Source of the DNA: Tannerellaceae bacterium
GTDB lineage: Bacteria; Bacteroidota; Bacteroidia; Bacteroidales; Tannerellaceae
Reading direction: 5' to 3'
Length of the DNA: 49,194 nt
NCBI GenBank assembly: GCA_021201565.1
Contig: JAJQES010000026.1
Span: 1 to 49,194 of the forward strand
Shown: positions 1-49,194 of the stretch, in pieces
Layout of the letters: each line of letters opens with the position of its first letter
How positions within the stretch are numbered: the first letter of the stretch is position 1
Notes under the pieces: generated by a model
Told to the model about the DNA's origin: nothing
Database searches by the model: none
What the model saw: the letters and a program-made list of their open reading frames with translations, nothing else
Translations under genes and position numbers: made by a program

Positions 1-2
1 CC

Positions 3-1700
3 CCTACACAGGAAGAAATAGAGAAAAGAGATGAGTTAGCAGCAGAACTGGGATTGAGTCCGGTCGTCTGTCTTTTGCTTGTTCAACGCGGTATTACCTC
101 CGTTGAAGAGGTCAAAAAGTTTTTCCGTCCCAATCTGAACGATCTGCATGATCCGTTCCTGATGCCTGATATGGACAAAGCGGTAGCCCGCCTGAACAAA
201 GCATTGGGAAACAAAGAAAAAATATTAGTGTATGGGGACTACGATGTCGACGGAACCACAGCGGTTTCGTTAGTATATAAATACCTGCGCCCCTATTCTT
301 CCTCACTGGATTATTACATCCCGGACCGGTATGATGAAGGATATGGAATCTCCTACAAAGGCATTGATTATGCCGCTGAAAACGGGGTTTCCCTTATTAT
401 CTCTCTCGACTGTGGGATAAAAGCGATCGATAAAATTGAATATGCTAAGGAAAAAGGCATTGATTTTATCATCTGTGACCATCACATGCCCGACGATACG
501 CTGCCGGATGCCGTAGCTGTATTGGATGCCAAACGGCTCGACTCCCAATATCCATACGAACACCTTTCCGGTTGTGGGGTCGGTTTTAAATTTATGCAGG
601 CATTTGCCAAAAGCAACAATTTTCCGACAGCCGATCTGGAAAAGCTACTGGATCTGACCGCCGTCAGCATCGCCTCCGATATCGTACCGATTACCGGAGA
701 AAACCGCATCCTGGCCTATTATGGGTTAAAGCAACTCAATACCAATCCCGGTCTCGGATTAAAAGGGATTATTGATGTCTGCGGATTAAGCAACAAAGAG
801 ATCACGATCAGTGACATCGTGTTTAAAATCGGCCCCCGTATCAATGCGTCCGGGCGGATGATGAACGGAAAAGAAGCGGTGGAATTGTTACTGGCAAAGG
901 ATATTGCCGTAGCCAAAGAAAAGAGCGAAAACATTAATCAGTATAATGACGAACGGCGCGAACTGGATAAACGGATCACCGACGAAGCCAACGCCATCAT
1001 CGATCAATTTACTAATATTGAGGATCGTAAAGCGATCATCGTTTATGACCCGACCTGGCATAAAGGAGTGATTGGTATCGTAGCCTCCCGTCTGACAGAA
1101 AAGTATTTCCGTCCGGCAGTTGTCCTCACCAAATCATCGGAACTTATTACCGGCTCGGCCCGTTCCGTTACCGGATTTGATATCTACAAAGCCATTGAAA
1201 GCTGCAGGGACCTGCTGGAAAACTTCGGAGGACATACCTATGCCGCCGGACTCTCGCTGCGGGAAGAAAACCTGGAAGCTTTCACCAAACGCTTCTCCGA
1301 ACTGGCAGCCGATGAGATCATTGCTGAACAGATGACGCCCCAGCTGGATGTAGATGCCATTCTGGAACTGAAAGACATCACCCCGAAGCTGGTCAACGAA
1401 TTGCGCCGGATGAATCCTTACGGGCCGGACAACCATAAACCGGTATTCTGTACCCTGGGTGTGAAAGATTTCGGGACCAGTAAACTGGTGGGGAAAGAGC
1501 TGGAACATATCAAACTCGAATTGATCGACAGTACTTCGCAAACTCCTATCCATGGGATCGCCTTCGGAATGCATACACACAGCGAACACATCAAAACAAT
1601 GAAGCCATTTAGTATCTGTTACACCATTGAGGAAAATACCTACAATGGAAACACAACAGTCCAGCTAATGGTCAAAGACATTAAAACCGACTACACTTGA
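3..1700 (+). CDS. recJ: single-stranded-DNA-specific exonuclease RecJ (5' end runs off the window)
   Basis: ORF 54..1700 stays open in the same frame back to base 3 (PTQEEIEKRDELAAELGLSPVV...) with no ATG/GTG upstream. DHH-family motifs DYDVDGTT, SLDCG, ICDHHMP, FGGHTYAAG. Confidence 0.9.
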   Translation, partial: PTQEEIEKRDELAAELGLSPVVCLLLVQRGITSVEEVKKFFRPNLNDLHDPFLMPDMDKAVARLNKALGNKEKILVYGDYDVDGTTAVSLVYKYLRPYSSSLDYYIPDRYDEGYGISYKGIDYAAENGVSLIISLDCGIKAIDKIEYAKEKGIDFIICDHHMPDDTLPDAVAVLDAKRLDSQYPYEHLSGCGVGFKFMQAFAKSNNFPTADLEKLLDLTAVSIASDIVPITGENRILAYYGLKQLNTNPGLGLKGIIDVCGLSNKEITISDIVFKIGPRINASGRMMNGKEAVELLLAKDIAVAKEKSENINQYNDERRELDKRITDEANAIIDQFTNIEDRKAIIVYDPTWHKGVIGIVASRLTEKYFRPAVVLTKSSELITGSARSVTGFDIYKAIESCRDLLENFGGHTYAAGLSLREENLEAFTKRFSELAADEIIAEQMTPQLDVDAILELKDITPKLVNELRRMNPYGPDNHKPVFCTLGVKDFGTSKLVGKELEHIKLELIDSTSQTPIHGIAFGMHTHSEHIKTMKPFSICYTIEENTYNGNTTVQLMVKDIKTDYT

Positions 1701-1709
1701 AGAGGTAAA

Positions 1710-3629
1710 GTGGACGTTTACCACGAAATATTAGAGAAATACTGGGGATATACCCGCTTCCGCCCGTTACAGGAAGACATCATTCACTCCATTGCCTCAG
1801 GTAAAGATACACTCGGCCTGATGCCCACAGGAGGAGGTAAATCCATTACCTTCCAGGTACCTACGCTGGCAACAGAAGGGATTTGTCTTGTCGTTACCCC
1901 ACTGATCGCTTTGATGAAAGACCAGGTAGACAACCTGAAACGGTTAGGCATCAAAGCGACTGCCGTCTATTCCGGTATGAGCCGCCGTGAGATCATTACA
2001 CAACTTGAAAACTGTATCTTCGGGGATTATAAATTCCTCTATGTGTCACCGGAACGGTTGAGCACAGAGATCTTCCGTATCAAATTACAGGCGATGAAAG
2101 TGTCCTTTCTGGTCATTGACGAAAGCCATTGTATCTCACAATGGGGCTATGATTTCCGTCCTTCTTACCTGAAAATAGCCGACATACGGGAAGAACTACC
2201 GGATGTCCCGGTACTGGCACTCACCGCCACAGCCACTCCGGACGTAGTAGATGATATCCAGCGCAGATTATCTTTCAGAAAAAAGAATGTATTCCAGAAA
2301 AGCTTTTACCGGCCGAACCTCGCCTATATAGTACGGCGTACCGATGACAAAACCGGGGCGTTGATCCATATTCTTCACCGGGTAACCGGAAGTGCCATTG
2401 TATATGTACGCAACCGGCAACGGACAAAAGAGATTGCAACCGAACTACAAAAAGCCGGATTATCTGCGGATTACTTCCATGCCGGGCTAAAGCGGGATGA
2501 AAAAACACTCCGGCAAAACCGGTGGAAGAACAACGAATGCCGCATTATGGTTTCCACCAATGCCTTTGGGATGGGGATTGATAAACCGGATGTACGGGTA
2601 GTAGTCCATATTGATTTCCCGGGTTCTCTCGAAGAGTATTACCAGGAAGCCGGACGAGCCGGACGGGATGAGCAGAAAGCCTATGCGGTAGCCCTTTGTT
2701 CGGATACCGACAACACAAAATTAAAGAAAAGATTGTCCGATGAATTCCCGGAGAAAGAATTCATCTGCCGTGTTTATGAAGCACTGGGCAATTACTACCA
2801 GATCGCGGTCGGATATGGGTTCGATACCGTACACGACTTCTCCCTGGCTGACTTCTGCAAAGCCTATAAATTCTCTATGTTACAGACTCACCACGCATTG
2901 AAAATCCTCGAATTGTCCGGTTATATTGAATATACGGAAGAGGTGGAAAATGCTTCACGCCTGATGTTTACCACGACGAAAGAGGACCTCTATAAATACC
3001 TGAAACAAGACAAACAAACGGATACGATCATCCAGATCATCCTCCGCTCCTATACAGGCTTGTTTGCCGATTATATTTATATTGATGAAGATTTGATTGC
3101 AACCCGGTGCGGACTTACCCGGCAGGATGTGTACACCACTCTGTCCGGTCTTTCCAAATACCGGATCGTACATTATATTCCCCGGAAAAAGACACCGTTA
3201 ATTATTTACACAACAGCCCGGGAAGAACAAAAATACCTGGCCATCAAACGTTCTGCGTATGAAGAACGGAAAGAACGCGCAGAAAACCGGATCCAAAAAG
3301 TACTGGAATATCTGAATGACAACCGGAAATGCCGCAGCCGGATGTTGTTAGCTTATTTTGGAGAGAAGAGAACCAAAGATTGTAAAAGCTGCGATGTATG
3401 CCTTTCCAAACATGAATCCGGCATCAAAACCAGTGAATTCAACCAGATCCGTGACCGGTGGATCGAACTGTTACAGGAGGGGGAAAAGTCCGTAAAAGAG
3501 GTCATGAATGATCTCCCCTTTCCACCGGACAAATGCCTGTCCGTAGTCCGCTTCCTGGCAGACCACGATCCCCGTTTTCACATCCGGGACGGTATTCTCT
3601 CTTTTGATCCGGGCCATGAGAAAGAATGA
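1710..3629 (+). CDS. recQ: RecQ-family ATP-dependent DNA helicase
   Basis: GTG start 10 nt after the recJ stop. Walker A MPTGGGKS, DExH box VIDESHCISQWG, RecQ Zn-finger CRSRMLLAYFGE...CKSCDVC. Confidence 0.9.
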   Translation: MDVYHEILEKYWGYTRFRPLQEDIIHSIASGKDTLGLMPTGGGKSITFQVPTLATEGICLVVTPLIALMKDQVDNLKRLGIKATAVYSGMSRREIITQLENCIFGDYKFLYVSPERLSTEIFRIKLQAMKVSFLVIDESHCISQWGYDFRPSYLKIADIREELPDVPVLALTATATPDVVDDIQRRLSFRKKNVFQKSFYRPNLAYIVRRTDDKTGALIHILHRVTGSAIVYVRNRQRTKEIATELQKAGLSADYFHAGLKRDEKTLRQNRWKNNECRIMVSTNAFGMGIDKPDVRVVVHIDFPGSLEEYYQEAGRAGRDEQKAYAVALCSDTDNTKLKKRLSDEFPEKEFICRVYEALGNYYQIAVGYGFDTVHDFSLADFCKAYKFSMLQTHHALKILELSGYIEYTEEVENASRLMFTTTKEDLYKYLKQDKQTDTIIQIILRSYTGLFADYIYIDEDLIATRCGLTRQDVYTTLSGLSKYRIVHYIPRKKTPLIIYTTAREEQKYLAIKRSAYEERKERAENRIQKVLEYLNDNRKCRSRMLLAYFGEKRTKDCKSCDVCLSKHESGIKTSEFNQIRDRWIELLQEGEKSVKEVMNDLPFPPDKCLSVVRFLADHDPRFHIRDGILSFDPGHEKE

Positions 3630-3703
3630 CTCATTTCTTTATTTCTTATAACTTTTGATTACTTTTGCGCCCGATTATTAACAAACAACGTATCAGACAA
3701 ATT

Positions 3704-4441
3704 ATGAAAGCATTCTCATGGAAGGTAGCCTGCCTGCTCGTAAGCGGCTGGTTACTGTATGGGACTTCTTCGTGTACTTCAAAGTCTGAAAATGCAAGTA
3801 CAACCGGTTCAGCCCCGGAACAAACAGCTGCCTTAACTGATTCATCTGAAAGCGATGATCCTTTAACGATTCTCAAAGCCGGAAATGAACGTTTCTACAC
3901 CGGACAATCCAAACACCTTCATCAGGATTCCCAGACCATCCGGGAACTGACAGCCGGACAACATCCCAAAGCAGTGATCATCAGTTGTTCCGACTCCCGT
4001 GTACCACCCGAAATCATTTTCGACCAGGGATTGGGTGACATCTTCACCATCCGTACCGCAGGCCACGTGATGAGTGATTTTGAAGAAGGAAGTGTTGAAT
4101 ACGCAGTTGAACACCTACATACCCAACTGGTGGTTGTATTGGGACACGAACATTGCGGAGCCGTGCATGCGATGTTGGAACATCTGGACAACGATCATGT
4201 GGAAGGCCATATCGGAGCCATTGTGGACGCGTTAAAAAACGAACCGGAGGAACAGGAAGTACTCAAAGTAAAAAGTGACGATCTGCCGGAGCGGGCCATT
4301 CTGGCCAATATCATACATGGTGTAAAACAGTTACGCGAATCAGATCCCATACTTTCCCACATGTACCGGGAAGGCGAGATCCAGATCGTAGGCGCCCTTT
4401 ACCATCTCGACAACGGACAGGTAGAATTCCTCGGGATTTAG
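3704..4441 (+). CDS. beta-class carbonic anhydrase, probable lipoprotein
   Basis: CSDSRV and GHEHCGAV zinc-ligand motifs. Start placed at ATG 3704 (MKAFSWKVACLLVSGWLLYGTSSC signal/lipobox) rather than the TTG at 3665. Confidence 0.85.
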   Translation: MKAFSWKVACLLVSGWLLYGTSSCTSKSENASTTGSAPEQTAALTDSSESDDPLTILKAGNERFYTGQSKHLHQDSQTIRELTAGQHPKAVIISCSDSRVPPEIIFDQGLGDIFTIRTAGHVMSDFEEGSVEYAVEHLHTQLVVVLGHEHCGAVHAMLEHLDNDHVEGHIGAIVDALKNEPEEQEVLKVKSDDLPERAILANIIHGVKQLRESDPILSHMYREGEIQIVGALYHLDNGQVEFLGI

Positions 4442-4470
4442 ACATAAACAGCCATTCGGTTTTTAGTCAT

Positions 4471-4510
4471 AAAAAGCTGGGGATTAAAAGGAAATCCTCA
4501 GCTTTTTTTC
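4471..4510. terminator. bidirectional intrinsic terminator between convergent genes
   Basis: aaaaAGCTGGGGATTaaaaggAAATCCTCAGCTttttttt: 11-bp stem, A-run upstream and T-run downstream. Confidence 0.7.
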
Positions 4511-4522
4511 TCTTTTTCTCTC

Positions 4523-5113
4523 TTATTCTGTATAAAACAGATCATTCTCCGGATCTTTGTTCCATACATATTCCATCTCAGCCGCTACCCTTCCGGCAAT
4601 CTCTTCCCCTAACAGATCACGAACAAATGCCAAAGCCATATCCATACCAGCACTAATGCCGGAAGAGGTATAATATTTACCATCCACTGTCCAGCGGGCT
4701 TTTCTTTTCCAGTTTACCTCCGGACGGACGGACATCACCCAATCAAAAGCTCTTTTGTGGGAAGTAGCTGTTTTCTGGTCCAGCAAGGTAGTTTTAGCCA
4801 CCAGGGCGCTTCCGGTACAAACGGTTAATACATAGCAGGAAGACCGGGAAAGCAGCCCGATGCACTCTATCAACTCTTCGTTATATATCTCCTGCCGGGT
4901 ACCCTTCCCTCCGGGAATCAAAAAGACATCCGCAGTGGGTATCTCCTTTAACATCCGGGTCGCAATCTGTACACCCTGGGTACTGTTTATCACTCCTCCT
5001 GCAAGGGAATAATATTCTATTTCAAACTGTTCAGGTAATCTTCCCAGAATTTCAACCGGGCCAAACACATCCAGCGTTTCAAAATGGTCAAACAGAAGTA
5101 CAACTACATTCAT
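4523..5113 (-). CDS. DJ-1/PfpI family protein
   Basis: 196 aa. Nucleophile-elbow context LTVCTGSALVA, class-I glutamine-amidotransferase-like layout. Confidence 0.8.
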   Translation of the reverse strand: MNVVVLLFDHFETLDVFGPVEILGRLPEQFEIEYYSLAGGVINSTQGVQIATRMLKEIPTADVFLIPGGKGTRQEIYNEELIECIGLLSRSSCYVLTVCTGSALVAKTTLLDQKTATSHKRAFDWVMSVRPEVNWKRKARWTVDGKYYTSSGISAGMDMALAFVRDLLGEEIAGRVAAEMEYVWNKDPENDLFYTE

Positions 5114-5126
5114 AAAGCATTCTTAA

Positions 5127-7316
5127 TTATTGCCGGATCAGATGGGTTCCACTCTTCACAATGATCCGGTTATTACCCGGGGACACCAGGGTAGCCTCCG
5201 TACCTTCCGGAACCACCAACTGCACTTCCAGCCGTTTCCCTTTACGTTTGATCCGGACAGCTATTTCCCCATACGCGGTTTCAAAAGAGGCGGATGCTTC
5301 CGTCAGTTTTCCCAACCGGGGTTTTACCTGAAATGTCCGGAAACCGGGTGAGGTAGGTTCTATCCCACACACCTTTTGACTCAACAACGTCAGGGGTCCT
5401 CCGCTCCAGGCATGGTTGATGGTTCCACCTCCAAAACCTTCCGCGCCAATTCCCCATCCTTCAAACAAGGTAGTATACGGATATTCCATCATCTTCGTAT
5501 ATCTTTCCTTCATACGCTGCAGGGCAAAACCAGGCTCATTCATTTCAAAGAGTGCTTCCAGGACATATTTCTCCATATAAGGACTGGCATGGTATTCTTT
5601 TTTGAATACAGATAGTAAGGCCGGATAGTTCTCTTCAGGAGCCAGGCCGGAAAGTACCGCCATCGCCTGTGAACGGTCATCTGTTTCTCCTTTATAGCCG
5701 GGAGAACGATATCCCGCTCCTGTCCAGAAGCGGGTATTAAAACATTTCTCTATGCTTTCCATTTTCCGGGAAATCATCTTTATATCCTCTGTCTTTCCCA
5801 ACTGGCCGGCAAACTCCTTCTGGGCCTTCAGCGCCAGATAATACCAGCAATTCGCCAACACGCCCATATCCACATGATCCCCCCAATCACCCCACGACCA
5901 GGCACCGGTCCGTTCTATAACCAATCCATTCGGTTCGGTCTGCCAGACTTCATGTAAATAGGTATGCATCCGGTCATAGACCACCGGCACAAAACTACTG
6001 TCCGCACTATAATAATATTGGGTATAGAAACCATACCATCCGATAGAAGCCAGCATTTGCAGCGGCAGCTCTTTATGCCAGTTCCCGGCAGGCATAGGTG
6101 AATAGAGTATTCCATCCGGCCGTTGCCAGTTCATCAATTCATAAATACCTTTTACGGCTAACGCCCAGGCAGAGGGTGATAAAGCATAAAAAGTCTCTCC
6201 CAGCTCATTGACTTCATCTCCCCACCATTGCGCCCGTTCACGGTCCGGGCAATCCATATAATTATCCCGCATAGTAATATACAATGTCCGGGCAGACCGT
6301 TTCCACAGTTTAGTATAAAACGGGTCATCACAGGTAAATGTACCGGTAATAGCGGCATCATACCCGGTCTCTCTATACTTCAGATCCAACACCTCCACTC
6401 CTTCCGGTATCACATACCACACCTCGTGCCCATTAAACCAACCCAGGTTTTCATATTCCTGTATACCTTCCCGGGTAATGTATTCACCACGCACATTATT
6501 CTCACTACCGCCCCGGTAATTATCAGTCTGGAACCGGATGGTTCTTCCGGCCGGAGCGGATACCTGTAGCCAGGCCGTCACCTGCGCATTATAAGGTAAC
6601 CGGCAAAAAAGGGTGTCTCCTGCCGGGGATTTCCGGATGGCTTCATACGGTTGCAACCCACTATTTTTCCATAAAGGAATGGGACGTTCCACCAGACGGC
6701 CAAACGGTGGATCTCCGGCGGCCGCTACCACTTCTGCCGGTGAAAGCCGGTGAGGATACTCTTGGGTATGCCACCCGGCCCGTTCCCGGCGGGCATCAAA
6801 CCGGATATTGCTTTCCGGCAAACGATAATTCGGAAAAGGTGCGTCTGTATTTTCGTATGCTTCATACAACGAACATTGCCACGTAGGATCCGATACAATC
6901 TCTATATTCTCTCCCCGGGCATCAAATAAAAGTCCGGCTTTCCCACTATTGATATGACTGAATCCATCCTTTCCGAAATGCCACACCAATACAGCGACCG
7001 TATTCTCACCTTCCGTCAACCAGGGAGCAATATCCACCTTATCAAAATAGGTATCCCGGGGAGTAGGTCCCCGTTTAAGCCCCCCTTCAAACACAACCGG
7101 TTCATCGTTGATCCATAACCAGTATTTTGTTTCCGCGGCAATGCGGGCCTCCAGTACAGAGGGGACAGACGTTAACGTAACCTGTTTACGATAGATCAGC
7201 CAGGTATTAGAAGCACTCTGGCAACGCTCCGTACTAATCCACTTCCCTTTCCACTCCTCCGCAAAAAGTGAACCCACATAAAACAACACAATACAAAGGA
7301 ATAGGGATCTTTTCAT
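5127..7316 (-). CDS. secreted alpha-L-rhamnosidase-like glycoside hydrolase (GH78-like six-hairpin)
   Basis: Signal peptide MKRSLFLCIVLFYVGSLFA. YMDCPDRERAQWWGDE resembles the GH78 DCPxRDER..W.GD motif. Sits next to the rha genes. Confidence 0.7.
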   Translation of the reverse strand: MKRSLFLCIVLFYVGSLFAEEWKGKWISTERCQSASNTWLIYRKQVTLTSVPSVLEARIAAETKYWLWINDEPVVFEGGLKRGPTPRDTYFDKVDIAPWLTEGENTVAVLVWHFGKDGFSHINSGKAGLLFDARGENIEIVSDPTWQCSLYEAYENTDAPFPNYRLPESNIRFDARRERAGWHTQEYPHRLSPAEVVAAAGDPPFGRLVERPIPLWKNSGLQPYEAIRKSPAGDTLFCRLPYNAQVTAWLQVSAPAGRTIRFQTDNYRGGSENNVRGEYITREGIQEYENLGWFNGHEVWYVIPEGVEVLDLKYRETGYDAAITGTFTCDDPFYTKLWKRSARTLYITMRDNYMDCPDRERAQWWGDEVNELGETFYALSPSAWALAVKGIYELMNWQRPDGILYSPMPAGNWHKELPLQMLASIGWYGFYTQYYYSADSSFVPVVYDRMHTYLHEVWQTEPNGLVIERTGAWSWGDWGDHVDMGVLANCWYYLALKAQKEFAGQLGKTEDIKMISRKMESIEKCFNTRFWTGAGYRSPGYKGETDDRSQAMAVLSGLAPEENYPALLSVFKKEYHASPYMEKYVLEALFEMNEPGFALQRMKERYTKMMEYPYTTLFEGWGIGAEGFGGGTINHAWSGGPLTLLSQKVCGIEPTSPGFRTFQVKPRLGKLTEASASFETAYGEIAVRIKRKGKRLEVQLVVPEGTEATLVSPGNNRIIVKSGTHLIRQ

Positions 7317-7397
7317 GGTTTAATAAAATTCATCTATTCCCCAACCTGATTGGGGATCGCATAAAAAGGATCGTTCAACACAATATATTTAAACGGT

Positions 7398-7436
7398 CTG
7401 TTTTCATGCGGTCCCCGGTCAAGCCGGGAAACAAGG
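7398..7436. repeat. V-type hairpin unit (GCGGT-stem-loop-stem-AAC)
   Basis: ctgttttcatGCGGTcCCCGGtcaagCCGGGaAACaagg. Same family as 15778-15881 and 16634-16733. Confidence 0.7.
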
Positions 7437-7477
7437 TTATTTTTAATTATAGTTTTCAAATAAAAGCCACTTGCAAA

Positions 7478-7504
7478 GTCCCCCTTTAGGGGATTAGGGG
7501 TTGG
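7478..7504. repeat. W-type hairpin unit directly 3' of a stop codon
   Basis: gtcCCCCTttAGGGGattaggggttgg ends 2 nt before the esterase stop. Second copy at 19207-19234. Confidence 0.6.
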
Positions 7505-7505
7505 T

Positions 7506-8792
7506 TTAAGGCGTAATCTGCCCTTCCAGCCATATCCATGAAGCCTCCCGTTGTTCCGGATAAGCATAATGCGCCGTATTCTCCATAATACAGAACTCTT
7601 TCTCACCGGGTATTACATTAAAGGCCGAATACATAGAGGTCGGAGGACACACCATGTCATTATACCCAAAGGTATAGAATCCCGGCACATGTACCTGGCG
7701 GGCAAAATTCACAACATCATAATAAGCCGCGGTGTGAATCTTTGCCGGTGTGTTATGTTCCTCCCGTTTAAACATGTGGGGCCATCCTCCGGCACGCCCG
7801 TGCAGATACCCGGTCAGATCACACAAAGCCGGATAATAAGCCACAAGGCCTTTGACCCTGGTATCAAGTCCTGCCGTAACAATGGCTAAGGCTCCCCCCT
7901 GGCTTCCTCCGTATGTAAACAGGTTGGTTCCGTCATACTCCGGCAGGGAACAGATAAAGTCAAGCGCCCGTACACATCCCAGGTACACCCGTTTATAATA
8001 ATAGGTATCCCGGTTATCCAGGTTAAATACCGGATAATCTTTCAAAGGGCCGGCCGCCAGATTCGCATACACCTGGTCCGGCAGATTCACCGGTATGCCA
8101 TGAATACCTATTTCAAACACAATATATCCCCGCTGTGAACTCTCAATATCTCCATGATAGGGACGTATCCCTGCTCCCGGCACTTTGAGAATGGCCGGAA
8201 AAGGCCCTTCCCCTTTGGGAATGCTCAACATACCATAGACCCGTGTTCCATACTGGTAACTTTGAAGACTCACATGATAAACATCCACCTGTCCGGTACA
8301 TCTGTCCGGCACCAATGTAACCTTTGCATCCATCGGGATCTTAGCAGCTTCCGCTTTAGCCTGGTCCCAGAACGCGACAAAGTCGTCCGGCAATTTAACA
8401 GCCGGTTGAATCTTTTCCGGGGCAAACCCTACAGTGGCCATGCCTTTATAATTTTTATCGTTCCATGTCGTATATACTTCACACCGCAGGAATCCGGCTT
8501 TAGCCATACTACCGGCTTCAATAACTCCGGTCCCCTTTTTGAGTACCAGCTTTTTTGATTGATGAGGTTGCATCATGTCCTCGGAAACATCATACCGGAT
8601 TTCCACATTTTCCAGTGGAATCCCGTTTCTAAGGACTGAAACGATAAACTTCACATTCTCTCCGGTCTGATACAGCAAACCGGAGTGGTCCGGTGCGACA
8701 ATTACCTGAACAGGCCGTTCAGCCGGTTGTGCAGACAGCCTACAGGCAACAAATAACACAAAAAGGATAGGTAACATTTTCTGTTTTCTCAT
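7506..8792 (-). CDS. acetylxylan esterase / CE7-family acetyl esterase, secreted
   Basis: Signal peptide, GGSQGGALA nucleophile motif (GxSQG of CE7/AXE1), alpha/beta-hydrolase C-terminal half. Confidence 0.75.
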   Translation of the reverse strand: MRKQKMLPILFVLFVACRLSAQPAERPVQVIVAPDHSGLLYQTGENVKFIVSVLRNGIPLENVEIRYDVSEDMMQPHQSKKLVLKKGTGVIEAGSMAKAGFLRCEVYTTWNDKNYKGMATVGFAPEKIQPAVKLPDDFVAFWDQAKAEAAKIPMDAKVTLVPDRCTGQVDVYHVSLQSYQYGTRVYGMLSIPKGEGPFPAILKVPGAGIRPYHGDIESSQRGYIVFEIGIHGIPVNLPDQVYANLAAGPLKDYPVFNLDNRDTYYYKRVYLGCVRALDFICSLPEYDGTNLFTYGGSQGGALAIVTAGLDTRVKGLVAYYPALCDLTGYLHGRAGGWPHMFKREEHNTPAKIHTAAYYDVVNFARQVHVPGFYTFGYNDMVCPPTSMYSAFNVIPGEKEFCIMENTAHYAYPEQREASWIWLEGQITP

Positions 8793-8849
8793 GGTCTATA
8801 GAGTATTATATTCTTATGCCGGCAAAAATAGGATTAATATTCCAAACCC

Positions 8850-9091
8850 CGAAAAGGGTGCACCCTTTTCCTTAAAAGGATGCATCTTTTTCTCCATCCG
8901 GACGCACCGTTTCAGACCAAAGGGTGCACCCAATACAGACTTTACAGTCCCGGTATCCCAACCCAACGGGATACTGAAGCCAATTCATCGTTCCCGGTAT
9001 CCCATTCCACCGGCCCCGGTATCTCAATGAATTGAGACCGGTATCCCGATTCATTCAGATACCGGGGCTGGTGGAGATCTCCGGATTAGTG
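8850..9091. repeat. array of 22-bp-phased short palindromes / direct repeats
   Basis: GGGTGCACCC-type palindromes centred at 8860.5, 8882.5, 8904.5 and 8926.5. CCGGTATC starts at 8950, 8994, 9016 and 9038; inverted copies at 8968 and 9058. Confidence 0.75.
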
Positions 9092-9167
9092 GTGTCCGGA
9101 AGATTTTAACGTATTGATCTGGTTGGTTTTCCCCTCTGCAGAGCTACTCTCTACCCACATCTTTTGC

Positions 9168-9575
9168 AGGCCGTAGGCCTATCCTATGTTAGGCCCCGGC
9201 AACGCCGGGGTTTAGATGATACAGAAGATAGTTCGCTCCGTAGGAGCAGCATAGCATAATAGGAACCGGAGGGTAAACCCAACTATTTTAATTTATATAT
9301 TACTATGCTGGGCTTCCAGCCCGAAACATTTTATCCCCCCAGCGTTGCCCAATCGTGTTCAGAAGATTTAGAGTGCCAGCGGCACGGTTTATGATAGCCC
9401 GGTACGAAGTGCTGGGGTTGAGCAGATTGGCTCTTGTGAGTCCTGAAAGGACGACTGAAAACAGACACCCTGGCCCGTTTGTATTCTTAAGCCGTGCTTA
9501 CAGCACTAATGTCTAACAATATACTACTACCCAGGACGTTGTCCTGGGCTAACATAAGCCGTCCCTCCGGGACTT
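9168..9575. mobile_element. MITE-like non-autonomous element related to the ends of the IS4 element at 35226-36959
   Basis: Inverted terminal units at 9168-9232 and 9530-9575 are homologous to 35226-35290 and 36925-36959. Internal solo copy of the IS inner repeat at 9336-9368. No ORF. Confidence 0.6.
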
Positions 9576-9629
9576 AACAGTTCCGGCTGCGCGGGAAACA
9601 AAGTCAGACGTTCGGACCACTCTCCGGAA

Positions 9630-10427
9630 TTACAGATTAAACGCTGTGACCAGATCATCCAGTTGCCGGTCGGTCATGCCTTCCGGCTCATACCCTGCCA
9701 TGCGGGCACTGAAAAAGATTTGAGCCGATTTACTAAGCGTATCAATCGCATCAAAACATTCGATAATATCATCCCCCACAGCCAGGATCCCATGTTTTTC
9801 CCAGAATACCACATCATGTTTTTCCAGTTGTTTGATAGTGGCCCGTGCCAGTTCCAGAGTACCCGGTATTTCATACGGTACAATTCCAATCCCGCGGGGT
9901 ACAATGATACGGCATTCGGGAATCATACTCCACAATAGCCGGGTAATCCGTTCCGAATCCAGGAAAGGTTTACAATGCGTCAATCCGATCAGGTCTGTCG
10001 GATGTGTATGGAGTACCACCCGGTTCTTCTTACCTGACGCACGCAGGTAGTTATGCATCATCAGGTGAGAAGGCAACTCCGATGTCGGAGGAATAAGCTG
10101 AGTCGCAATGATCTCAAACGAAGTTCCATCCGGAGAAATACGGATCAGCGATCCGTTACAGAACGCATCCCGGCACACATACCGCATCCGTTTCCCGGTT
10201 CCGGTCACAAAAAACACATGTCCGCACAGGGCTGTCACCGCCTCCTGTAAAGGAACGGGATCGCACAAAGCAGGCATCCCTCTCTCTTCTTCACTCAGCA
10301 GGTCAGTCACATTCACAGAGATATTCCCTCCGTTGCGTTCCGCCCATCCTTTTTCCCATAAATAACCGGCCACTTCCGAGATCCGCCCGATCTCCGCCAT
10401 CAATTCATTATTTGCTCGTATGTCCAT
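9630..10427 (-). CDS. rhaD: rhamnulose-1-phosphate aldolase
   Basis: Class II aldolase, 265 aa: ERNGGNISV, VLHTHPTDLI. Last gene of the rhaBATD string. Confidence 0.9.
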   Translation of the reverse strand: MDIRANNELMAEIGRISEVAGYLWEKGWAERNGGNISVNVTDLLSEEERGMPALCDPVPLQEAVTALCGHVFFVTGTGKRMRYVCRDAFCNGSLIRISPDGTSFEIIATQLIPPTSELPSHLMMHNYLRASGKKNRVVLHTHPTDLIGLTHCKPFLDSERITRLLWSMIPECRIIVPRGIGIVPYEIPGTLELARATIKQLEKHDVVFWEKHGILAVGDDIIECFDAIDTLSKSAQIFFSARMAGYEPEGMTDRQLDDLVTAFNL

Positions 10428-10433
10428 ATTTTT

Positions 10434-10552
10434 TAGTAGTTGGTAGTTAGTAGTTGGTAGTTAGTAGTAGACTTACTTTGCTCACTTATTTTTTTGTATT
10501 TCTACTAAGTGAGCACAGCGAACGTTCTACTACCTACCAACTACTAACTACC
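10434..10552. repeat. P-type long hairpin element (copy 1)
   Basis: Arms tagtagttggtagttagtagttggtagttagtagtag / ctactacctaccaactactaactacc around a conserved core (ttttgtatttctac ... gtgagc..agcgaacg). Fills the rhaT-rhaD spacer. Confidence 0.85.
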
Positions 10553-10559
10553 TCATTAT

Positions 10560-11582
10560 TTACAAATTCGGTATAATCAATGAAACAATCAGAATGGCCA
10601 TGCCTGTGACTAAGACAATCACGGTCTTTGTTCCGGAGCCTTTCCACTCTTTCAGCACAATCCCCCAGACATTACTGAAAATGACATTCAGGGACATCAG
10701 AATACTCCAGGAGAAAGCCAGCATAACCGGTGAACCGGTGAAATAACTTTTGCCCATTCCTAACCCGAAGAACTGGGAGTACCACAACACACCGGCCAAT
10801 GCACAGAACAGCACATTATTCATCAGGATATGGCCGGGAACAGAGAAATACTCTCTTCCTGTCTTATTTTTTATATTCTGATAAATACAGTAACAGGCAT
10901 TCGTCAGGAATCCTCCCATAGTGACCAACAGGATCACCGGATTCAGGGCAAACAGCTCATTGGCGCCTCCTGTAACAGCTTTTTCCAAAATAGCCGTTCC
11001 GGATTCCAGTCCCAGGTTAAAACAGGCACTCATCACCCCTGCCAGCAAAGCCACCAGTAACCCTTTCGTCAGGGCAAAGTCTTTAATAGCCGCCCGTTTT
11101 TCTTCCTCCGTCATATTCTTCGCCCGCAAACTACCGGCATAGCCAATCACAGCAATCCCGGCCAGTGTCACACACACACCAATCAACAGGATCAGGCCGT
11201 TACCACTGAACAGATCCATCCCACCAAACACGGCCGGGAGGAGCGTCCCGAAAGCCGAGCAGGTTCCCAGGGAAATACTTTGTCCCAGGGCAACGCCCAG
11301 ATAACGCATACTAAGCCCGAAGGTCAAACCACCAACGCCCCACAACACCCCGTATAAAAGAGGCATAGCGATGTTGGAGGTCCCCAACAAGCTGAAAAGT
11401 GTTTCCCCTTCCGGCACAGCTAACAGCGCACCTAAAAAAGGAAACACCAGCCAGGCAAACACTCCCTGGACCAGCCAGAAACACTCCCAACTCCAATCTT
11501 TAATCTTTTTGATCGGTACATAGGAACTACTCTGCCCAAAGCTGCCCAGCGCAATGATCAATAAACCTATCAGTATATTCAT
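10560..11582 (-). CDS. rhaT: L-rhamnose/proton symporter
   Basis: 340 aa, about 10 TM helices, RhaT-family size, operon context. Confidence 0.85.
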   Translation of the reverse strand: MNILIGLLIIALGSFGQSSSYVPIKKIKDWSWECFWLVQGVFAWLVFPFLGALLAVPEGETLFSLLGTSNIAMPLLYGVLWGVGGLTFGLSMRYLGVALGQSISLGTCSAFGTLLPAVFGGMDLFSGNGLILLIGVCVTLAGIAVIGYAGSLRAKNMTEEEKRAAIKDFALTKGLLVALLAGVMSACFNLGLESGTAILEKAVTGGANELFALNPVILLVTMGGFLTNACYCIYQNIKNKTGREYFSVPGHILMNNVLFCALAGVLWYSQFFGLGMGKSYFTGSPVMLAFSWSILMSLNVIFSNVWGIVLKEWKGSGTKTVIVLVTGMAILIVSLIIPNL

Positions 11583-11585
11583 TTT

Positions 11586-11737
11586 TCAATTGACTATGGA
11601 TAATTGACAATTGACCTTTCCTTCTCCCTCAGGGGAGAAACCAATCAACAATCTCTATCCCGGCAACAACAACCATATTCATACAAAGAGTTCCGGACTA
11701 AATAATTGTCAATTGTGCATTGTTAATTGTCAATTGA
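11586..11737. repeat. Q-type long hairpin element (copy 1)
   Basis: Arms tcaattgactatggataattgacaattgac / aataattgtcaattgtgcattgttaattgtcaattga with an ~85-nt centre. Fills the rhaA-rhaT spacer. Confidence 0.8.
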
Positions 11738-11743
11738 ATGGAT

Positions 11744-13000
11744 TTATCGTTTACCGGTTACCTCCTTTTCATATTCATGAATGCCCGGGATATAGGTTTC
11801 TCCTACCGGTACCCCATTCTGCAGGCAATACATATCCCACACAGCATTCCAGGGCAGGCTCTTCGCTTCTTCCTGCAAAGCCAGCCGTTCAAAGTAGTTG
11901 CCGTTCGCTTCATATTGCTGCAACAGGGCCGCGGGTTCCAGGAGAGCCTGTAAAAAGGCTTTCTGAGTTGCCCGGCAACCAACCACATACGCCCCGATAC
12001 GGTTTATAGTCGCATCAAAATAATCCAGACCAATATGAACACGGTCCAGGGCATTGCAACGGATAATCTCCCGGGCCAGGTCTGTCAGGTCATCATTGAG
12101 GATGACTACATGGTCACTGTCCCAACGGACAGGACGGCTCACATGCAACATAATCTCCGGCGTAAAGAGCAACAGAGACGATACCTTATCCGCCACACTC
12201 TCCGTCAGGTGGAAGTGCCCGGTATCCAGGGTCACGATCTTATTTTTCTTCGCTCCATAGCCCAGATAGAAGTCATAGGAACCTACCGTATAGCTTTCCA
12301 GGCCAATCCCAAACAATTTAGCTTCGATACAGTCTTTCATATAGTCATATTTCGTAGCAAAAATCTCATCCAGGGACTGTTCAAGGAGCGCACGGTATTT
12401 CAACCGGTTCGCCGGCACTTCCTTGCTTCCGTCATGCACCCACAGGTTCATCATACAGGGATCGTTCTGGAATTTTCCCATCTCTTCACTGATCAGGCGG
12501 CAACGTTTGGTATGTTCGATCCAGAAATTACGGATCTCCTCATCGGGATTAGCCAATGTCAGGTCACCACTTTTTGGATGTGAGAAAGAGGTACTGTTGA
12601 AATCCAGTTTCAGGTTATTCTCTTTGGCCCACTCCATCCAGCTTTGGAAATGCACAGGTTCCACTTCATCACGGTCTACTACTTTCCCCTGGAAATCCCC
12701 ATAGATTTCATGAAGGTTCAACCGGTGGGATCCCGGAATATAGGTCAACGCTTTTTTCACGTCCGCCCGCAATTCATCAATAGTTCGCGCACGTCCCGGA
12801 TAGTTACCCGTCACCTGGATCCCTCCGGAAAGAGCGCCCGCCTGTACTTCAAAACCATTGACATCATCTGCCTGCCAGCAGTGCAGAGAAAGGGATACTT
12901 TCTTCATATTTTCCAACGCCTGGTCCACGTCGACCCCCACAGCAGCATATCTCTCTTTTGCTACCTCAAATACTGTTTGAATAATGGATTCTTTTGTCAT
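11744..13000 (-). CDS. rhaA: L-rhamnose isomerase
   Basis: 418 aa. N-terminus VAKERYAAVGVDVDQALENMKKVSLSLHCWQADDVNGFE closely parallels enterobacterial RhaA. Confidence 0.95.
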   Translation of the reverse strand: MTKESIIQTVFEVAKERYAAVGVDVDQALENMKKVSLSLHCWQADDVNGFEVQAGALSGGIQVTGNYPGRARTIDELRADVKKALTYIPGSHRLNLHEIYGDFQGKVVDRDEVEPVHFQSWMEWAKENNLKLDFNSTSFSHPKSGDLTLANPDEEIRNFWIEHTKRCRLISEEMGKFQNDPCMMNLWVHDGSKEVPANRLKYRALLEQSLDEIFATKYDYMKDCIEAKLFGIGLESYTVGSYDFYLGYGAKKNKIVTLDTGHFHLTESVADKVSSLLLFTPEIMLHVSRPVRWDSDHVVILNDDLTDLAREIIRCNALDRVHIGLDYFDATINRIGAYVVGCRATQKAFLQALLEPAALLQQYEANGNYFERLALQEEAKSLPWNAVWDMYCLQNGVPVGETYIPGIHEYEKEVTGKR

Positions 13001-13032
13001 GATATTTTTATTTATAAGGATAATCTTCTTTT

Positions 13033-13155
13033 GAGTAGTTGGTAGTTAGTAGTACACTCACTCCGTTCGTTTAGTATAGACTTGCTTTACTCGTTTTGTA
13101 TTTCTACCAGGTGAGCGAAGCGAACGTACTACTAACTACTAACTACCAACTACTC
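13033..13155. repeat. P-type long hairpin element (copy 2), overlaps the rhaB 3' end
   Basis: Arms gagtagttggtagttagtagta / tactactaactactaactaccaactactc. Same core and orientation as copies 1 and 3. Confidence 0.85.
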
Positions 13156-14585
13156 TTCTGTCGTGCTTCCGGTAAAAACACCTCCGGCTTATACGCCTGG
13201 GCAATGAGGCGGCGCATGTCCCAGCGGTCGGCAACCAGGCCAGCGGCTTTGGCCTGCATCATGCAGTTACCGATGGCGGTTGCTTCGGAAGGGCCTGCCA
13301 CCACGGGCATACCAATCGCATTGGCTGTAAACTGATTCAGTAATTTATTTTTGGACCCTCCTCCTATGACATGTAATTTTTCAACCGGGAAAGGGGCCAT
13401 GGCTTTTAATAGTTCCAATACCTCTTTATAACGGGCCGCCAGGCTTCCGAAAATACAACGGACATATTCAGCATGGGTTTCCGGACAACACTGTCCACTC
13501 TCCCGGCAATGTTCCCTGATCGCTTCCACCATACTGGCCGGATTAGCAAAACGGGGATGGTCCGGATTTACCAGGGAACCAAAAGCGGATGCTTCTTCCG
13601 CCATGCTGACAATCCGGGAATAGTCATAGGAATGTCCCTCTTTCTCCCATTCCTTCCGGCACTGTTCCAGCAGCCACATACCAGTAATGTTTTTCAGGAA
13701 ACGGGTCGTGCCTTCTATCCCTCCTTCATTCGTAAAATTATTTTCAAAGGAAGCCGGGGTGATGATGGGTTGTTCCACCTCAATACCCATCAGGCTCCAG
13801 GTGCCACTGCTCAAATAAGCAAAGTTCGGATTCTCCGCAGGAACCGCCACCACTGCCGAAGCGGTATCATGGCCGGCCACCGCAATCACAGGAACCGGTC
13901 CCACCCCCGTTTCCGCGGCCAGTTTCCCGGTCAATGTGCCGATAACCGTTCCCGGCATCACTAACGGACGCAACAGGGAGGGTTTCACGCCGGCCGCTTC
14001 CAGCAACGAAACTTCAAATTGTTTGGTAACCGGATTTAATAGCTGGGAAGTGGAAGCATCTGTATATTCACACACCCGCACCCCTGTCAGCAGATAAGAA
14101 AGCAGGTCGGGAATAAACAGGATCTCCTCCGCTCCCTGTAATGGAGCAAACTTCTCCTGTCCGGCACGGAATAACTGGAACAAACTATTGAAATCCATCA
14201 TCTGAATACCGGTCCTTTTATATACCTCTTCACGGGAAACGATCCGGAAAAATTCTTCCGGAGCTCCCTCTGTATAAGGGTCCCGGTAAGCCCGGGGCAA
14301 TCCCAACAAAGAACCATCCGGAGCAATATATCCGAAATCAACACCCCAGGTATCAATGCCGATCGAATCAGGTTGGATGCCTTGCCGGCTGCATAGAGCT
14401 AAACTCTCTTTCAGCGCTTCATACAATCCGAATATATTCCAATAGTATTTTCCATGCAATTCCAGGATGGAATTAGGGAAGCGGTGTATCTCCCGCATTT
14501 CAAATCTGACACCCTCCAACATGCCCAGTACAGCACGTCCGCTGGTAGCTCCTATATCAAAGGCTAAAAAGTTGTGTTTCTTCAT
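13143..14585 (-). CDS. rhaB: rhamnulokinase (FGGY family)
   Basis: 480 aa. FDIGATSGRAV N-terminal phosphate-1 motif, FGGY C-terminal GGGSKN. First gene of the operon. Confidence 0.9.
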   Translation of the reverse strand: MKKHNFLAFDIGATSGRAVLGMLEGVRFEMREIHRFPNSILELHGKYYWNIFGLYEALKESLALCSRQGIQPDSIGIDTWGVDFGYIAPDGSLLGLPRAYRDPYTEGAPEEFFRIVSREEVYKRTGIQMMDFNSLFQLFRAGQEKFAPLQGAEEILFIPDLLSYLLTGVRVCEYTDASTSQLLNPVTKQFEVSLLEAAGVKPSLLRPLVMPGTVIGTLTGKLAAETGVGPVPVIAVAGHDTASAVVAVPAENPNFAYLSSGTWSLMGIEVEQPIITPASFENNFTNEGGIEGTTRFLKNITGMWLLEQCRKEWEKEGHSYDYSRIVSMAEEASAFGSLVNPDHPRFANPASMVEAIREHCRESGQCCPETHAEYVRCIFGSLAARYKEVLELLKAMAPFPVEKLHVIGGGSKNKLLNQFTANAIGMPVVAGPSEATAIGNCMMQAKAAGLVADRWDMRRLIAQAYKPEVFLPEARQKSSW

Positions 14586-14615
14586 GGTTATTTGAATAGT
14601 TTATTACAACATGGG

Positions 14616-14623
14616 CAAAAATA
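14616..14623 (-). promoter_or_regulatory. candidate -7 box of the rhaBATD promoter
   Basis: Minus strand reads TATTTTTG (Bacteroidetes TAnnTTTG consensus), 30 nt upstream of the rhaB ATG. Confidence 0.45.
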
Positions 14624-14636
14624 TCGGTAAAACAGT

Positions 14637-14644
14637 TATATTTG
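14637..14644 (+). promoter_or_regulatory. candidate -7 box of the rhaR promoter
   Basis: TATATTTG, 36 nt upstream of ATG 14680. It lies inside the longer 14611 ORF, which argues for the downstream start. Confidence 0.45.
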
Positions 14645-14679
14645 CTTACCAAAATGATTTTAAACCTTTCAAATTTGAC

Positions 14680-15567
14680 ATGAAAAACCTACCCAAAGAC
14701 CAGCTACGTTATTTAGCCATCAGCTCCTCAGACGAAGAGTGGGGCATTGTGGTGACAACCATCGGCTACCAGTTTATTGCCCCGCAAAGCCAATATCCCT
14801 TGTCCGGCCATCCGGACAATTATAATTTCCAGCCGCAAACCGGACGTATCCTGAATGAATACCAATTAGTGTATATCACAAAAGGAAGTGGTTATTTCTC
14901 CTCCCAATCCTGTAAAATGCAACGAATACACGCCGGCACCATGATCCTGTTGTTTCCGGGGGAATGGCATACCTATTATCCGGATAAGGATACGGGATGG
15001 GATGAATACTGGGTAGGGTTCCGGGGCATGCATATTGACCGCCGGGTGGAAAAACAATTCTTTTCTATTGAGGACCCTTTACACGATATAGGGGTCAGTT
15101 CTACGATCGTACAGTTATATGAGGATATTCTGCGGATCGCTTCCGCGGAGAAAACGGGCTATCAACCCATGATCTCCAGCATTGTCCTCCATATTTTAGG
15201 CTCTGTCTACTATAAAAAACGAAATAATTCCTTTACGAATACGTATGTGGTCGACAAGATCAATGAGGCTCGTTTATTGATGAAAGAACGGGTAGAAGAT
15301 CCGCTGACTCCCGAAGAGATTGCCGGCCTGCTGGGCCTGGGTTATTCCTGGTTCAGACGCATGTTCAAAGAATATACAGGCGTTTCCCCAGCCCAATACC
15401 AGGCCCAGCAACGGCTGCTGCGCGCAAAAGAATTACTGACAGCCTCTTCTATGAATATCAGTGAAATTGCCTATAGCCTCCGCTTTGAAAATGCCGGGCA
15501 ATTCTCCACCTTCTTTAAAAAGAAAGAGGGCGTCACTCCCTCAGAATTCAGGGAAAGGACGCATTAA
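14680..15567 (+). CDS. rhaR: AraC-family transcriptional regulator of rhamnose utilisation
   Basis: Cupin-like N-terminal half plus AraC HTH (ISEIAYSLRFENAGQFSTFFKKKEGVTPSEFR). Divergent from rhaB. The ORF track starts at 14611; I prefer ATG 14680 (295 aa). Confidence 0.8.
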   Translation: MKNLPKDQLRYLAISSSDEEWGIVVTTIGYQFIAPQSQYPLSGHPDNYNFQPQTGRILNEYQLVYITKGSGYFSSQSCKMQRIHAGTMILLFPGEWHTYYPDKDTGWDEYWVGFRGMHIDRRVEKQFFSIEDPLHDIGVSSTIVQLYEDILRIASAEKTGYQPMISSIVLHILGSVYYKKRNNSFTNTYVVDKINEARLLMKERVEDPLTPEEIAGLLGLGYSWFRRMFKEYTGVSPAQYQAQQRLLRAKELLTASSMNISEIAYSLRFENAGQFSTFFKKKEGVTPSEFRERTH

Positions 15568-15582
15568 TATAAATAGTCTCAC

Positions 15583-15765
15583 TCTTTCAGGTTTGCAACC
15601 TGGAAGCGAAACAATAAGAAGTTTGTAACTTCCATAATCGGGTAGCGGCTATAAAAATAGGATCGTATAATGCGTCTTTCAGCCGCAGGAAGTTACAAAT
15701 GGAACATCCCGGTTTATCGGGGTTTCTCATTGTTTCTGCTCCGGATTATAAACCCGGAGCAAGTT
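15583..15765. repeat. composite structured repeat E1
   Basis: 33-nt left flank identical to 18965-18997. Right flank tgtttctgctccgg.tta.aaacccg.agca is shared. The internal ~107 nt is the reverse complement of the E2 interior. Confidence 0.8.
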
Positions 15766-15777
15766 AGAGCAGTCTTT

Positions 15778-15881
15778 GTTCCCTGGCTTGACCAGGGACC
15801 GCATAAGAACAGGCTGCATTTACTATTCCTCGTAACTAACGTCTGTTCTCTTGCGGTCCCGCATCAAGTGCGGGAACAAGG
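15778..15881. repeat. inverted pair of V-type hairpin units
   Basis: gttCCCTGGcttgaCCAGGGaccgcataagaacag ... ctgttctcttGCGGTCCCGCAtcaagTGCGGGAACaagg. Confidence 0.75.
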
Positions 15882-15922
15882 ACTGCTTTAATTTTCAATG
15901 CGATTTACTATGTACTTTTTAC

Positions 15923-16522
15923 TTAGAAAATCTTCCGGTAAACATGGCAATAAGGTGTTTTGCCATTGTTTTCATAATATTGCTGGTGATAATCTTCGGC
16001 AGGCCAGAAGGTAGGTGCTTCCCGGACCATGGTGGCCACTTTATATCCTTTATCTTCCAGGATACGGATATACTTCTCAGCAATTTCTTTTTCCTGTTCT
16101 GTAGAATAAAAAATACAGGACAAATATTGCGGGCCTATGTCCGGTCCCTGTCCGTTCGTCTGGGTGAAATCATGCGTTTCAAAAAACAACTTTACAAGAT
16201 CCTCATAAGAGGTTTTTGTCGTATCATAGATCACCTCTGTCGTTTCCAGGTGGCCGGTTTTCTTTCCGGATACCTGCTGATAGGTTGGATTATCCACATG
16301 TCCCCCCATATATCCTACGACTGTCTGCACCACACCGGGTGCTTTTTGGAAATAATATTCGGTGCCCCAAAAACATCCTGATGCGAAATACGCTTTTTTC
16401 AGGTGGGTACTATCTGCCGGTATTGTATTCATATACTCTTTTCTTTTATTGGTATCTGCCGACCGCTGGCCACAGGCGATTCCCGCAACCAACAGAAAAC
16501 AGAGCCATGCAATTATTCTCAT
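15923..16522 (-). CDS. msrA: peptide-methionine (S)-S-oxide reductase, exported
   Basis: GCFWGTE active-site motif; signal/lipobox MRIIAWLCFLLVAGIAC. Confidence 0.9.
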   Translation of the reverse strand: MRIIAWLCFLLVAGIACGQRSADTNKRKEYMNTIPADSTHLKKAYFASGCFWGTEYYFQKAPGVVQTVVGYMGGHVDNPTYQQVSGKKTGHLETTEVIYDTTKTSYEDLVKLFFETHDFTQTNGQGPDIGPQYLSCIFYSTEQEKEIAEKYIRILEDKGYKVATMVREAPTFWPAEDYHQQYYENNGKTPYCHVYRKIF

Positions 16523-16633
16523 TTTCTGTTCTCTTAGCTATTATCCTTCGATAACAGGAAGTCCGGCTAAAAAGATTACAAAGAAAAAAAGAGATTTATT
16601 AAACAACCGTGATGGATAGATCAAAACACACCC

Positions 16634-16733
16634 GGTTCCCGCGAAGGCGGGAATCGCATTAGAACCGACCCGAGTCACCATATAAAAGAATAATAAAACC
16701 TGCTCTTATGCGGTCCCCGCCTTCGCGGGGAAC
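16634..16733. repeat. inverted pair of V-type hairpin units (MITE-like, ~100 bp)
   Basis: ggTTCCCGCgaagGCGGGAAtcgcattag ... ctgctcttatGCGGTCCCCGCcttcGCGGGGAAC. Confidence 0.7.
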
Positions 16734-16743
16734 ATATACAGCA

Positions 16744-17607
16744 TTATAAACCCGAAGCAAGTTGTTTAACAAAGGTTTCATCCTGAGGGGTAACCGGGTC
16801 ACCGCTCTCTTTGAAAATGCCTACAATATAGGGTCCTTTCCAGTACACCGGGATATCTCCGTTGTATCTGTCGTTGATCACCAAAGGCCCTTCCGTATAT
16901 TCCTGCGTCTGGCGGGCAAACGCAAAATATTTGTCTAACAGCTCACGGGCGCCTTCCGTACTTTTTGCATCAATAATGAATGCCTGGAAAGAACGGCCAG
17001 CCTGGTTATAAGCAGCCGTATAAACGGATTGCAGGAACTCATGTCCGATATAATTGGAAGTAATATAGGCGACCGAATAAGGAGTTAACCCTTCCGCAGG
17101 AAATGCTTTGACCAACGCCGGATAGGCGGCCTGCGGATCAATGGATTGAGCCAGTTGGGTTGCTATGGTTTGTAAAGTGGCTGAAATATCTTCTGTCGCA
17201 TTTGTCCACATCTTTACATAGATGTTTCCGGAAAAGAAAAAAATACTTTTGCCATCTCCCTGTGCTTCCCCTCCGATAGGCAGGAACGAGAGGTCCGAAG
17301 AACGTTCGGAAGTGTACATCCCAAACGCGTCTTCCGGGCTCGCATGCCGGTAAGACTGAACCGTGATATACTCATCTCCCCGGGTATATTCCAGTGAGGT
17401 CATCTCCTGAAAGTTATTTTCAATGAAAAGAGGGGCGGCCCCGTTGATGCGGTCAAACAGATTATCTTCATCAAACACTTCGGTTTCGGCCGATAACGTC
17501 CAGCCATCTACCACGGGCAGATAAGACCGCAGTTCTGCCGGAGTCTGGGCGGCAACTGTACACGCAGCCAGACAGGCTGCGAACATCAAATTTACAATTC
17601 GTTTCAT
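16744..17607 (-). CDS. secreted hypothetical protein
   Basis: Signal peptide MKRIVNLMFAACLAACTVAAQ. No family recognised. 24 nt downstream of the Fe-S AKR gene. Confidence 0.6.
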   Translation of the reverse strand: MKRIVNLMFAACLAACTVAAQTPAELRSYLPVVDGWTLSAETEVFDEDNLFDRINGAAPLFIENNFQEMTSLEYTRGDEYITVQSYRHASPEDAFGMYTSERSSDLSFLPIGGEAQGDGKSIFFFSGNIYVKMWTNATEDISATLQTIATQLAQSIDPQAAYPALVKAFPAEGLTPYSVAYITSNYIGHEFLQSVYTAAYNQAGRSFQAFIIDAKSTEGARELLDKYFAFARQTQEYTEGPLVINDRYNGDIPVYWKGPYIVGIFKESGDPVTPQDETFVKQLASGL

Positions 17608-17631
17608 ATATTCCTTTATACAATTAATCTA

Positions 17632-18819
17632 TCAGGATAAAAATGCATCCGCCACATCCCGTACCGGCGTAATGGCTGCAATCTTAGTAGCCACATCAAA
17701 ACCGGACACGCAGGTCACCTTACAGCTATCACAGTTGCTACAAGCGTTTTCCGGCAGGTCCAGTTCCTGTAACGTCTCCTTGGATAAGCGGGAATATTTA
17801 TAACCGTAGGCATACATATAGGCACGCATCAGGTCCGGGATGGGCAATCCTTCCGGACATTGGGCCAGACATTTACCACATTGCTGGCAATAAAGCAACT
17901 CCTTATTACACAGAGCAGCCAGATACTCCTGTTCACCGGAAGACAACTCCGGCCGGCGGACAGCAGCCAGGCACTCTTCCAGTTCGTCATAATTACTGAA
18001 TCCGGGAATAATTGTCGTAATATAGGGATTTTTCCAGGCCCATTTCAGGCACGCCTGTGCATTGATCTTCTTTTTTCCTTCAGCATCTTCCACCCCGCCG
18101 GTCATGGTTTTCATGGCTACCAGGCCAATCCCGGCTTTTCCGGCCCGTTCAATCGCCTCTTCCGTCTCTTTGAGATTGTTCAGTTTAAAGTTGTAACTCA
18201 ACAGGATCACATCATAGATGCCGGCATCCACAGCCGCATGAATCTGTTCCGGTTTTCCCGCATGAGTCGAAAATCCAACGAAACGGGCTTTTCCATCCTC
18301 TTTGATCTTCTGTAAGGCTTTCACAATACGGGGATCGCTTACTTCTTCTACCGAATCATAGGCATGCGCATAAAAAATATCCACATAGTCCATTTGAAGC
18401 CGTTTGAGACTGAGTTCCATTTTCTCTGCCAGGTCTTCTTCAAACCGGTCACTCAGCGGATAATCAAACTTAATCTTGGTCGCAATACAATACTTCTCCC
18501 TGGGTTTATCTTTAAAGAAATTACCCACCATCTCTTCATTCTTTCCATTCTGGTAACCATGCGCCGTATCAAAATGGAAAATACCGGAATTATAAGCGGC
18601 ACGCAATACATTCGGATTGTCGGCACGCATCACCCCCATGCTTAACATCGGAAGCTGTATGCCCGTACGGCCCAGCGTACGTACCGGAATCACCTCCGTT
18701 TCTGCCGGTTTGGGAGGTGCCATCGTAGATGCGACTGCATCAGGGATCAAGATTGTTCCTACTCCGGCTGTTGCTGAAAGACGGAGGAAATCTCTGCGGT
18801 TTACAATTTTCTTTGTCAT
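17632..18819 (-). CDS. TAT-exported aldo/keto reductase with C-terminal Fe-S cluster domain
   Basis: Start moved to ATG 18819 (MTKKIVNRRDFLRLSATAGVG twin-arginine signal). AKR core plus CQQCGKCLAQCP and CSNCDSCKVTC. Confidence 0.8.
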   Translation of the reverse strand: MTKKIVNRRDFLRLSATAGVGTILIPDAVASTMAPPKPAETEVIPVRTLGRTGIQLPMLSMGVMRADNPNVLRAAYNSGIFHFDTAHGYQNGKNEEMVGNFFKDKPREKYCIATKIKFDYPLSDRFEEDLAEKMELSLKRLQMDYVDIFYAHAYDSVEEVSDPRIVKALQKIKEDGKARFVGFSTHAGKPEQIHAAVDAGIYDVILLSYNFKLNNLKETEEAIERAGKAGIGLVAMKTMTGGVEDAEGKKKINAQACLKWAWKNPYITTIIPGFSNYDELEECLAAVRRPELSSGEQEYLAALCNKELLYCQQCGKCLAQCPEGLPIPDLMRAYMYAYGYKYSRLSKETLQELDLPENACSNCDSCKVTCVSGFDVATKIAAITPVRDVADAFLS

Positions 18820-18964
18820 ACTGGACTTATTAGTTTTTATACACTGGAAACAATAATTGGTTAACACAAAAATAGATATTTTTATGTAAGACCACACGAA
18901 GTGAAGGAAGTTTAATCCACTAAAAAAGAAAATTAATCTGGATACGGGGGATAAAGGTATCCAT

Positions 18965-19169
18965 TCTTTCAGGTTTGCAACCTGGAAGCGAAACAATGGA
19001 AAGCCCCGATAAACCGGGATGTTCCATTTGTAACTTCCCTGCGGCTGAAAGACGCATATTTATTTGTATATTTTTATATAGCCGCTTTGCGACTATGGAA
19101 GTTATAAATCAAAGATTCCGGTTTACCGGAACAACAGGTGTTTCTGCTCCGGGTTAGAAACCCGAAGCA
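18965..19169. repeat. composite structured repeat E2
   Basis: See E1: same flanks, interior inverted, plus an extra hairpin TTCCGGtttaCCGGAA. Confidence 0.8.
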
Positions 19170-19206
19170 TACGAGCATACGATAATCTGTTTTTCTTCCT
19201 TCTTAT

Positions 19207-19234
19207 CTTCCCCTTTAGGGGACGGAAGGGGTTA
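19207..19234. repeat. W-type hairpin unit overlapping a stop codon
   Basis: cttCCCCTttAGGGGacggaaggggtta. The terminal tta is the TAA stop of the 19232-22528 gene. Confidence 0.6.
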
Positions 19235-22200
19235 CTTCACCAAAAACGACATGACATGCTGCTCCCGGTGAGAGATTTTATCTAATTGGATGACTTTCCG
19301 GGTAAGTTTCTCAGTCGGTCTTCCCCAGTTACGGTACACGTCTACATAGACTTTCGGTTTACTGGCTGTACGGGTACCCGCGTCACCATAATAGACTAAC
19401 CGGATAGCATATTTACCGGCCGGCGCCTCTCTCAGCAGGTACATTTCGGGGCCGTATCCATTCGTCACGTCAATCGTCATTTGTCCTCCGGATGCTGTAT
19501 TCCGGTGATTGTAATAACACTCCTCCCCACTTGGTTCTATCACATGCAGGTCTATATCCGTATTTCCCACATTCCAGTTAATCATCACCACAATATCCGC
19601 TTCTTCGGCTTCTTCCAGCCCATCACTTTCCAATATATCCAACGCCTTTTTCCGGAGAACCTCCATATACGCACGGGTAGCGTCTGTGATCAGGTATTTA
19701 TCCGGAACGGACAATTCAACCACATAGCGCAGACACTTTAAAGCGGCCAACGTCCGCAGGCTTCCATAGTCACGGTTCCAGTCTGTCCCTACACACACGG
19801 AATAATAGAGCAGAGCCATATCAATCCGGCCCGCGGCAGCCAAAGCCTCCGCAGCCGTCAGATAAGCCAGTCCCTCTCCCTCACGCCATTCAATGATCCG
19901 TCTCATCATATAATATCCATATTCCGGCAGGCCCCAGTCAATGGCAGCCATGGCCACATCCCGTATAGCCTGAATATCCGAAGCATTGCGTTCAATGACG
20001 GAACTCAATAATTTCAACGCGTCCGGCTTACCGGCCACGGCCCGCCGTTTGGCCAGCGGATACAGGTTATCATACCGGATATCCTCGTCAGCCAGTAACT
20101 CTTTCTCACTAACGGTTTGTTGGTCCGCCTGGCGGATCCGGTACTCACGGGGACGGATAGGAACTTCAAACGCATGTTCCGGTAATCCTTCCAGATACCC
20201 TTTCATAAAAGCAATATCCATCTCATTATCCAGCCGTTCCAGCCACGATATAAACTCTGCTTTGGGATTGCCCAATAAGTGAGTGGCCGGCGAACTCATA
20301 AAGGCTTCTACCAGTTCCGTCACTTCATAGTCCATTACAAACTCGCGCGCTTCGTATTCATCTACCACAAACTCCTTATAATCCCAGTCGTTTTCCAGCA
20401 TAAGCAGCGAGGTATACCTGCCGGGCACCCAATAATAGGTCGCATAGTTTACAGCGGCTTCCTCTGCCTGTAAGCCATAATTTTCCAGATACCCGGTTGC
20501 GACCTGGCCATACATACGGGAAACCAGTGACGAGGTCAACGTATGTTTCGCTTTATACTCAATCGTCCGCTTTTCGACCCCATTATTCAGGTCGATGCGG
20601 ATAGTGCCTTCCGGAATTTCACGTCCTGTAAAAATCAGTTTTTGTCCATTATATAACTGAGCCGGCTGTCCGGCAATCAAAAAGTCCTCTGTGCCCTTTA
20701 CCTCTATCTTTTCAATCGTCCACGGCTTGTAACGGAATGAACGGGCTGTCAACGCCAGTTCCTCCTCGCCGGTCACTGTAAAAGCAAATCCGCCGGACAC
20801 ACTACTGAGGTAATTCAGGATTCCCACATTCGTTCCGGACAATCCGGTTTTATAGGTATGCACCCGGTCACCCGGTTGAAGCAGAAGCCCGAACTTATGC
20901 ATATTGGTTTCTCCCCAGTTACAATCCGCGTCACTTAACAGAAACAGATGTTTAGGCTGCTGCGCCTCTTTTTTAAGCCAATAAGGAGAAGAGGCTTCCT
21001 GCAAAGCAGAAGCCAGATCAGTCGCTCCTTCCAGGCCTAACGTATTGACATAGTTTTTAAGCTGCTCAATATTATAGGCATTATTGCTTTCAAAATAGGT
21101 TTTATACCAATGGGTTTCGACGTTAAAGGTCACTACTGCGTACCGTTTAATAATGTCCCGGTTCTTTTTCAGGATCTCTTCCATCAGTAACAGCCACACA
21201 TTGAACTTATCCGGACTGGAACTCAGGGAGACATCCAGTAGGAACACAGCATCTGTGGGAAGATTCTCTTCCGGTATTTCCGGTAATGTTACCCGGTAAG
21301 TAGAAGCAAAATAGGGAATATCCAACTTTTCCGTACCATCAGCCGGTTGAACCAGCATCACAGGGTCTACATTCCTGTAACGGACCGTGTAATCTTTTTT
21401 CTTTGGATTCACCAACGAATAATGTGTATATCCCTTTTCCGATTCCACAGGTTCTATTTTAGGCGAAACGGATGCCTGTAAATCCGGCGCTTCCTGTATA
21501 AGCAGATCGACTTTTATCTCACATTTCGTCTGGGGCAACTGCAAAATATATTCGCGGAAATCCAGGGCTTCATTCATATAGAGATCATATCCCACCACAA
21601 TCCGGTGGAGGGTATGGTTTTGCAACGGGAATACCCGGCAACTGAACATATCCGCTCCCCCGAATTCCATCAGGGCCGGATCGATATTTGCCGAAACGGT
21701 TTGTTCGTATGCTTTGGCAGCCTTCTGGCGGGAAACGATCTGCGCCGCCCTGATATCATCCCAGTCACGTCCTTCCTGCTCTTCTATGTCTCCGTAATGC
21801 AAACTAAACTCTTCCAGGCTATAGTCTGCAAAAGGCAGTAGTCTGGCTTTTTTCTTATCTTCTTCCTCTTCGTCCAGATATTCTGTTTCTCCGAACGCAA
21901 AATAATAAGGGGACGCTTCCGCCGGCAATTTCAGCTTGAATACCCCTTCCAGTCCATTCCCTTTATCATTGTAGAAGAAACAATCCATCAATACCCGCAC
22001 CCGGAAGCCATCCACCCGGACAGCTAACTGAACTCCCTGGGGAGAAAGATATTCCCCTTCTCCGATTTCCAGCCGGATAGAGTTGTCTCTCGTTCCGGAA
22101 CGTTTCCAGGTCGTAGCTGTTTTCTCTTTCCCTTTAGCGGCAGAAACGGTACTCATACTCCCCGCTATATCTCCCCGTCTTACAGTTCCATAACCGACCA

Positions 22201-22528
22201 CCACTACTTCATCCAACCTCTGGTTGTCTCCAAATAACCGGATCAGATATTCCGATTGACCGGAAACCGGAACTTCCTGCATGATAAAACCAATATAAGA
22301 AATCTGTAAAACCGGATTGGATATATCATCTTCAATGGTAAGTGTGAAATGTCCATCTATATCTGTAATCGTTCCATTCGTAGTTCCTTTCACAAGGACA
22401 TTTGCCCCAATCACAGGATCCGCATAATCATCTATCACAGTCCCGGTAATAGTGCGGGCTGAAACCGCATAGGCAGGAAATACAAATAAGAGTATCCACA
22501 AAGCATACAAGCAGGCCGGTGTTTTCAT
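19232..22528 (-). CDS. large secreted multidomain protein: SusC-like N-terminus + VIT-like + vWA + helical region + DUF2135 (YfaP-like) C-terminus
   Basis: Start at ATG 22528 (MKTPACLYALWILLFVFPAYAVSA). CarboxypepD_reg-like TGTVIDDYADPVIGANVLVKGTTNGTITDIDGHF, then LDEVVVVGYGT. vWA MIDAS LLDVSLSS ... GATD ... LLSDAD. C-terminal DLHVIEPSGEECYYNHRNTASGGQMTIDVTNGYGPEMY. Confidence 0.8.
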   Translation of the reverse strand: MKTPACLYALWILLFVFPAYAVSARTITGTVIDDYADPVIGANVLVKGTTNGTITDIDGHFTLTIEDDISNPVLQISYIGFIMQEVPVSGQSEYLIRLFGDNQRLDEVVVVGYGTVRRGDIAGSMSTVSAAKGKEKTATTWKRSGTRDNSIRLEIGEGEYLSPQGVQLAVRVDGFRVRVLMDCFFYNDKGNGLEGVFKLKLPAEASPYYFAFGETEYLDEEEEDKKKARLLPFADYSLEEFSLHYGDIEEQEGRDWDDIRAAQIVSRQKAAKAYEQTVSANIDPALMEFGGADMFSCRVFPLQNHTLHRIVVGYDLYMNEALDFREYILQLPQTKCEIKVDLLIQEAPDLQASVSPKIEPVESEKGYTHYSLVNPKKKDYTVRYRNVDPVMLVQPADGTEKLDIPYFASTYRVTLPEIPEENLPTDAVFLLDVSLSSSPDKFNVWLLLMEEILKKNRDIIKRYAVVTFNVETHWYKTYFESNNAYNIEQLKNYVNTLGLEGATDLASALQEASSPYWLKKEAQQPKHLFLLSDADCNWGETNMHKFGLLLQPGDRVHTYKTGLSGTNVGILNYLSSVSGGFAFTVTGEEELALTARSFRYKPWTIEKIEVKGTEDFLIAGQPAQLYNGQKLIFTGREIPEGTIRIDLNNGVEKRTIEYKAKHTLTSSLVSRMYGQVATGYLENYGLQAEEAAVNYATYYWVPGRYTSLLMLENDWDYKEFVVDEYEAREFVMDYEVTELVEAFMSSPATHLLGNPKAEFISWLERLDNEMDIAFMKGYLEGLPEHAFEVPIRPREYRIRQADQQTVSEKELLADEDIRYDNLYPLAKRRAVAGKPDALKLLSSVIERNASDIQAIRDVAMAAIDWGLPEYGYYMMRRIIEWREGEGLAYLTAAEALAAAGRIDMALLYYSVCVGTDWNRDYGSLRTLAALKCLRYVVELSVPDKYLITDATRAYMEVLRKKALDILESDGLEEAEEADIVVMINWNVGNTDIDLHVIEPSGEECYYNHRNTASGGQMTIDVTNGYGPEMYLLREAPAGKYAIRLVYYGDAGTRTASKPKVYVDVYRNWGRPTEKLTRKVIQLDKISHREQHVMSFLVK

Positions 22529-22978
22529 ATAATTTAATTTTAATTTATACACAAAACGGTTAAAATCCAATCGTTTTTTCTAAATAGAGTCCGTTATACA
22601 TCAGATTCCACAAACCAAATATAGACTTTTTTATCCTTTCACTTCTTCAAAAATGTTTTTTTTCATTTATAGGACGAATTATTTCTCTGATTTCTTCCCG
22701 GAGAAGAGAAAAGAAAGGGGAGGAAACAGATCTTTTTTTCCGGAAGGAAGAAGAAGCCGGAAGTCTCCGGAGTAACAAAATGACAAAATAAAACAGCTTT
22801 TAAAAACAGACCGGAAAAAAGGGCCGGTACCATCATCAGAAATGACTATCCTTTTGTCCGGGAGTAGTGAATTATACGAACAGAATGTCCCCGCTTAACC
22901 TGCTGTGCGTACAGTCTGCCGTACCATCCCCCGGAAAGGGTTCAAATACGCGATTCTCAGCGTCTTTAAATAAAGAAA

Positions 22979-23488
22979 TCACTCCTCTGTAAGGAGCTTC
23001 AGTAACATCCGCAGGGCAGTAGTAGCAGCACAGGCCATATTTTCCTCCCGGTTACCGGTGAAATGGTAACAGTTTGAGAGGAGTTGAGTACGGGTAGCCG
23101 CTGCGATCCAGACGGTCCCTACCGGCTTTTCCGGCGTACCCCCATCAGGACCGGCTATACCGGAAGTAGCGACCGCACAATCACACCCTAATAGCTGCAT
23201 CGCCCCTTGTACCATCTGCTCTATGACCGGTTGACTGACCGCCCCCTGTTCATCGAGATCTTTCTGAGACACTCCCAGGAGGTGCTTCTTTACCTCATTG
23301 CTGTACGAAACCACACTACCAACATAATACGCCGAAGCTCCCGGCAACGCAGTCATTCGTCCGGCAATCCGTCCCCCGGTACAGCTTTCCGCCGTTCCCA
23401 TCGTCCATTTCTTCTGCTTCAATACTTCTCCCAGTTGTTGTTCCAGAGGCATCTCTTGCTGCTTTAACCTATGTTCCATAGTTATCAA
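22979..23488 (-). CDS. pncC: CinA C-terminal-domain protein / NMN amidohydrolase
   Basis: 169 aa, GTAESCTGG motif. Start overlaps the tsaD stop by 4 nt. Confidence 0.8.
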   Translation of the reverse strand: MITMEHRLKQQEMPLEQQLGEVLKQKKWTMGTAESCTGGRIAGRMTALPGASAYYVGSVVSYSNEVKKHLLGVSQKDLDEQGAVSQPVIEQMVQGAMQLLGCDCAVATSGIAGPDGGTPEKPVGTVWIAAATRTQLLSNCYHFTGNREENMACAATTALRMLLKLLTEE

Positions 23489-24504
23489 ATCACGACCCGT
23501 GAAAAAGGAACCACATCCATCCCGGTGAATTCGCCTTTCAGATACCTGAAATAGCCGCTCATAGCCACCATAGCCGCATTATCCGTTGTAAAAGCAAATT
23601 CCGGGATATGGATCTTCCATCCATACCGCCGGGCATGGTCTACAAACGCATCCCGCAAACCGGTATTTGCCGAGACCCCTCCGGCCACAGCCACCTCTTT
23701 AATGCCCAGATCTTTGGAGGCTTTTCGGAGTTTATTCATCAGAATATCTACCACCGTAGCCTGCAACGAAGCACACAAATCGGCTCTGTTTTGTTCGATA
23801 AAACCGGGATTTTCTTTCAGATGATCTCTCAGGGTATATAAAAACGAGGTTTTTAATCCGCTGAAACTATAATCATACCCGGGGATATGCGGTTTACTGA
23901 ATGTAAATGCTTCCGCATTCCCTTCATTGGCCAAACGGTTTACCACCGGTCCTCCCGGATACCCCAGCCCCATCACCTTGGCACATTTATCAAACGCTTC
24001 ACCGGCCGCGTCATCTATCGTCTGGCCAATCACTTCCATTTCATCCTGGCTTTTCACGAGTATGATCTGGGAATTTCCTCCGGAAACCAATAAACAAAGA
24101 AAAGGGAAAGCGGGTTGACCGGTGTCCTCCGGTGTTTCTTTAATAAAATGAGCCAGGACATGCGCCTGCAGGTGATTTACTTCTACCATCGGAATATTCA
24201 GCGAAGCCGCGAAGCCTTTTGTAAAAGAAGTGCCCACCAACAGGGATCCCATCAAACCGGGACCCCGTGTAAAAGCGATCGCGTCCAGTTCCGTTTTGTC
24301 AATGCCGGCCTGCCGGATCGCTTCAGCTACCACCGGAACAATGTTTTGCTGATGCGCACGGGAAGCCAGTTCCGGCACCACCCCGCCGTACGCTTCATGC
24401 ACCTTTTGACCGGCAATTATATTGGAAAGCATGACCCCGTCACGGATCACTGCGGCTGATGTATCATCACAGGATGATTCGATACCTAATATTGTTACGC
24501 TCAT
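23485..24504 (-). CDS. tsaD: tRNA N6-adenosine threonylcarbamoyltransferase
   Basis: ILGIESSCDDTS, Kae1/TsaD family, 339 aa. Confidence 0.95.
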   Translation of the reverse strand: MSVTILGIESSCDDTSAAVIRDGVMLSNIIAGQKVHEAYGGVVPELASRAHQQNIVPVVAEAIRQAGIDKTELDAIAFTRGPGLMGSLLVGTSFTKGFAASLNIPMVEVNHLQAHVLAHFIKETPEDTGQPAFPFLCLLVSGGNSQIILVKSQDEMEVIGQTIDDAAGEAFDKCAKVMGLGYPGGPVVNRLANEGNAEAFTFSKPHIPGYDYSFSGLKTSFLYTLRDHLKENPGFIEQNRADLCASLQATVVDILMNKLRKASKDLGIKEVAVAGGVSANTGLRDAFVDHARRYGWKIHIPEFAFTTDNAAMVAMSGYFRYLKGEFTGMDVVPFSRVVI

Positions 24505-24654
24505 CTATTCAAATTTTATGCAAAATAACAAAATCTATCGCGATAATATTGTAGATTTGTAAGGAAAATTGAGCAAGGTATTAGAGGATTAAAATACATA
24601 TTCGTTACATTACTGGTTCTTTTCTGGATATTCTATGCCATTCCGGTTATCTTA

Positions 24655-27600
24655 TTGAATATACCTTCTATTCAGAAACAGGTTGCGGAGAAGGCGATGA
24701 GCGAATTGTCCGGGCGTTTGGGTGTGCCCGTACGGATTGACCGTGTAGAGGTCACCTGGCTGAACAGGCTGGTGCTGGATGGAGTCTATCTGGAAGACCA
24801 GCGGGGAGATGTGTTGTTTGAAGCAAACCATATAGCCGCCGGATTTGAATTCTTTCCTCTGTTAAAAGGGAAATTTGTATTTACTACTGCCCGGATTTTC
24901 GGCTTTACACTCAATCTTTCCAAAGAGACTCCAGAAAGTGAGTTAAATCTCCAGTTTGTTATTGATGCCTTTGCCAAACAGGAAGACAACCAGGAGAAAA
25001 GAGAGATAGATCTCCGGTTCAACTCGATCCTGATCCGGCGGGGCGAATTCAGTTATCATGTTTTAAGTGAACCCGTGAACGGAGGCAAATTTGATCCGAA
25101 ACATGTCAACATTCACAACCTGAGCGGTAATATTTCACTGAAAGCCTTCAATAAAGACAGTATCAATGCGAATATCAAACGGCTCAGTCTGGACGAAGCC
25201 TCCGGTTTCAACCTGTCAAAGCTTTCCCTGAATATTGTCGGGAACCCGGATAGTGCACACATCCACAATTTTGAGATCCGGTTACCGGAAACCCATCTGA
25301 AAATCGGACAGGCCCGCATTGATTTTACCCCGGTAGACAGTCTCTCCCGGCTGGTAGACCAGGCGCCTGTGGCTCTTACGATTGAACCGTCTCAAATATG
25401 TCTCAGGGATTTAGCGGCTTTTGTTCCGGCTTTTAGTAATTTTACTGACATAATAGACCTGAGTGCCGAAGCCCGGGGGTATATTGATGATATTAACCTG
25501 AACCGTCTTACGCTTACTTATAGTGATAAGATGCTCTTCAACGGCAAAATGAATCTACGGGGCATCACCTATCCGGAAGAAGCTTATTTGTTCGGGGAAG
25601 TCAGCCGGATGTATATTACCAACGAAGGATTAGAAGGGCTGGTCAATAATTTCAGTGATAAACCGATTCTTCTCCCTGACCCGGTGAGACAATTAGGATC
25701 GATCAACTTTACAGGCGAAATATCCGGTTTCTTCGACAACCTGGTTGCCTACGGCAAGCTGTCCTCTTCCATTGGGACCCTTCAAACAGACGTCCTGTTG
25801 GGTAGTAATAAAGAAAAAGGGATCGCGACGATCATCAAAGGGGAAATCTCCTCTTCCGACCTGGAAATCCATCGCTTATTTGAAGCCGGTAATCCATTTG
25901 GTTCGGCACGGTTTGATATCCATCTGGACGCGACCCGTCCGGTAAACGGATACTTCGCGGGAGCCATCCGGGCCAACCTGGCCAATCTGGATTACAAAGA
26001 CTACCGGTATGAAAATATCCGGCTATCCGGCCGTTTCTCACACAACGGATTTGACGGCCAGGTAGAGGTCAATGACCCGAACGGAGTATTATACGCGAAT
26101 GGCATGTTTAAGAACCAGGGACGGAATTCGATCTTTAACTTCCAGGCTGACCTGCAACATTTCAGACCGGATCAACTCCACTTGTATGATACTTATGATT
26201 CTCCCGATATTTCGCTCCGCTTAACTGCTGATTTTACCGGGAATACTATTGACAATGTTGCCGGAAGTCTTTCAATTGACAGCCTGACAATGTTGACGGC
26301 TACAGACGGATTCTCCATTGAACACCTGGAGATTGAGGCTACCGGCCATGAGATGGACCGCACCCTGTCGATTCATTCTGATGTGCTCAACGGAGAGATA
26401 AAAGGAGCCTATTCTTTTAAAACCCTGATCCCTTCTATCCTGCGAACATTTCATGACTATGTTCCGGCATTGATCAATGCGACCGCACCCCCTCAGAAAA
26501 CAGATACCAACAACTTTACGATGTTCCTTTCTATCGACAATACGGAAGCAATCTCCCGTACGTTGAAGTTGCCTTTTACAGTCCTGAAACCGGTGCATAT
26601 CTCCGGACAATACGATAATTTACAGAATAACTTCCGGCTGGAGGCAACTTTACCCTCTTTCCTTATCCGGCAAAACCAGTTTGAAAACGGATTTCTATAT
26701 GCCGACAATCCGTATGGGATCGCGAATTTGCAGGTACGGGCCACCCAGTTCAACCCCAAAGGGTTGCGCAATTACCTCGACCTGAAAGCGAATGCCCATA
26801 ACAACGAAATAGATACATACATTACATGGGCAAATAATAAAGACCGGTTATTCAAAGCGGATCTTTCTTTGCATACACTTTTCAGCGAAGAACCCAATGA
26901 AAAGGGAAAAAACGATCTGGTTACCCAAATCTCTGTCCTGCAAAGTCCGTTTGTAGTCAACGATACCACCTGGTATGTGAATGAAGCCCAGATTGAGGTC
27001 CGGAATAAAACGATTGATATCCATAACTTCCGGATCGTCCATGAAAACCAACATATCCTCATTGACGGAAAAATATCGGAGAATCCGGCAGATACGCTTC
27101 TATTAGACCTGAACGAGATCGAATTAAGTTACATTTTTGACATCCTGAATAATCCGGTATTACAATTCGGAGGAAAAGCCACCGGTATCTTCCATATAAA
27201 CGACCTGTACGGAAGCCGGATGCTAAATACAGACCTGGAAGTCCATAACTTCTCTTTCAACCAGGTGGATTTCGGCCGCCTGAGCCTGTTTAGTGAATGG
27301 GATGACGATCAGCAGGGAATTCTGCTACTGGGTAGTATCTACAAGACAGACAGCCTTTTCACCGATGTAAACGGATATATTTACCCGGTTGGGGACAAGG
27401 CCGGATTATCCCTGCATTTTGATGCGAATGATATTGACATAGCCTTCCTGCAACCTTTTATGGAAAAAGTAGCGACAGGCGTGAAAGGACGGGGATACGG
27501 AAATGTCCATTTATTCGGGCCTTTCAGCGAATTATCCATCGAAGGGGATGCATACATAAAAGAAGGGGGACTGGGAATTGAATTCCTGAACACCTATTAT

Positions 27601-29088
27601 ACCTTCTCTGATTCAGTACAGATGACTCCGGGACTGATCCAGGCCAAAGACCTGCGTATCTATGATAAATATGAGAACGGAGGAATCGTCAATTTGGAAG
27701 TCCGGCATAATCATTTCAAGGATATAGAATACGATGTCCAGTTACAAACCTATAATATGCTGGTATATGATGTAACTGAACGGATCAATCCCGAAATATT
27801 CGGCACTGTCTACGGAAGCGGCACCGCCCGTATCTTCGGAAATGAAAAGATCGTCAACCTGGATGTAAACATGCGGAGCGAAAAGAATACGCTTGTTTCA
27901 TTCAACTTTATGACTGGTTCCAAAGCGGCAGAATATGATTTTATCACATTTGTGGATAAAAGCAGCCTGCATAACCATACGGGAGAGCCTTTACCGGCGG
28001 ATTCTATTCGTAATTTCACACCCTGGCAAAACGAAGAGGCTGAGATCCGCATGAACTTCCTGGTGGATATCACACCCGACGCCACCATTGAATTAATCAT
28101 GGACCCGATTGCCGGCGATAAAATCGAAGGCTATGGAAACGGGCGTATGGAAGTCGAATGGGGGAACCGCCAGGACCTGCGCATAAACGGAGGTTTTACG
28201 ATTATCAACGGACGGTATAATTTCAGTTTACAACAGCTCTTCTACCGGAACTTCAACATCCGGGAAGGAAGTACGGTTACCTTCCGGGGAGACCCGTTCA
28301 ATGCTACGCTGGATATTGAAGCGGTTTACAACCTGTATGCCAATATCAATGACCTGCATACTGATTTTTCAAGAGAAGCAGGCCGTACCAATATCCCTGT
28401 CAACTGTGTGATGCACATTGAAGGCATGCTGCAAAACCCGGCTATCAGTTTTGACCTCGAATTACCGGGTTCCAACGAAGACCTGGTACAGAAAGTCAAA
28501 AGCTATGTCAATACCGAGGATATGTTGACCCGGCAAATCGTATACCTGCTGGTATTGAATAAATTCTATACCATGGATAGCGACTACCGTTCCAACGAAT
28601 TCAGTGCCGTAGCCTCTTCGGCCCTCTCCTATCAATTGTCTAACATCCTGAACAGCATCACGGATAAAGTGCAGATCGGCACCAACATACGTACCGGACA
28701 GGAAGGAGGGTTCACTGAAACGGAAGTAGAAATGCTTTTGTCCAGCCAGCTGTTAAATAACCGGCTTATATTCAATGGAAACTTTGGATATAAAAACAAT
28801 CCGGACCAGGGAAATATCTTTGTAGGAGAATTCGATATTGAATATATGTTGACCCGTAGTGGCGAGATCCGCCTGAAGTTCTATAACCACGCGAACGACA
28901 TGTACCGCTACCTGAAACAAAGTCTGACCACGCAGGGGTTAGGTGTCATGTACCGGAAAGACTTTACCCACATCTCTGAGATTTTCCGTCGCCGCCGCCG
29001 GCTATTATTACCACCAGCCGGTATTACTCCCGTCCAACCGGAAGATGACCCCGACGTTGCACCTCTTCTCCCGGAAAATGAATTATAA
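24655..29088 (+). CDS. tamB: translocation and assembly module protein TamB (AsmA-like/DUF490); true start probably upstream
   Basis: 1477 aa, beta-rich, TamB-like size and C-terminus. 24655 is a TTG. The frame stays open from 24547 and encodes the expected signal-anchor helix upstream (see finding). Confidence 0.8.
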   Translation: MNIPSIQKQVAEKAMSELSGRLGVPVRIDRVEVTWLNRLVLDGVYLEDQRGDVLFEANHIAAGFEFFPLLKGKFVFTTARIFGFTLNLSKETPESELNLQFVIDAFAKQEDNQEKREIDLRFNSILIRRGEFSYHVLSEPVNGGKFDPKHVNIHNLSGNISLKAFNKDSINANIKRLSLDEASGFNLSKLSLNIVGNPDSAHIHNFEIRLPETHLKIGQARIDFTPVDSLSRLVDQAPVALTIEPSQICLRDLAAFVPAFSNFTDIIDLSAEARGYIDDINLNRLTLTYSDKMLFNGKMNLRGITYPEEAYLFGEVSRMYITNEGLEGLVNNFSDKPILLPDPVRQLGSINFTGEISGFFDNLVAYGKLSSSIGTLQTDVLLGSNKEKGIATIIKGEISSSDLEIHRLFEAGNPFGSARFDIHLDATRPVNGYFAGAIRANLANLDYKDYRYENIRLSGRFSHNGFDGQVEVNDPNGVLYANGMFKNQGRNSIFNFQADLQHFRPDQLHLYDTYDSPDISLRLTADFTGNTIDNVAGSLSIDSLTMLTATDGFSIEHLEIEATGHEMDRTLSIHSDVLNGEIKGAYSFKTLIPSILRTFHDYVPALINATAPPQKTDTNNFTMFLSIDNTEAISRTLKLPFTVLKPVHISGQYDNLQNNFRLEATLPSFLIRQNQFENGFLYADNPYGIANLQVRATQFNPKGLRNYLDLKANAHNNEIDTYITWANNKDRLFKADLSLHTLFSEEPNEKGKNDLVTQISVLQSPFVVNDTTWYVNEAQIEVRNKTIDIHNFRIVHENQHILIDGKISENPADTLLLDLNEIELSYIFDILNNPVLQFGGKATGIFHINDLYGSRMLNTDLEVHNFSFNQVDFGRLSLFSEWDDDQQGILLLGSIYKTDSLFTDVNGYIYPVGDKAGLSLHFDANDIDIAFLQPFMEKVATGVKGRGYGNVHLFGPFSELSIEGDAYIKEGGLGIEFLNTYYTFSDSVQMTPGLIQAKDLRIYDKYENGGIVNLEVRHNHFKDIEYDVQLQTYNMLVYDVTERINPEIFGTVYGSGTARIFGNEKIVNLDVNMRSEKNTLVSFNFMTGSKAAEYDFITFVDKSSLHNHTGEPLPADSIRNFTPWQNEEAEIRMNFLVDITPDATIELIMDPIAGDKIEGYGNGRMEVEWGNRQDLRINGGFTIINGRYNFSLQQLFYRNFNIREGSTVTFRGDPFNATLDIEAVYNLYANINDLHTDFSREAGRTNIPVNCVMHIEGMLQNPAISFDLELPGSNEDLVQKVKSYVNTEDMLTRQIVYLLVLNKFYTMDSDYRSNEFSAVASSALSYQLSNILNSITDKVQIGTNIRTGQEGGFTETEVEMLLSSQLLNNRLIFNGNFGYKNNPDQGNIFVGEFDIEYMLTRSGEIRLKFYNHANDMYRYLKQSLTTQGLGVMYRKDFTHISEIFRRRRRLLLPPAGITPVQPEDDPDVAPLLPENEL

Positions 29089-29089
29089 A

Positions 29090-29135
29090 TAAAAAAACAG
29101 GCCTATGCATTCTACTGCACAGGCCCGCTTTGAAA
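29090..29135. terminator. hairpin between convergent tamB and msrB
   Basis: GGCCTATGCAttctacTGCACAGGCC preceded by an A-run. The single mismatch is a G.U pair on the minus strand. Confidence 0.55.
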
Positions 29136-29163
29136 AAGTATGTAAATAAAACCTATGGGTTTC

Positions 29164-29658
29164 TTATTTCTGTTCAGAAGGGGACGCGGGTTCAAAATCC
29201 AGTGAAATGGAATTCACACAATGACGCAGGTTTTTAGGAGTAAAACGCTCTCCTTCAAACACATGCCCCAAGTGACCATTACACTGTGCACAAACAATTT
29301 CCGTCCTGCGGCCATCCGCATCCGGCACCTGTTTTACAGCTCCCTCGATTTCATCGTCAAAACTGGGCCAGCCACATCCAGACTCAAATTTATCTTTTGA
29401 CCTGTATAAAGGAGCCCCACACTGTTTACAAGTATAAGTACCCTCCTCTTTATGGTTATAATACTCACCCGTAAACGGCCGTTCAGTTCCTTTATCTACA
29501 ATTACCCTCTTCTCTTCCGGTGTCAATACTTTCATCTGTATACCATTTTTAATCACATAAGATTCCGGACGCTCCTGTATATAAGCGAACAGAGAAAAAC
29601 ATCCGATCAATCCTACGAGAAATGAATAAAAAAGTTTTCTGTTCATAGCGTTAAACAA
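29164..29658 (-). CDS. msrB: peptide-methionine (R)-S-oxide reductase with N-terminal signal/anchor
   Basis: CKQCGAPL ... [15 protein letters not shown] ... RHCVNS SelR motifs. Confidence 0.9.
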
Positions 29659-29754
29659 TTAATTAATACTTAGAGTTTACAGTAAGACTCCAGTCTGAAC
29701 AAAGAGTTTAATCTATTCACATTAAATAAGATATTCACATCCGGCAAATTAAGA

Positions 29755-30249
29755 TCAGAAGCTATATCCTATACGCAGGCCGATGATAGCCTGGTCAAAA
29801 TCTTTAATGATGTTATACTTTATTTCCAGTCCGGCAGATAACTGCCCGGTGGCATAGAGTTCACCTCCCAGACCGAGATTCACCCCAAAACGGGTGTGAT
29901 TACTACTTCCTTTCTCTCCTACATCATGGTGCCACCGTTGTTTCCAAAACGAAAGATCCACACCGGCCACAGGATAGAAACCAAACATCTCTGTGATTTT
30001 CACCACATAATGAACATTCAGGTCGACAGCACATGCGCTCAGGTCATTATTCCTGACCAGGAAAGACAACGAAGGAGCGAACCGCACTTCATCCGTAAAA
30101 TTATAGCGATAGTCTATCCCCAGTAGCGGGTTTTTACTATCAAAACCATACCCCAGGTTAAAACCGAAAGAAGAATCTCCCCCGGTAGTCTGTGAAAAAG
30201 CCCCTAAACTGCTCAGGGCTATCACAAAAATAAATACCAGTCTCTTCAT
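29755..30249 (-). CDS. small outer-membrane beta-barrel protein
   Basis: Signal peptide, alternating amphipathic strands, C-terminal ...RIGYSF. Confidence 0.7.
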   Translation of the reverse strand: MKRLVFIFVIALSSLGAFSQTTGGDSSFGFNLGYGFDSKNPLLGIDYRYNFTDEVRFAPSLSFLVRNNDLSACAVDLNVHYVVKITEMFGFYPVAGVDLSFWKQRWHHDVGEKGSSNHTRFGVNLGLGGELYATGQLSAGLEIKYNIIKDFDQAIIGLRIGYSF

Positions 30250-30266
30250 GTTCTGTTATCAATTAA

Positions 30267-31907
30267 TTAGTTTACTTTCAGACGCTCACCCGCATCCTTC
30301 ACTATAGTGCGGTAATAGGCTTCATCGTATCCCGGGAAATGAGGAGATTCAGGCATACCATATACATTGCGCTTAAACGCGCCATTCTCCTCTTTTTTCA
30401 CATTTCCATCTATATATTTTACCAACAGGTATTCCCCCAGCTCTTTCCAGCGCGCAGTGGCCTGGTCAGCCGTAGTTGTACTATACCAGGTCAGAAACTG
30501 ACGGGCTTCAGCCGGATCTTTCTCATACAATTCCAACGCTGCTTTATCAATGGCCGGAATAGCCTGTTGAAAGCCATTCTCCAGTTCTTTCTGAACAGTA
30601 CGTATATCTTCGATCATAAAACTATATTTATGATAAGCCATATTAGCCACCCAGTTATGCATCCAGAAAGCCGATGTCCAGGAAAAAGTAAGCAGGTCTC
30701 CATTCCCCACCCGGTAACATTCGGGGGAAGCCAGAATAGAACTATACAAGGGACAGAATACCGCCATATCCGCATCATCCACACCAAACCATAAAATGCC
30801 CCCTACTTCATCCGGTAACCAGTTACGCATCTGCGGTACAATCACAAAACCGGTCTGTTGAGTAGCGATGGCACGCTCATGGGTATACTTTTCACCGTCT
30901 ACCTCAAAGGTCATCGGACGCCAGCGGTAAGGCACTTTATAAGGGCCTGCTCCTATATCCTGCATCATACAAAGATCCGTTCCTTCATAGTGATCCCGCA
31001 TACAATTCTGCACATCCTGTACAGACAGTTTACGGTCCGGTTTGATATACAACGGCATCGGTTCTTTCGCCGGATCACCCTTGACAAAATCAGCATATTT
31101 GTCCATGGATTTATCATATTTCCGGAAAAAAGACCAGACACGTGCTTCACATGCCCGCAACCCTCCGAAATCGTATGGATTATAGGCTTTGGCAAAACTA
31201 AAATCCTCCTCTTTTCCTGTATAATATCCCATCTCCTTTGCAAAAGAGACTACATCCGGCGAATAAAGACAGTTTTCTTTATCTTTAAAGGGGATCTGCT
31301 GGATGCGGGCCTGGTTAGCATGTGCGGAAATACAGTCGTCCGGAATACGGATCGCTACCCACACAGCCCCCTTCCTCTTAGGACCTTTCCCTATCAGTTC
31401 CATAACCCACGCTTCATTCTTATCAGCGATTGAGAAAGTCTCCCCACCACTATAATACCCATGCTCTTTCACTAAGTCCGTCATTACCTGAATGGCTTCA
31501 CGGGCTGTTTTTGAACGTTGTAAAGCAATATAGATCAGGCTTCCGTAATCAATGATCCCATCCGGGTCCTGCAATTCTTCCCGGCCGCCCCATGTACTTT
31601 CAGTAATAGCCACCTGATATTCATTCATATTTCCTATAACAGAGTAGGTACGTTCCACCTGTGGGATCTGTCCGAGAGGTTTACCGGTGTCCCATTCCAC
31701 CACATCCAATAGACTCCCTTTTGGCCAGGTAGCCGCCGGCCAGCGATACAATTCTCCGTACAGAGAATGTGAATCCGCCGAATAACTAATCATCACCGAA
31801 CCATCTACCGAGGCATTCCGCCCAACCAGTAAGCCGGTACATCCCAAAACATCCCCAACCAGGAGAGTAGCCATACCAACAGCCAGACTTATTACTTTTA
31901 ATTTCAT
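30267..31907 (-). CDS. C69-family dipeptidase
   Basis: Signal peptide followed by the nucleophile context GCTGLLVGRNASVDGSVM; 546 aa. Confidence 0.8.
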   Translation of the reverse strand: MKLKVISLAVGMATLLVGDVLGCTGLLVGRNASVDGSVMISYSADSHSLYGELYRWPAATWPKGSLLDVVEWDTGKPLGQIPQVERTYSVIGNMNEYQVAITESTWGGREELQDPDGIIDYGSLIYIALQRSKTAREAIQVMTDLVKEHGYYSGGETFSIADKNEAWVMELIGKGPKRKGAVWVAIRIPDDCISAHANQARIQQIPFKDKENCLYSPDVVSFAKEMGYYTGKEEDFSFAKAYNPYDFGGLRACEARVWSFFRKYDKSMDKYADFVKGDPAKEPMPLYIKPDRKLSVQDVQNCMRDHYEGTDLCMMQDIGAGPYKVPYRWRPMTFEVDGEKYTHERAIATQQTGFVIVPQMRNWLPDEVGGILWFGVDDADMAVFCPLYSSILASPECYRVGNGDLLTFSWTSAFWMHNWVANMAYHKYSFMIEDIRTVQKELENGFQQAIPAIDKAALELYEKDPAEARQFLTWYSTTTADQATARWKELGEYLLVKYIDGNVKKEENGAFKRNVYGMPESPHFPGYDEAYYRTIVKDAGERLKVN

Positions 31908-32035
31908 ATAATGTATTGTTTAATATTAGTTTCTCCTTATCCCCGAATTTGTATAAAAAATATTAGAATTTGACCGGAATTAAAAAATATCCTAAAAATG
32001 AAAGGAGACCTTTTGCAATTCTGATTCAAAAGTTC

Positions 32036-32107
32036 TATATTTGTAACTCATAGTTAAGGTTTTGGTTAATGGAAGGGGTGACTTGTGATAAGCCGCCCTT
32101 TTTTTAT
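32036..32107 (+). ncRNA. candidate small RNA, copy 1 (promoter box, conserved 25-nt block, terminator)
   Basis: TTTG at 32012, TATATTTG at 32036-32043, tcatagttaaggttttggttaatgg at 32048-32072, then hairpin plus T7. Homologous unit at 44974-45034. Confidence 0.4.
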
Positions 32108-32943
32108 TGTAAACTATACAGATAGCGTATCTCCTCTTCCCACAGGCTTTCATCCGGTGTTTCCAGAATCAGGGGAATCTCTTCAAACCGGAGATCGGTC
32201 ATAATAAATTTGAACGTATCCAGTCCCATACATCCCTTTCCAATATTATCATGGCGGTCTACCCGGGTCCCCAGTTCCTTCTTTGAATCATTGATATGCA
32301 TTCCCTTCAAATATTGAATCCCTACGATCTGCTCAAACTTTTCAAAAGTGACCGTAAAGCTATCCAATGCACACAGGTCATACCCGGAAGCAAGTGTATG
32401 GGCAGTATCTATACACACCCCCACCCGGCTTTTATCTTCTACCTTATCTATAATCATCGCAAGCTGCTCAAATTCATGGCCCAGATTAGACCCCTGTCCG
32501 GCTGTATTTTCTATCACAGCAGTCACTCCCTCCGTCAATTCCAATACCCGGTTAATCGCTTCCGCGATCTTATCCAGGCACTCGTCAACCCCAATCCGGT
32601 TGAGGTGGCTGCCCGGATGGAAATTCAACCGGTCTAATCCCAATTGTTCACACCGTTGCATTTCATCCAGAAAGGATTCATACGACTTTTGCCAGCCATC
32701 CTCATCCGGATGCCCCAGGTTGATCAGGTAACTATCATGCGGGAGGATCTGTTTAGCCGTATAGCCAAACTGCTCACAACGTTCCTTAAACAGGTCAATA
32801 CTTTTCGGGGTCAAAGCCGGGGATTTCCATTGGCGCTGATTCTTAGTAAACAGGGCAAATGCCTTCGCTCCTATCGCATGCGCATTTAAAGGAGCATTCT
32901 CCACTCCACCCGATGCACTTACATGTGCTCCTACGTATTTCAT
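32104..32943 (-). CDS. nfo: endonuclease IV
   Basis: [14 protein letters not shown]-terminus as in enterobacterial Nfo; TIM-barrel AP endonuclease 2 family, 279 aa. Confidence 0.95.
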
Positions 32944-32957
32944 AATTTCATATTTTT

Positions 32958-33088
32958 GAGTAGTTAGTAGTTGGTAGTTAGCAGTACACTCACTTCGTTC
33001 GTTTAGTAGAAACTCACTTTACTCATTTTGTATTTCTACCAAGTGAGCGAAGCGAACGTACTACTAACTACCAACTACTAACTACTAA
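32958..33088. repeat. P-type long hairpin element (copy 3)
   Basis: Arms gagtagttagtagttggtagttagcagta / tactactaactaccaactactaactacta. Core nearly identical to copy 2. Confidence 0.85.
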
Positions 33089-33094
33089 ATTTTA

Positions 33095-33565
33095 TTATTC
33101 CTCCACATTACATCCATGAAAATGAAATTTCTCTCTGGCCTGGTCCTGAGGGATCGTGAAATAAACCATATCAGACCGGGAACATATTTCACCGGCAGAA
33201 TTATAGATCTCGCTCTCTATAAAGACGACCTGCCGCTTTTGTTCTTTGATACGTCCCCGGATGACCAATTCCGGTTCCTCCGTAGAGATACTTTTCATAA
33301 ATTTAGCTTCCAGCCGGGAAGTGACTCCCGTAGTCTGAAGTTTACGAACGACAATCCAGCCGCCCAGCTCATCCATGAGCGTACTTTGAATGCCACCATG
33401 CAAGGTATGTAGCCATCCCTGGTAAATAGCTTTCGGTTTCCAGATAGCAACAATATCCTCTCCATCTTCATAAAACTCCATGTGCAAACCGGATGGATTT
33501 GCAGGAGAACAGGCAAAGCACATATAGCCGTCCAAACCTTCCCAGGGATTAATGATCTTCTTCAT
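33095..33565 (-). CDS. PaaI-like hotdog-fold thioesterase
   Basis: 156 aa. MCFACSPANPSGLHMEF N-terminal motif typical of this thioesterase group. Confidence 0.7.
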   Translation of the reverse strand: MKKIINPWEGLDGYMCFACSPANPSGLHMEFYEDGEDIVAIWKPKAIYQGWLHTLHGGIQSTLMDELGGWIVVRKLQTTGVTSRLEAKFMKSISTEEPELVIRGRIKEQKRQVVFIESEIYNSAGEICSRSDMVYFTIPQDQAREKFHFHGCNVEE

Positions 33566-33682
33566 ATTCTATCGTTCAGGTTTTAGTACAAAGAAAGCAA
33601 AACATCCGCAACAAGACAAAAGGTTCGCCGGAAAAGAATACGGTTAAACCAAAAGAAAAACGCATTTGTTACTAAAAAATAA

Positions 33683-34849
33683 ATGAATATCTCTATGAAT
33701 ATTGATAAAGATTTAAGCGACTTGCTGGTTAAACTGGGTTTATCCTCCAAACTTGCGGACAGCCTGGACATTGTGATCATTGTGATTGGCATCATTCTGG
33801 TGGCGTTTTTCATTAACTACCTAGGAAAAACCGTCTTTTTAACTATGGCAAAACGGGTCACCAGCCACACAACCTACCGTTTTGATGATCTGCTGGTGCA
33901 AAGAAATGTAATCCGGTACCTCATCAATATGCTCGCCCCCATTATCATTTACATCGCCTTACCATTTCTGTTTGAAGAAGGAAGACACCTGAGCGCACTC
34001 ATACGTAAAATATGTGTCATTTATATTATCTTTTGTTTCATCATGGCACTTAACGGACTGGTCTTAGTTCTGTTCGATAATTACAGCAAACGAAAAGGAA
34101 ATAACCACCGTCCCATGAGAGGATTTGTACAGGTAGTTCAGGTCGCCCTCTTTTTTATTGGGTTCATCGTTATCATAAGCGTCCTAATCAACCGCTCACC
34201 CACCACCCTTTTTGCCGGGTTAGGGGCCTCGGCCGCTATCCTTTCCCTGGTTTTTAAAGATGTGATCACAGGTTTTATTGCCGGTGTCCAACTCTCCATG
34301 AACGATATGGTACGAACAGGGGACTGGATTACGTTAAATGATAATCAAACAGACGGAATTGTACAGGAAATTACCCTGATCACAGTAAAGATCAAAAACT
34401 TTGATAACTCTATTTCCACCGTTCCACCGACTCTCTTAGTGACCAATACATTCAAAAACTGGCGGGAAATGCTCGAATCCAACGGCCGGTTGGCTAAAAA
34501 ATCGATCTTCGTAGACAAAGCCTCTGTTAAATTTCTTACTCCGGAACTCCTTACCCCTTTACAAACCAAATACCCGGATATCGCTACCCTGGCAACCCAT
34601 GCCGGAGATCAACCGACTAATACGGACCTGTTCAGGAGCTATATGGAACAATATATTTCTAAAAGAGAAGACATCAATCCGGATATGGGCCTAAAAATCG
34701 GTGAACTGGATAGTACAGACCGGGGACTCCCCATCCAGCTATTCTTCTTTACCAAGAACAAAGATGATAAAACATTTGAACGAGTTCAATCGGAAGTATT
34801 TGATCATGGAATGGCTGTCCTACCGGACTTTGGCCTGGTAATAAAGTAG
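33683..34849 (+). CDS. mechanosensitive ion channel (MscS family)
   Basis: N-terminal TM helices, pore helix plus beta domain (GDWITLNDNQTDGIVQEITLITVKIKNFDNSISTVP). Confidence 0.85.
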   Translation: MNISMNIDKDLSDLLVKLGLSSKLADSLDIVIIVIGIILVAFFINYLGKTVFLTMAKRVTSHTTYRFDDLLVQRNVIRYLINMLAPIIIYIALPFLFEEGRHLSALIRKICVIYIIFCFIMALNGLVLVLFDNYSKRKGNNHRPMRGFVQVVQVALFFIGFIVIISVLINRSPTTLFAGLGASAAILSLVFKDVITGFIAGVQLSMNDMVRTGDWITLNDNQTDGIVQEITLITVKIKNFDNSISTVPPTLLVTNTFKNWREMLESNGRLAKKSIFVDKASVKFLTPELLTPLQTKYPDIATLATHAGDQPTNTDLFRSYMEQYISKREDINPDMGLKIGELDSTDRGLPIQLFFFTKNKDDKTFERVQSEVFDHGMAVLPDFGLVIK

Positions 34850-34941
34850 GGTTTACCATCCTCTGCCTAAAACATACAAGAACCTTGTGTGGAATGTTAC
34901 AGACTATCCTGCTACATGTTCCCGGATTATGTGATCTCCTT

Positions 34942-35029
34942 CCTGTTCACCCGGGTGAGCCACCTGTTCCACCCGGGTGAAGGACCTGACCCACCCGGAT
35001 GGAACAGGTGCCCCACCCGGGTGAACTGA
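34942..35029. repeat. 4 x 22-bp perfect-period tandem repeat, each unit carrying CACCCGGGTG
   Basis: Palindrome centres at 34952.5, 34974.5, 34996.5 and 35018.5. Confidence 0.85.
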
Positions 35030-35408
35030 AGATGTTTCCTGTAACTCTATGAACCTTTACAATAGAGAGGTTCAACATTCACACAAAGGTTCTCCTTATA
35101 TGGATAGGGAGATGTCCGCTTACACACGGGTCGTTTGAACCGGACTTACAGTCGGCAAATACTGCTGCATCCATTCCCCCGGGCGATGCTCCCGGGCTGT
35201 TAAGTTCTCTTTTATGATTTGTATGAAGTCCCGGAGGGACGTTCTATGTTAGCCCAGGGCAACACCCTGGGTAATAGATGATAAGAGAAAAGGAGTGCTG
35301 AATCGTAGATCGGCCTTAGCCAAAGCACGGCATAATAAAATAGCGACAGATTAATAGATTGTAATTTATGCCGTCCTTACAGGACTTAATAAAAATAATG
35401 TATTCAAA

Positions 35409-36932
35409 CCCAGGGTGTTGCCCAGTGATGTTCAGAAGATGGGCATGTTGCTGTTATTGGCCTAAAGAGAAAGACGTTTTTTTTCTTTGGGCTATGCCAG
35501 AGGCTTTTTTCTAGGGATAATGTAAATCCGTTTTCTTTAAATCCCCTCCACTTTGTATCACCATAATGGCTAATACCAGGTGTTCGAGTTCTATTCCCAT
35601 TCTTCTTATGGCACTCCTATAGCCCAGCAGGTTTTCCCGTTTATAAATCATTACTAGCATCGCTGTAATTAATGTCATATATAAAACCACCTGGATGCCA
35701 TTTTCATTTAAAGAAAGGAAGTGGGAGAAGTTTAACTCTTGCTTTAAAAAACGAAAGAATACCTCTATATCCCATCTGCGTTTATAGATCAAGGCAATCT
35801 CATTTGCACTCATATCAAAACAGTTTGTAATAAGTGTAATGGGTTTTTCAGCTCCTTGTGGTAAAAAACGAATCACCCGGAAGAGTTCCTCTACCACTTG
35901 TTGTCTATTTACTTCTTTACCATTCTTTCCTACCTCTTTTACTTTCTTATATAGTTTTACGTCCTGGTCAAAGAGTAACCTGCCACTTTCAAAACAAACG
36001 CCCTGTACAGAGCTTTCTTCTATAACTTTTAATTTACGGTTATCCTGCAGACGACCCACAAAGAGTAAACCCTTTTGGTTTTTCATTTCTTTAAATGCCT
36101 CGGCCGAACTCTGTCCCCTGTCAATAATGTAAACCCGGGCATGATCCGGATGTTTTTTTATGTGAGAGAGTATATTCTCTGGTAAAGCTACGCTTTCAGA
36201 GAGATAGGTGTTTTCTTTGTGTACACGTGCCAAAGAACCGAACATACCGTCAAAATTAATTGTAAATTTGAGTAGTTTTCGTTTTGCAGCCGCATTACCT
36301 GAGCTAAGTCCTTCTTTCAGACGGTTGGAGACATCCCTGACCAAAGTACTGTCCACACGCTCAAGGTAGAGATTGGCTACCTCTTTTTTTGTATATAAAG
36401 ACGAAAAATAGGTATAAATACTACTATAAGCTCTTTCAAAAAAGTCCACATTTATCACCCCAAGACGCTGAGATATAGCACTGTGAGAGATCGTGCCCTT
36501 ACCTTTATAATGAAAGATAGAACGAAAAAATGGTGAGCCAAAGGCTTCGCTCAGACCACGTTGACTTAAACGGGGGACTCTAAGTAACCCATAGATGAGA
36601 AGATAGAACATTAGTTTTCCGGATAATACTTTTGAACAGTAATCCACATGGGTCTGATCAGATAACAGGCAAAGTTCTTCATCTGGTATATACCCTAGAA
36701 TCTCCCCTAATGAGATTTTATGATTATATAAATGGCCACTCTTTTTCATCGATGACAAAAATAAACCTATCTTCTTTTTTTAAAGAAATCAAAAACCCAT
36801 ATTTATCAACAATTTATTAGTTCCACTGTTTGTAACTGCCATTTTTTTTGCAACTGGATTTTCAAACATATTTTTCTCGAACAAATAACTCAACTTTAAT
36901 ATCTTCTGAACATCACTGGGCAACGCCCTGGG
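35409..36932 (-). mobile_element. IS4-family insertion sequence (core, 1524 bp); outer repeat pair would extend it to 35226-36959
   Basis: 32-bp inverted repeats cccagggtgttgcccagtgatgttcagaagat / atcttctgaacatcactgggcaacgccctggg (31/32) bracket the transposase gene. A further perfect 35-nt inverted pair sits at 35226-35260 / 36925-36959. Confidence 0.7.
35511..36758 (-). CDS. IS4-family DDE transposase
   Basis: YKRRWDIEVFFRFLK = Y-(2)-R-(3)-E-(6)-K signature of IS4. The gene looks visibly AT-richer than its surroundings. Confidence 0.9.
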   Translation of the reverse strand: MSSMKKSGHLYNHKISLGEILGYIPDEELCLLSDQTHVDYCSKVLSGKLMFYLLIYGLLRVPRLSQRGLSEAFGSPFFRSIFHYKGKGTISHSAISQRLGVINVDFFERAYSSIYTYFSSLYTKKEVANLYLERVDSTLVRDVSNRLKEGLSSGNAAAKRKLLKFTINFDGMFGSLARVHKENTYLSESVALPENILSHIKKHPDHARVYIIDRGQSSAEAFKEMKNQKGLLFVGRLQDNRKLKVIEESSVQGVCFESGRLLFDQDVKLYKKVKEVGKNGKEVNRQQVVEELFRVIRFLPQGAEKPITLITNCFDMSANEIALIYKRRWDIEVFFRFLKQELNFSHFLSLNENGIQVVLYMTLITAMLVMIYKRENLLGYRSAIRRMGIELEHLVLAIMVIQSGGDLKKTDLHYP

Positions 36933-36975
36933 CTAACATAGAACGTCCCTCCGGGACTTAAAACGGAGAATTTAC

Positions 36976-37136
36976 CCCCGATAAACCGGGATGTTCCATT
37001 TGCAATCTTGGCCGGAGGGGATCTCCGGATCCCCGACTGCACGAGTATCAGGATCTGTGATCCGATTCACCGGTTATTTCAAAAATACCAGTTGGTCAGA
37101 GGGGACCCCGATAAACCGGGATGTTCCATTTGCAAT
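36976..37136. repeat. two identical 31-nt direct copies of module M (ccccgataaaccgggatgttccatttgcaat)
   Basis: 36976-37006 and 37106-37136. The same module lies inside E1 (15688-15722, inverted) and E2 (19004-19038). Confidence 0.85.
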
Positions 37137-37399
37137 CCCCGGCTAACGGGTATTAGAATCTGTGATTCTAAAAATAAATAAATACCGAATAAACCGGGAC
37201 GTATGTGTTAGTAAAGCGGATCACAGATCCTTATACTCAACAGGCGGGGATTACAAATCCCCTTCAACCAACAGACTATTTATTCTTAAGTTGACGGCAT
37301 TGGGCAATACTGTCGGTTATCGCCTTCGCAGGGAACAAATGTGTGGTTTTTCTGAATGAGATAACTTTTGTAGGACGATACAGTGGTCCCCCAATCCTA

Positions 37400-37452
37400 T
37401 AAATAAGGCACGGATTACACTGAGTTAAAACTAACTTGTGTAATCCGTGCCT
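37400..37452 (-). terminator. terminator hairpin downstream of the PBP1A gene
   Basis: Perfect 15-bp stem AGGCACGGATTACAC / GTGTAATCCGTGCCT, 38 nt after the stop, followed on the minus strand by TATTTATA. Confidence 0.65.
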
Positions 37453-37489
37453 AAGTATCTTGTTGGAACAGACTCTTTTTATTGAATCT

Positions 37490-39835
37490 TTACTCGTACA
37501 TTTTATCTATTCCTCCGGTATCCGGTACACTACCCGGCTCACTCACTGTGGATGCTGTCTGGCAGGGATTTGCATATTGTTCAGGCACCTCGAAGTCTTC
37601 ACTCTGTGAATAGCCCAGGGATTCATCGGCATATACTTTTTGCATATATATTCCATAGATAGGTAAGGCCATAGAGGCTCCCTGTCCTACTGCCATCCGG
37701 TCAAAGTGGATCGAACGTTCTTCACCACCAACCCAGACACCACCGACCAGACTGGGTGTGAATCCCATAAACCATCCGTCAGAGTTGTTCTGCGTCGTAC
37801 CGGTCTTTCCTCCCATAGGAGCGGTAAGCTGATAGATCCTGCGGATACGGCTACCTGTCCCCCCGTCTATTACGGAACGTAACATATATAACATCTTAAA
37901 GGCGGCATCTTCCGGCAATACTTCACTCATTTGCGGATTAAAGGTGGCAATGGTGTTCCCATACGGATCTTCAATGCGGGTGACATACAAGGGTTCTACC
38001 CGGATTCCTTTATTGGCGAATACAGAGTAACCACTGACCATTTCTCCGACAGAAACGTCGGGAGTTCCCAGTGCCATAGAGATCACCGGATCAATGTGTC
38101 CTTTCAGACCATAGGAACGCAACAAACGTGTCAATGTGTACGGAGAGAGTCTACTCATCAGATAAGCAGTTACCCAGTTAGAAGAGTTCTGTAATCCCCA
38201 TTGAATGGTTACCCATTCTCCTTCACGGGCACGGGTAGAGTTACGGGGAACCCACTGTTTACCGTTTTCATCCCGCAGGTATTGTTGTACGTGCAAGGTT
38301 CCGTCACACGGGGTAAACCCTTCGATCATGGCTAACGAATAAAGGAAAGGTTTCATGGTAGAACCAATCTGCCGGCGCCCTCCGTTCACCATATCATACT
38401 GGAAATCATTATAATCAATACCTCCTACATAAGCTTTTACATGCCCGTTCCGGGGGTCCATAGACATAAAGGCGGTACGAAGGAAACTTTTATGGTAACG
38501 GATGGAATCCATCGGAGACATAATGGTGTCAATCTGGCCATGCCAGCTAAATACGCTCATATCCACAGGCGTATTAAATTCTGCCAGAATATCGCTTTCA
38601 CTAACCCCTTTCCGTTTCAAACCACGGTAACGGTCTGTCTGGCGCATGGAACGAACCAGAATCGTGTCCACCTGTGCCTGTGACAGGTTACGGGAGAACG
38701 GCGCATAGCTTCTGCCTTCTTTTTCTTTAAAGAAAGCAGGCTGCAGATAACCGCCTACATGTTCACGGACAGCTTCTTCCGCATACTGCTGCATACGGGA
38801 ATCGATCGTCGTATAGATTTTCAGGCCATCGGTATAAATATTATATTTCTCACCGTCTGCTTTTGTATTTTTGGCACACCAGCCATACAACGGATTAGTC
38901 GCCCAGGAAACAGAATCTTCCACAAATTTATCCTGGTACCACACACTGTATTTGCTCCGGTCGGGCTCAGAAGCTGTCATAATCATACGCAGATATTCCC
39001 GGAAATAAGGGGCCGGACCTTCTTTATGGTCTATACGTTTAAAGCGTAGTTTCAACGGCAGTCCACTCAGGGAATCAGTCTGCGCAGGCGTCAGAAACCC
39101 GGCTTTTTCCATTTGTTCAAATACCTGGTTCCGGCGGCCACGGCTTCTTTCATTGTAACGTACGGGATTAAAATAGGAAGGGTTCTTACACATTCCGATC
39201 AGGGTAGCAGCCTCTTCCGGCCGCAATGTTTTGGGAGTGGCCTCAAAATAGACCCTGGAGGCTGATTGAATACCGACCGCATTATAAAGGAAGTCAAATT
39301 TGTTCAGATACATATTGATGATCTCTTCCTTGGTATAATAGCGTTCCAGCTGAACCGCGATCACCCATTCAATCGGTTTCTGGAAAAGACGTTCCATCCG
39401 GCTATCGGCACTGGGCGAGAACAACAATTTAGCCAACTGTTGGGTAATCGTACTCCCGCCTCCACCGGACGAACTCCGCAGCAATCCGGTTTTGATAACC
39501 GCACGAAACACTCCCTGGGCATCGATCCCACTGTGTTTGGCAAACCGGACATCTTCCGTTGCAATCAACGCTTTCACCAGATCCGGGGAAAGGTCATTGT
39601 AATTGACATAAATACGGTTGTCATCACTATGCGCGTAACTTCCCAGCGTTTTCCCATCTACCGAGATCACCTGGGAGGCATATTTATCAATCGGATTTTC
39701 CAGTTGTTCCCAGGAGGGCATATACCCGATCCACCCATGCGCAATTCCTGTAAACAGGATAAAAAGTCCTAAAATAATCAGGAAATATATTGTCCAAAAA
39801 GATATTATAATACTTCTCTTAACCCTTGCAGTCAT
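37490..39835 (-). CDS. mrcA: bifunctional penicillin-binding protein 1A (transglycosylase/transpeptidase)
   Basis: EDVRFAKHSGID, GGSTITQQ (GT51); STMKP, SSN, KTGT (transpeptidase). Confidence 0.9.
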   Translation of the reverse strand: MTARVKRSIIISFWTIYFLIILGLFILFTGIAHGWIGYMPSWEQLENPIDKYASQVISVDGKTLGSYAHSDDNRIYVNYNDLSPDLVKALIATEDVRFAKHSGIDAQGVFRAVIKTGLLRSSSGGGGSTITQQLAKLLFSPSADSRMERLFQKPIEWVIAVQLERYYTKEEIINMYLNKFDFLYNAVGIQSASRVYFEATPKTLRPEEAATLIGMCKNPSYFNPVRYNERSRGRRNQVFEQMEKAGFLTPAQTDSLSGLPLKLRFKRIDHKEGPAPYFREYLRMIMTASEPDRSKYSVWYQDKFVEDSVSWATNPLYGWCAKNTKADGEKYNIYTDGLKIYTTIDSRMQQYAEEAVREHVGGYLQPAFFKEKEGRSYAPFSRNLSQAQVDTILVRSMRQTDRYRGLKRKGVSESDILAEFNTPVDMSVFSWHGQIDTIMSPMDSIRYHKSFLRTAFMSMDPRNGHVKAYVGGIDYNDFQYDMVNGGRRQIGSTMKPFLYSLAMIEGFTPCDGTLHVQQYLRDENGKQWVPRNSTRAREGEWVTIQWGLQNSSNWVTAYLMSRLSPYTLTRLLRSYGLKGHIDPVISMALGTPDVSVGEMVSGYSVFANKGIRVEPLYVTRIEDPYGNTIATFNPQMSEVLPEDAAFKMLYMLRSVIDGGTGSRIRRIYQLTAPMGGKTGTTQNNSDGWFMGFTPSLVGGVWVGGEERSIHFDRMAVGQGASMALPIYGIYMQKVYADESLGYSQSEDFEVPEQYANPCQTASTVSEPGSVPDTGGIDKMYE

Positions 39836-39996
39836 ATATACTTTATATTTATAAAGTCAAAATTAAATCGCAAAGTTATAAAAAATAGACAGTTTATCTA
39901 TTTATTTATTCCTTATGATTCTTCTTCACATATCTCTATAAACAGAATTTGACCCTTTCAGTTCGGAAATATATAAAAGAAGGAATGTTAAAATTC

Positions 39997-40551
39997 TTAT
40001 GAGGGCTGTTTTTCTTTCGGTTTGCGATCAAAAAACGGGTTTTTACTGGAAGCACTGACCGGAATGGCCATGACACAGGAAGCCTCTCCCAGATATTTTA
40101 ACCGTTGTGCCGCCCATCCGGCGCTAAACATCACCCGGGTATCTACACGCAGGTCTGCCGCAGTCGCACAAGCTGACCCGACAGCAATTCCCACATCTAC
40201 CGTATTGATTGCGCAGGGAACCGGTCCTGGCTTAGCTGTACAGAGCGGATATCCGCAATGCCCACAATTCAGGTGCTGCACCTGCTGAGCAGTCCCGACC
40301 AGGATAATTGCTCCTGCCTGAAGAATATTCTCTGCATCCCGCAGAATAAACTTCAGGCCGGTCTCCTCCGCCAGTTCAAACATATAGGAAGACAAACGGG
40401 GAATATCCTCTCCGGTCAGCATACCAATCTCAATAATATCCAAACCTTTCCCTTTAGGGGCCGTACGGGCTGCCGTCATCATTTGCCGGGCCACATGCAG
40501 AATATGTGCATTCCGCGTCTCTCTTTCGTTCTCAAACACTTCTGTAAGCAA
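39997..40551 (-). CDS. DUF2148 ferredoxin-domain protein
   Basis: TAPKGKG ... CGHCGYPLC pattern, 184 aa. TTG start abuts the Q2 repeat, so the start is uncertain. Confidence 0.65.
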   Translation of the reverse strand: MLTEVFENERETRNAHILHVARQMMTAARTAPKGKGLDIIEIGMLTGEDIPRLSSYMFELAEETGLKFILRDAENILQAGAIILVGTAQQVQHLNCGHCGYPLCTAKPGPVPCAINTVDVGIAVGSACATAADLRVDTRVMFSAGWAAQRLKYLGEASCVMAIPVSASSKNPFFDRKPKEKQPS

Positions 40552-40716
40552 TTGCTAATTGACAATGGACAATTGACAATGGATGTCAATACCCAGGACC
40601 AATCAGTAGTTAATAATCTTTTGACCCCGTAAAATTACAACATTTTAAATAATTGACAATTGACAAAAAACAGTTGACAATGAAAATTGTCCATTGTCAA
40701 CTGTCCATTGTCAAAT
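40551..40716. repeat. Q-type long hairpin element (copy 2)
   Basis: attgctaattgacaatggacaattgacaatggatgtcaat ... attgtccattgtcaactgtccattgtcaaat, plus a local hairpin cagttgacaatg/cattgtcaactg. Confidence 0.8.
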
Positions 40717-42814
40717 AGTTCGTCATCTCCTCCGTAGGGCGAAAATCAAACGGGGGATACTTATAGATACTGAAACGGGGTTCGGTTTGTCCTTCACAAT
40801 ATCCCCAGATAGAGGCATACTCTTTTATGGATTCCCCCATCTCCCTCAATTGCCGGAGATAAGCCGCGACCGATTTATTTTCAACAATATACACTTCTCC
40901 CATCCGGTCAATGATGGGACTATGGGCACGGCTGCCGTCATGGTCAAACTTTGACACCCGCTTCCCATCGGCGGTAATGCCCACTGTTACAAATGTCATA
41001 CTTTTACCAATAGCCGGCAGATTCAATACATTCCGGTCCGTGCCGGCAAAAAGCAATTTGTTTTCTTTCAGGAAGCGGGGCAAATAGTTCCATAGTGGCT
41101 GCTTAGTACGGATCAATTGATGCAATTCTTCCCGTTTTGCCATCGGCATATAGCCAAACACTTTCTCCTCCCGGCTTTCCTGCAGGGAACGGCTGTTAGG
41201 CGCATACATGGCATAATTTTCCTGATAGCCTTTTACGGAGAAGGTATAATAACATACCACTCCGGCCGAATTCAACGCCTGCCGTAGTTTAGCCGTATGC
41301 CCCCGCCGGGAAGCCGTAACAGTGAAAACCAGTTGATTGGTAATAGTCCACCCGGCCTCCTGAATAGCCCGAATGGCACTGAACGCTTCCGGGGTCAGTT
41401 CCAAAGGAGACTGAAAATGGGTCTGAATATAAAATTGTTTTATTCCTACCGAAACTCCTTTCTGTTTAAAATCCCGCAGGATCTCAACGAGTTCGGGAGT
41501 AATCCGCTGAGGGAGATAAGCCAATAAACGGGAGCCCAATCGTACCCGTTGTATTTCTGTGTACTTCTCTCCGTCGGCCCTTCCTTCATTCGCTTTTTTC
41601 TTCCGGATAGCCATCCGGTAAACCGCATCCAGGATCTTACGCAGCGTCGCATTCTGGCTCATCAATGCATCTCCACCGGTAATCAAAATATCCCGTAACC
41701 GGGAATCATGTTCAAAATAAGACATCAACCGCCGCAACCGCAGATCCCACGTATCTTTAGGTTTGAGGGCTTCCAGGTCAAAATTCAACCGGCGGCTCTG
41801 AAAATCATACATACGCTGGCAGGAAGCACACAATCCTCCGCAGGCACGCCCCATAGAATCAGGAATCAGGATGGCCACTTCCGGATACCGCCTGTGGATA
41901 TTATGTCCCTCCGGCAGAAACCAACCGGCCGCATTGGGTTTACCCGGTTCTACTTCGTCTTCTTTTTCCCAGGCTTTTATCTGGCCGTATGTATCGACCA
42001 ACTCTTCGGAATAGAGAATATAACTCCGGATCGTGCGGTCATCGTATCCTTCTTCATACGGATTCAACAGGGACAAATAGTAAGGAGTCACAAAAAAAGG
42101 CATTTGCTTTTTCCGGCCGCGCAACAACGTATTCATCGTCTCTTCCGGTAAAGTATTTCCCAAAAAGGCATTTAATTCGGTGGGACTTTTAATAGCCATT
42201 GCCAGGTGAAAGCGGGCACTTTTCCACCATTCTTCTACCTGATTGTATTTTTCTTCCCGGGTCATGCCGGGAGCAAACTGGTATTTGGAGGAAGGGGCAT
42301 GCCGTTTCTCTATTTTGCGGATAAGTCCTTCTATAATGCGGTGTTTATTCTTTTGCCGGATCTCCTGCACTTCCGGGTCCAATCCTGCCGGCCAACGCTG
42401 CATCTGCTTCTTCAACCATCCGCGGTCAGGTATAACCGGCTCCTCCTGTTCCAGTAATTCAAACTGATGGTACAGATCCAGAAACAAATCGGGAGAGACC
42501 GGCTCTTTCAGCTCACTCCGCAGGAAAAGCCACAACCAGGTGATTGTAAAAAGAGAAGAGCGTTCGCCGGTGGATAATTCATCCACTTCTGTATGATCAT
42601 ACTCAATAAACCGCAAAATCCGTTCAATGACCGCCTCTTTCTCTGTTCCGCCGCTTCCGGATAGATGAAAAGAATGGACATACGAACGCAAATTATCTTT
42701 AAATGTTTCTATATCCATACTTTGTATTGCTAATTCAAATAACGCCGGAAAGCGATTTTTATATTGTATTAACAACTGAGAATTAGTAAGATCCAACAGA
42801 CTTCTTTTTACCAT
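40697..42814 (-). CDS. KamA-family (lysine 2,3-aminomutase-like) radical SAM protein, long form
   Basis: CGGLCASC = CxxxCxxC at about residue 320 of 705, with KamA-like context. Large N- and C-terminal extensions. Confidence 0.8.
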   Translation of the reverse strand: MVKRSLLDLTNSQLLIQYKNRFPALFELAIQSMDIETFKDNLRSYVHSFHLSGSGGTEKEAVIERILRFIEYDHTEVDELSTGERSSLFTITWLWLFLRSELKEPVSPDLFLDLYHQFELLEQEEPVIPDRGWLKKQMQRWPAGLDPEVQEIRQKNKHRIIEGLIRKIEKRHAPSSKYQFAPGMTREEKYNQVEEWWKSARFHLAMAIKSPTELNAFLGNTLPEETMNTLLRGRKKQMPFFVTPYYLSLLNPYEEGYDDRTIRSYILYSEELVDTYGQIKAWEKEDEVEPGKPNAAGWFLPEGHNIHRRYPEVAILIPDSMGRACGGLCASCQRMYDFQSRRLNFDLEALKPKDTWDLRLRRLMSYFEHDSRLRDILITGGDALMSQNATLRKILDAVYRMAIRKKKANEGRADGEKYTEIQRVRLGSRLLAYLPQRITPELVEILRDFKQKGVSVGIKQFYIQTHFQSPLELTPEAFSAIRAIQEAGWTITNQLVFTVTASRRGHTAKLRQALNSAGVVCYYTFSVKGYQENYAMYAPNSRSLQESREEKVFGYMPMAKREELHQLIRTKQPLWNYLPRFLKENKLLFAGTDRNVLNLPAIGKSMTFVTVGITADGKRVSKFDHDGSRAHSPIIDRMGEVYIVENKSVAAYLRQLREMGESIKEYASIWGYCEGQTEPRFSIYKYPPFDFRPTEEMTNYLTMDS

Positions 42815-42958
42815 AAAAACAACCTTTTTTTAATTTTGTACGCGTTTGTTATCTGTTTCACACATAGCAGATAGTTAACAAATATACTAAAAAATCCCTA
42901 ACCCGGCAAAAAAACAGCTTACGTCCCTGCATGCATGCGGAGTTTTTATAGAAATTTG

Positions 42959-42966
42959 TAACTTTG
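42959..42966 (+). promoter_or_regulatory. candidate -7 box for the GNAT gene
   Basis: TAACTTTG, 30 nt upstream of ATG 42996. Confidence 0.35.
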
Positions 42967-42995
42967 GCAGTTATTATTTTTAGATATACAGATCT

Positions 42996-43526
42996 ATGGA
43001 AAAAAGAAAAATTCAGTCTTGCGGGGATAAATGGTATGAACCATTCCGTGAAATATATACCGGTTCCTTTCCACTGCATGAGCAACGGACAGAGGAACAG
43101 CAACAGAAAGCCTTCAATGATCCTCATTATTTTTTGGAGATCACTGTACAGAATGAACAGGTCCTGTCTTTTATTTCTTACTGGGAGTTTCCTTCCTATA
43201 TTTATATAGAGCACCTGGCTGTCAATCCGGATTGCAGAGGCCGGCAGATAGGAAGTCGTTTGTTAGAAGATTTTACAGGAGCGCATTCAAAAACAGTCCT
43301 GCTGGAAATTGACCCGCTAACAACGGATATTGCCTGTAAACGGTTAGTCTTTTATGATAGAAACGGTTTCCATAAAAACGAGTATGCCCATTTTCATCCT
43401 CCCTACCACAGGGAATATCCTCCCCATGAACTCATTGTCTTAAGTCATGGACGGGCATTGACCCCGGAAGAATATACCACCTTCCGGGAGGATCTGGAAG
43501 AGATTGTAATGAATATGGAGAAATAG
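42996..43526 (+). CDS. GNAT-family N-acetyltransferase
   Basis: IEHLAVNPDCRGRQIGSRLLE acetyl-CoA-binding motif (Q/RxxGxG/A). Confidence 0.85.
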   Translation: MEKRKIQSCGDKWYEPFREIYTGSFPLHEQRTEEQQQKAFNDPHYFLEITVQNEQVLSFISYWEFPSYIYIEHLAVNPDCRGRQIGSRLLEDFTGAHSKTVLLEIDPLTTDIACKRLVFYDRNGFHKNEYAHFHPPYHREYPPHELIVLSHGRALTPEEYTTFREDLEEIVMNMEK

Positions 43527-44735
43527 TTACGAAAGGGCCGCGATAGCGGTTCCGATCAGGTTGGCATTTTCCATTTGTTCTACATAAATATGTATCCGGG
43601 GGTGTCCCAACTCTTTCAACAAATGATGTAATTCCTGCATGACAATCTCTTTATAATTTTTACCATGCCGGTCTTCGCTCCAAAAGAGACTCCCTTCTGC
43701 CACGAGGCAAATCCGGTGTAAATGCTCATTCTGTTCTAAAAGGACCAGGATCAATCCGGCCAGGGAAGCGGCTACCAATTTAGCCGAACGTTTATAAATC
43801 CACCGGGCGACTCTGACATATTTCTTTTTATGGATATCCGGGTATCCCATCAGGGTCGTCAGTTTGCGGGCATCAAATTGTTCCTCGAATTCATCAAACG
43901 GGAAAACTGTTTGCAGGATCTCTCCCTGATACATGCCGGAGACAGCTTTTTCAAACCGCTGTTTTCCCCGGTTATCCGAACAGGCATCTACCGTATCATC
44001 CACCGCGGTCAGATAAGGAGGATAAAAATTCCCGGATTCCAGATTAACCGGAATAAGCGTATCCGGTAACTCTTTTCCTTTTAGTTTTCCGATCTGCGAA
44101 GAGTGAATGAAAGTGGCCATGTTGGTGCCGGTTCCCACAATCAAACCAATATAGGCATCATACCCGGCGTGAGACAAACCGGCAAATAAACTGGCTACCG
44201 TATCGTTGATTACCTTGATACCCGTAAATTTCGGTTCTGTCAGTGTGTTGAAATATTGCAGCAGAGGATGTCCGATGGGTTGTCCGACCATTTCCGGAAT
44301 ATCCACTCCTTTGGTCCAGCGCAAAAGCCGTGCGTCACCATCCGGTAAAGATTCTGCCGGATACGAAAAACAATAGCCGATCGGCATTTCTTGTTCCCGC
44401 TTTATTTCATTGATAGGATCAGCCTGTTGCCGGAAAAGTTGTTCCCGGGTAAAACCAGGTGTTTTCATACGGGAAAGATCCATCTTCCAGCCATTCTCCG
44501 GATGAAGAACCGATTTTCCATCCACAAATCCGACAGTTCCCACTCTGTAATTTGTCCCTCCTAAATCCAGTACAAGAGCTCTCCCATTTATCCGGTCCGT
44601 CTTCGGATACACATACGTAGGTATGCACTGCACTTCCTGGTCTTCTTCTGCCAGTCCCTCCCCGACTCTTTTATGCAATAGTTCCGCAATGTCTATCAAT
44701 TGACGGGTGGAAAGTTTAAATATGTTTCTTTTCAT
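43527..44735 (-). CDS. hexokinase (eukaryote-type hexokinase family)
   Basis: LDLGGTNYRV and LIVGTGTNMA hexokinase signature motifs; 402 aa. Confidence 0.8.
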   Translation of the reverse strand: MKRNIFKLSTRQLIDIAELLHKRVGEGLAEEDQEVQCIPTYVYPKTDRINGRALVLDLGGTNYRVGTVGFVDGKSVLHPENGWKMDLSRMKTPGFTREQLFRQQADPINEIKREQEMPIGYCFSYPAESLPDGDARLLRWTKGVDIPEMVGQPIGHPLLQYFNTLTEPKFTGIKVINDTVASLFAGLSHAGYDAYIGLIVGTGTNMATFIHSSQIGKLKGKELPDTLIPVNLESGNFYPPYLTAVDDTVDACSDNRGKQRFEKAVSGMYQGEILQTVFPFDEFEEQFDARKLTTLMGYPDIHKKKYVRVARWIYKRSAKLVAASLAGLILVLLEQNEHLHRICLVAEGSLFWSEDRHGKNYKEIVMQELHHLLKELGHPRIHIYVEQMENANLIGTAIAALS

Positions 44736-44973
44736 GTTGGATAGGTTTTAACTTGTATGAAATATAACAAACAATGGCTTCATAAAGATATACAAAGAAA
44801 GAAGATTCTTTTTAGAAAAATGGAAGTGGCTGTTTCTCAGTATTGAATTCTTTTTTATTTTTATAAATATCTTTTTTTTGTAAAAATTCCCGGTAAAATA
44901 TTGGGTCATATTAAATAAAATATTTTATCTTTGCATCATAACGTAAGGGCTTAGATAAGTCCTATACATTTTT

Positions 44974-45034
44974 TCATAGTTAGGTTTTGGTTAAAATGGT
45001 AAGTCCGGGGTCGTGAGATTCTGGACTTTTTTTA
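44974..45034 (+). ncRNA. candidate small RNA, copy 2
   Basis: tcatagttaggttttggttaaaatgg, then AGTCCGGggtcgtgagattCTGGACT plus T7. The stem has a G.U pair only on the plus strand. Possible -7 box TATCTTTG at 44926-44933. Confidence 0.4.
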
Positions 45035-45074
45035 TAAAAAAAGACGATTCATTTAACCGGATAAGAGGAGTTAT

Positions 45075-45956
45075 TTACAGCAAAAGAACCACCAATAATA
45101 CGGCATAAATAAACACATTCCTGGCCGTATCTCCCAATGTTTTATTCAGGCTTTTGCCTTCCCGTTTGACTAACTGGCACCAGGTAAGAATAAAGAGAAC
45201 TATATACAAAATAAACAGCAGAATTTTCCAGTAGGAATCCGTATGCAAAAGCGGAGAGGTAAAAAGAAAGGCGAGTGCCCCATTTAATAAATAAAAATAC
45301 CGTCCGAATGTCCGCCCAAACAATACAATTGTTGTCCGTTTTCCGGCCCGGGCATCCTGGATATAATCCCGGTAATTATTTACCACAAGAATATTGATTG
45401 AAAGAAATCCGGTTGCCAGTGATAATAAAAAAGTAAGTGTACTAAATGAATGCGCCTGTACATAATAGGTAAAACAAACCGGGATGATTCCATAAAACAA
45501 TAATACACACACATCTCCGAGTCCGATATAGGCCAATGGATAAGGACCTGCGGAATAGGCCAGAACCGCAACCGCAATAGCCACGCCCACCAGCAGTAAC
45601 TCCCATCCCGACAACCAGACTAACCCCAGTCCGCAGAGACAGGCCAGCCCTAACGAAATGAACGTACCTTTCAGCATACTCCCCGGAGTGATCCATCCGG
45701 ATGCGACTGCCCGTTCGGGACCTAACCGTTCTTCCGTATCAGCGCCTTTCCTGAAATCAAAATAATCATTTGCAAAATTACTGGCAATCTGGGCAAACAA
45801 CGCTACCAGGAGACATAGGATAGCGGGTTGCCACTGAAAGACCCCTTCTTTATAGGCCAATGCACACCCCACGATCACCGGACTGACGGATGCAGGCAAT
45901 GTTTTTGGGCGGGCAGCCTCTATCCAGGCCCGGTAAAGTGATTTTTCTTTGCTCAT
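45075..45956 (-). CDS. menA: 1,4-dihydroxy-2-naphthoate polyprenyltransferase
   Basis: UbiA family, NDYFDFRKGAD motif, 293 aa, multi-TM. Confidence 0.9.
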   Translation of the reverse strand: MSKEKSLYRAWIEAARPKTLPASVSPVIVGCALAYKEGVFQWQPAILCLLVALFAQIASNFANDYFDFRKGADTEERLGPERAVASGWITPGSMLKGTFISLGLACLCGLGLVWLSGWELLLVGVAIAVAVLAYSAGPYPLAYIGLGDVCVLLFYGIIPVCFTYYVQAHSFSTLTFLLSLATGFLSINILVVNNYRDYIQDARAGKRTTIVLFGRTFGRYFYLLNGALAFLFTSPLLHTDSYWKILLFILYIVLFILTWCQLVKREGKSLNKTLGDTARNVFIYAVLLVVLLL

Positions 45957-46013
45957 TCTTATTATTTATCTTTTCTACATACAAAAGTAAAACAAAAACC
46001 TTAACTTTGCGAT

Positions 46014-46409
46014 ATGAAGAACCTCATCCTACTCATTCTTTTGTTCACAGGTCTGGCATTATTTGAAATGCCGGCTAAGCCTGTTACGGAAGATCCTGCG
46101 GAATTACCTTCCACCGGACTGATACGAGAAAGTTCTTCTGATATGGAGGAATGCCTGGAAATCCTAAGCAAAGATCTAAAGACCAGCCATTTTCTGACTC
46201 CACGCAGAAATATCCAACAGTTCCGGCAAACCATTAATTCCCGGGTCATTAAACATATAACTAAACTTTTACGGGATTCACGTTTAAAAGGAGAGCAGAA
46301 ACTTTGTAAAATATCACACATACATTCTCATCGTCTAACCATTCATTTATATTCTCTTCTCTGCCGTAGAGGATATCATATTTATGCTCTGCGGAAAATT
46401 CTTATTTAA
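46014..46409 (+). CDS. hypothetical secreted protein
   Basis: Signal peptide MKNLILLILLFTGLALF. No family recognised. Competes with the antisense ORF 46001..46321. Confidence 0.4.
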   Translation: MKNLILLILLFTGLALFEMPAKPVTEDPAELPSTGLIRESSSDMEECLEILSKDLKTSHFLTPRRNIQQFRQTINSRVIKHITKLLRDSRLKGEQKLCKISHIHSHRLTIHLYSLLCRRGYHIYALRKILI

Positions 46410-46544
46410 CGAATAGTTATCCTGTTTTTTATCATTTATAGTCTTTCCGGAAGGTAGTATATGCATTCCGGAAAAGTGAGTTGTGTATATGGCTTATAAC
46501 CATATACCATATAAATTATTGTATAACTATTCAATTTAAAAGAG

Positions 46545-46751
46545 ATGTCTTCAAATAAAAAAAATTTCAACATATATATATTCATATTACTTACTGTAGC
46601 AGGTATTGTTCTGGCCTGTAGTTCTGTTATCACCAACGATTACCTGAAACTGGTAATTGTAATGGTAACCTTAGCGATCGGTTTATTCGGAATTATGAAA
46701 TCATTAAGTAATCCGGTTGAGAAAGAAGAAGAAAAAACAACAAAAGAATAA
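46545..46751 (+). CDS. small two-TM membrane protein (paralog 1)
   Basis: 68 aa, two hydrophobic helices joined by ITNDY, acidic tail. Confidence 0.45.
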   Translation: MSSNKKNFNIYIFILLTVAGIVLACSSVITNDYLKLVIVMVTLAIGLFGIMKSLSNPVEKEEEKTTKE

Positions 46752-46775
46752 ACCTTTCCTAAAATACAGTATAAA

Positions 46776-46961
46776 ATGAAAATAAATAAAGACCTGATGG
46801 ACGCCCTGATGATGATTTCTTTCATCATCCTTGTATTGGTTGGGACAACTGATTTCACAAATATGGCTTATAAATACACGTTAATGGGTGTATGCGGAGC
46901 GGTTGTTGCCCTATCCGTAATAGGAAGAATTATGAGAACCAAAAAAATAAAAGAGGAATAA
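46776..46961 (+). CDS. small two-TM membrane protein (paralog 2)
   Basis: 61 aa, same helix-(D)FTN-helix layout, basic tail. Confidence 0.45.
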   Translation: MKINKDLMDALMMISFIILVLVGTTDFTNMAYKYTLMGVCGAVVALSVIGRIMRTKKIKEE

Positions 46962-47195
46962 TCTGATATTCTTTTTTTGATTCAACCGGCCCTGTATCTG
47001 TACACGTAGTGATTGCGGGTATATTCATAATGTATTTTTGACTATCACTCTATTTACTTGCTATATAACAATATGAACAGGAATTTTCCTGAAGATAAGG
47101 GGCCGGTATTGAATCAAATGACTCACCTACAACTTATTCGCAAAACTGACCCAAACCTGTAAAAGTTTTTTTCTTTTTATATACAAAAGAATTAT

Positions 47196-47203
47196 TACCT
47201 TTG
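47196..47203 (+). promoter_or_regulatory. candidate -7 box of the oxidoreductase operon
   Basis: TACCTTTG, 55 nt upstream of ATG 47258. Confidence 0.4.
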
Positions 47204-47257
47204 GACAATCAACCTGAATAATAACAGCGCAGGTTTATACGTTAAAACAAATATGAT

Positions 47258-47485
47258 ATGGCGAAAATAAAAGGGACTGTAGTTGTGAATACAGAACGGT
47301 GCAAGGGATGTGACCTTTGTGTAGTAGCCTGCCCCTCAGACGTATTGGAACTACATCCACGAGAAGTAAATAATAAAGGATACCATTATGTGTATATGAA
47401 AGCTCCTGACCTTTGTATTGGTTGCGCCAATTGTGGATTAGTCTGTCCTGACGGCTGTCTTACTATTTATAAAGTAAAAATCTAA
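47258..47485 (+). CDS. 4Fe-4S dicluster ferredoxin subunit of 2-oxoacid:ferredoxin oxidoreductase
   Basis: CKGCDLCVVACP and CIGCANCGLVCP. Confidence 0.9.
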   Translation: MAKIKGTVVVNTERCKGCDLCVVACPSDVLELHPREVNNKGYHYVYMKAPDLCIGCANCGLVCPDGCLTIYKVKI

Positions 47486-47499
47486 GTAGCATTTTCACT

Positions 47500-48579
47500 A
47501 TGAAGGAAGATATCAAACTGATGAAGGGCAATGAGGCAATCGCTCATGCCGCTATTCGTTACGGGGCAGATGGCTATTTTGGCTATCCTATTACTCCTCA
47601 ATCTGAAATTCTGGAAACCCTAATGGCTGAAAAGCCCTGGGAAACGACCGGCATGGTGGTATTACAGGCGGAAAGTGAAGTGGCTGCTATCAATATGGTA
47701 TATGGCGGAGCCGGGAGCGGCAAACGAGTATTGACCTCCTCTTCCAGTCCGGGTATCAGCCTGAAACAGGAAGGAATCTCGTATATCGCCGGAGCAGATC
47801 TACCCTGCCTGATTGTAAATATTATGCGTGGAGGTCCCGGCCTGGGAACTATCCAACCCAGCCAGGCTGACTATTTCCAGACAGTCAAGGGAGGCGGTCA
47901 TGGCGACTACCGCCTGATCACACTTGCCCCTTCTTCTGTGCAGGAGATGGCCGATTTTGTAGGATTAGGTTTTGACCTGGCTTTTAAATATTCCAATCCC
48001 TCTATGATATTGGCTGACGGGATCATTGGACAGATGATGGAGAAAGTGGTTTTACCTCCTTACCAGCGCCGCAAGTCAGAAGAGGAGATCCGGGCAGAAT
48101 CTCCGTGGGCTACCCAGGGAAAGACTAAAAACCGGAAGCCGAATATTATTACTTCGCTGGAACTGGATCCGGCCAAAATGGAGGAAAACAACATTCGTTT
48201 CCAGGAAAAATATAAACGAATTGAAGAAAACGAAGTCCGTTACGAAGAGTATCAGTGTGAAGATGCTGACTATCTTCTGGTCGCATTCGGATCCGCTGCA
48301 CGTATCTGCCAGAAGGTGGTAGAGACCGGACGGGCGGAAGGGATAAAGATCGGCTTATTACGTCCCATTACTTTATGGCCTTTCCCATCACAGGTAATTG
48401 CTTCGTATGGTGAAAAGGTAAAAGGTATGCTATCCGTAGAGTTAAATGCCGGTCAAATGGTAGAAGATGTACGTTTAGCGGTGAACGGAAAAACAGCAGT
48501 AGAACATTTCGGACGTCTGGGAGGAATTGTATTTACTCCCGATGAAGTGTTGAAAGCCCTGAAAGAAAAATTAGTATAA
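47500..48579 (+). CDS. 2-oxoacid:ferredoxin oxidoreductase alpha subunit (KorA/VorB-like)
   Basis: 359 aa, pyruvate flavodoxin/ferredoxin oxidoreductase core domain pattern, operon context. Confidence 0.85.
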   Translation: MKEDIKLMKGNEAIAHAAIRYGADGYFGYPITPQSEILETLMAEKPWETTGMVVLQAESEVAAINMVYGGAGSGKRVLTSSSSPGISLKQEGISYIAGADLPCLIVNIMRGGPGLGTIQPSQADYFQTVKGGGHGDYRLITLAPSSVQEMADFVGLGFDLAFKYSNPSMILADGIIGQMMEKVVLPPYQRRKSEEEIRAESPWATQGKTKNRKPNIITSLELDPAKMEENNIRFQEKYKRIEENEVRYEEYQCEDADYLLVAFGSAARICQKVVETGRAEGIKIGLLRPITLWPFPSQVIASYGEKVKGMLSVELNAGQMVEDVRLAVNGKTAVEHFGRLGGIVFTPDEVLKALKEKLV

Positions 48580-48591
48580 ATAAGGAAGAAT

Positions 48592-48762
48592 ATGCGCGGA
48601 AGTAAACTGGACGAATTAATGACGCTGCTTTTTATGATACTGGCAGCTGTTGCAGTCTTAGTGGTCTTCATCACCAATAACCGGCAATATTTTTTGGTGA
48701 TTGCCGGTATCGCTGTTGTCATCAGACTGGTGCAATACTTGCTGAGATTTGTCAAAAAATAA
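48592..48762 (+). CDS. small two-TM membrane protein (paralog 3), between the alpha and beta subunit genes
   Basis: Hand-translated, below the ORF-track cutoff: MRGSKLDELMTLLFMILAAVAVLVVFITNNRQYFLVIAGIAVVIRLVQYLLRFVKK (56 aa). Confidence 0.4.
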   Translation: MRGSKLDELMTLLFMILAAVAVLVVFITNNRQYFLVIAGIAVVIRLVQYLLRFVKK

Positions 48763-48808
48763 AAGGATAATTGTCTATTTACCATGGACAATTATGAATT
48801 GAAAGAGT

Positions 48809-49194
48809 ATGGAAACAAACGAAATGATAAAGCCTGAAAACCTGGTATATGAAAAACCCGGGTTAATGAACGAAAATCCGATGCATTATTGCCCCGGATG
48901 TAGTCATGGTGTCATCCATAAACTGATTGCCGAAGTGATTGAAGAGATGGGCATGGAGGAAAGAACAATCGGAGTTTCTCCTGTAGGCTGTGCCGTATTT
49001 GCTTACAATTACCTGGATATCGACTGGATCGAAGCTGCCCACGGTAGGGCTCCGGCAGTTGCAACCGCCTTAAAACGGCTGAATCCGGATAAAATGATCT
49101 TCACCTATCAGGGAGACGGAGACCTGGCTGCCATTGGAACAGCGGAAACTATTCACGCTGCCAATCGCGGAGAAAATATCGTTATCGTTTTTGT
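48809..49194 (+). CDS. 2-oxoacid:ferredoxin oxidoreductase beta (TPP-binding) subunit, 3' end outside the window
   Basis: Hand-translated: [38 protein letters not shown] ... [14 protein letters not shown] (TPP GDGD motif). Open to the window end. Confidence 0.85.

Follow-up and report, generated by a model that had tools for sequence, protein, structure and literature searches.

Palindromic repeats with heptanucleotide arms in the rha operon of a Tannerellaceae bacterium resemble MITE/REPIN-like dispersed DNA

In a 49,194-nt stretch of a Tannerellaceae genome (contig JAJQES010000026.1; the whole stretch is referred to below as the window), each of the three spacers of the rhaB-rhaA-rhaT-rhaD operon contains a long hairpin whose stems are built from 7-nt words. 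This arrangement raises the question of whether the hairpins are regulatory elements that belong to the operon or repeats that have come to reside in it. The reading favored here, with a probability of roughly two in three, is that these three elements and two similar ones elsewhere in the window are non-autonomous, dispersed, MITE/REPIN-like palindromic repeats with heptanucleotide-microsatellite arms, found in one clade of the Tannerellaceae (Bacteroidales). Two groups, termed P and Q, are distinguished (Table 1).

Table 1. Elements and genes of the window, with predicted folding of the elements.
Feature	Positions	Strand	Location or annotation	Folding
P1	10433-10552	minus	fills the rhaT-rhaD spacer	-57.9 kcal/mol, z -10.2
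Q1	11585-11738	minus	fills the rhaA-rhaT spacer	
P2	13033-13155	minus	fills the rhaB-rhaA spacer	-50 kcal/mol, z -5.9
P3	32956-33089	minus	P family; fills the gap between nfo (32104-32943) and the hotdog thioesterase gene (33095-33565)	-74.8 kcal/mol, z -13.1
Q2	40549-40718	minus	between a KamA-like gene (40697-42814) and a DUF2148 gene	-57.1 kcal/mol
rhaB-rhaA-rhaT-rhaD operon	9630-14585	minus	hosts P2, Q1 and P1	
rhaB	13143-14585	minus	rhamnulokinase (NCBIfam)	
rhaA	11744-13000	minus	L-rhamnose isomerase (NCBIfam)	
rhaT	10560-11582	minus	RhaT (NCBIfam)	
rhaD	9630-10427	minus	rhamnulose-1-phosphate aldolase (NCBIfam)	
Regulator gene	14611-15567	plus	AraC family; divergent from the rha operon	
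IS	35511-36758		DDE_Tnp_1; only IS in the window	

Placement and structure of the elements

Gene calls based on NCBIfam reproduced exactly the three spacers given in the initial annotation (10428-10559, 11583-11743 and 13001-13142), and inverted-repeat and tandem-repeat scans confirmed both that P1, Q1 and P2 occupy all of them and that all five elements have inverted arms with a period of seven. P1 starts 7 nt past the rhaT stop codon and ends 5 nt ahead of the rhaD ATG; its 5' arm lies at 10525-10552, its 3' arm at 10433-10471 and a conserved module, GTGAGCACAGCGAACG on the plus strand, at 10509-10524. The Q1 arms occupy 11585-11615, with repeats of (AATTGAC)n, and 11704-11738, with repeats of (GTCAATT)n. 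P2 covers the last 13 nt of rhaB, whose stop codon (TAG, 13143-13145) is situated within the arm, so that the arm encodes the RhaB end S-S-W-stop. Similarly, Q2, with arms of AATTGAC/AATGGAC units, overlaps and supplies the stop codon of the KamA-like gene. All five copies are located between co-directional genes, a placement known from REP-type repeats, and P2 and Q2 provide stop codons.

The elements measure 120-170 nt and their arms 21-57 nt at 73-100% complementarity, which corresponds to MITEs in size (< ~300 bp) and terminal inverted repeats (TIRs); each comprises two convergent arrays of tandem 7-nt units (TRF). Allowing up to two mismatches, the P arm word GTAGTTRGTAGTTRGTAG occurs 12 times (0.01 expected) and the Q arm word 15 times (0.12 expected), with plus-strand matches always in the left arm and minus-strand matches always in the right arm. 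The two arms of P1 differ from each other by whole heptads, as do those of P2. P does not have the layout of arms around an unrelated centre; P2 and P3 are near-complete palindromes over their entire length, P3 being a near-perfect palindrome of 134 nt. As had been proposed, the P core is conserved (80% mean column identity over arms and core of P1, P2 and P3) and P arms read inward are closed in three frames; every element is in fact closed in all six. Between Q1 and Q2 only the arms are common; the centres (92 and 107 nt) are unrelated. Folding energies of P elements range from -50 to -75 kcal/mol (z from -5.9 to -13). Q elements fold weakly (z ~ -2) in ~150-nt folding windows that trim the outer arms, and at -44 and -57 kcal/mol with full arms.

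On the mRNA strand the hairpins lack a following U-tract, and none of the window's P and Q copies is flagged by a terminator scan; the tract that follows P1, P2, P3 and Q1 is A-rich, which does not fit an intrinsic terminator. These features bear on the idea that P and Q work on the DNA itself, as iterated sites bound by a regulator or a nucleoid protein, as cruciform or replication-pause sites, or as transcription terminators. Such a role would agree with the dimensions of the arms (three heptads = 21 bp, ~two helical turns), with the established binding of gyrase and IHF to E. coli REPs (cited in PMC3733652), and with a T-run that follows one GGTAGTT-armed hairpin in the related genomes L133 and L131, but heptad number and sequence vary freely among relatives, no candidate binding protein was identified and the window copies have neither U-tract nor terminator flag. 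Action of this kind is therefore regarded as highly improbable.

Two further candidates were rejected. TTGACA matches in the Q1 arms, which might have represented sigma-70-like promoters, were as numerous in shuffled sequences, and the Bacteroidetes promoter consensus differs from the sigma-70-like one. Kinship to the only IS of the window was dismissed because its TIR, CCCAGGGTGTTGCCCAGTGATGTTCAGAAGAT, bears no relation to the arms.

Filled and empty sites among related genomes

Comparison with relatives revealed that several sites are filled in one genome and empty in another. Q1 is missing in L123, whose RhaA is 99% identical: the rhaA-rhaT spacer there measures 24 nt and ~137 nt of Q1 (about 11601-11738) are absent. 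Q2 is missing in L131, where 4 nt separate the two genes. Conversely, the nfo-C69 spacer carries a P-like element of ~150-190 nt in L131 and L133 and none in the window, and the rhaB-rhaA spacer is filled in the window and in L136 and empty in L137. Such pairs of filled and empty sites are expected of MITEs. As the centres of Q1 and Q2 comprise 92 and 107 nt whereas the empty spacers comprise 24 and 4 nt, the centres must have arrived together with the arms. Read from these alignments, the comparison shows insertion of the elements, centre included, into originally very short spacers (4-45 nt), at the upstream stop codon or a few bases from it, while the A-rich leader preceding the next gene stayed intact.

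The same comparison shows that arms later gain or lose entire heptads: at one shared locus the left arm has eight heptads in L133 and three in L131, and at a second locus the number is again unequal between these two genomes. Gain, loss and replacement of whole elements likewise appear, in the genomes compared, on the time-scale of species divergence. In L137, a metagenome-assembled genome (MAG) with a RhaA of 90% identity, none of the rha spacers (about 45, 17 and 97 nt) contains an element, and rhaB and rhaT show apparent homopolymer frameshifts; the rha spacers of the outgroup L135 (42 and 92 nt) are likewise devoid of heptad hairpins. L123 exhibits at rhaB-rhaA a heptad hairpin different from that of the window, and other hairpin families are found at the same rha junctions in L124/L125, L127 and L136. 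The rha elements thus look like selfish DNA that was recently acquired and turns over fast, and not like a regulator native to the operon. The operon-specific role implied by the initial annotation is not borne out: a close relative lacks Q1, L137 has no element in its rha spacers and unrelated hairpins occupy the same junctions in other relatives.

These distributions also have to be weighed against a selected function, in which a junction hairpin of whatever repeat family is useful for mRNA processing, differential segment stability or decoupling of the cistrons. In this regard, every rha junction examined in the window, L124/L125, L127 and L136 has a long hairpin, the only empty ones being rhaA-rhaT of L123 and all of L137; none of the rha hairpins has a U-tract and all leave the A-rich leader untouched, P has a single orientation to transcription (7/7 copies and, by eye, P-like variants too), and REP, ERIC and Correia elements offer precedents (PMC2229807; PMC3733652). 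An RNA element under selection is nevertheless unlikely, given that L137, with its apparently frameshifted rhaB and rhaT, and L135 are without such elements, that Q1 is lacking at 99% RhaA identity and that like elements occur between convergent genes and outside operons. Compensatory covariation was seen at 0 of 24 consensus pairs, which is uninformative. An asymmetry of G-U pairs between the strands, considered as a sign of selection on the RNA, was rejected as inconsistent (sense/antisense 1/0 in P1, 5/5 in P2, 6/3 in P3 and 1/2 in the L001 copy). Moreover, roughly one in three intergenic regions of the window contains some hairpin repeat, and three of three in the rha operon is consequently only mildly unusual.

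The presence of some hairpin in nearly every rha spacer of four of five related lineages, together with the single orientation of P, leaves room for selection.

TCCAT is found on both sides of Q1, and the empty L123 site already has TCCATTCCAT, a tandem TCCAT; no target-site duplication is evident at Q2 in comparison with the empty L131 site. Overall, neither fixed termini nor clear target-site duplications of P and Q were found. A search of the window for a related transposase yielded none, nor was a RAYT (Y1/HUH transposase) gene detected there (30 of 40 ORFs of >=150 aa covered). Candidate mobilisers of the proposed dispersed repeats would be a transposase that acts in trans on DNA hairpins, or template switching initiated through homology between arms.

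Spread of the repeats and described counterparts

Beyond the window, P is present in four related MAGs (L001, L131, L133 and L136), including copies at the orthologous thioesterase-nfo spacer in L131 and L133. No orthologous counterpart of the L001 locus, which might have offered an empty site, was present among the sequences compared. P is a true dispersed family. Full-length alignment confirmed that all seven copies from the five genomes are colinear with transcription, as had been claimed, with a loop AAATAYAAAA and a purine-rich module on the 3' half of the sense strand. An inversion of the P core in L131, L133 and L136, suggested by core-only local alignments, was discarded in view of this alignment; the inversion is apparent because the module is palindromic. 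Within the window alone, the common orientation is confounded with chromosome strand, all flanking genes being on the minus strand.

The window and two related MAG stretches have about one heptad-armed element every 7-10 kb. A Logan contig containing rhaA-Q1-rhaT breaks inside P1 and P2, which is a signal of multiple copies. Both observations are compatible with the genome-wide abundance predicted in the initial annotation. Look-ups for proteins identical to the thioesterase and the RhaD of the window found no record of either. Among GTDB representative genomes, a strict 22-base P-core pattern, which would miss the L131-type subfamily, matched only one Tannerellaceae MAG. The centres of Q1 and Q2 have no further copies in the sequences compared here. 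In viral contigs, neither the P core nor either arrangement of GGTAGTT arms had a match, and the Q arms matched one contig, rich in AATTGAC/AATGGAC arrays. Rfam gave no gathering-level match for P or Q, its sub-threshold matches being hairpins of plant and animal miRNA precursors (23-43 bits versus cut-offs of 70-119), and no paper containing the arm strings was found in a literature search, in agreement with the initial annotation, which did not recognize the family as described.

The architecture, in contrast, has been described before. Convergent pairs of GGGAATC heptamer arrays, 70-75 per genome and able to form stem-loops, are known from Xanthomonas, where they are transcribed and of unknown function (Rehm et al., 2015, PMC4692102). 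Like P and Q, these pairs consist of two inverted arrays of tandem 7-nt units, favor aligned ORFs over divergent ones, between which they are rare, and lie <=50 bp from a stop codon or overlap it (PMC4692102). P and Q differ in their heptads, in the conserved ~60-nt core that defines P as a dispersed family, in the demonstrated filled/empty polymorphism and in their Bacteroidales host. They also have no quadruplex potential, as no runs of >=3 G are found in the GGTAGTT/TAGTAGT or AATTGAC/AATGGAC units. Heptamers near starts have been published as well: TAACTGA arrays located ahead of start codons in Beggiatoaceae, cyanobacteria and certain Bacteroidetes, including one member of the Bacteroidales (MacGregor, 2015, PMC4679880), share with P and Q the intergenic position stopping a few nucleotides before starts, a stop-bearing unit and indels in 7-nt steps between strains. 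These sets are, however, direct repeats (169 sets, one inverted) of a different unit, with no hairpin and no conserved core.

The comparison with REP, BIME and ERIC repeats made in the initial annotation is apt with respect to co-directional and convergent placement, donation of TAG stops and presence/absence polymorphism. GTAG REPs, REP dimers and REPINs (PMC3733652; PMC3116915) likewise form larger hairpins from inverted units ~20-100 bp apart, are located between unidirectional and convergent genes (Di Nocera, 2013; Bertels and Rainey, 2011), and often end a neighboring ORF with the TAG of GTAG. Whereas a REP unit has an unpaired GTAG or CGTC tag at one end, GTAG is present in every P heptad, the outermost included, and is base-paired and iterated every 7 nt. 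The individual arms are tandem heptads without the 20-40 bp palindrome of a REP or BIME unit, the palindrome being the entire 120-170-nt element; Q arms have neither GTAG nor CGTC, and these genomes have no known RAYT gene. REPs reported from Bacteroidetes are of the CGTC types only (Di Nocera survey, PMC3733652). The Correia/NEMIS, ERIC/IRU and RUP MITEs (Delihas, 2008, PMC2229807) have several traits in common with P and Q: they are 100-200 bp long, end in inverted repeats, lie in spacers between genes and within operons, occur at sites that are filled in some genomes and empty in others and, in the case of RUP and the 155-bp Correia, contain stops in all frames. P and Q have no sequence similarity to them, carry variable-length microsatellites in place of fixed TIRs, and show no TA or other clear target-site duplication and no parent IS in the window. 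For co-transcribed MITE hairpins, effects on mRNA processing or stability are documented (RNase III on NEMIS/Correia; ERIC; PMC2229807).

A wider picture emerged from metagenomes, in which inverted GGTAGTT arms surround unrelated centres at >=115 distinct loci of 35-70% GC from at least two phyla, mostly immediately 3' of genes and often providing the TAG stop. Of the flanking gene pairs classified, 29 are convergent, 31 co-directional and six divergent, i.e., 60 of 66 elements are not between divergent genes, and a stop codon lies within the arm in 76 of 148 incoming reading frames. As identical arms are combined with unrelated centres both within the Tannerellaceae and across phyla, one mobile family cannot account for these loci.

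Two alternatives would accommodate this observation. In the first, the hairpins arise locally: a seed heptad beside a stop codon expands by slippage and is mirrored by intrastrand template switching (palindrome correction), without transposition, and shared sequences spread via gene conversion between arrays. The unequal heptad numbers of close relatives and of paired arms, the shared arms around unrelated centres and the published excess of heptameric repeats in bacteria (PMC4679880, citing Mrazek 2007; PMC4692102) would be accommodated, as would two native gene ends: the CDS end at the empty Q2 site, TTATCAATAGACAAGTAA, resembles the Q2 arm, TTGACAATGGACAGTTGA, and (C/G)AGTAGT terminates rhaB both in the window and in three of five relatives (L124, L127 and L136). 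Slippage cannot, however, create unique centres of 92 and 107 nt where relatives have 24 and 4 nt, and the ~60-nt P core is common to unlinked loci and different genomes; a purely local origin is accordingly held to be distinctly improbable. The native ends themselves could be explained by homology-directed insertion or by local array seeding.

In the second, a speculative alternative that we consider improbable, heptad-armed hairpins would constitute a cross-phylum, self-propagating class that homes to gene 3' ends. The arms would be the active part, either as iterated GTAG-type tags seen by a hairpin-specific HUH/RAYT-like enzyme or as portable homology in template switching. This reading would account for the recurrence of GGTAGTT arms around unrelated centres in both Bacteroidota and Proteobacteria, for the frequent use of the first TAG as the stop of the host gene and for the putative rule that the G-rich strand with the stops invariably forms the 5' arm. 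Operon "punctuation" would then amount to an every-frame stop plus a processing hairpin.

Possible effects within the rha transcript

Under the favored reading of dispersed MITE/REPIN-like repeats, the elements, lacking a U-tract behind the hairpin, are probably read through as part of the rha transcript and would fold into stems of 25-55 bp. Likely effects would be RNase III-type cleavage, or shielding of the upstream segment from 3' exonucleases, and the loss of translational coupling between neighboring cistrons. Stops in all frames would allow an element to occupy the 3' end of a gene without read-through fusions. In the rha operon, such RNA-level effects would be by-products tolerated by selection and not a conserved regulatory device.

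If this reading is right, the Tannerellaceae clade would provide a compact natural experiment on one catabolic operon, as the rha cistrons of close relatives are separated by zero, one or three different hairpin elements. It would enable a direct test of how a hairpin of 25-55 bp affects the processing of mRNA and the coupling of translation in the Bacteroidales, in which translation initiation is independent of Shine-Dalgarno pairing. On a broader scale, inverted GGTAGTT arrays that abut stop codons at 35-70% GC may tie the unexplained excess of bacterial heptamers to REP/MITE-like biology and offer a concrete search target for the responsible enzyme or mutational mechanism. On the practical side, the elements break short-read assemblies and change annotated gene ends; RhaB comprises 480 aa in the window and 473-475 aa in its relatives.

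Long inverted repeats in the rha operon

The RhaA homologues, with 90-92% identity in several Tannerellaceae MAGs and 85-87% in Massilibacteroides and Parabacteroides, place the window in the Tannerellaceae (Bacteroidales). Each of the three rha spacers is almost completely occupied by one long inverted repeat. The hairpins that the initial annotation had reported in all three spacers are thus borne out by inverted-repeat positions, period-7 arms, arm-word excess and folding.

Positions of the rha genes and of the P and Q hairpin elements in the window
Feature	Position	Strand or location
Rhamnulokinase (rhaB)	13143-14585	minus
L-rhamnose isomerase (rhaA)	11744-13000	minus
RhaT symporter	10560-11582	minus
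Rhamnulose-1-phosphate aldolase (rhaD)	9630-10427	minus
AraC-family regulator	14611-15567	divergent from rha genes
P1, long inverted repeat	10433-10552	rhaT-rhaD spacer
Q1, long inverted repeat	11585-11738	rhaA-rhaT spacer
P2, long inverted repeat	13033-13155	rhaB-rhaA spacer
P3, further P copy	32956-33089	between hotdog thioesterase gene and nfo
Q2, further Q copy	40549-40718	between KamA-like radical-SAM gene and DUF2148 gene

Tandem Repeats Finder returned period 7 for all ten arms. The arm words matched 12 times (P) and 15 times (Q) in the window against 0.01 and 0.12 expected, left arms always being plus-strand and right arms always minus-strand matches. Folding energies are -50 to -75 kcal/mol for the P copies (z-scores -5.9 to -13.1) and -44 and -57 kcal/mol for Q1 and Q2 with full arms. 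The earlier description of arms around an unrelated centre has to be corrected for P2 and P3, where the palindrome spans almost the entire length. Q1 and Q2 have only their arms in common; their centres are unrelated, and no further copy of either was found in the window or the compared relatives' sequences.

P2 overlaps rhaB, whose C-terminal codons (Ser-Ser-Trp-stop) are arm sequence, and RhaB measures 480 aa in the window vs 473-475 aa in relatives; Q2 likewise furnishes the KamA-like gene with its stop codon. At the level of sequence, the elements are thereby shown to be positioned at gene 3' ends, donating stop codons. No U-tract follows the P and Q hairpins on the mRNA strand, where an A-rich leader is found instead, and a terminator scan of the window flagged none of them; transcription should therefore read through.

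Variable occupancy and arrival of the elements

The rha operons of five related assemblies (L-numbers denote sequences of the relatives and of the outgroup) and one outgroup were compared.

Contents of the rha spacers in the window and in compared sequences
Sequence (RhaA identity)	rhaB-rhaA	rhaA-rhaT	rhaT-rhaD
Window	P2	Q1	P1
L123 (99%)	different hairpin, AAGAAGT-type arms and P-like modules	empty (24 nt)	beyond the contig, which stops within rhaT
L124/L125 (92%)	composite P-like element	hairpin of C-runs and G-runs	another sequence
L127 (91%)	mini GTAGTT hairpin and a further repeat	C/G-run hairpin	hairpin with perfect 34-nt arms
L136 (90%)	a P copy	C/G-run hairpin	composite hairpin
L137 (90%)	element-free (~45 nt)	element-free (17 nt)	element-free (97 nt)
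L135 (outgroup)	42 nt, no heptad hairpin	92 nt, no heptad hairpin	

This comparison of junctions shows hairpin families replacing each other at the same sites in relatives. Since rha spacers can be element-free or differently filled, P1, Q1 and P2 themselves are dispensable for a rha operon, and an operon-specific regulatory role, as implied by the initial annotation, is unsupported: element presence varies even at 99% RhaA identity. The elements would be co-transcribed, their 25-55 bp stems may serve as substrates for a double-strand-specific RNase or as barriers to 3' exonucleases, and insertion into 4-24-nt spacers would end translational coupling; such RNA-level and coupling effects would be tolerated by-products.

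In L137 (GCA_021204405.1), rhaB is broken into three ORFs (3555-4961) and rhaT changes frame after an A-run (6278-6400). Both patterns suggest sequencing errors in homopolymers, not true pseudogenes, which is important since L137 serves as the comparator without elements. The C-run/G-run hairpin (CCCCCCAACCCCCTAAAGGGGGGG…; 120-135 nt) lies at L125 1323-1452, L127 7255-7376 and L136 4851-4985; the L136 copy folds at -77 kcal/mol, and the L124 MAG contig breaks within the hairpin.

Filled and empty sites were also found for both Q elements. The Q1 site reads AATCCAT, about 137 nt and TCCATAGTCAATTGAAAAATG in the window vs AATCCATTCCATTGTCAATTGAAAAATG in L123, and the distance from the KamA-like stop to the DUF2148 GTG start is 4 nt in L131 vs ~165 nt in the window. 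Conversely, the nfo-C69 spacer carries a P-like element of ~150-190 nt in L131 and L133 which is absent from the window. The unique Q1 and Q2 centres measure 92 and 107 nt, against spacers of 24 and 4 nt; this excludes slippage, and both elements must have arrived as whole units. Comparison with L131 shows the native CDS end at the Q2 site to be similar to the Q2 arm. In the window and in three of five relatives (L124, L127, L136), rhaB terminates with a (C/G)AGTAGT motif. Both observations hint at an insertion guided by homology or at local seeding. A hairpin with 26-nt arms (CCCGCGAAGGCGGGAATCGCATTAGA…) located 3' of msrA (window 16638-16729, L123 886-977) is 99% conserved in this 99%-RhaA relative, unlike the polymorphic P and Q.

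The P family and its relation to known repeats

Additional P copies in L001, in L131 and L133 (both in the thioesterase-nfo spacer orthologous to the P3 site) and in L136 (rhaB-rhaA spacer) show P to be a dispersed family. In a full-length alignment, all seven copies are colinear on the sense strand. The 5' arm is followed by a variable 5' core, the loop AAATAYAAAA, ...AAGTGAGTYTCTACTAA, a module rich in purines (GTGAGCNNAGCGAACG, or ACGAACGAAGTGAGTG as its transition variant) and finally the 3' arm. A core-only comparison had suggested an inversion of P, which was withdrawn because the palindromic module had produced it artificially. With respect to transcription, 7/7 copies have the same orientation but represent just four or five independent loci, so that the chance of the other loci agreeing with the first is ~0.06-0.12 by (1/2)^(n-1); inside the window, orientation is confounded with chromosome strand. 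None of 24 pairs in the P consensus hairpin covaried and G-U asymmetry between strands was inconsistent; hence there is no positive signature of RNA-structure selection.

The left arm at the thioesterase-nfo locus holds eight TTAGTAG units in L133 vs three in L131, unit number in a second GGTAGTT-armed hairpin with another centre also differs between the two, and arms within P1 and within P2 are unequal by whole heptads. By these length differences, the heptad arms are shown to behave as microsatellites. A Logan short-read contig with rhaA-Q1-rhaT terminates inside P1 and P2, as expected of a multi-copy repeat.

A metagenome scan for GTAGTTGGTAG-N70-100-CTACCAACTAC yielded at least 120 stretches and at least 115 distinct GGTAGTT-armed elements in loci of 35-70% GC; the centres of the matches listed are related neither to P nor to one another. 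One host encodes a SecA of Bacteroidetes type and another a Pgi closest (78%) to Burkholderiales/Betaproteobacteria-named MAG proteins, with nearly equal identity to Xanthobacteraceae MAGs (all of them Proteobacteria), indicating at least two phyla. Flanking genes were convergent in 29, co-directional in 31 and divergent in 6 of the matches listed. Among these matches, 76 of 148 incoming frames of at least 90 codons stop inside the arm (73 with TAG), a fraction that is approximate because some frames in high-GC DNA are spurious, and a further 37 stop within 10 nt upstream of it. In a small, partly non-independent sample of unselected inverted heptad pairs with stop-capable units at such loci, the 5' arm is nearly always the stop-bearing, C-poor strand. 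Interest would be greater if a dedicated mobilisation mechanism lay behind this recurrence, across phyla, of GGTAGTT arms at stop codons.

Rfam contained no family matching P or Q, and a literature search for their arm strings found no paper with them. The architecture clearly has precedents. In Xanthomonas, heptamer arrays of GGGAATC occur as 70-75 convergent pairs per genome, which are transcribed, lie between aligned and rarely between divergent ORFs, and are near or overlap stop codons (Rehm et al., PMC4692102). In Beggiatoaceae, cyanobacteria and five Bacteroidetes, TAACTGA heptamer arrays lie immediately 5' of start codons and differ by 7-nt indels between strains (MacGregor, PMC4679880). 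GTAG-tagged REPs lie between unidirectional or convergent genes, often as inverted pairs, and often donate a TAG stop (Di Nocera et al., PMC3733652). Stem-loops of co-transcribed MITEs are targeted by RNase III in NEMIS/Correia or modify mRNA stability in ERIC, and all frames are closed by stops in RUP and in the 155-bp Correia element (reviewed in Delihas, PMC2229807).

In the way they work, P and Q resemble these elements, and the REP/ERIC analogy drawn initially is reasonable in placement between genes, stop donation and presence/absence polymorphism. However, P and Q arms are not the 20-40-bp palindromes of strict REPs, and both types fall outside all named MITE families, showing no sequence similarity to them, no clear target-site duplication of fixed length and, within the window, no parent IS; terminal repeats of the sole IS in the window are unrelated to their arms. 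The iterated GTAG of the P arms is reminiscent of the RAYT recognition tag, a candidate link drawn in part from PMC3733652. P and Q are best classed among the known small palindromic dispersed repeats, as a new variant whose arms are microsatellites and whose core is conserved.

Other repeats in the window and its relatives

Two gathering-level Rfam matches to Acido-Lenti-1 RNA (47.5 and 41.7 bits) were obtained at 9530-9574 (plus) and 35227-35271 (minus), and a third similar copy lies at 36925-36964. Together with 35221-35260, the latter makes up an inverted pair of 40 nt (95% complementary) on either side of a DDE_Tnp_1 transposase gene (35511-36758), immediately beyond its 32-nt terminal repeats. 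In this genome the motif is therefore more suggestive of part of an IS end, or of a derived MITE, than of an sRNA standing on its own. Two more long hairpins (8856-8931 and 9006-9075; 31- and 32-nt arms, 74-88% complementary) lie near an Acido-Lenti-1-like copy in the 837-nt region downstream of rhaD. Adjoining the IS, an intergenic 22-nt tandem unit, CCTGTTCCACCCGGGTGAACCA (34942-35026, 3.9 copies), also makes nested palindromes around CACCCGGGTG.

The window (37043-37258) and several related MAGs (L127 5750-5986, L001 3712-3820, the end of L125, L136 6009-6252) have in common a third family of hairpin repeats, marked by the motifs GGGGATTTGTAATCCCC and GGATCTGTGATCC, which occupies rha spacers in L127 and L136. 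A dispersed repeat of ~28-32 nt (…CCCCGATAAACCGGGATGTTCCATTTGCAAT…) has four window copies at 100% identity (36976-37007, 37106-37137, 15696-15723 on the minus strand, 19004-19030). The P-like elements of L131 and L133 contain 8-nt AAGTAGTC units, and L001 3615-3714 is a 100-nt near-perfect hairpin with arms of ACGCAGA-like words of period ~9-10 nt (GGAACGCAGACTACGCAGAGAGCGCAGAGGAACGCAGA), so that periodic-arm hairpins in this clade are not confined to period 7. Dense Q-type AATTGAC/AATGGAC arrays, direct and inverted, occupy positions 2049-4039 of a 4-kb 'viral' contig (IMGVR_UViG_3300037400_000760), which also has a 111-nt run shifting to AATTCAT units.
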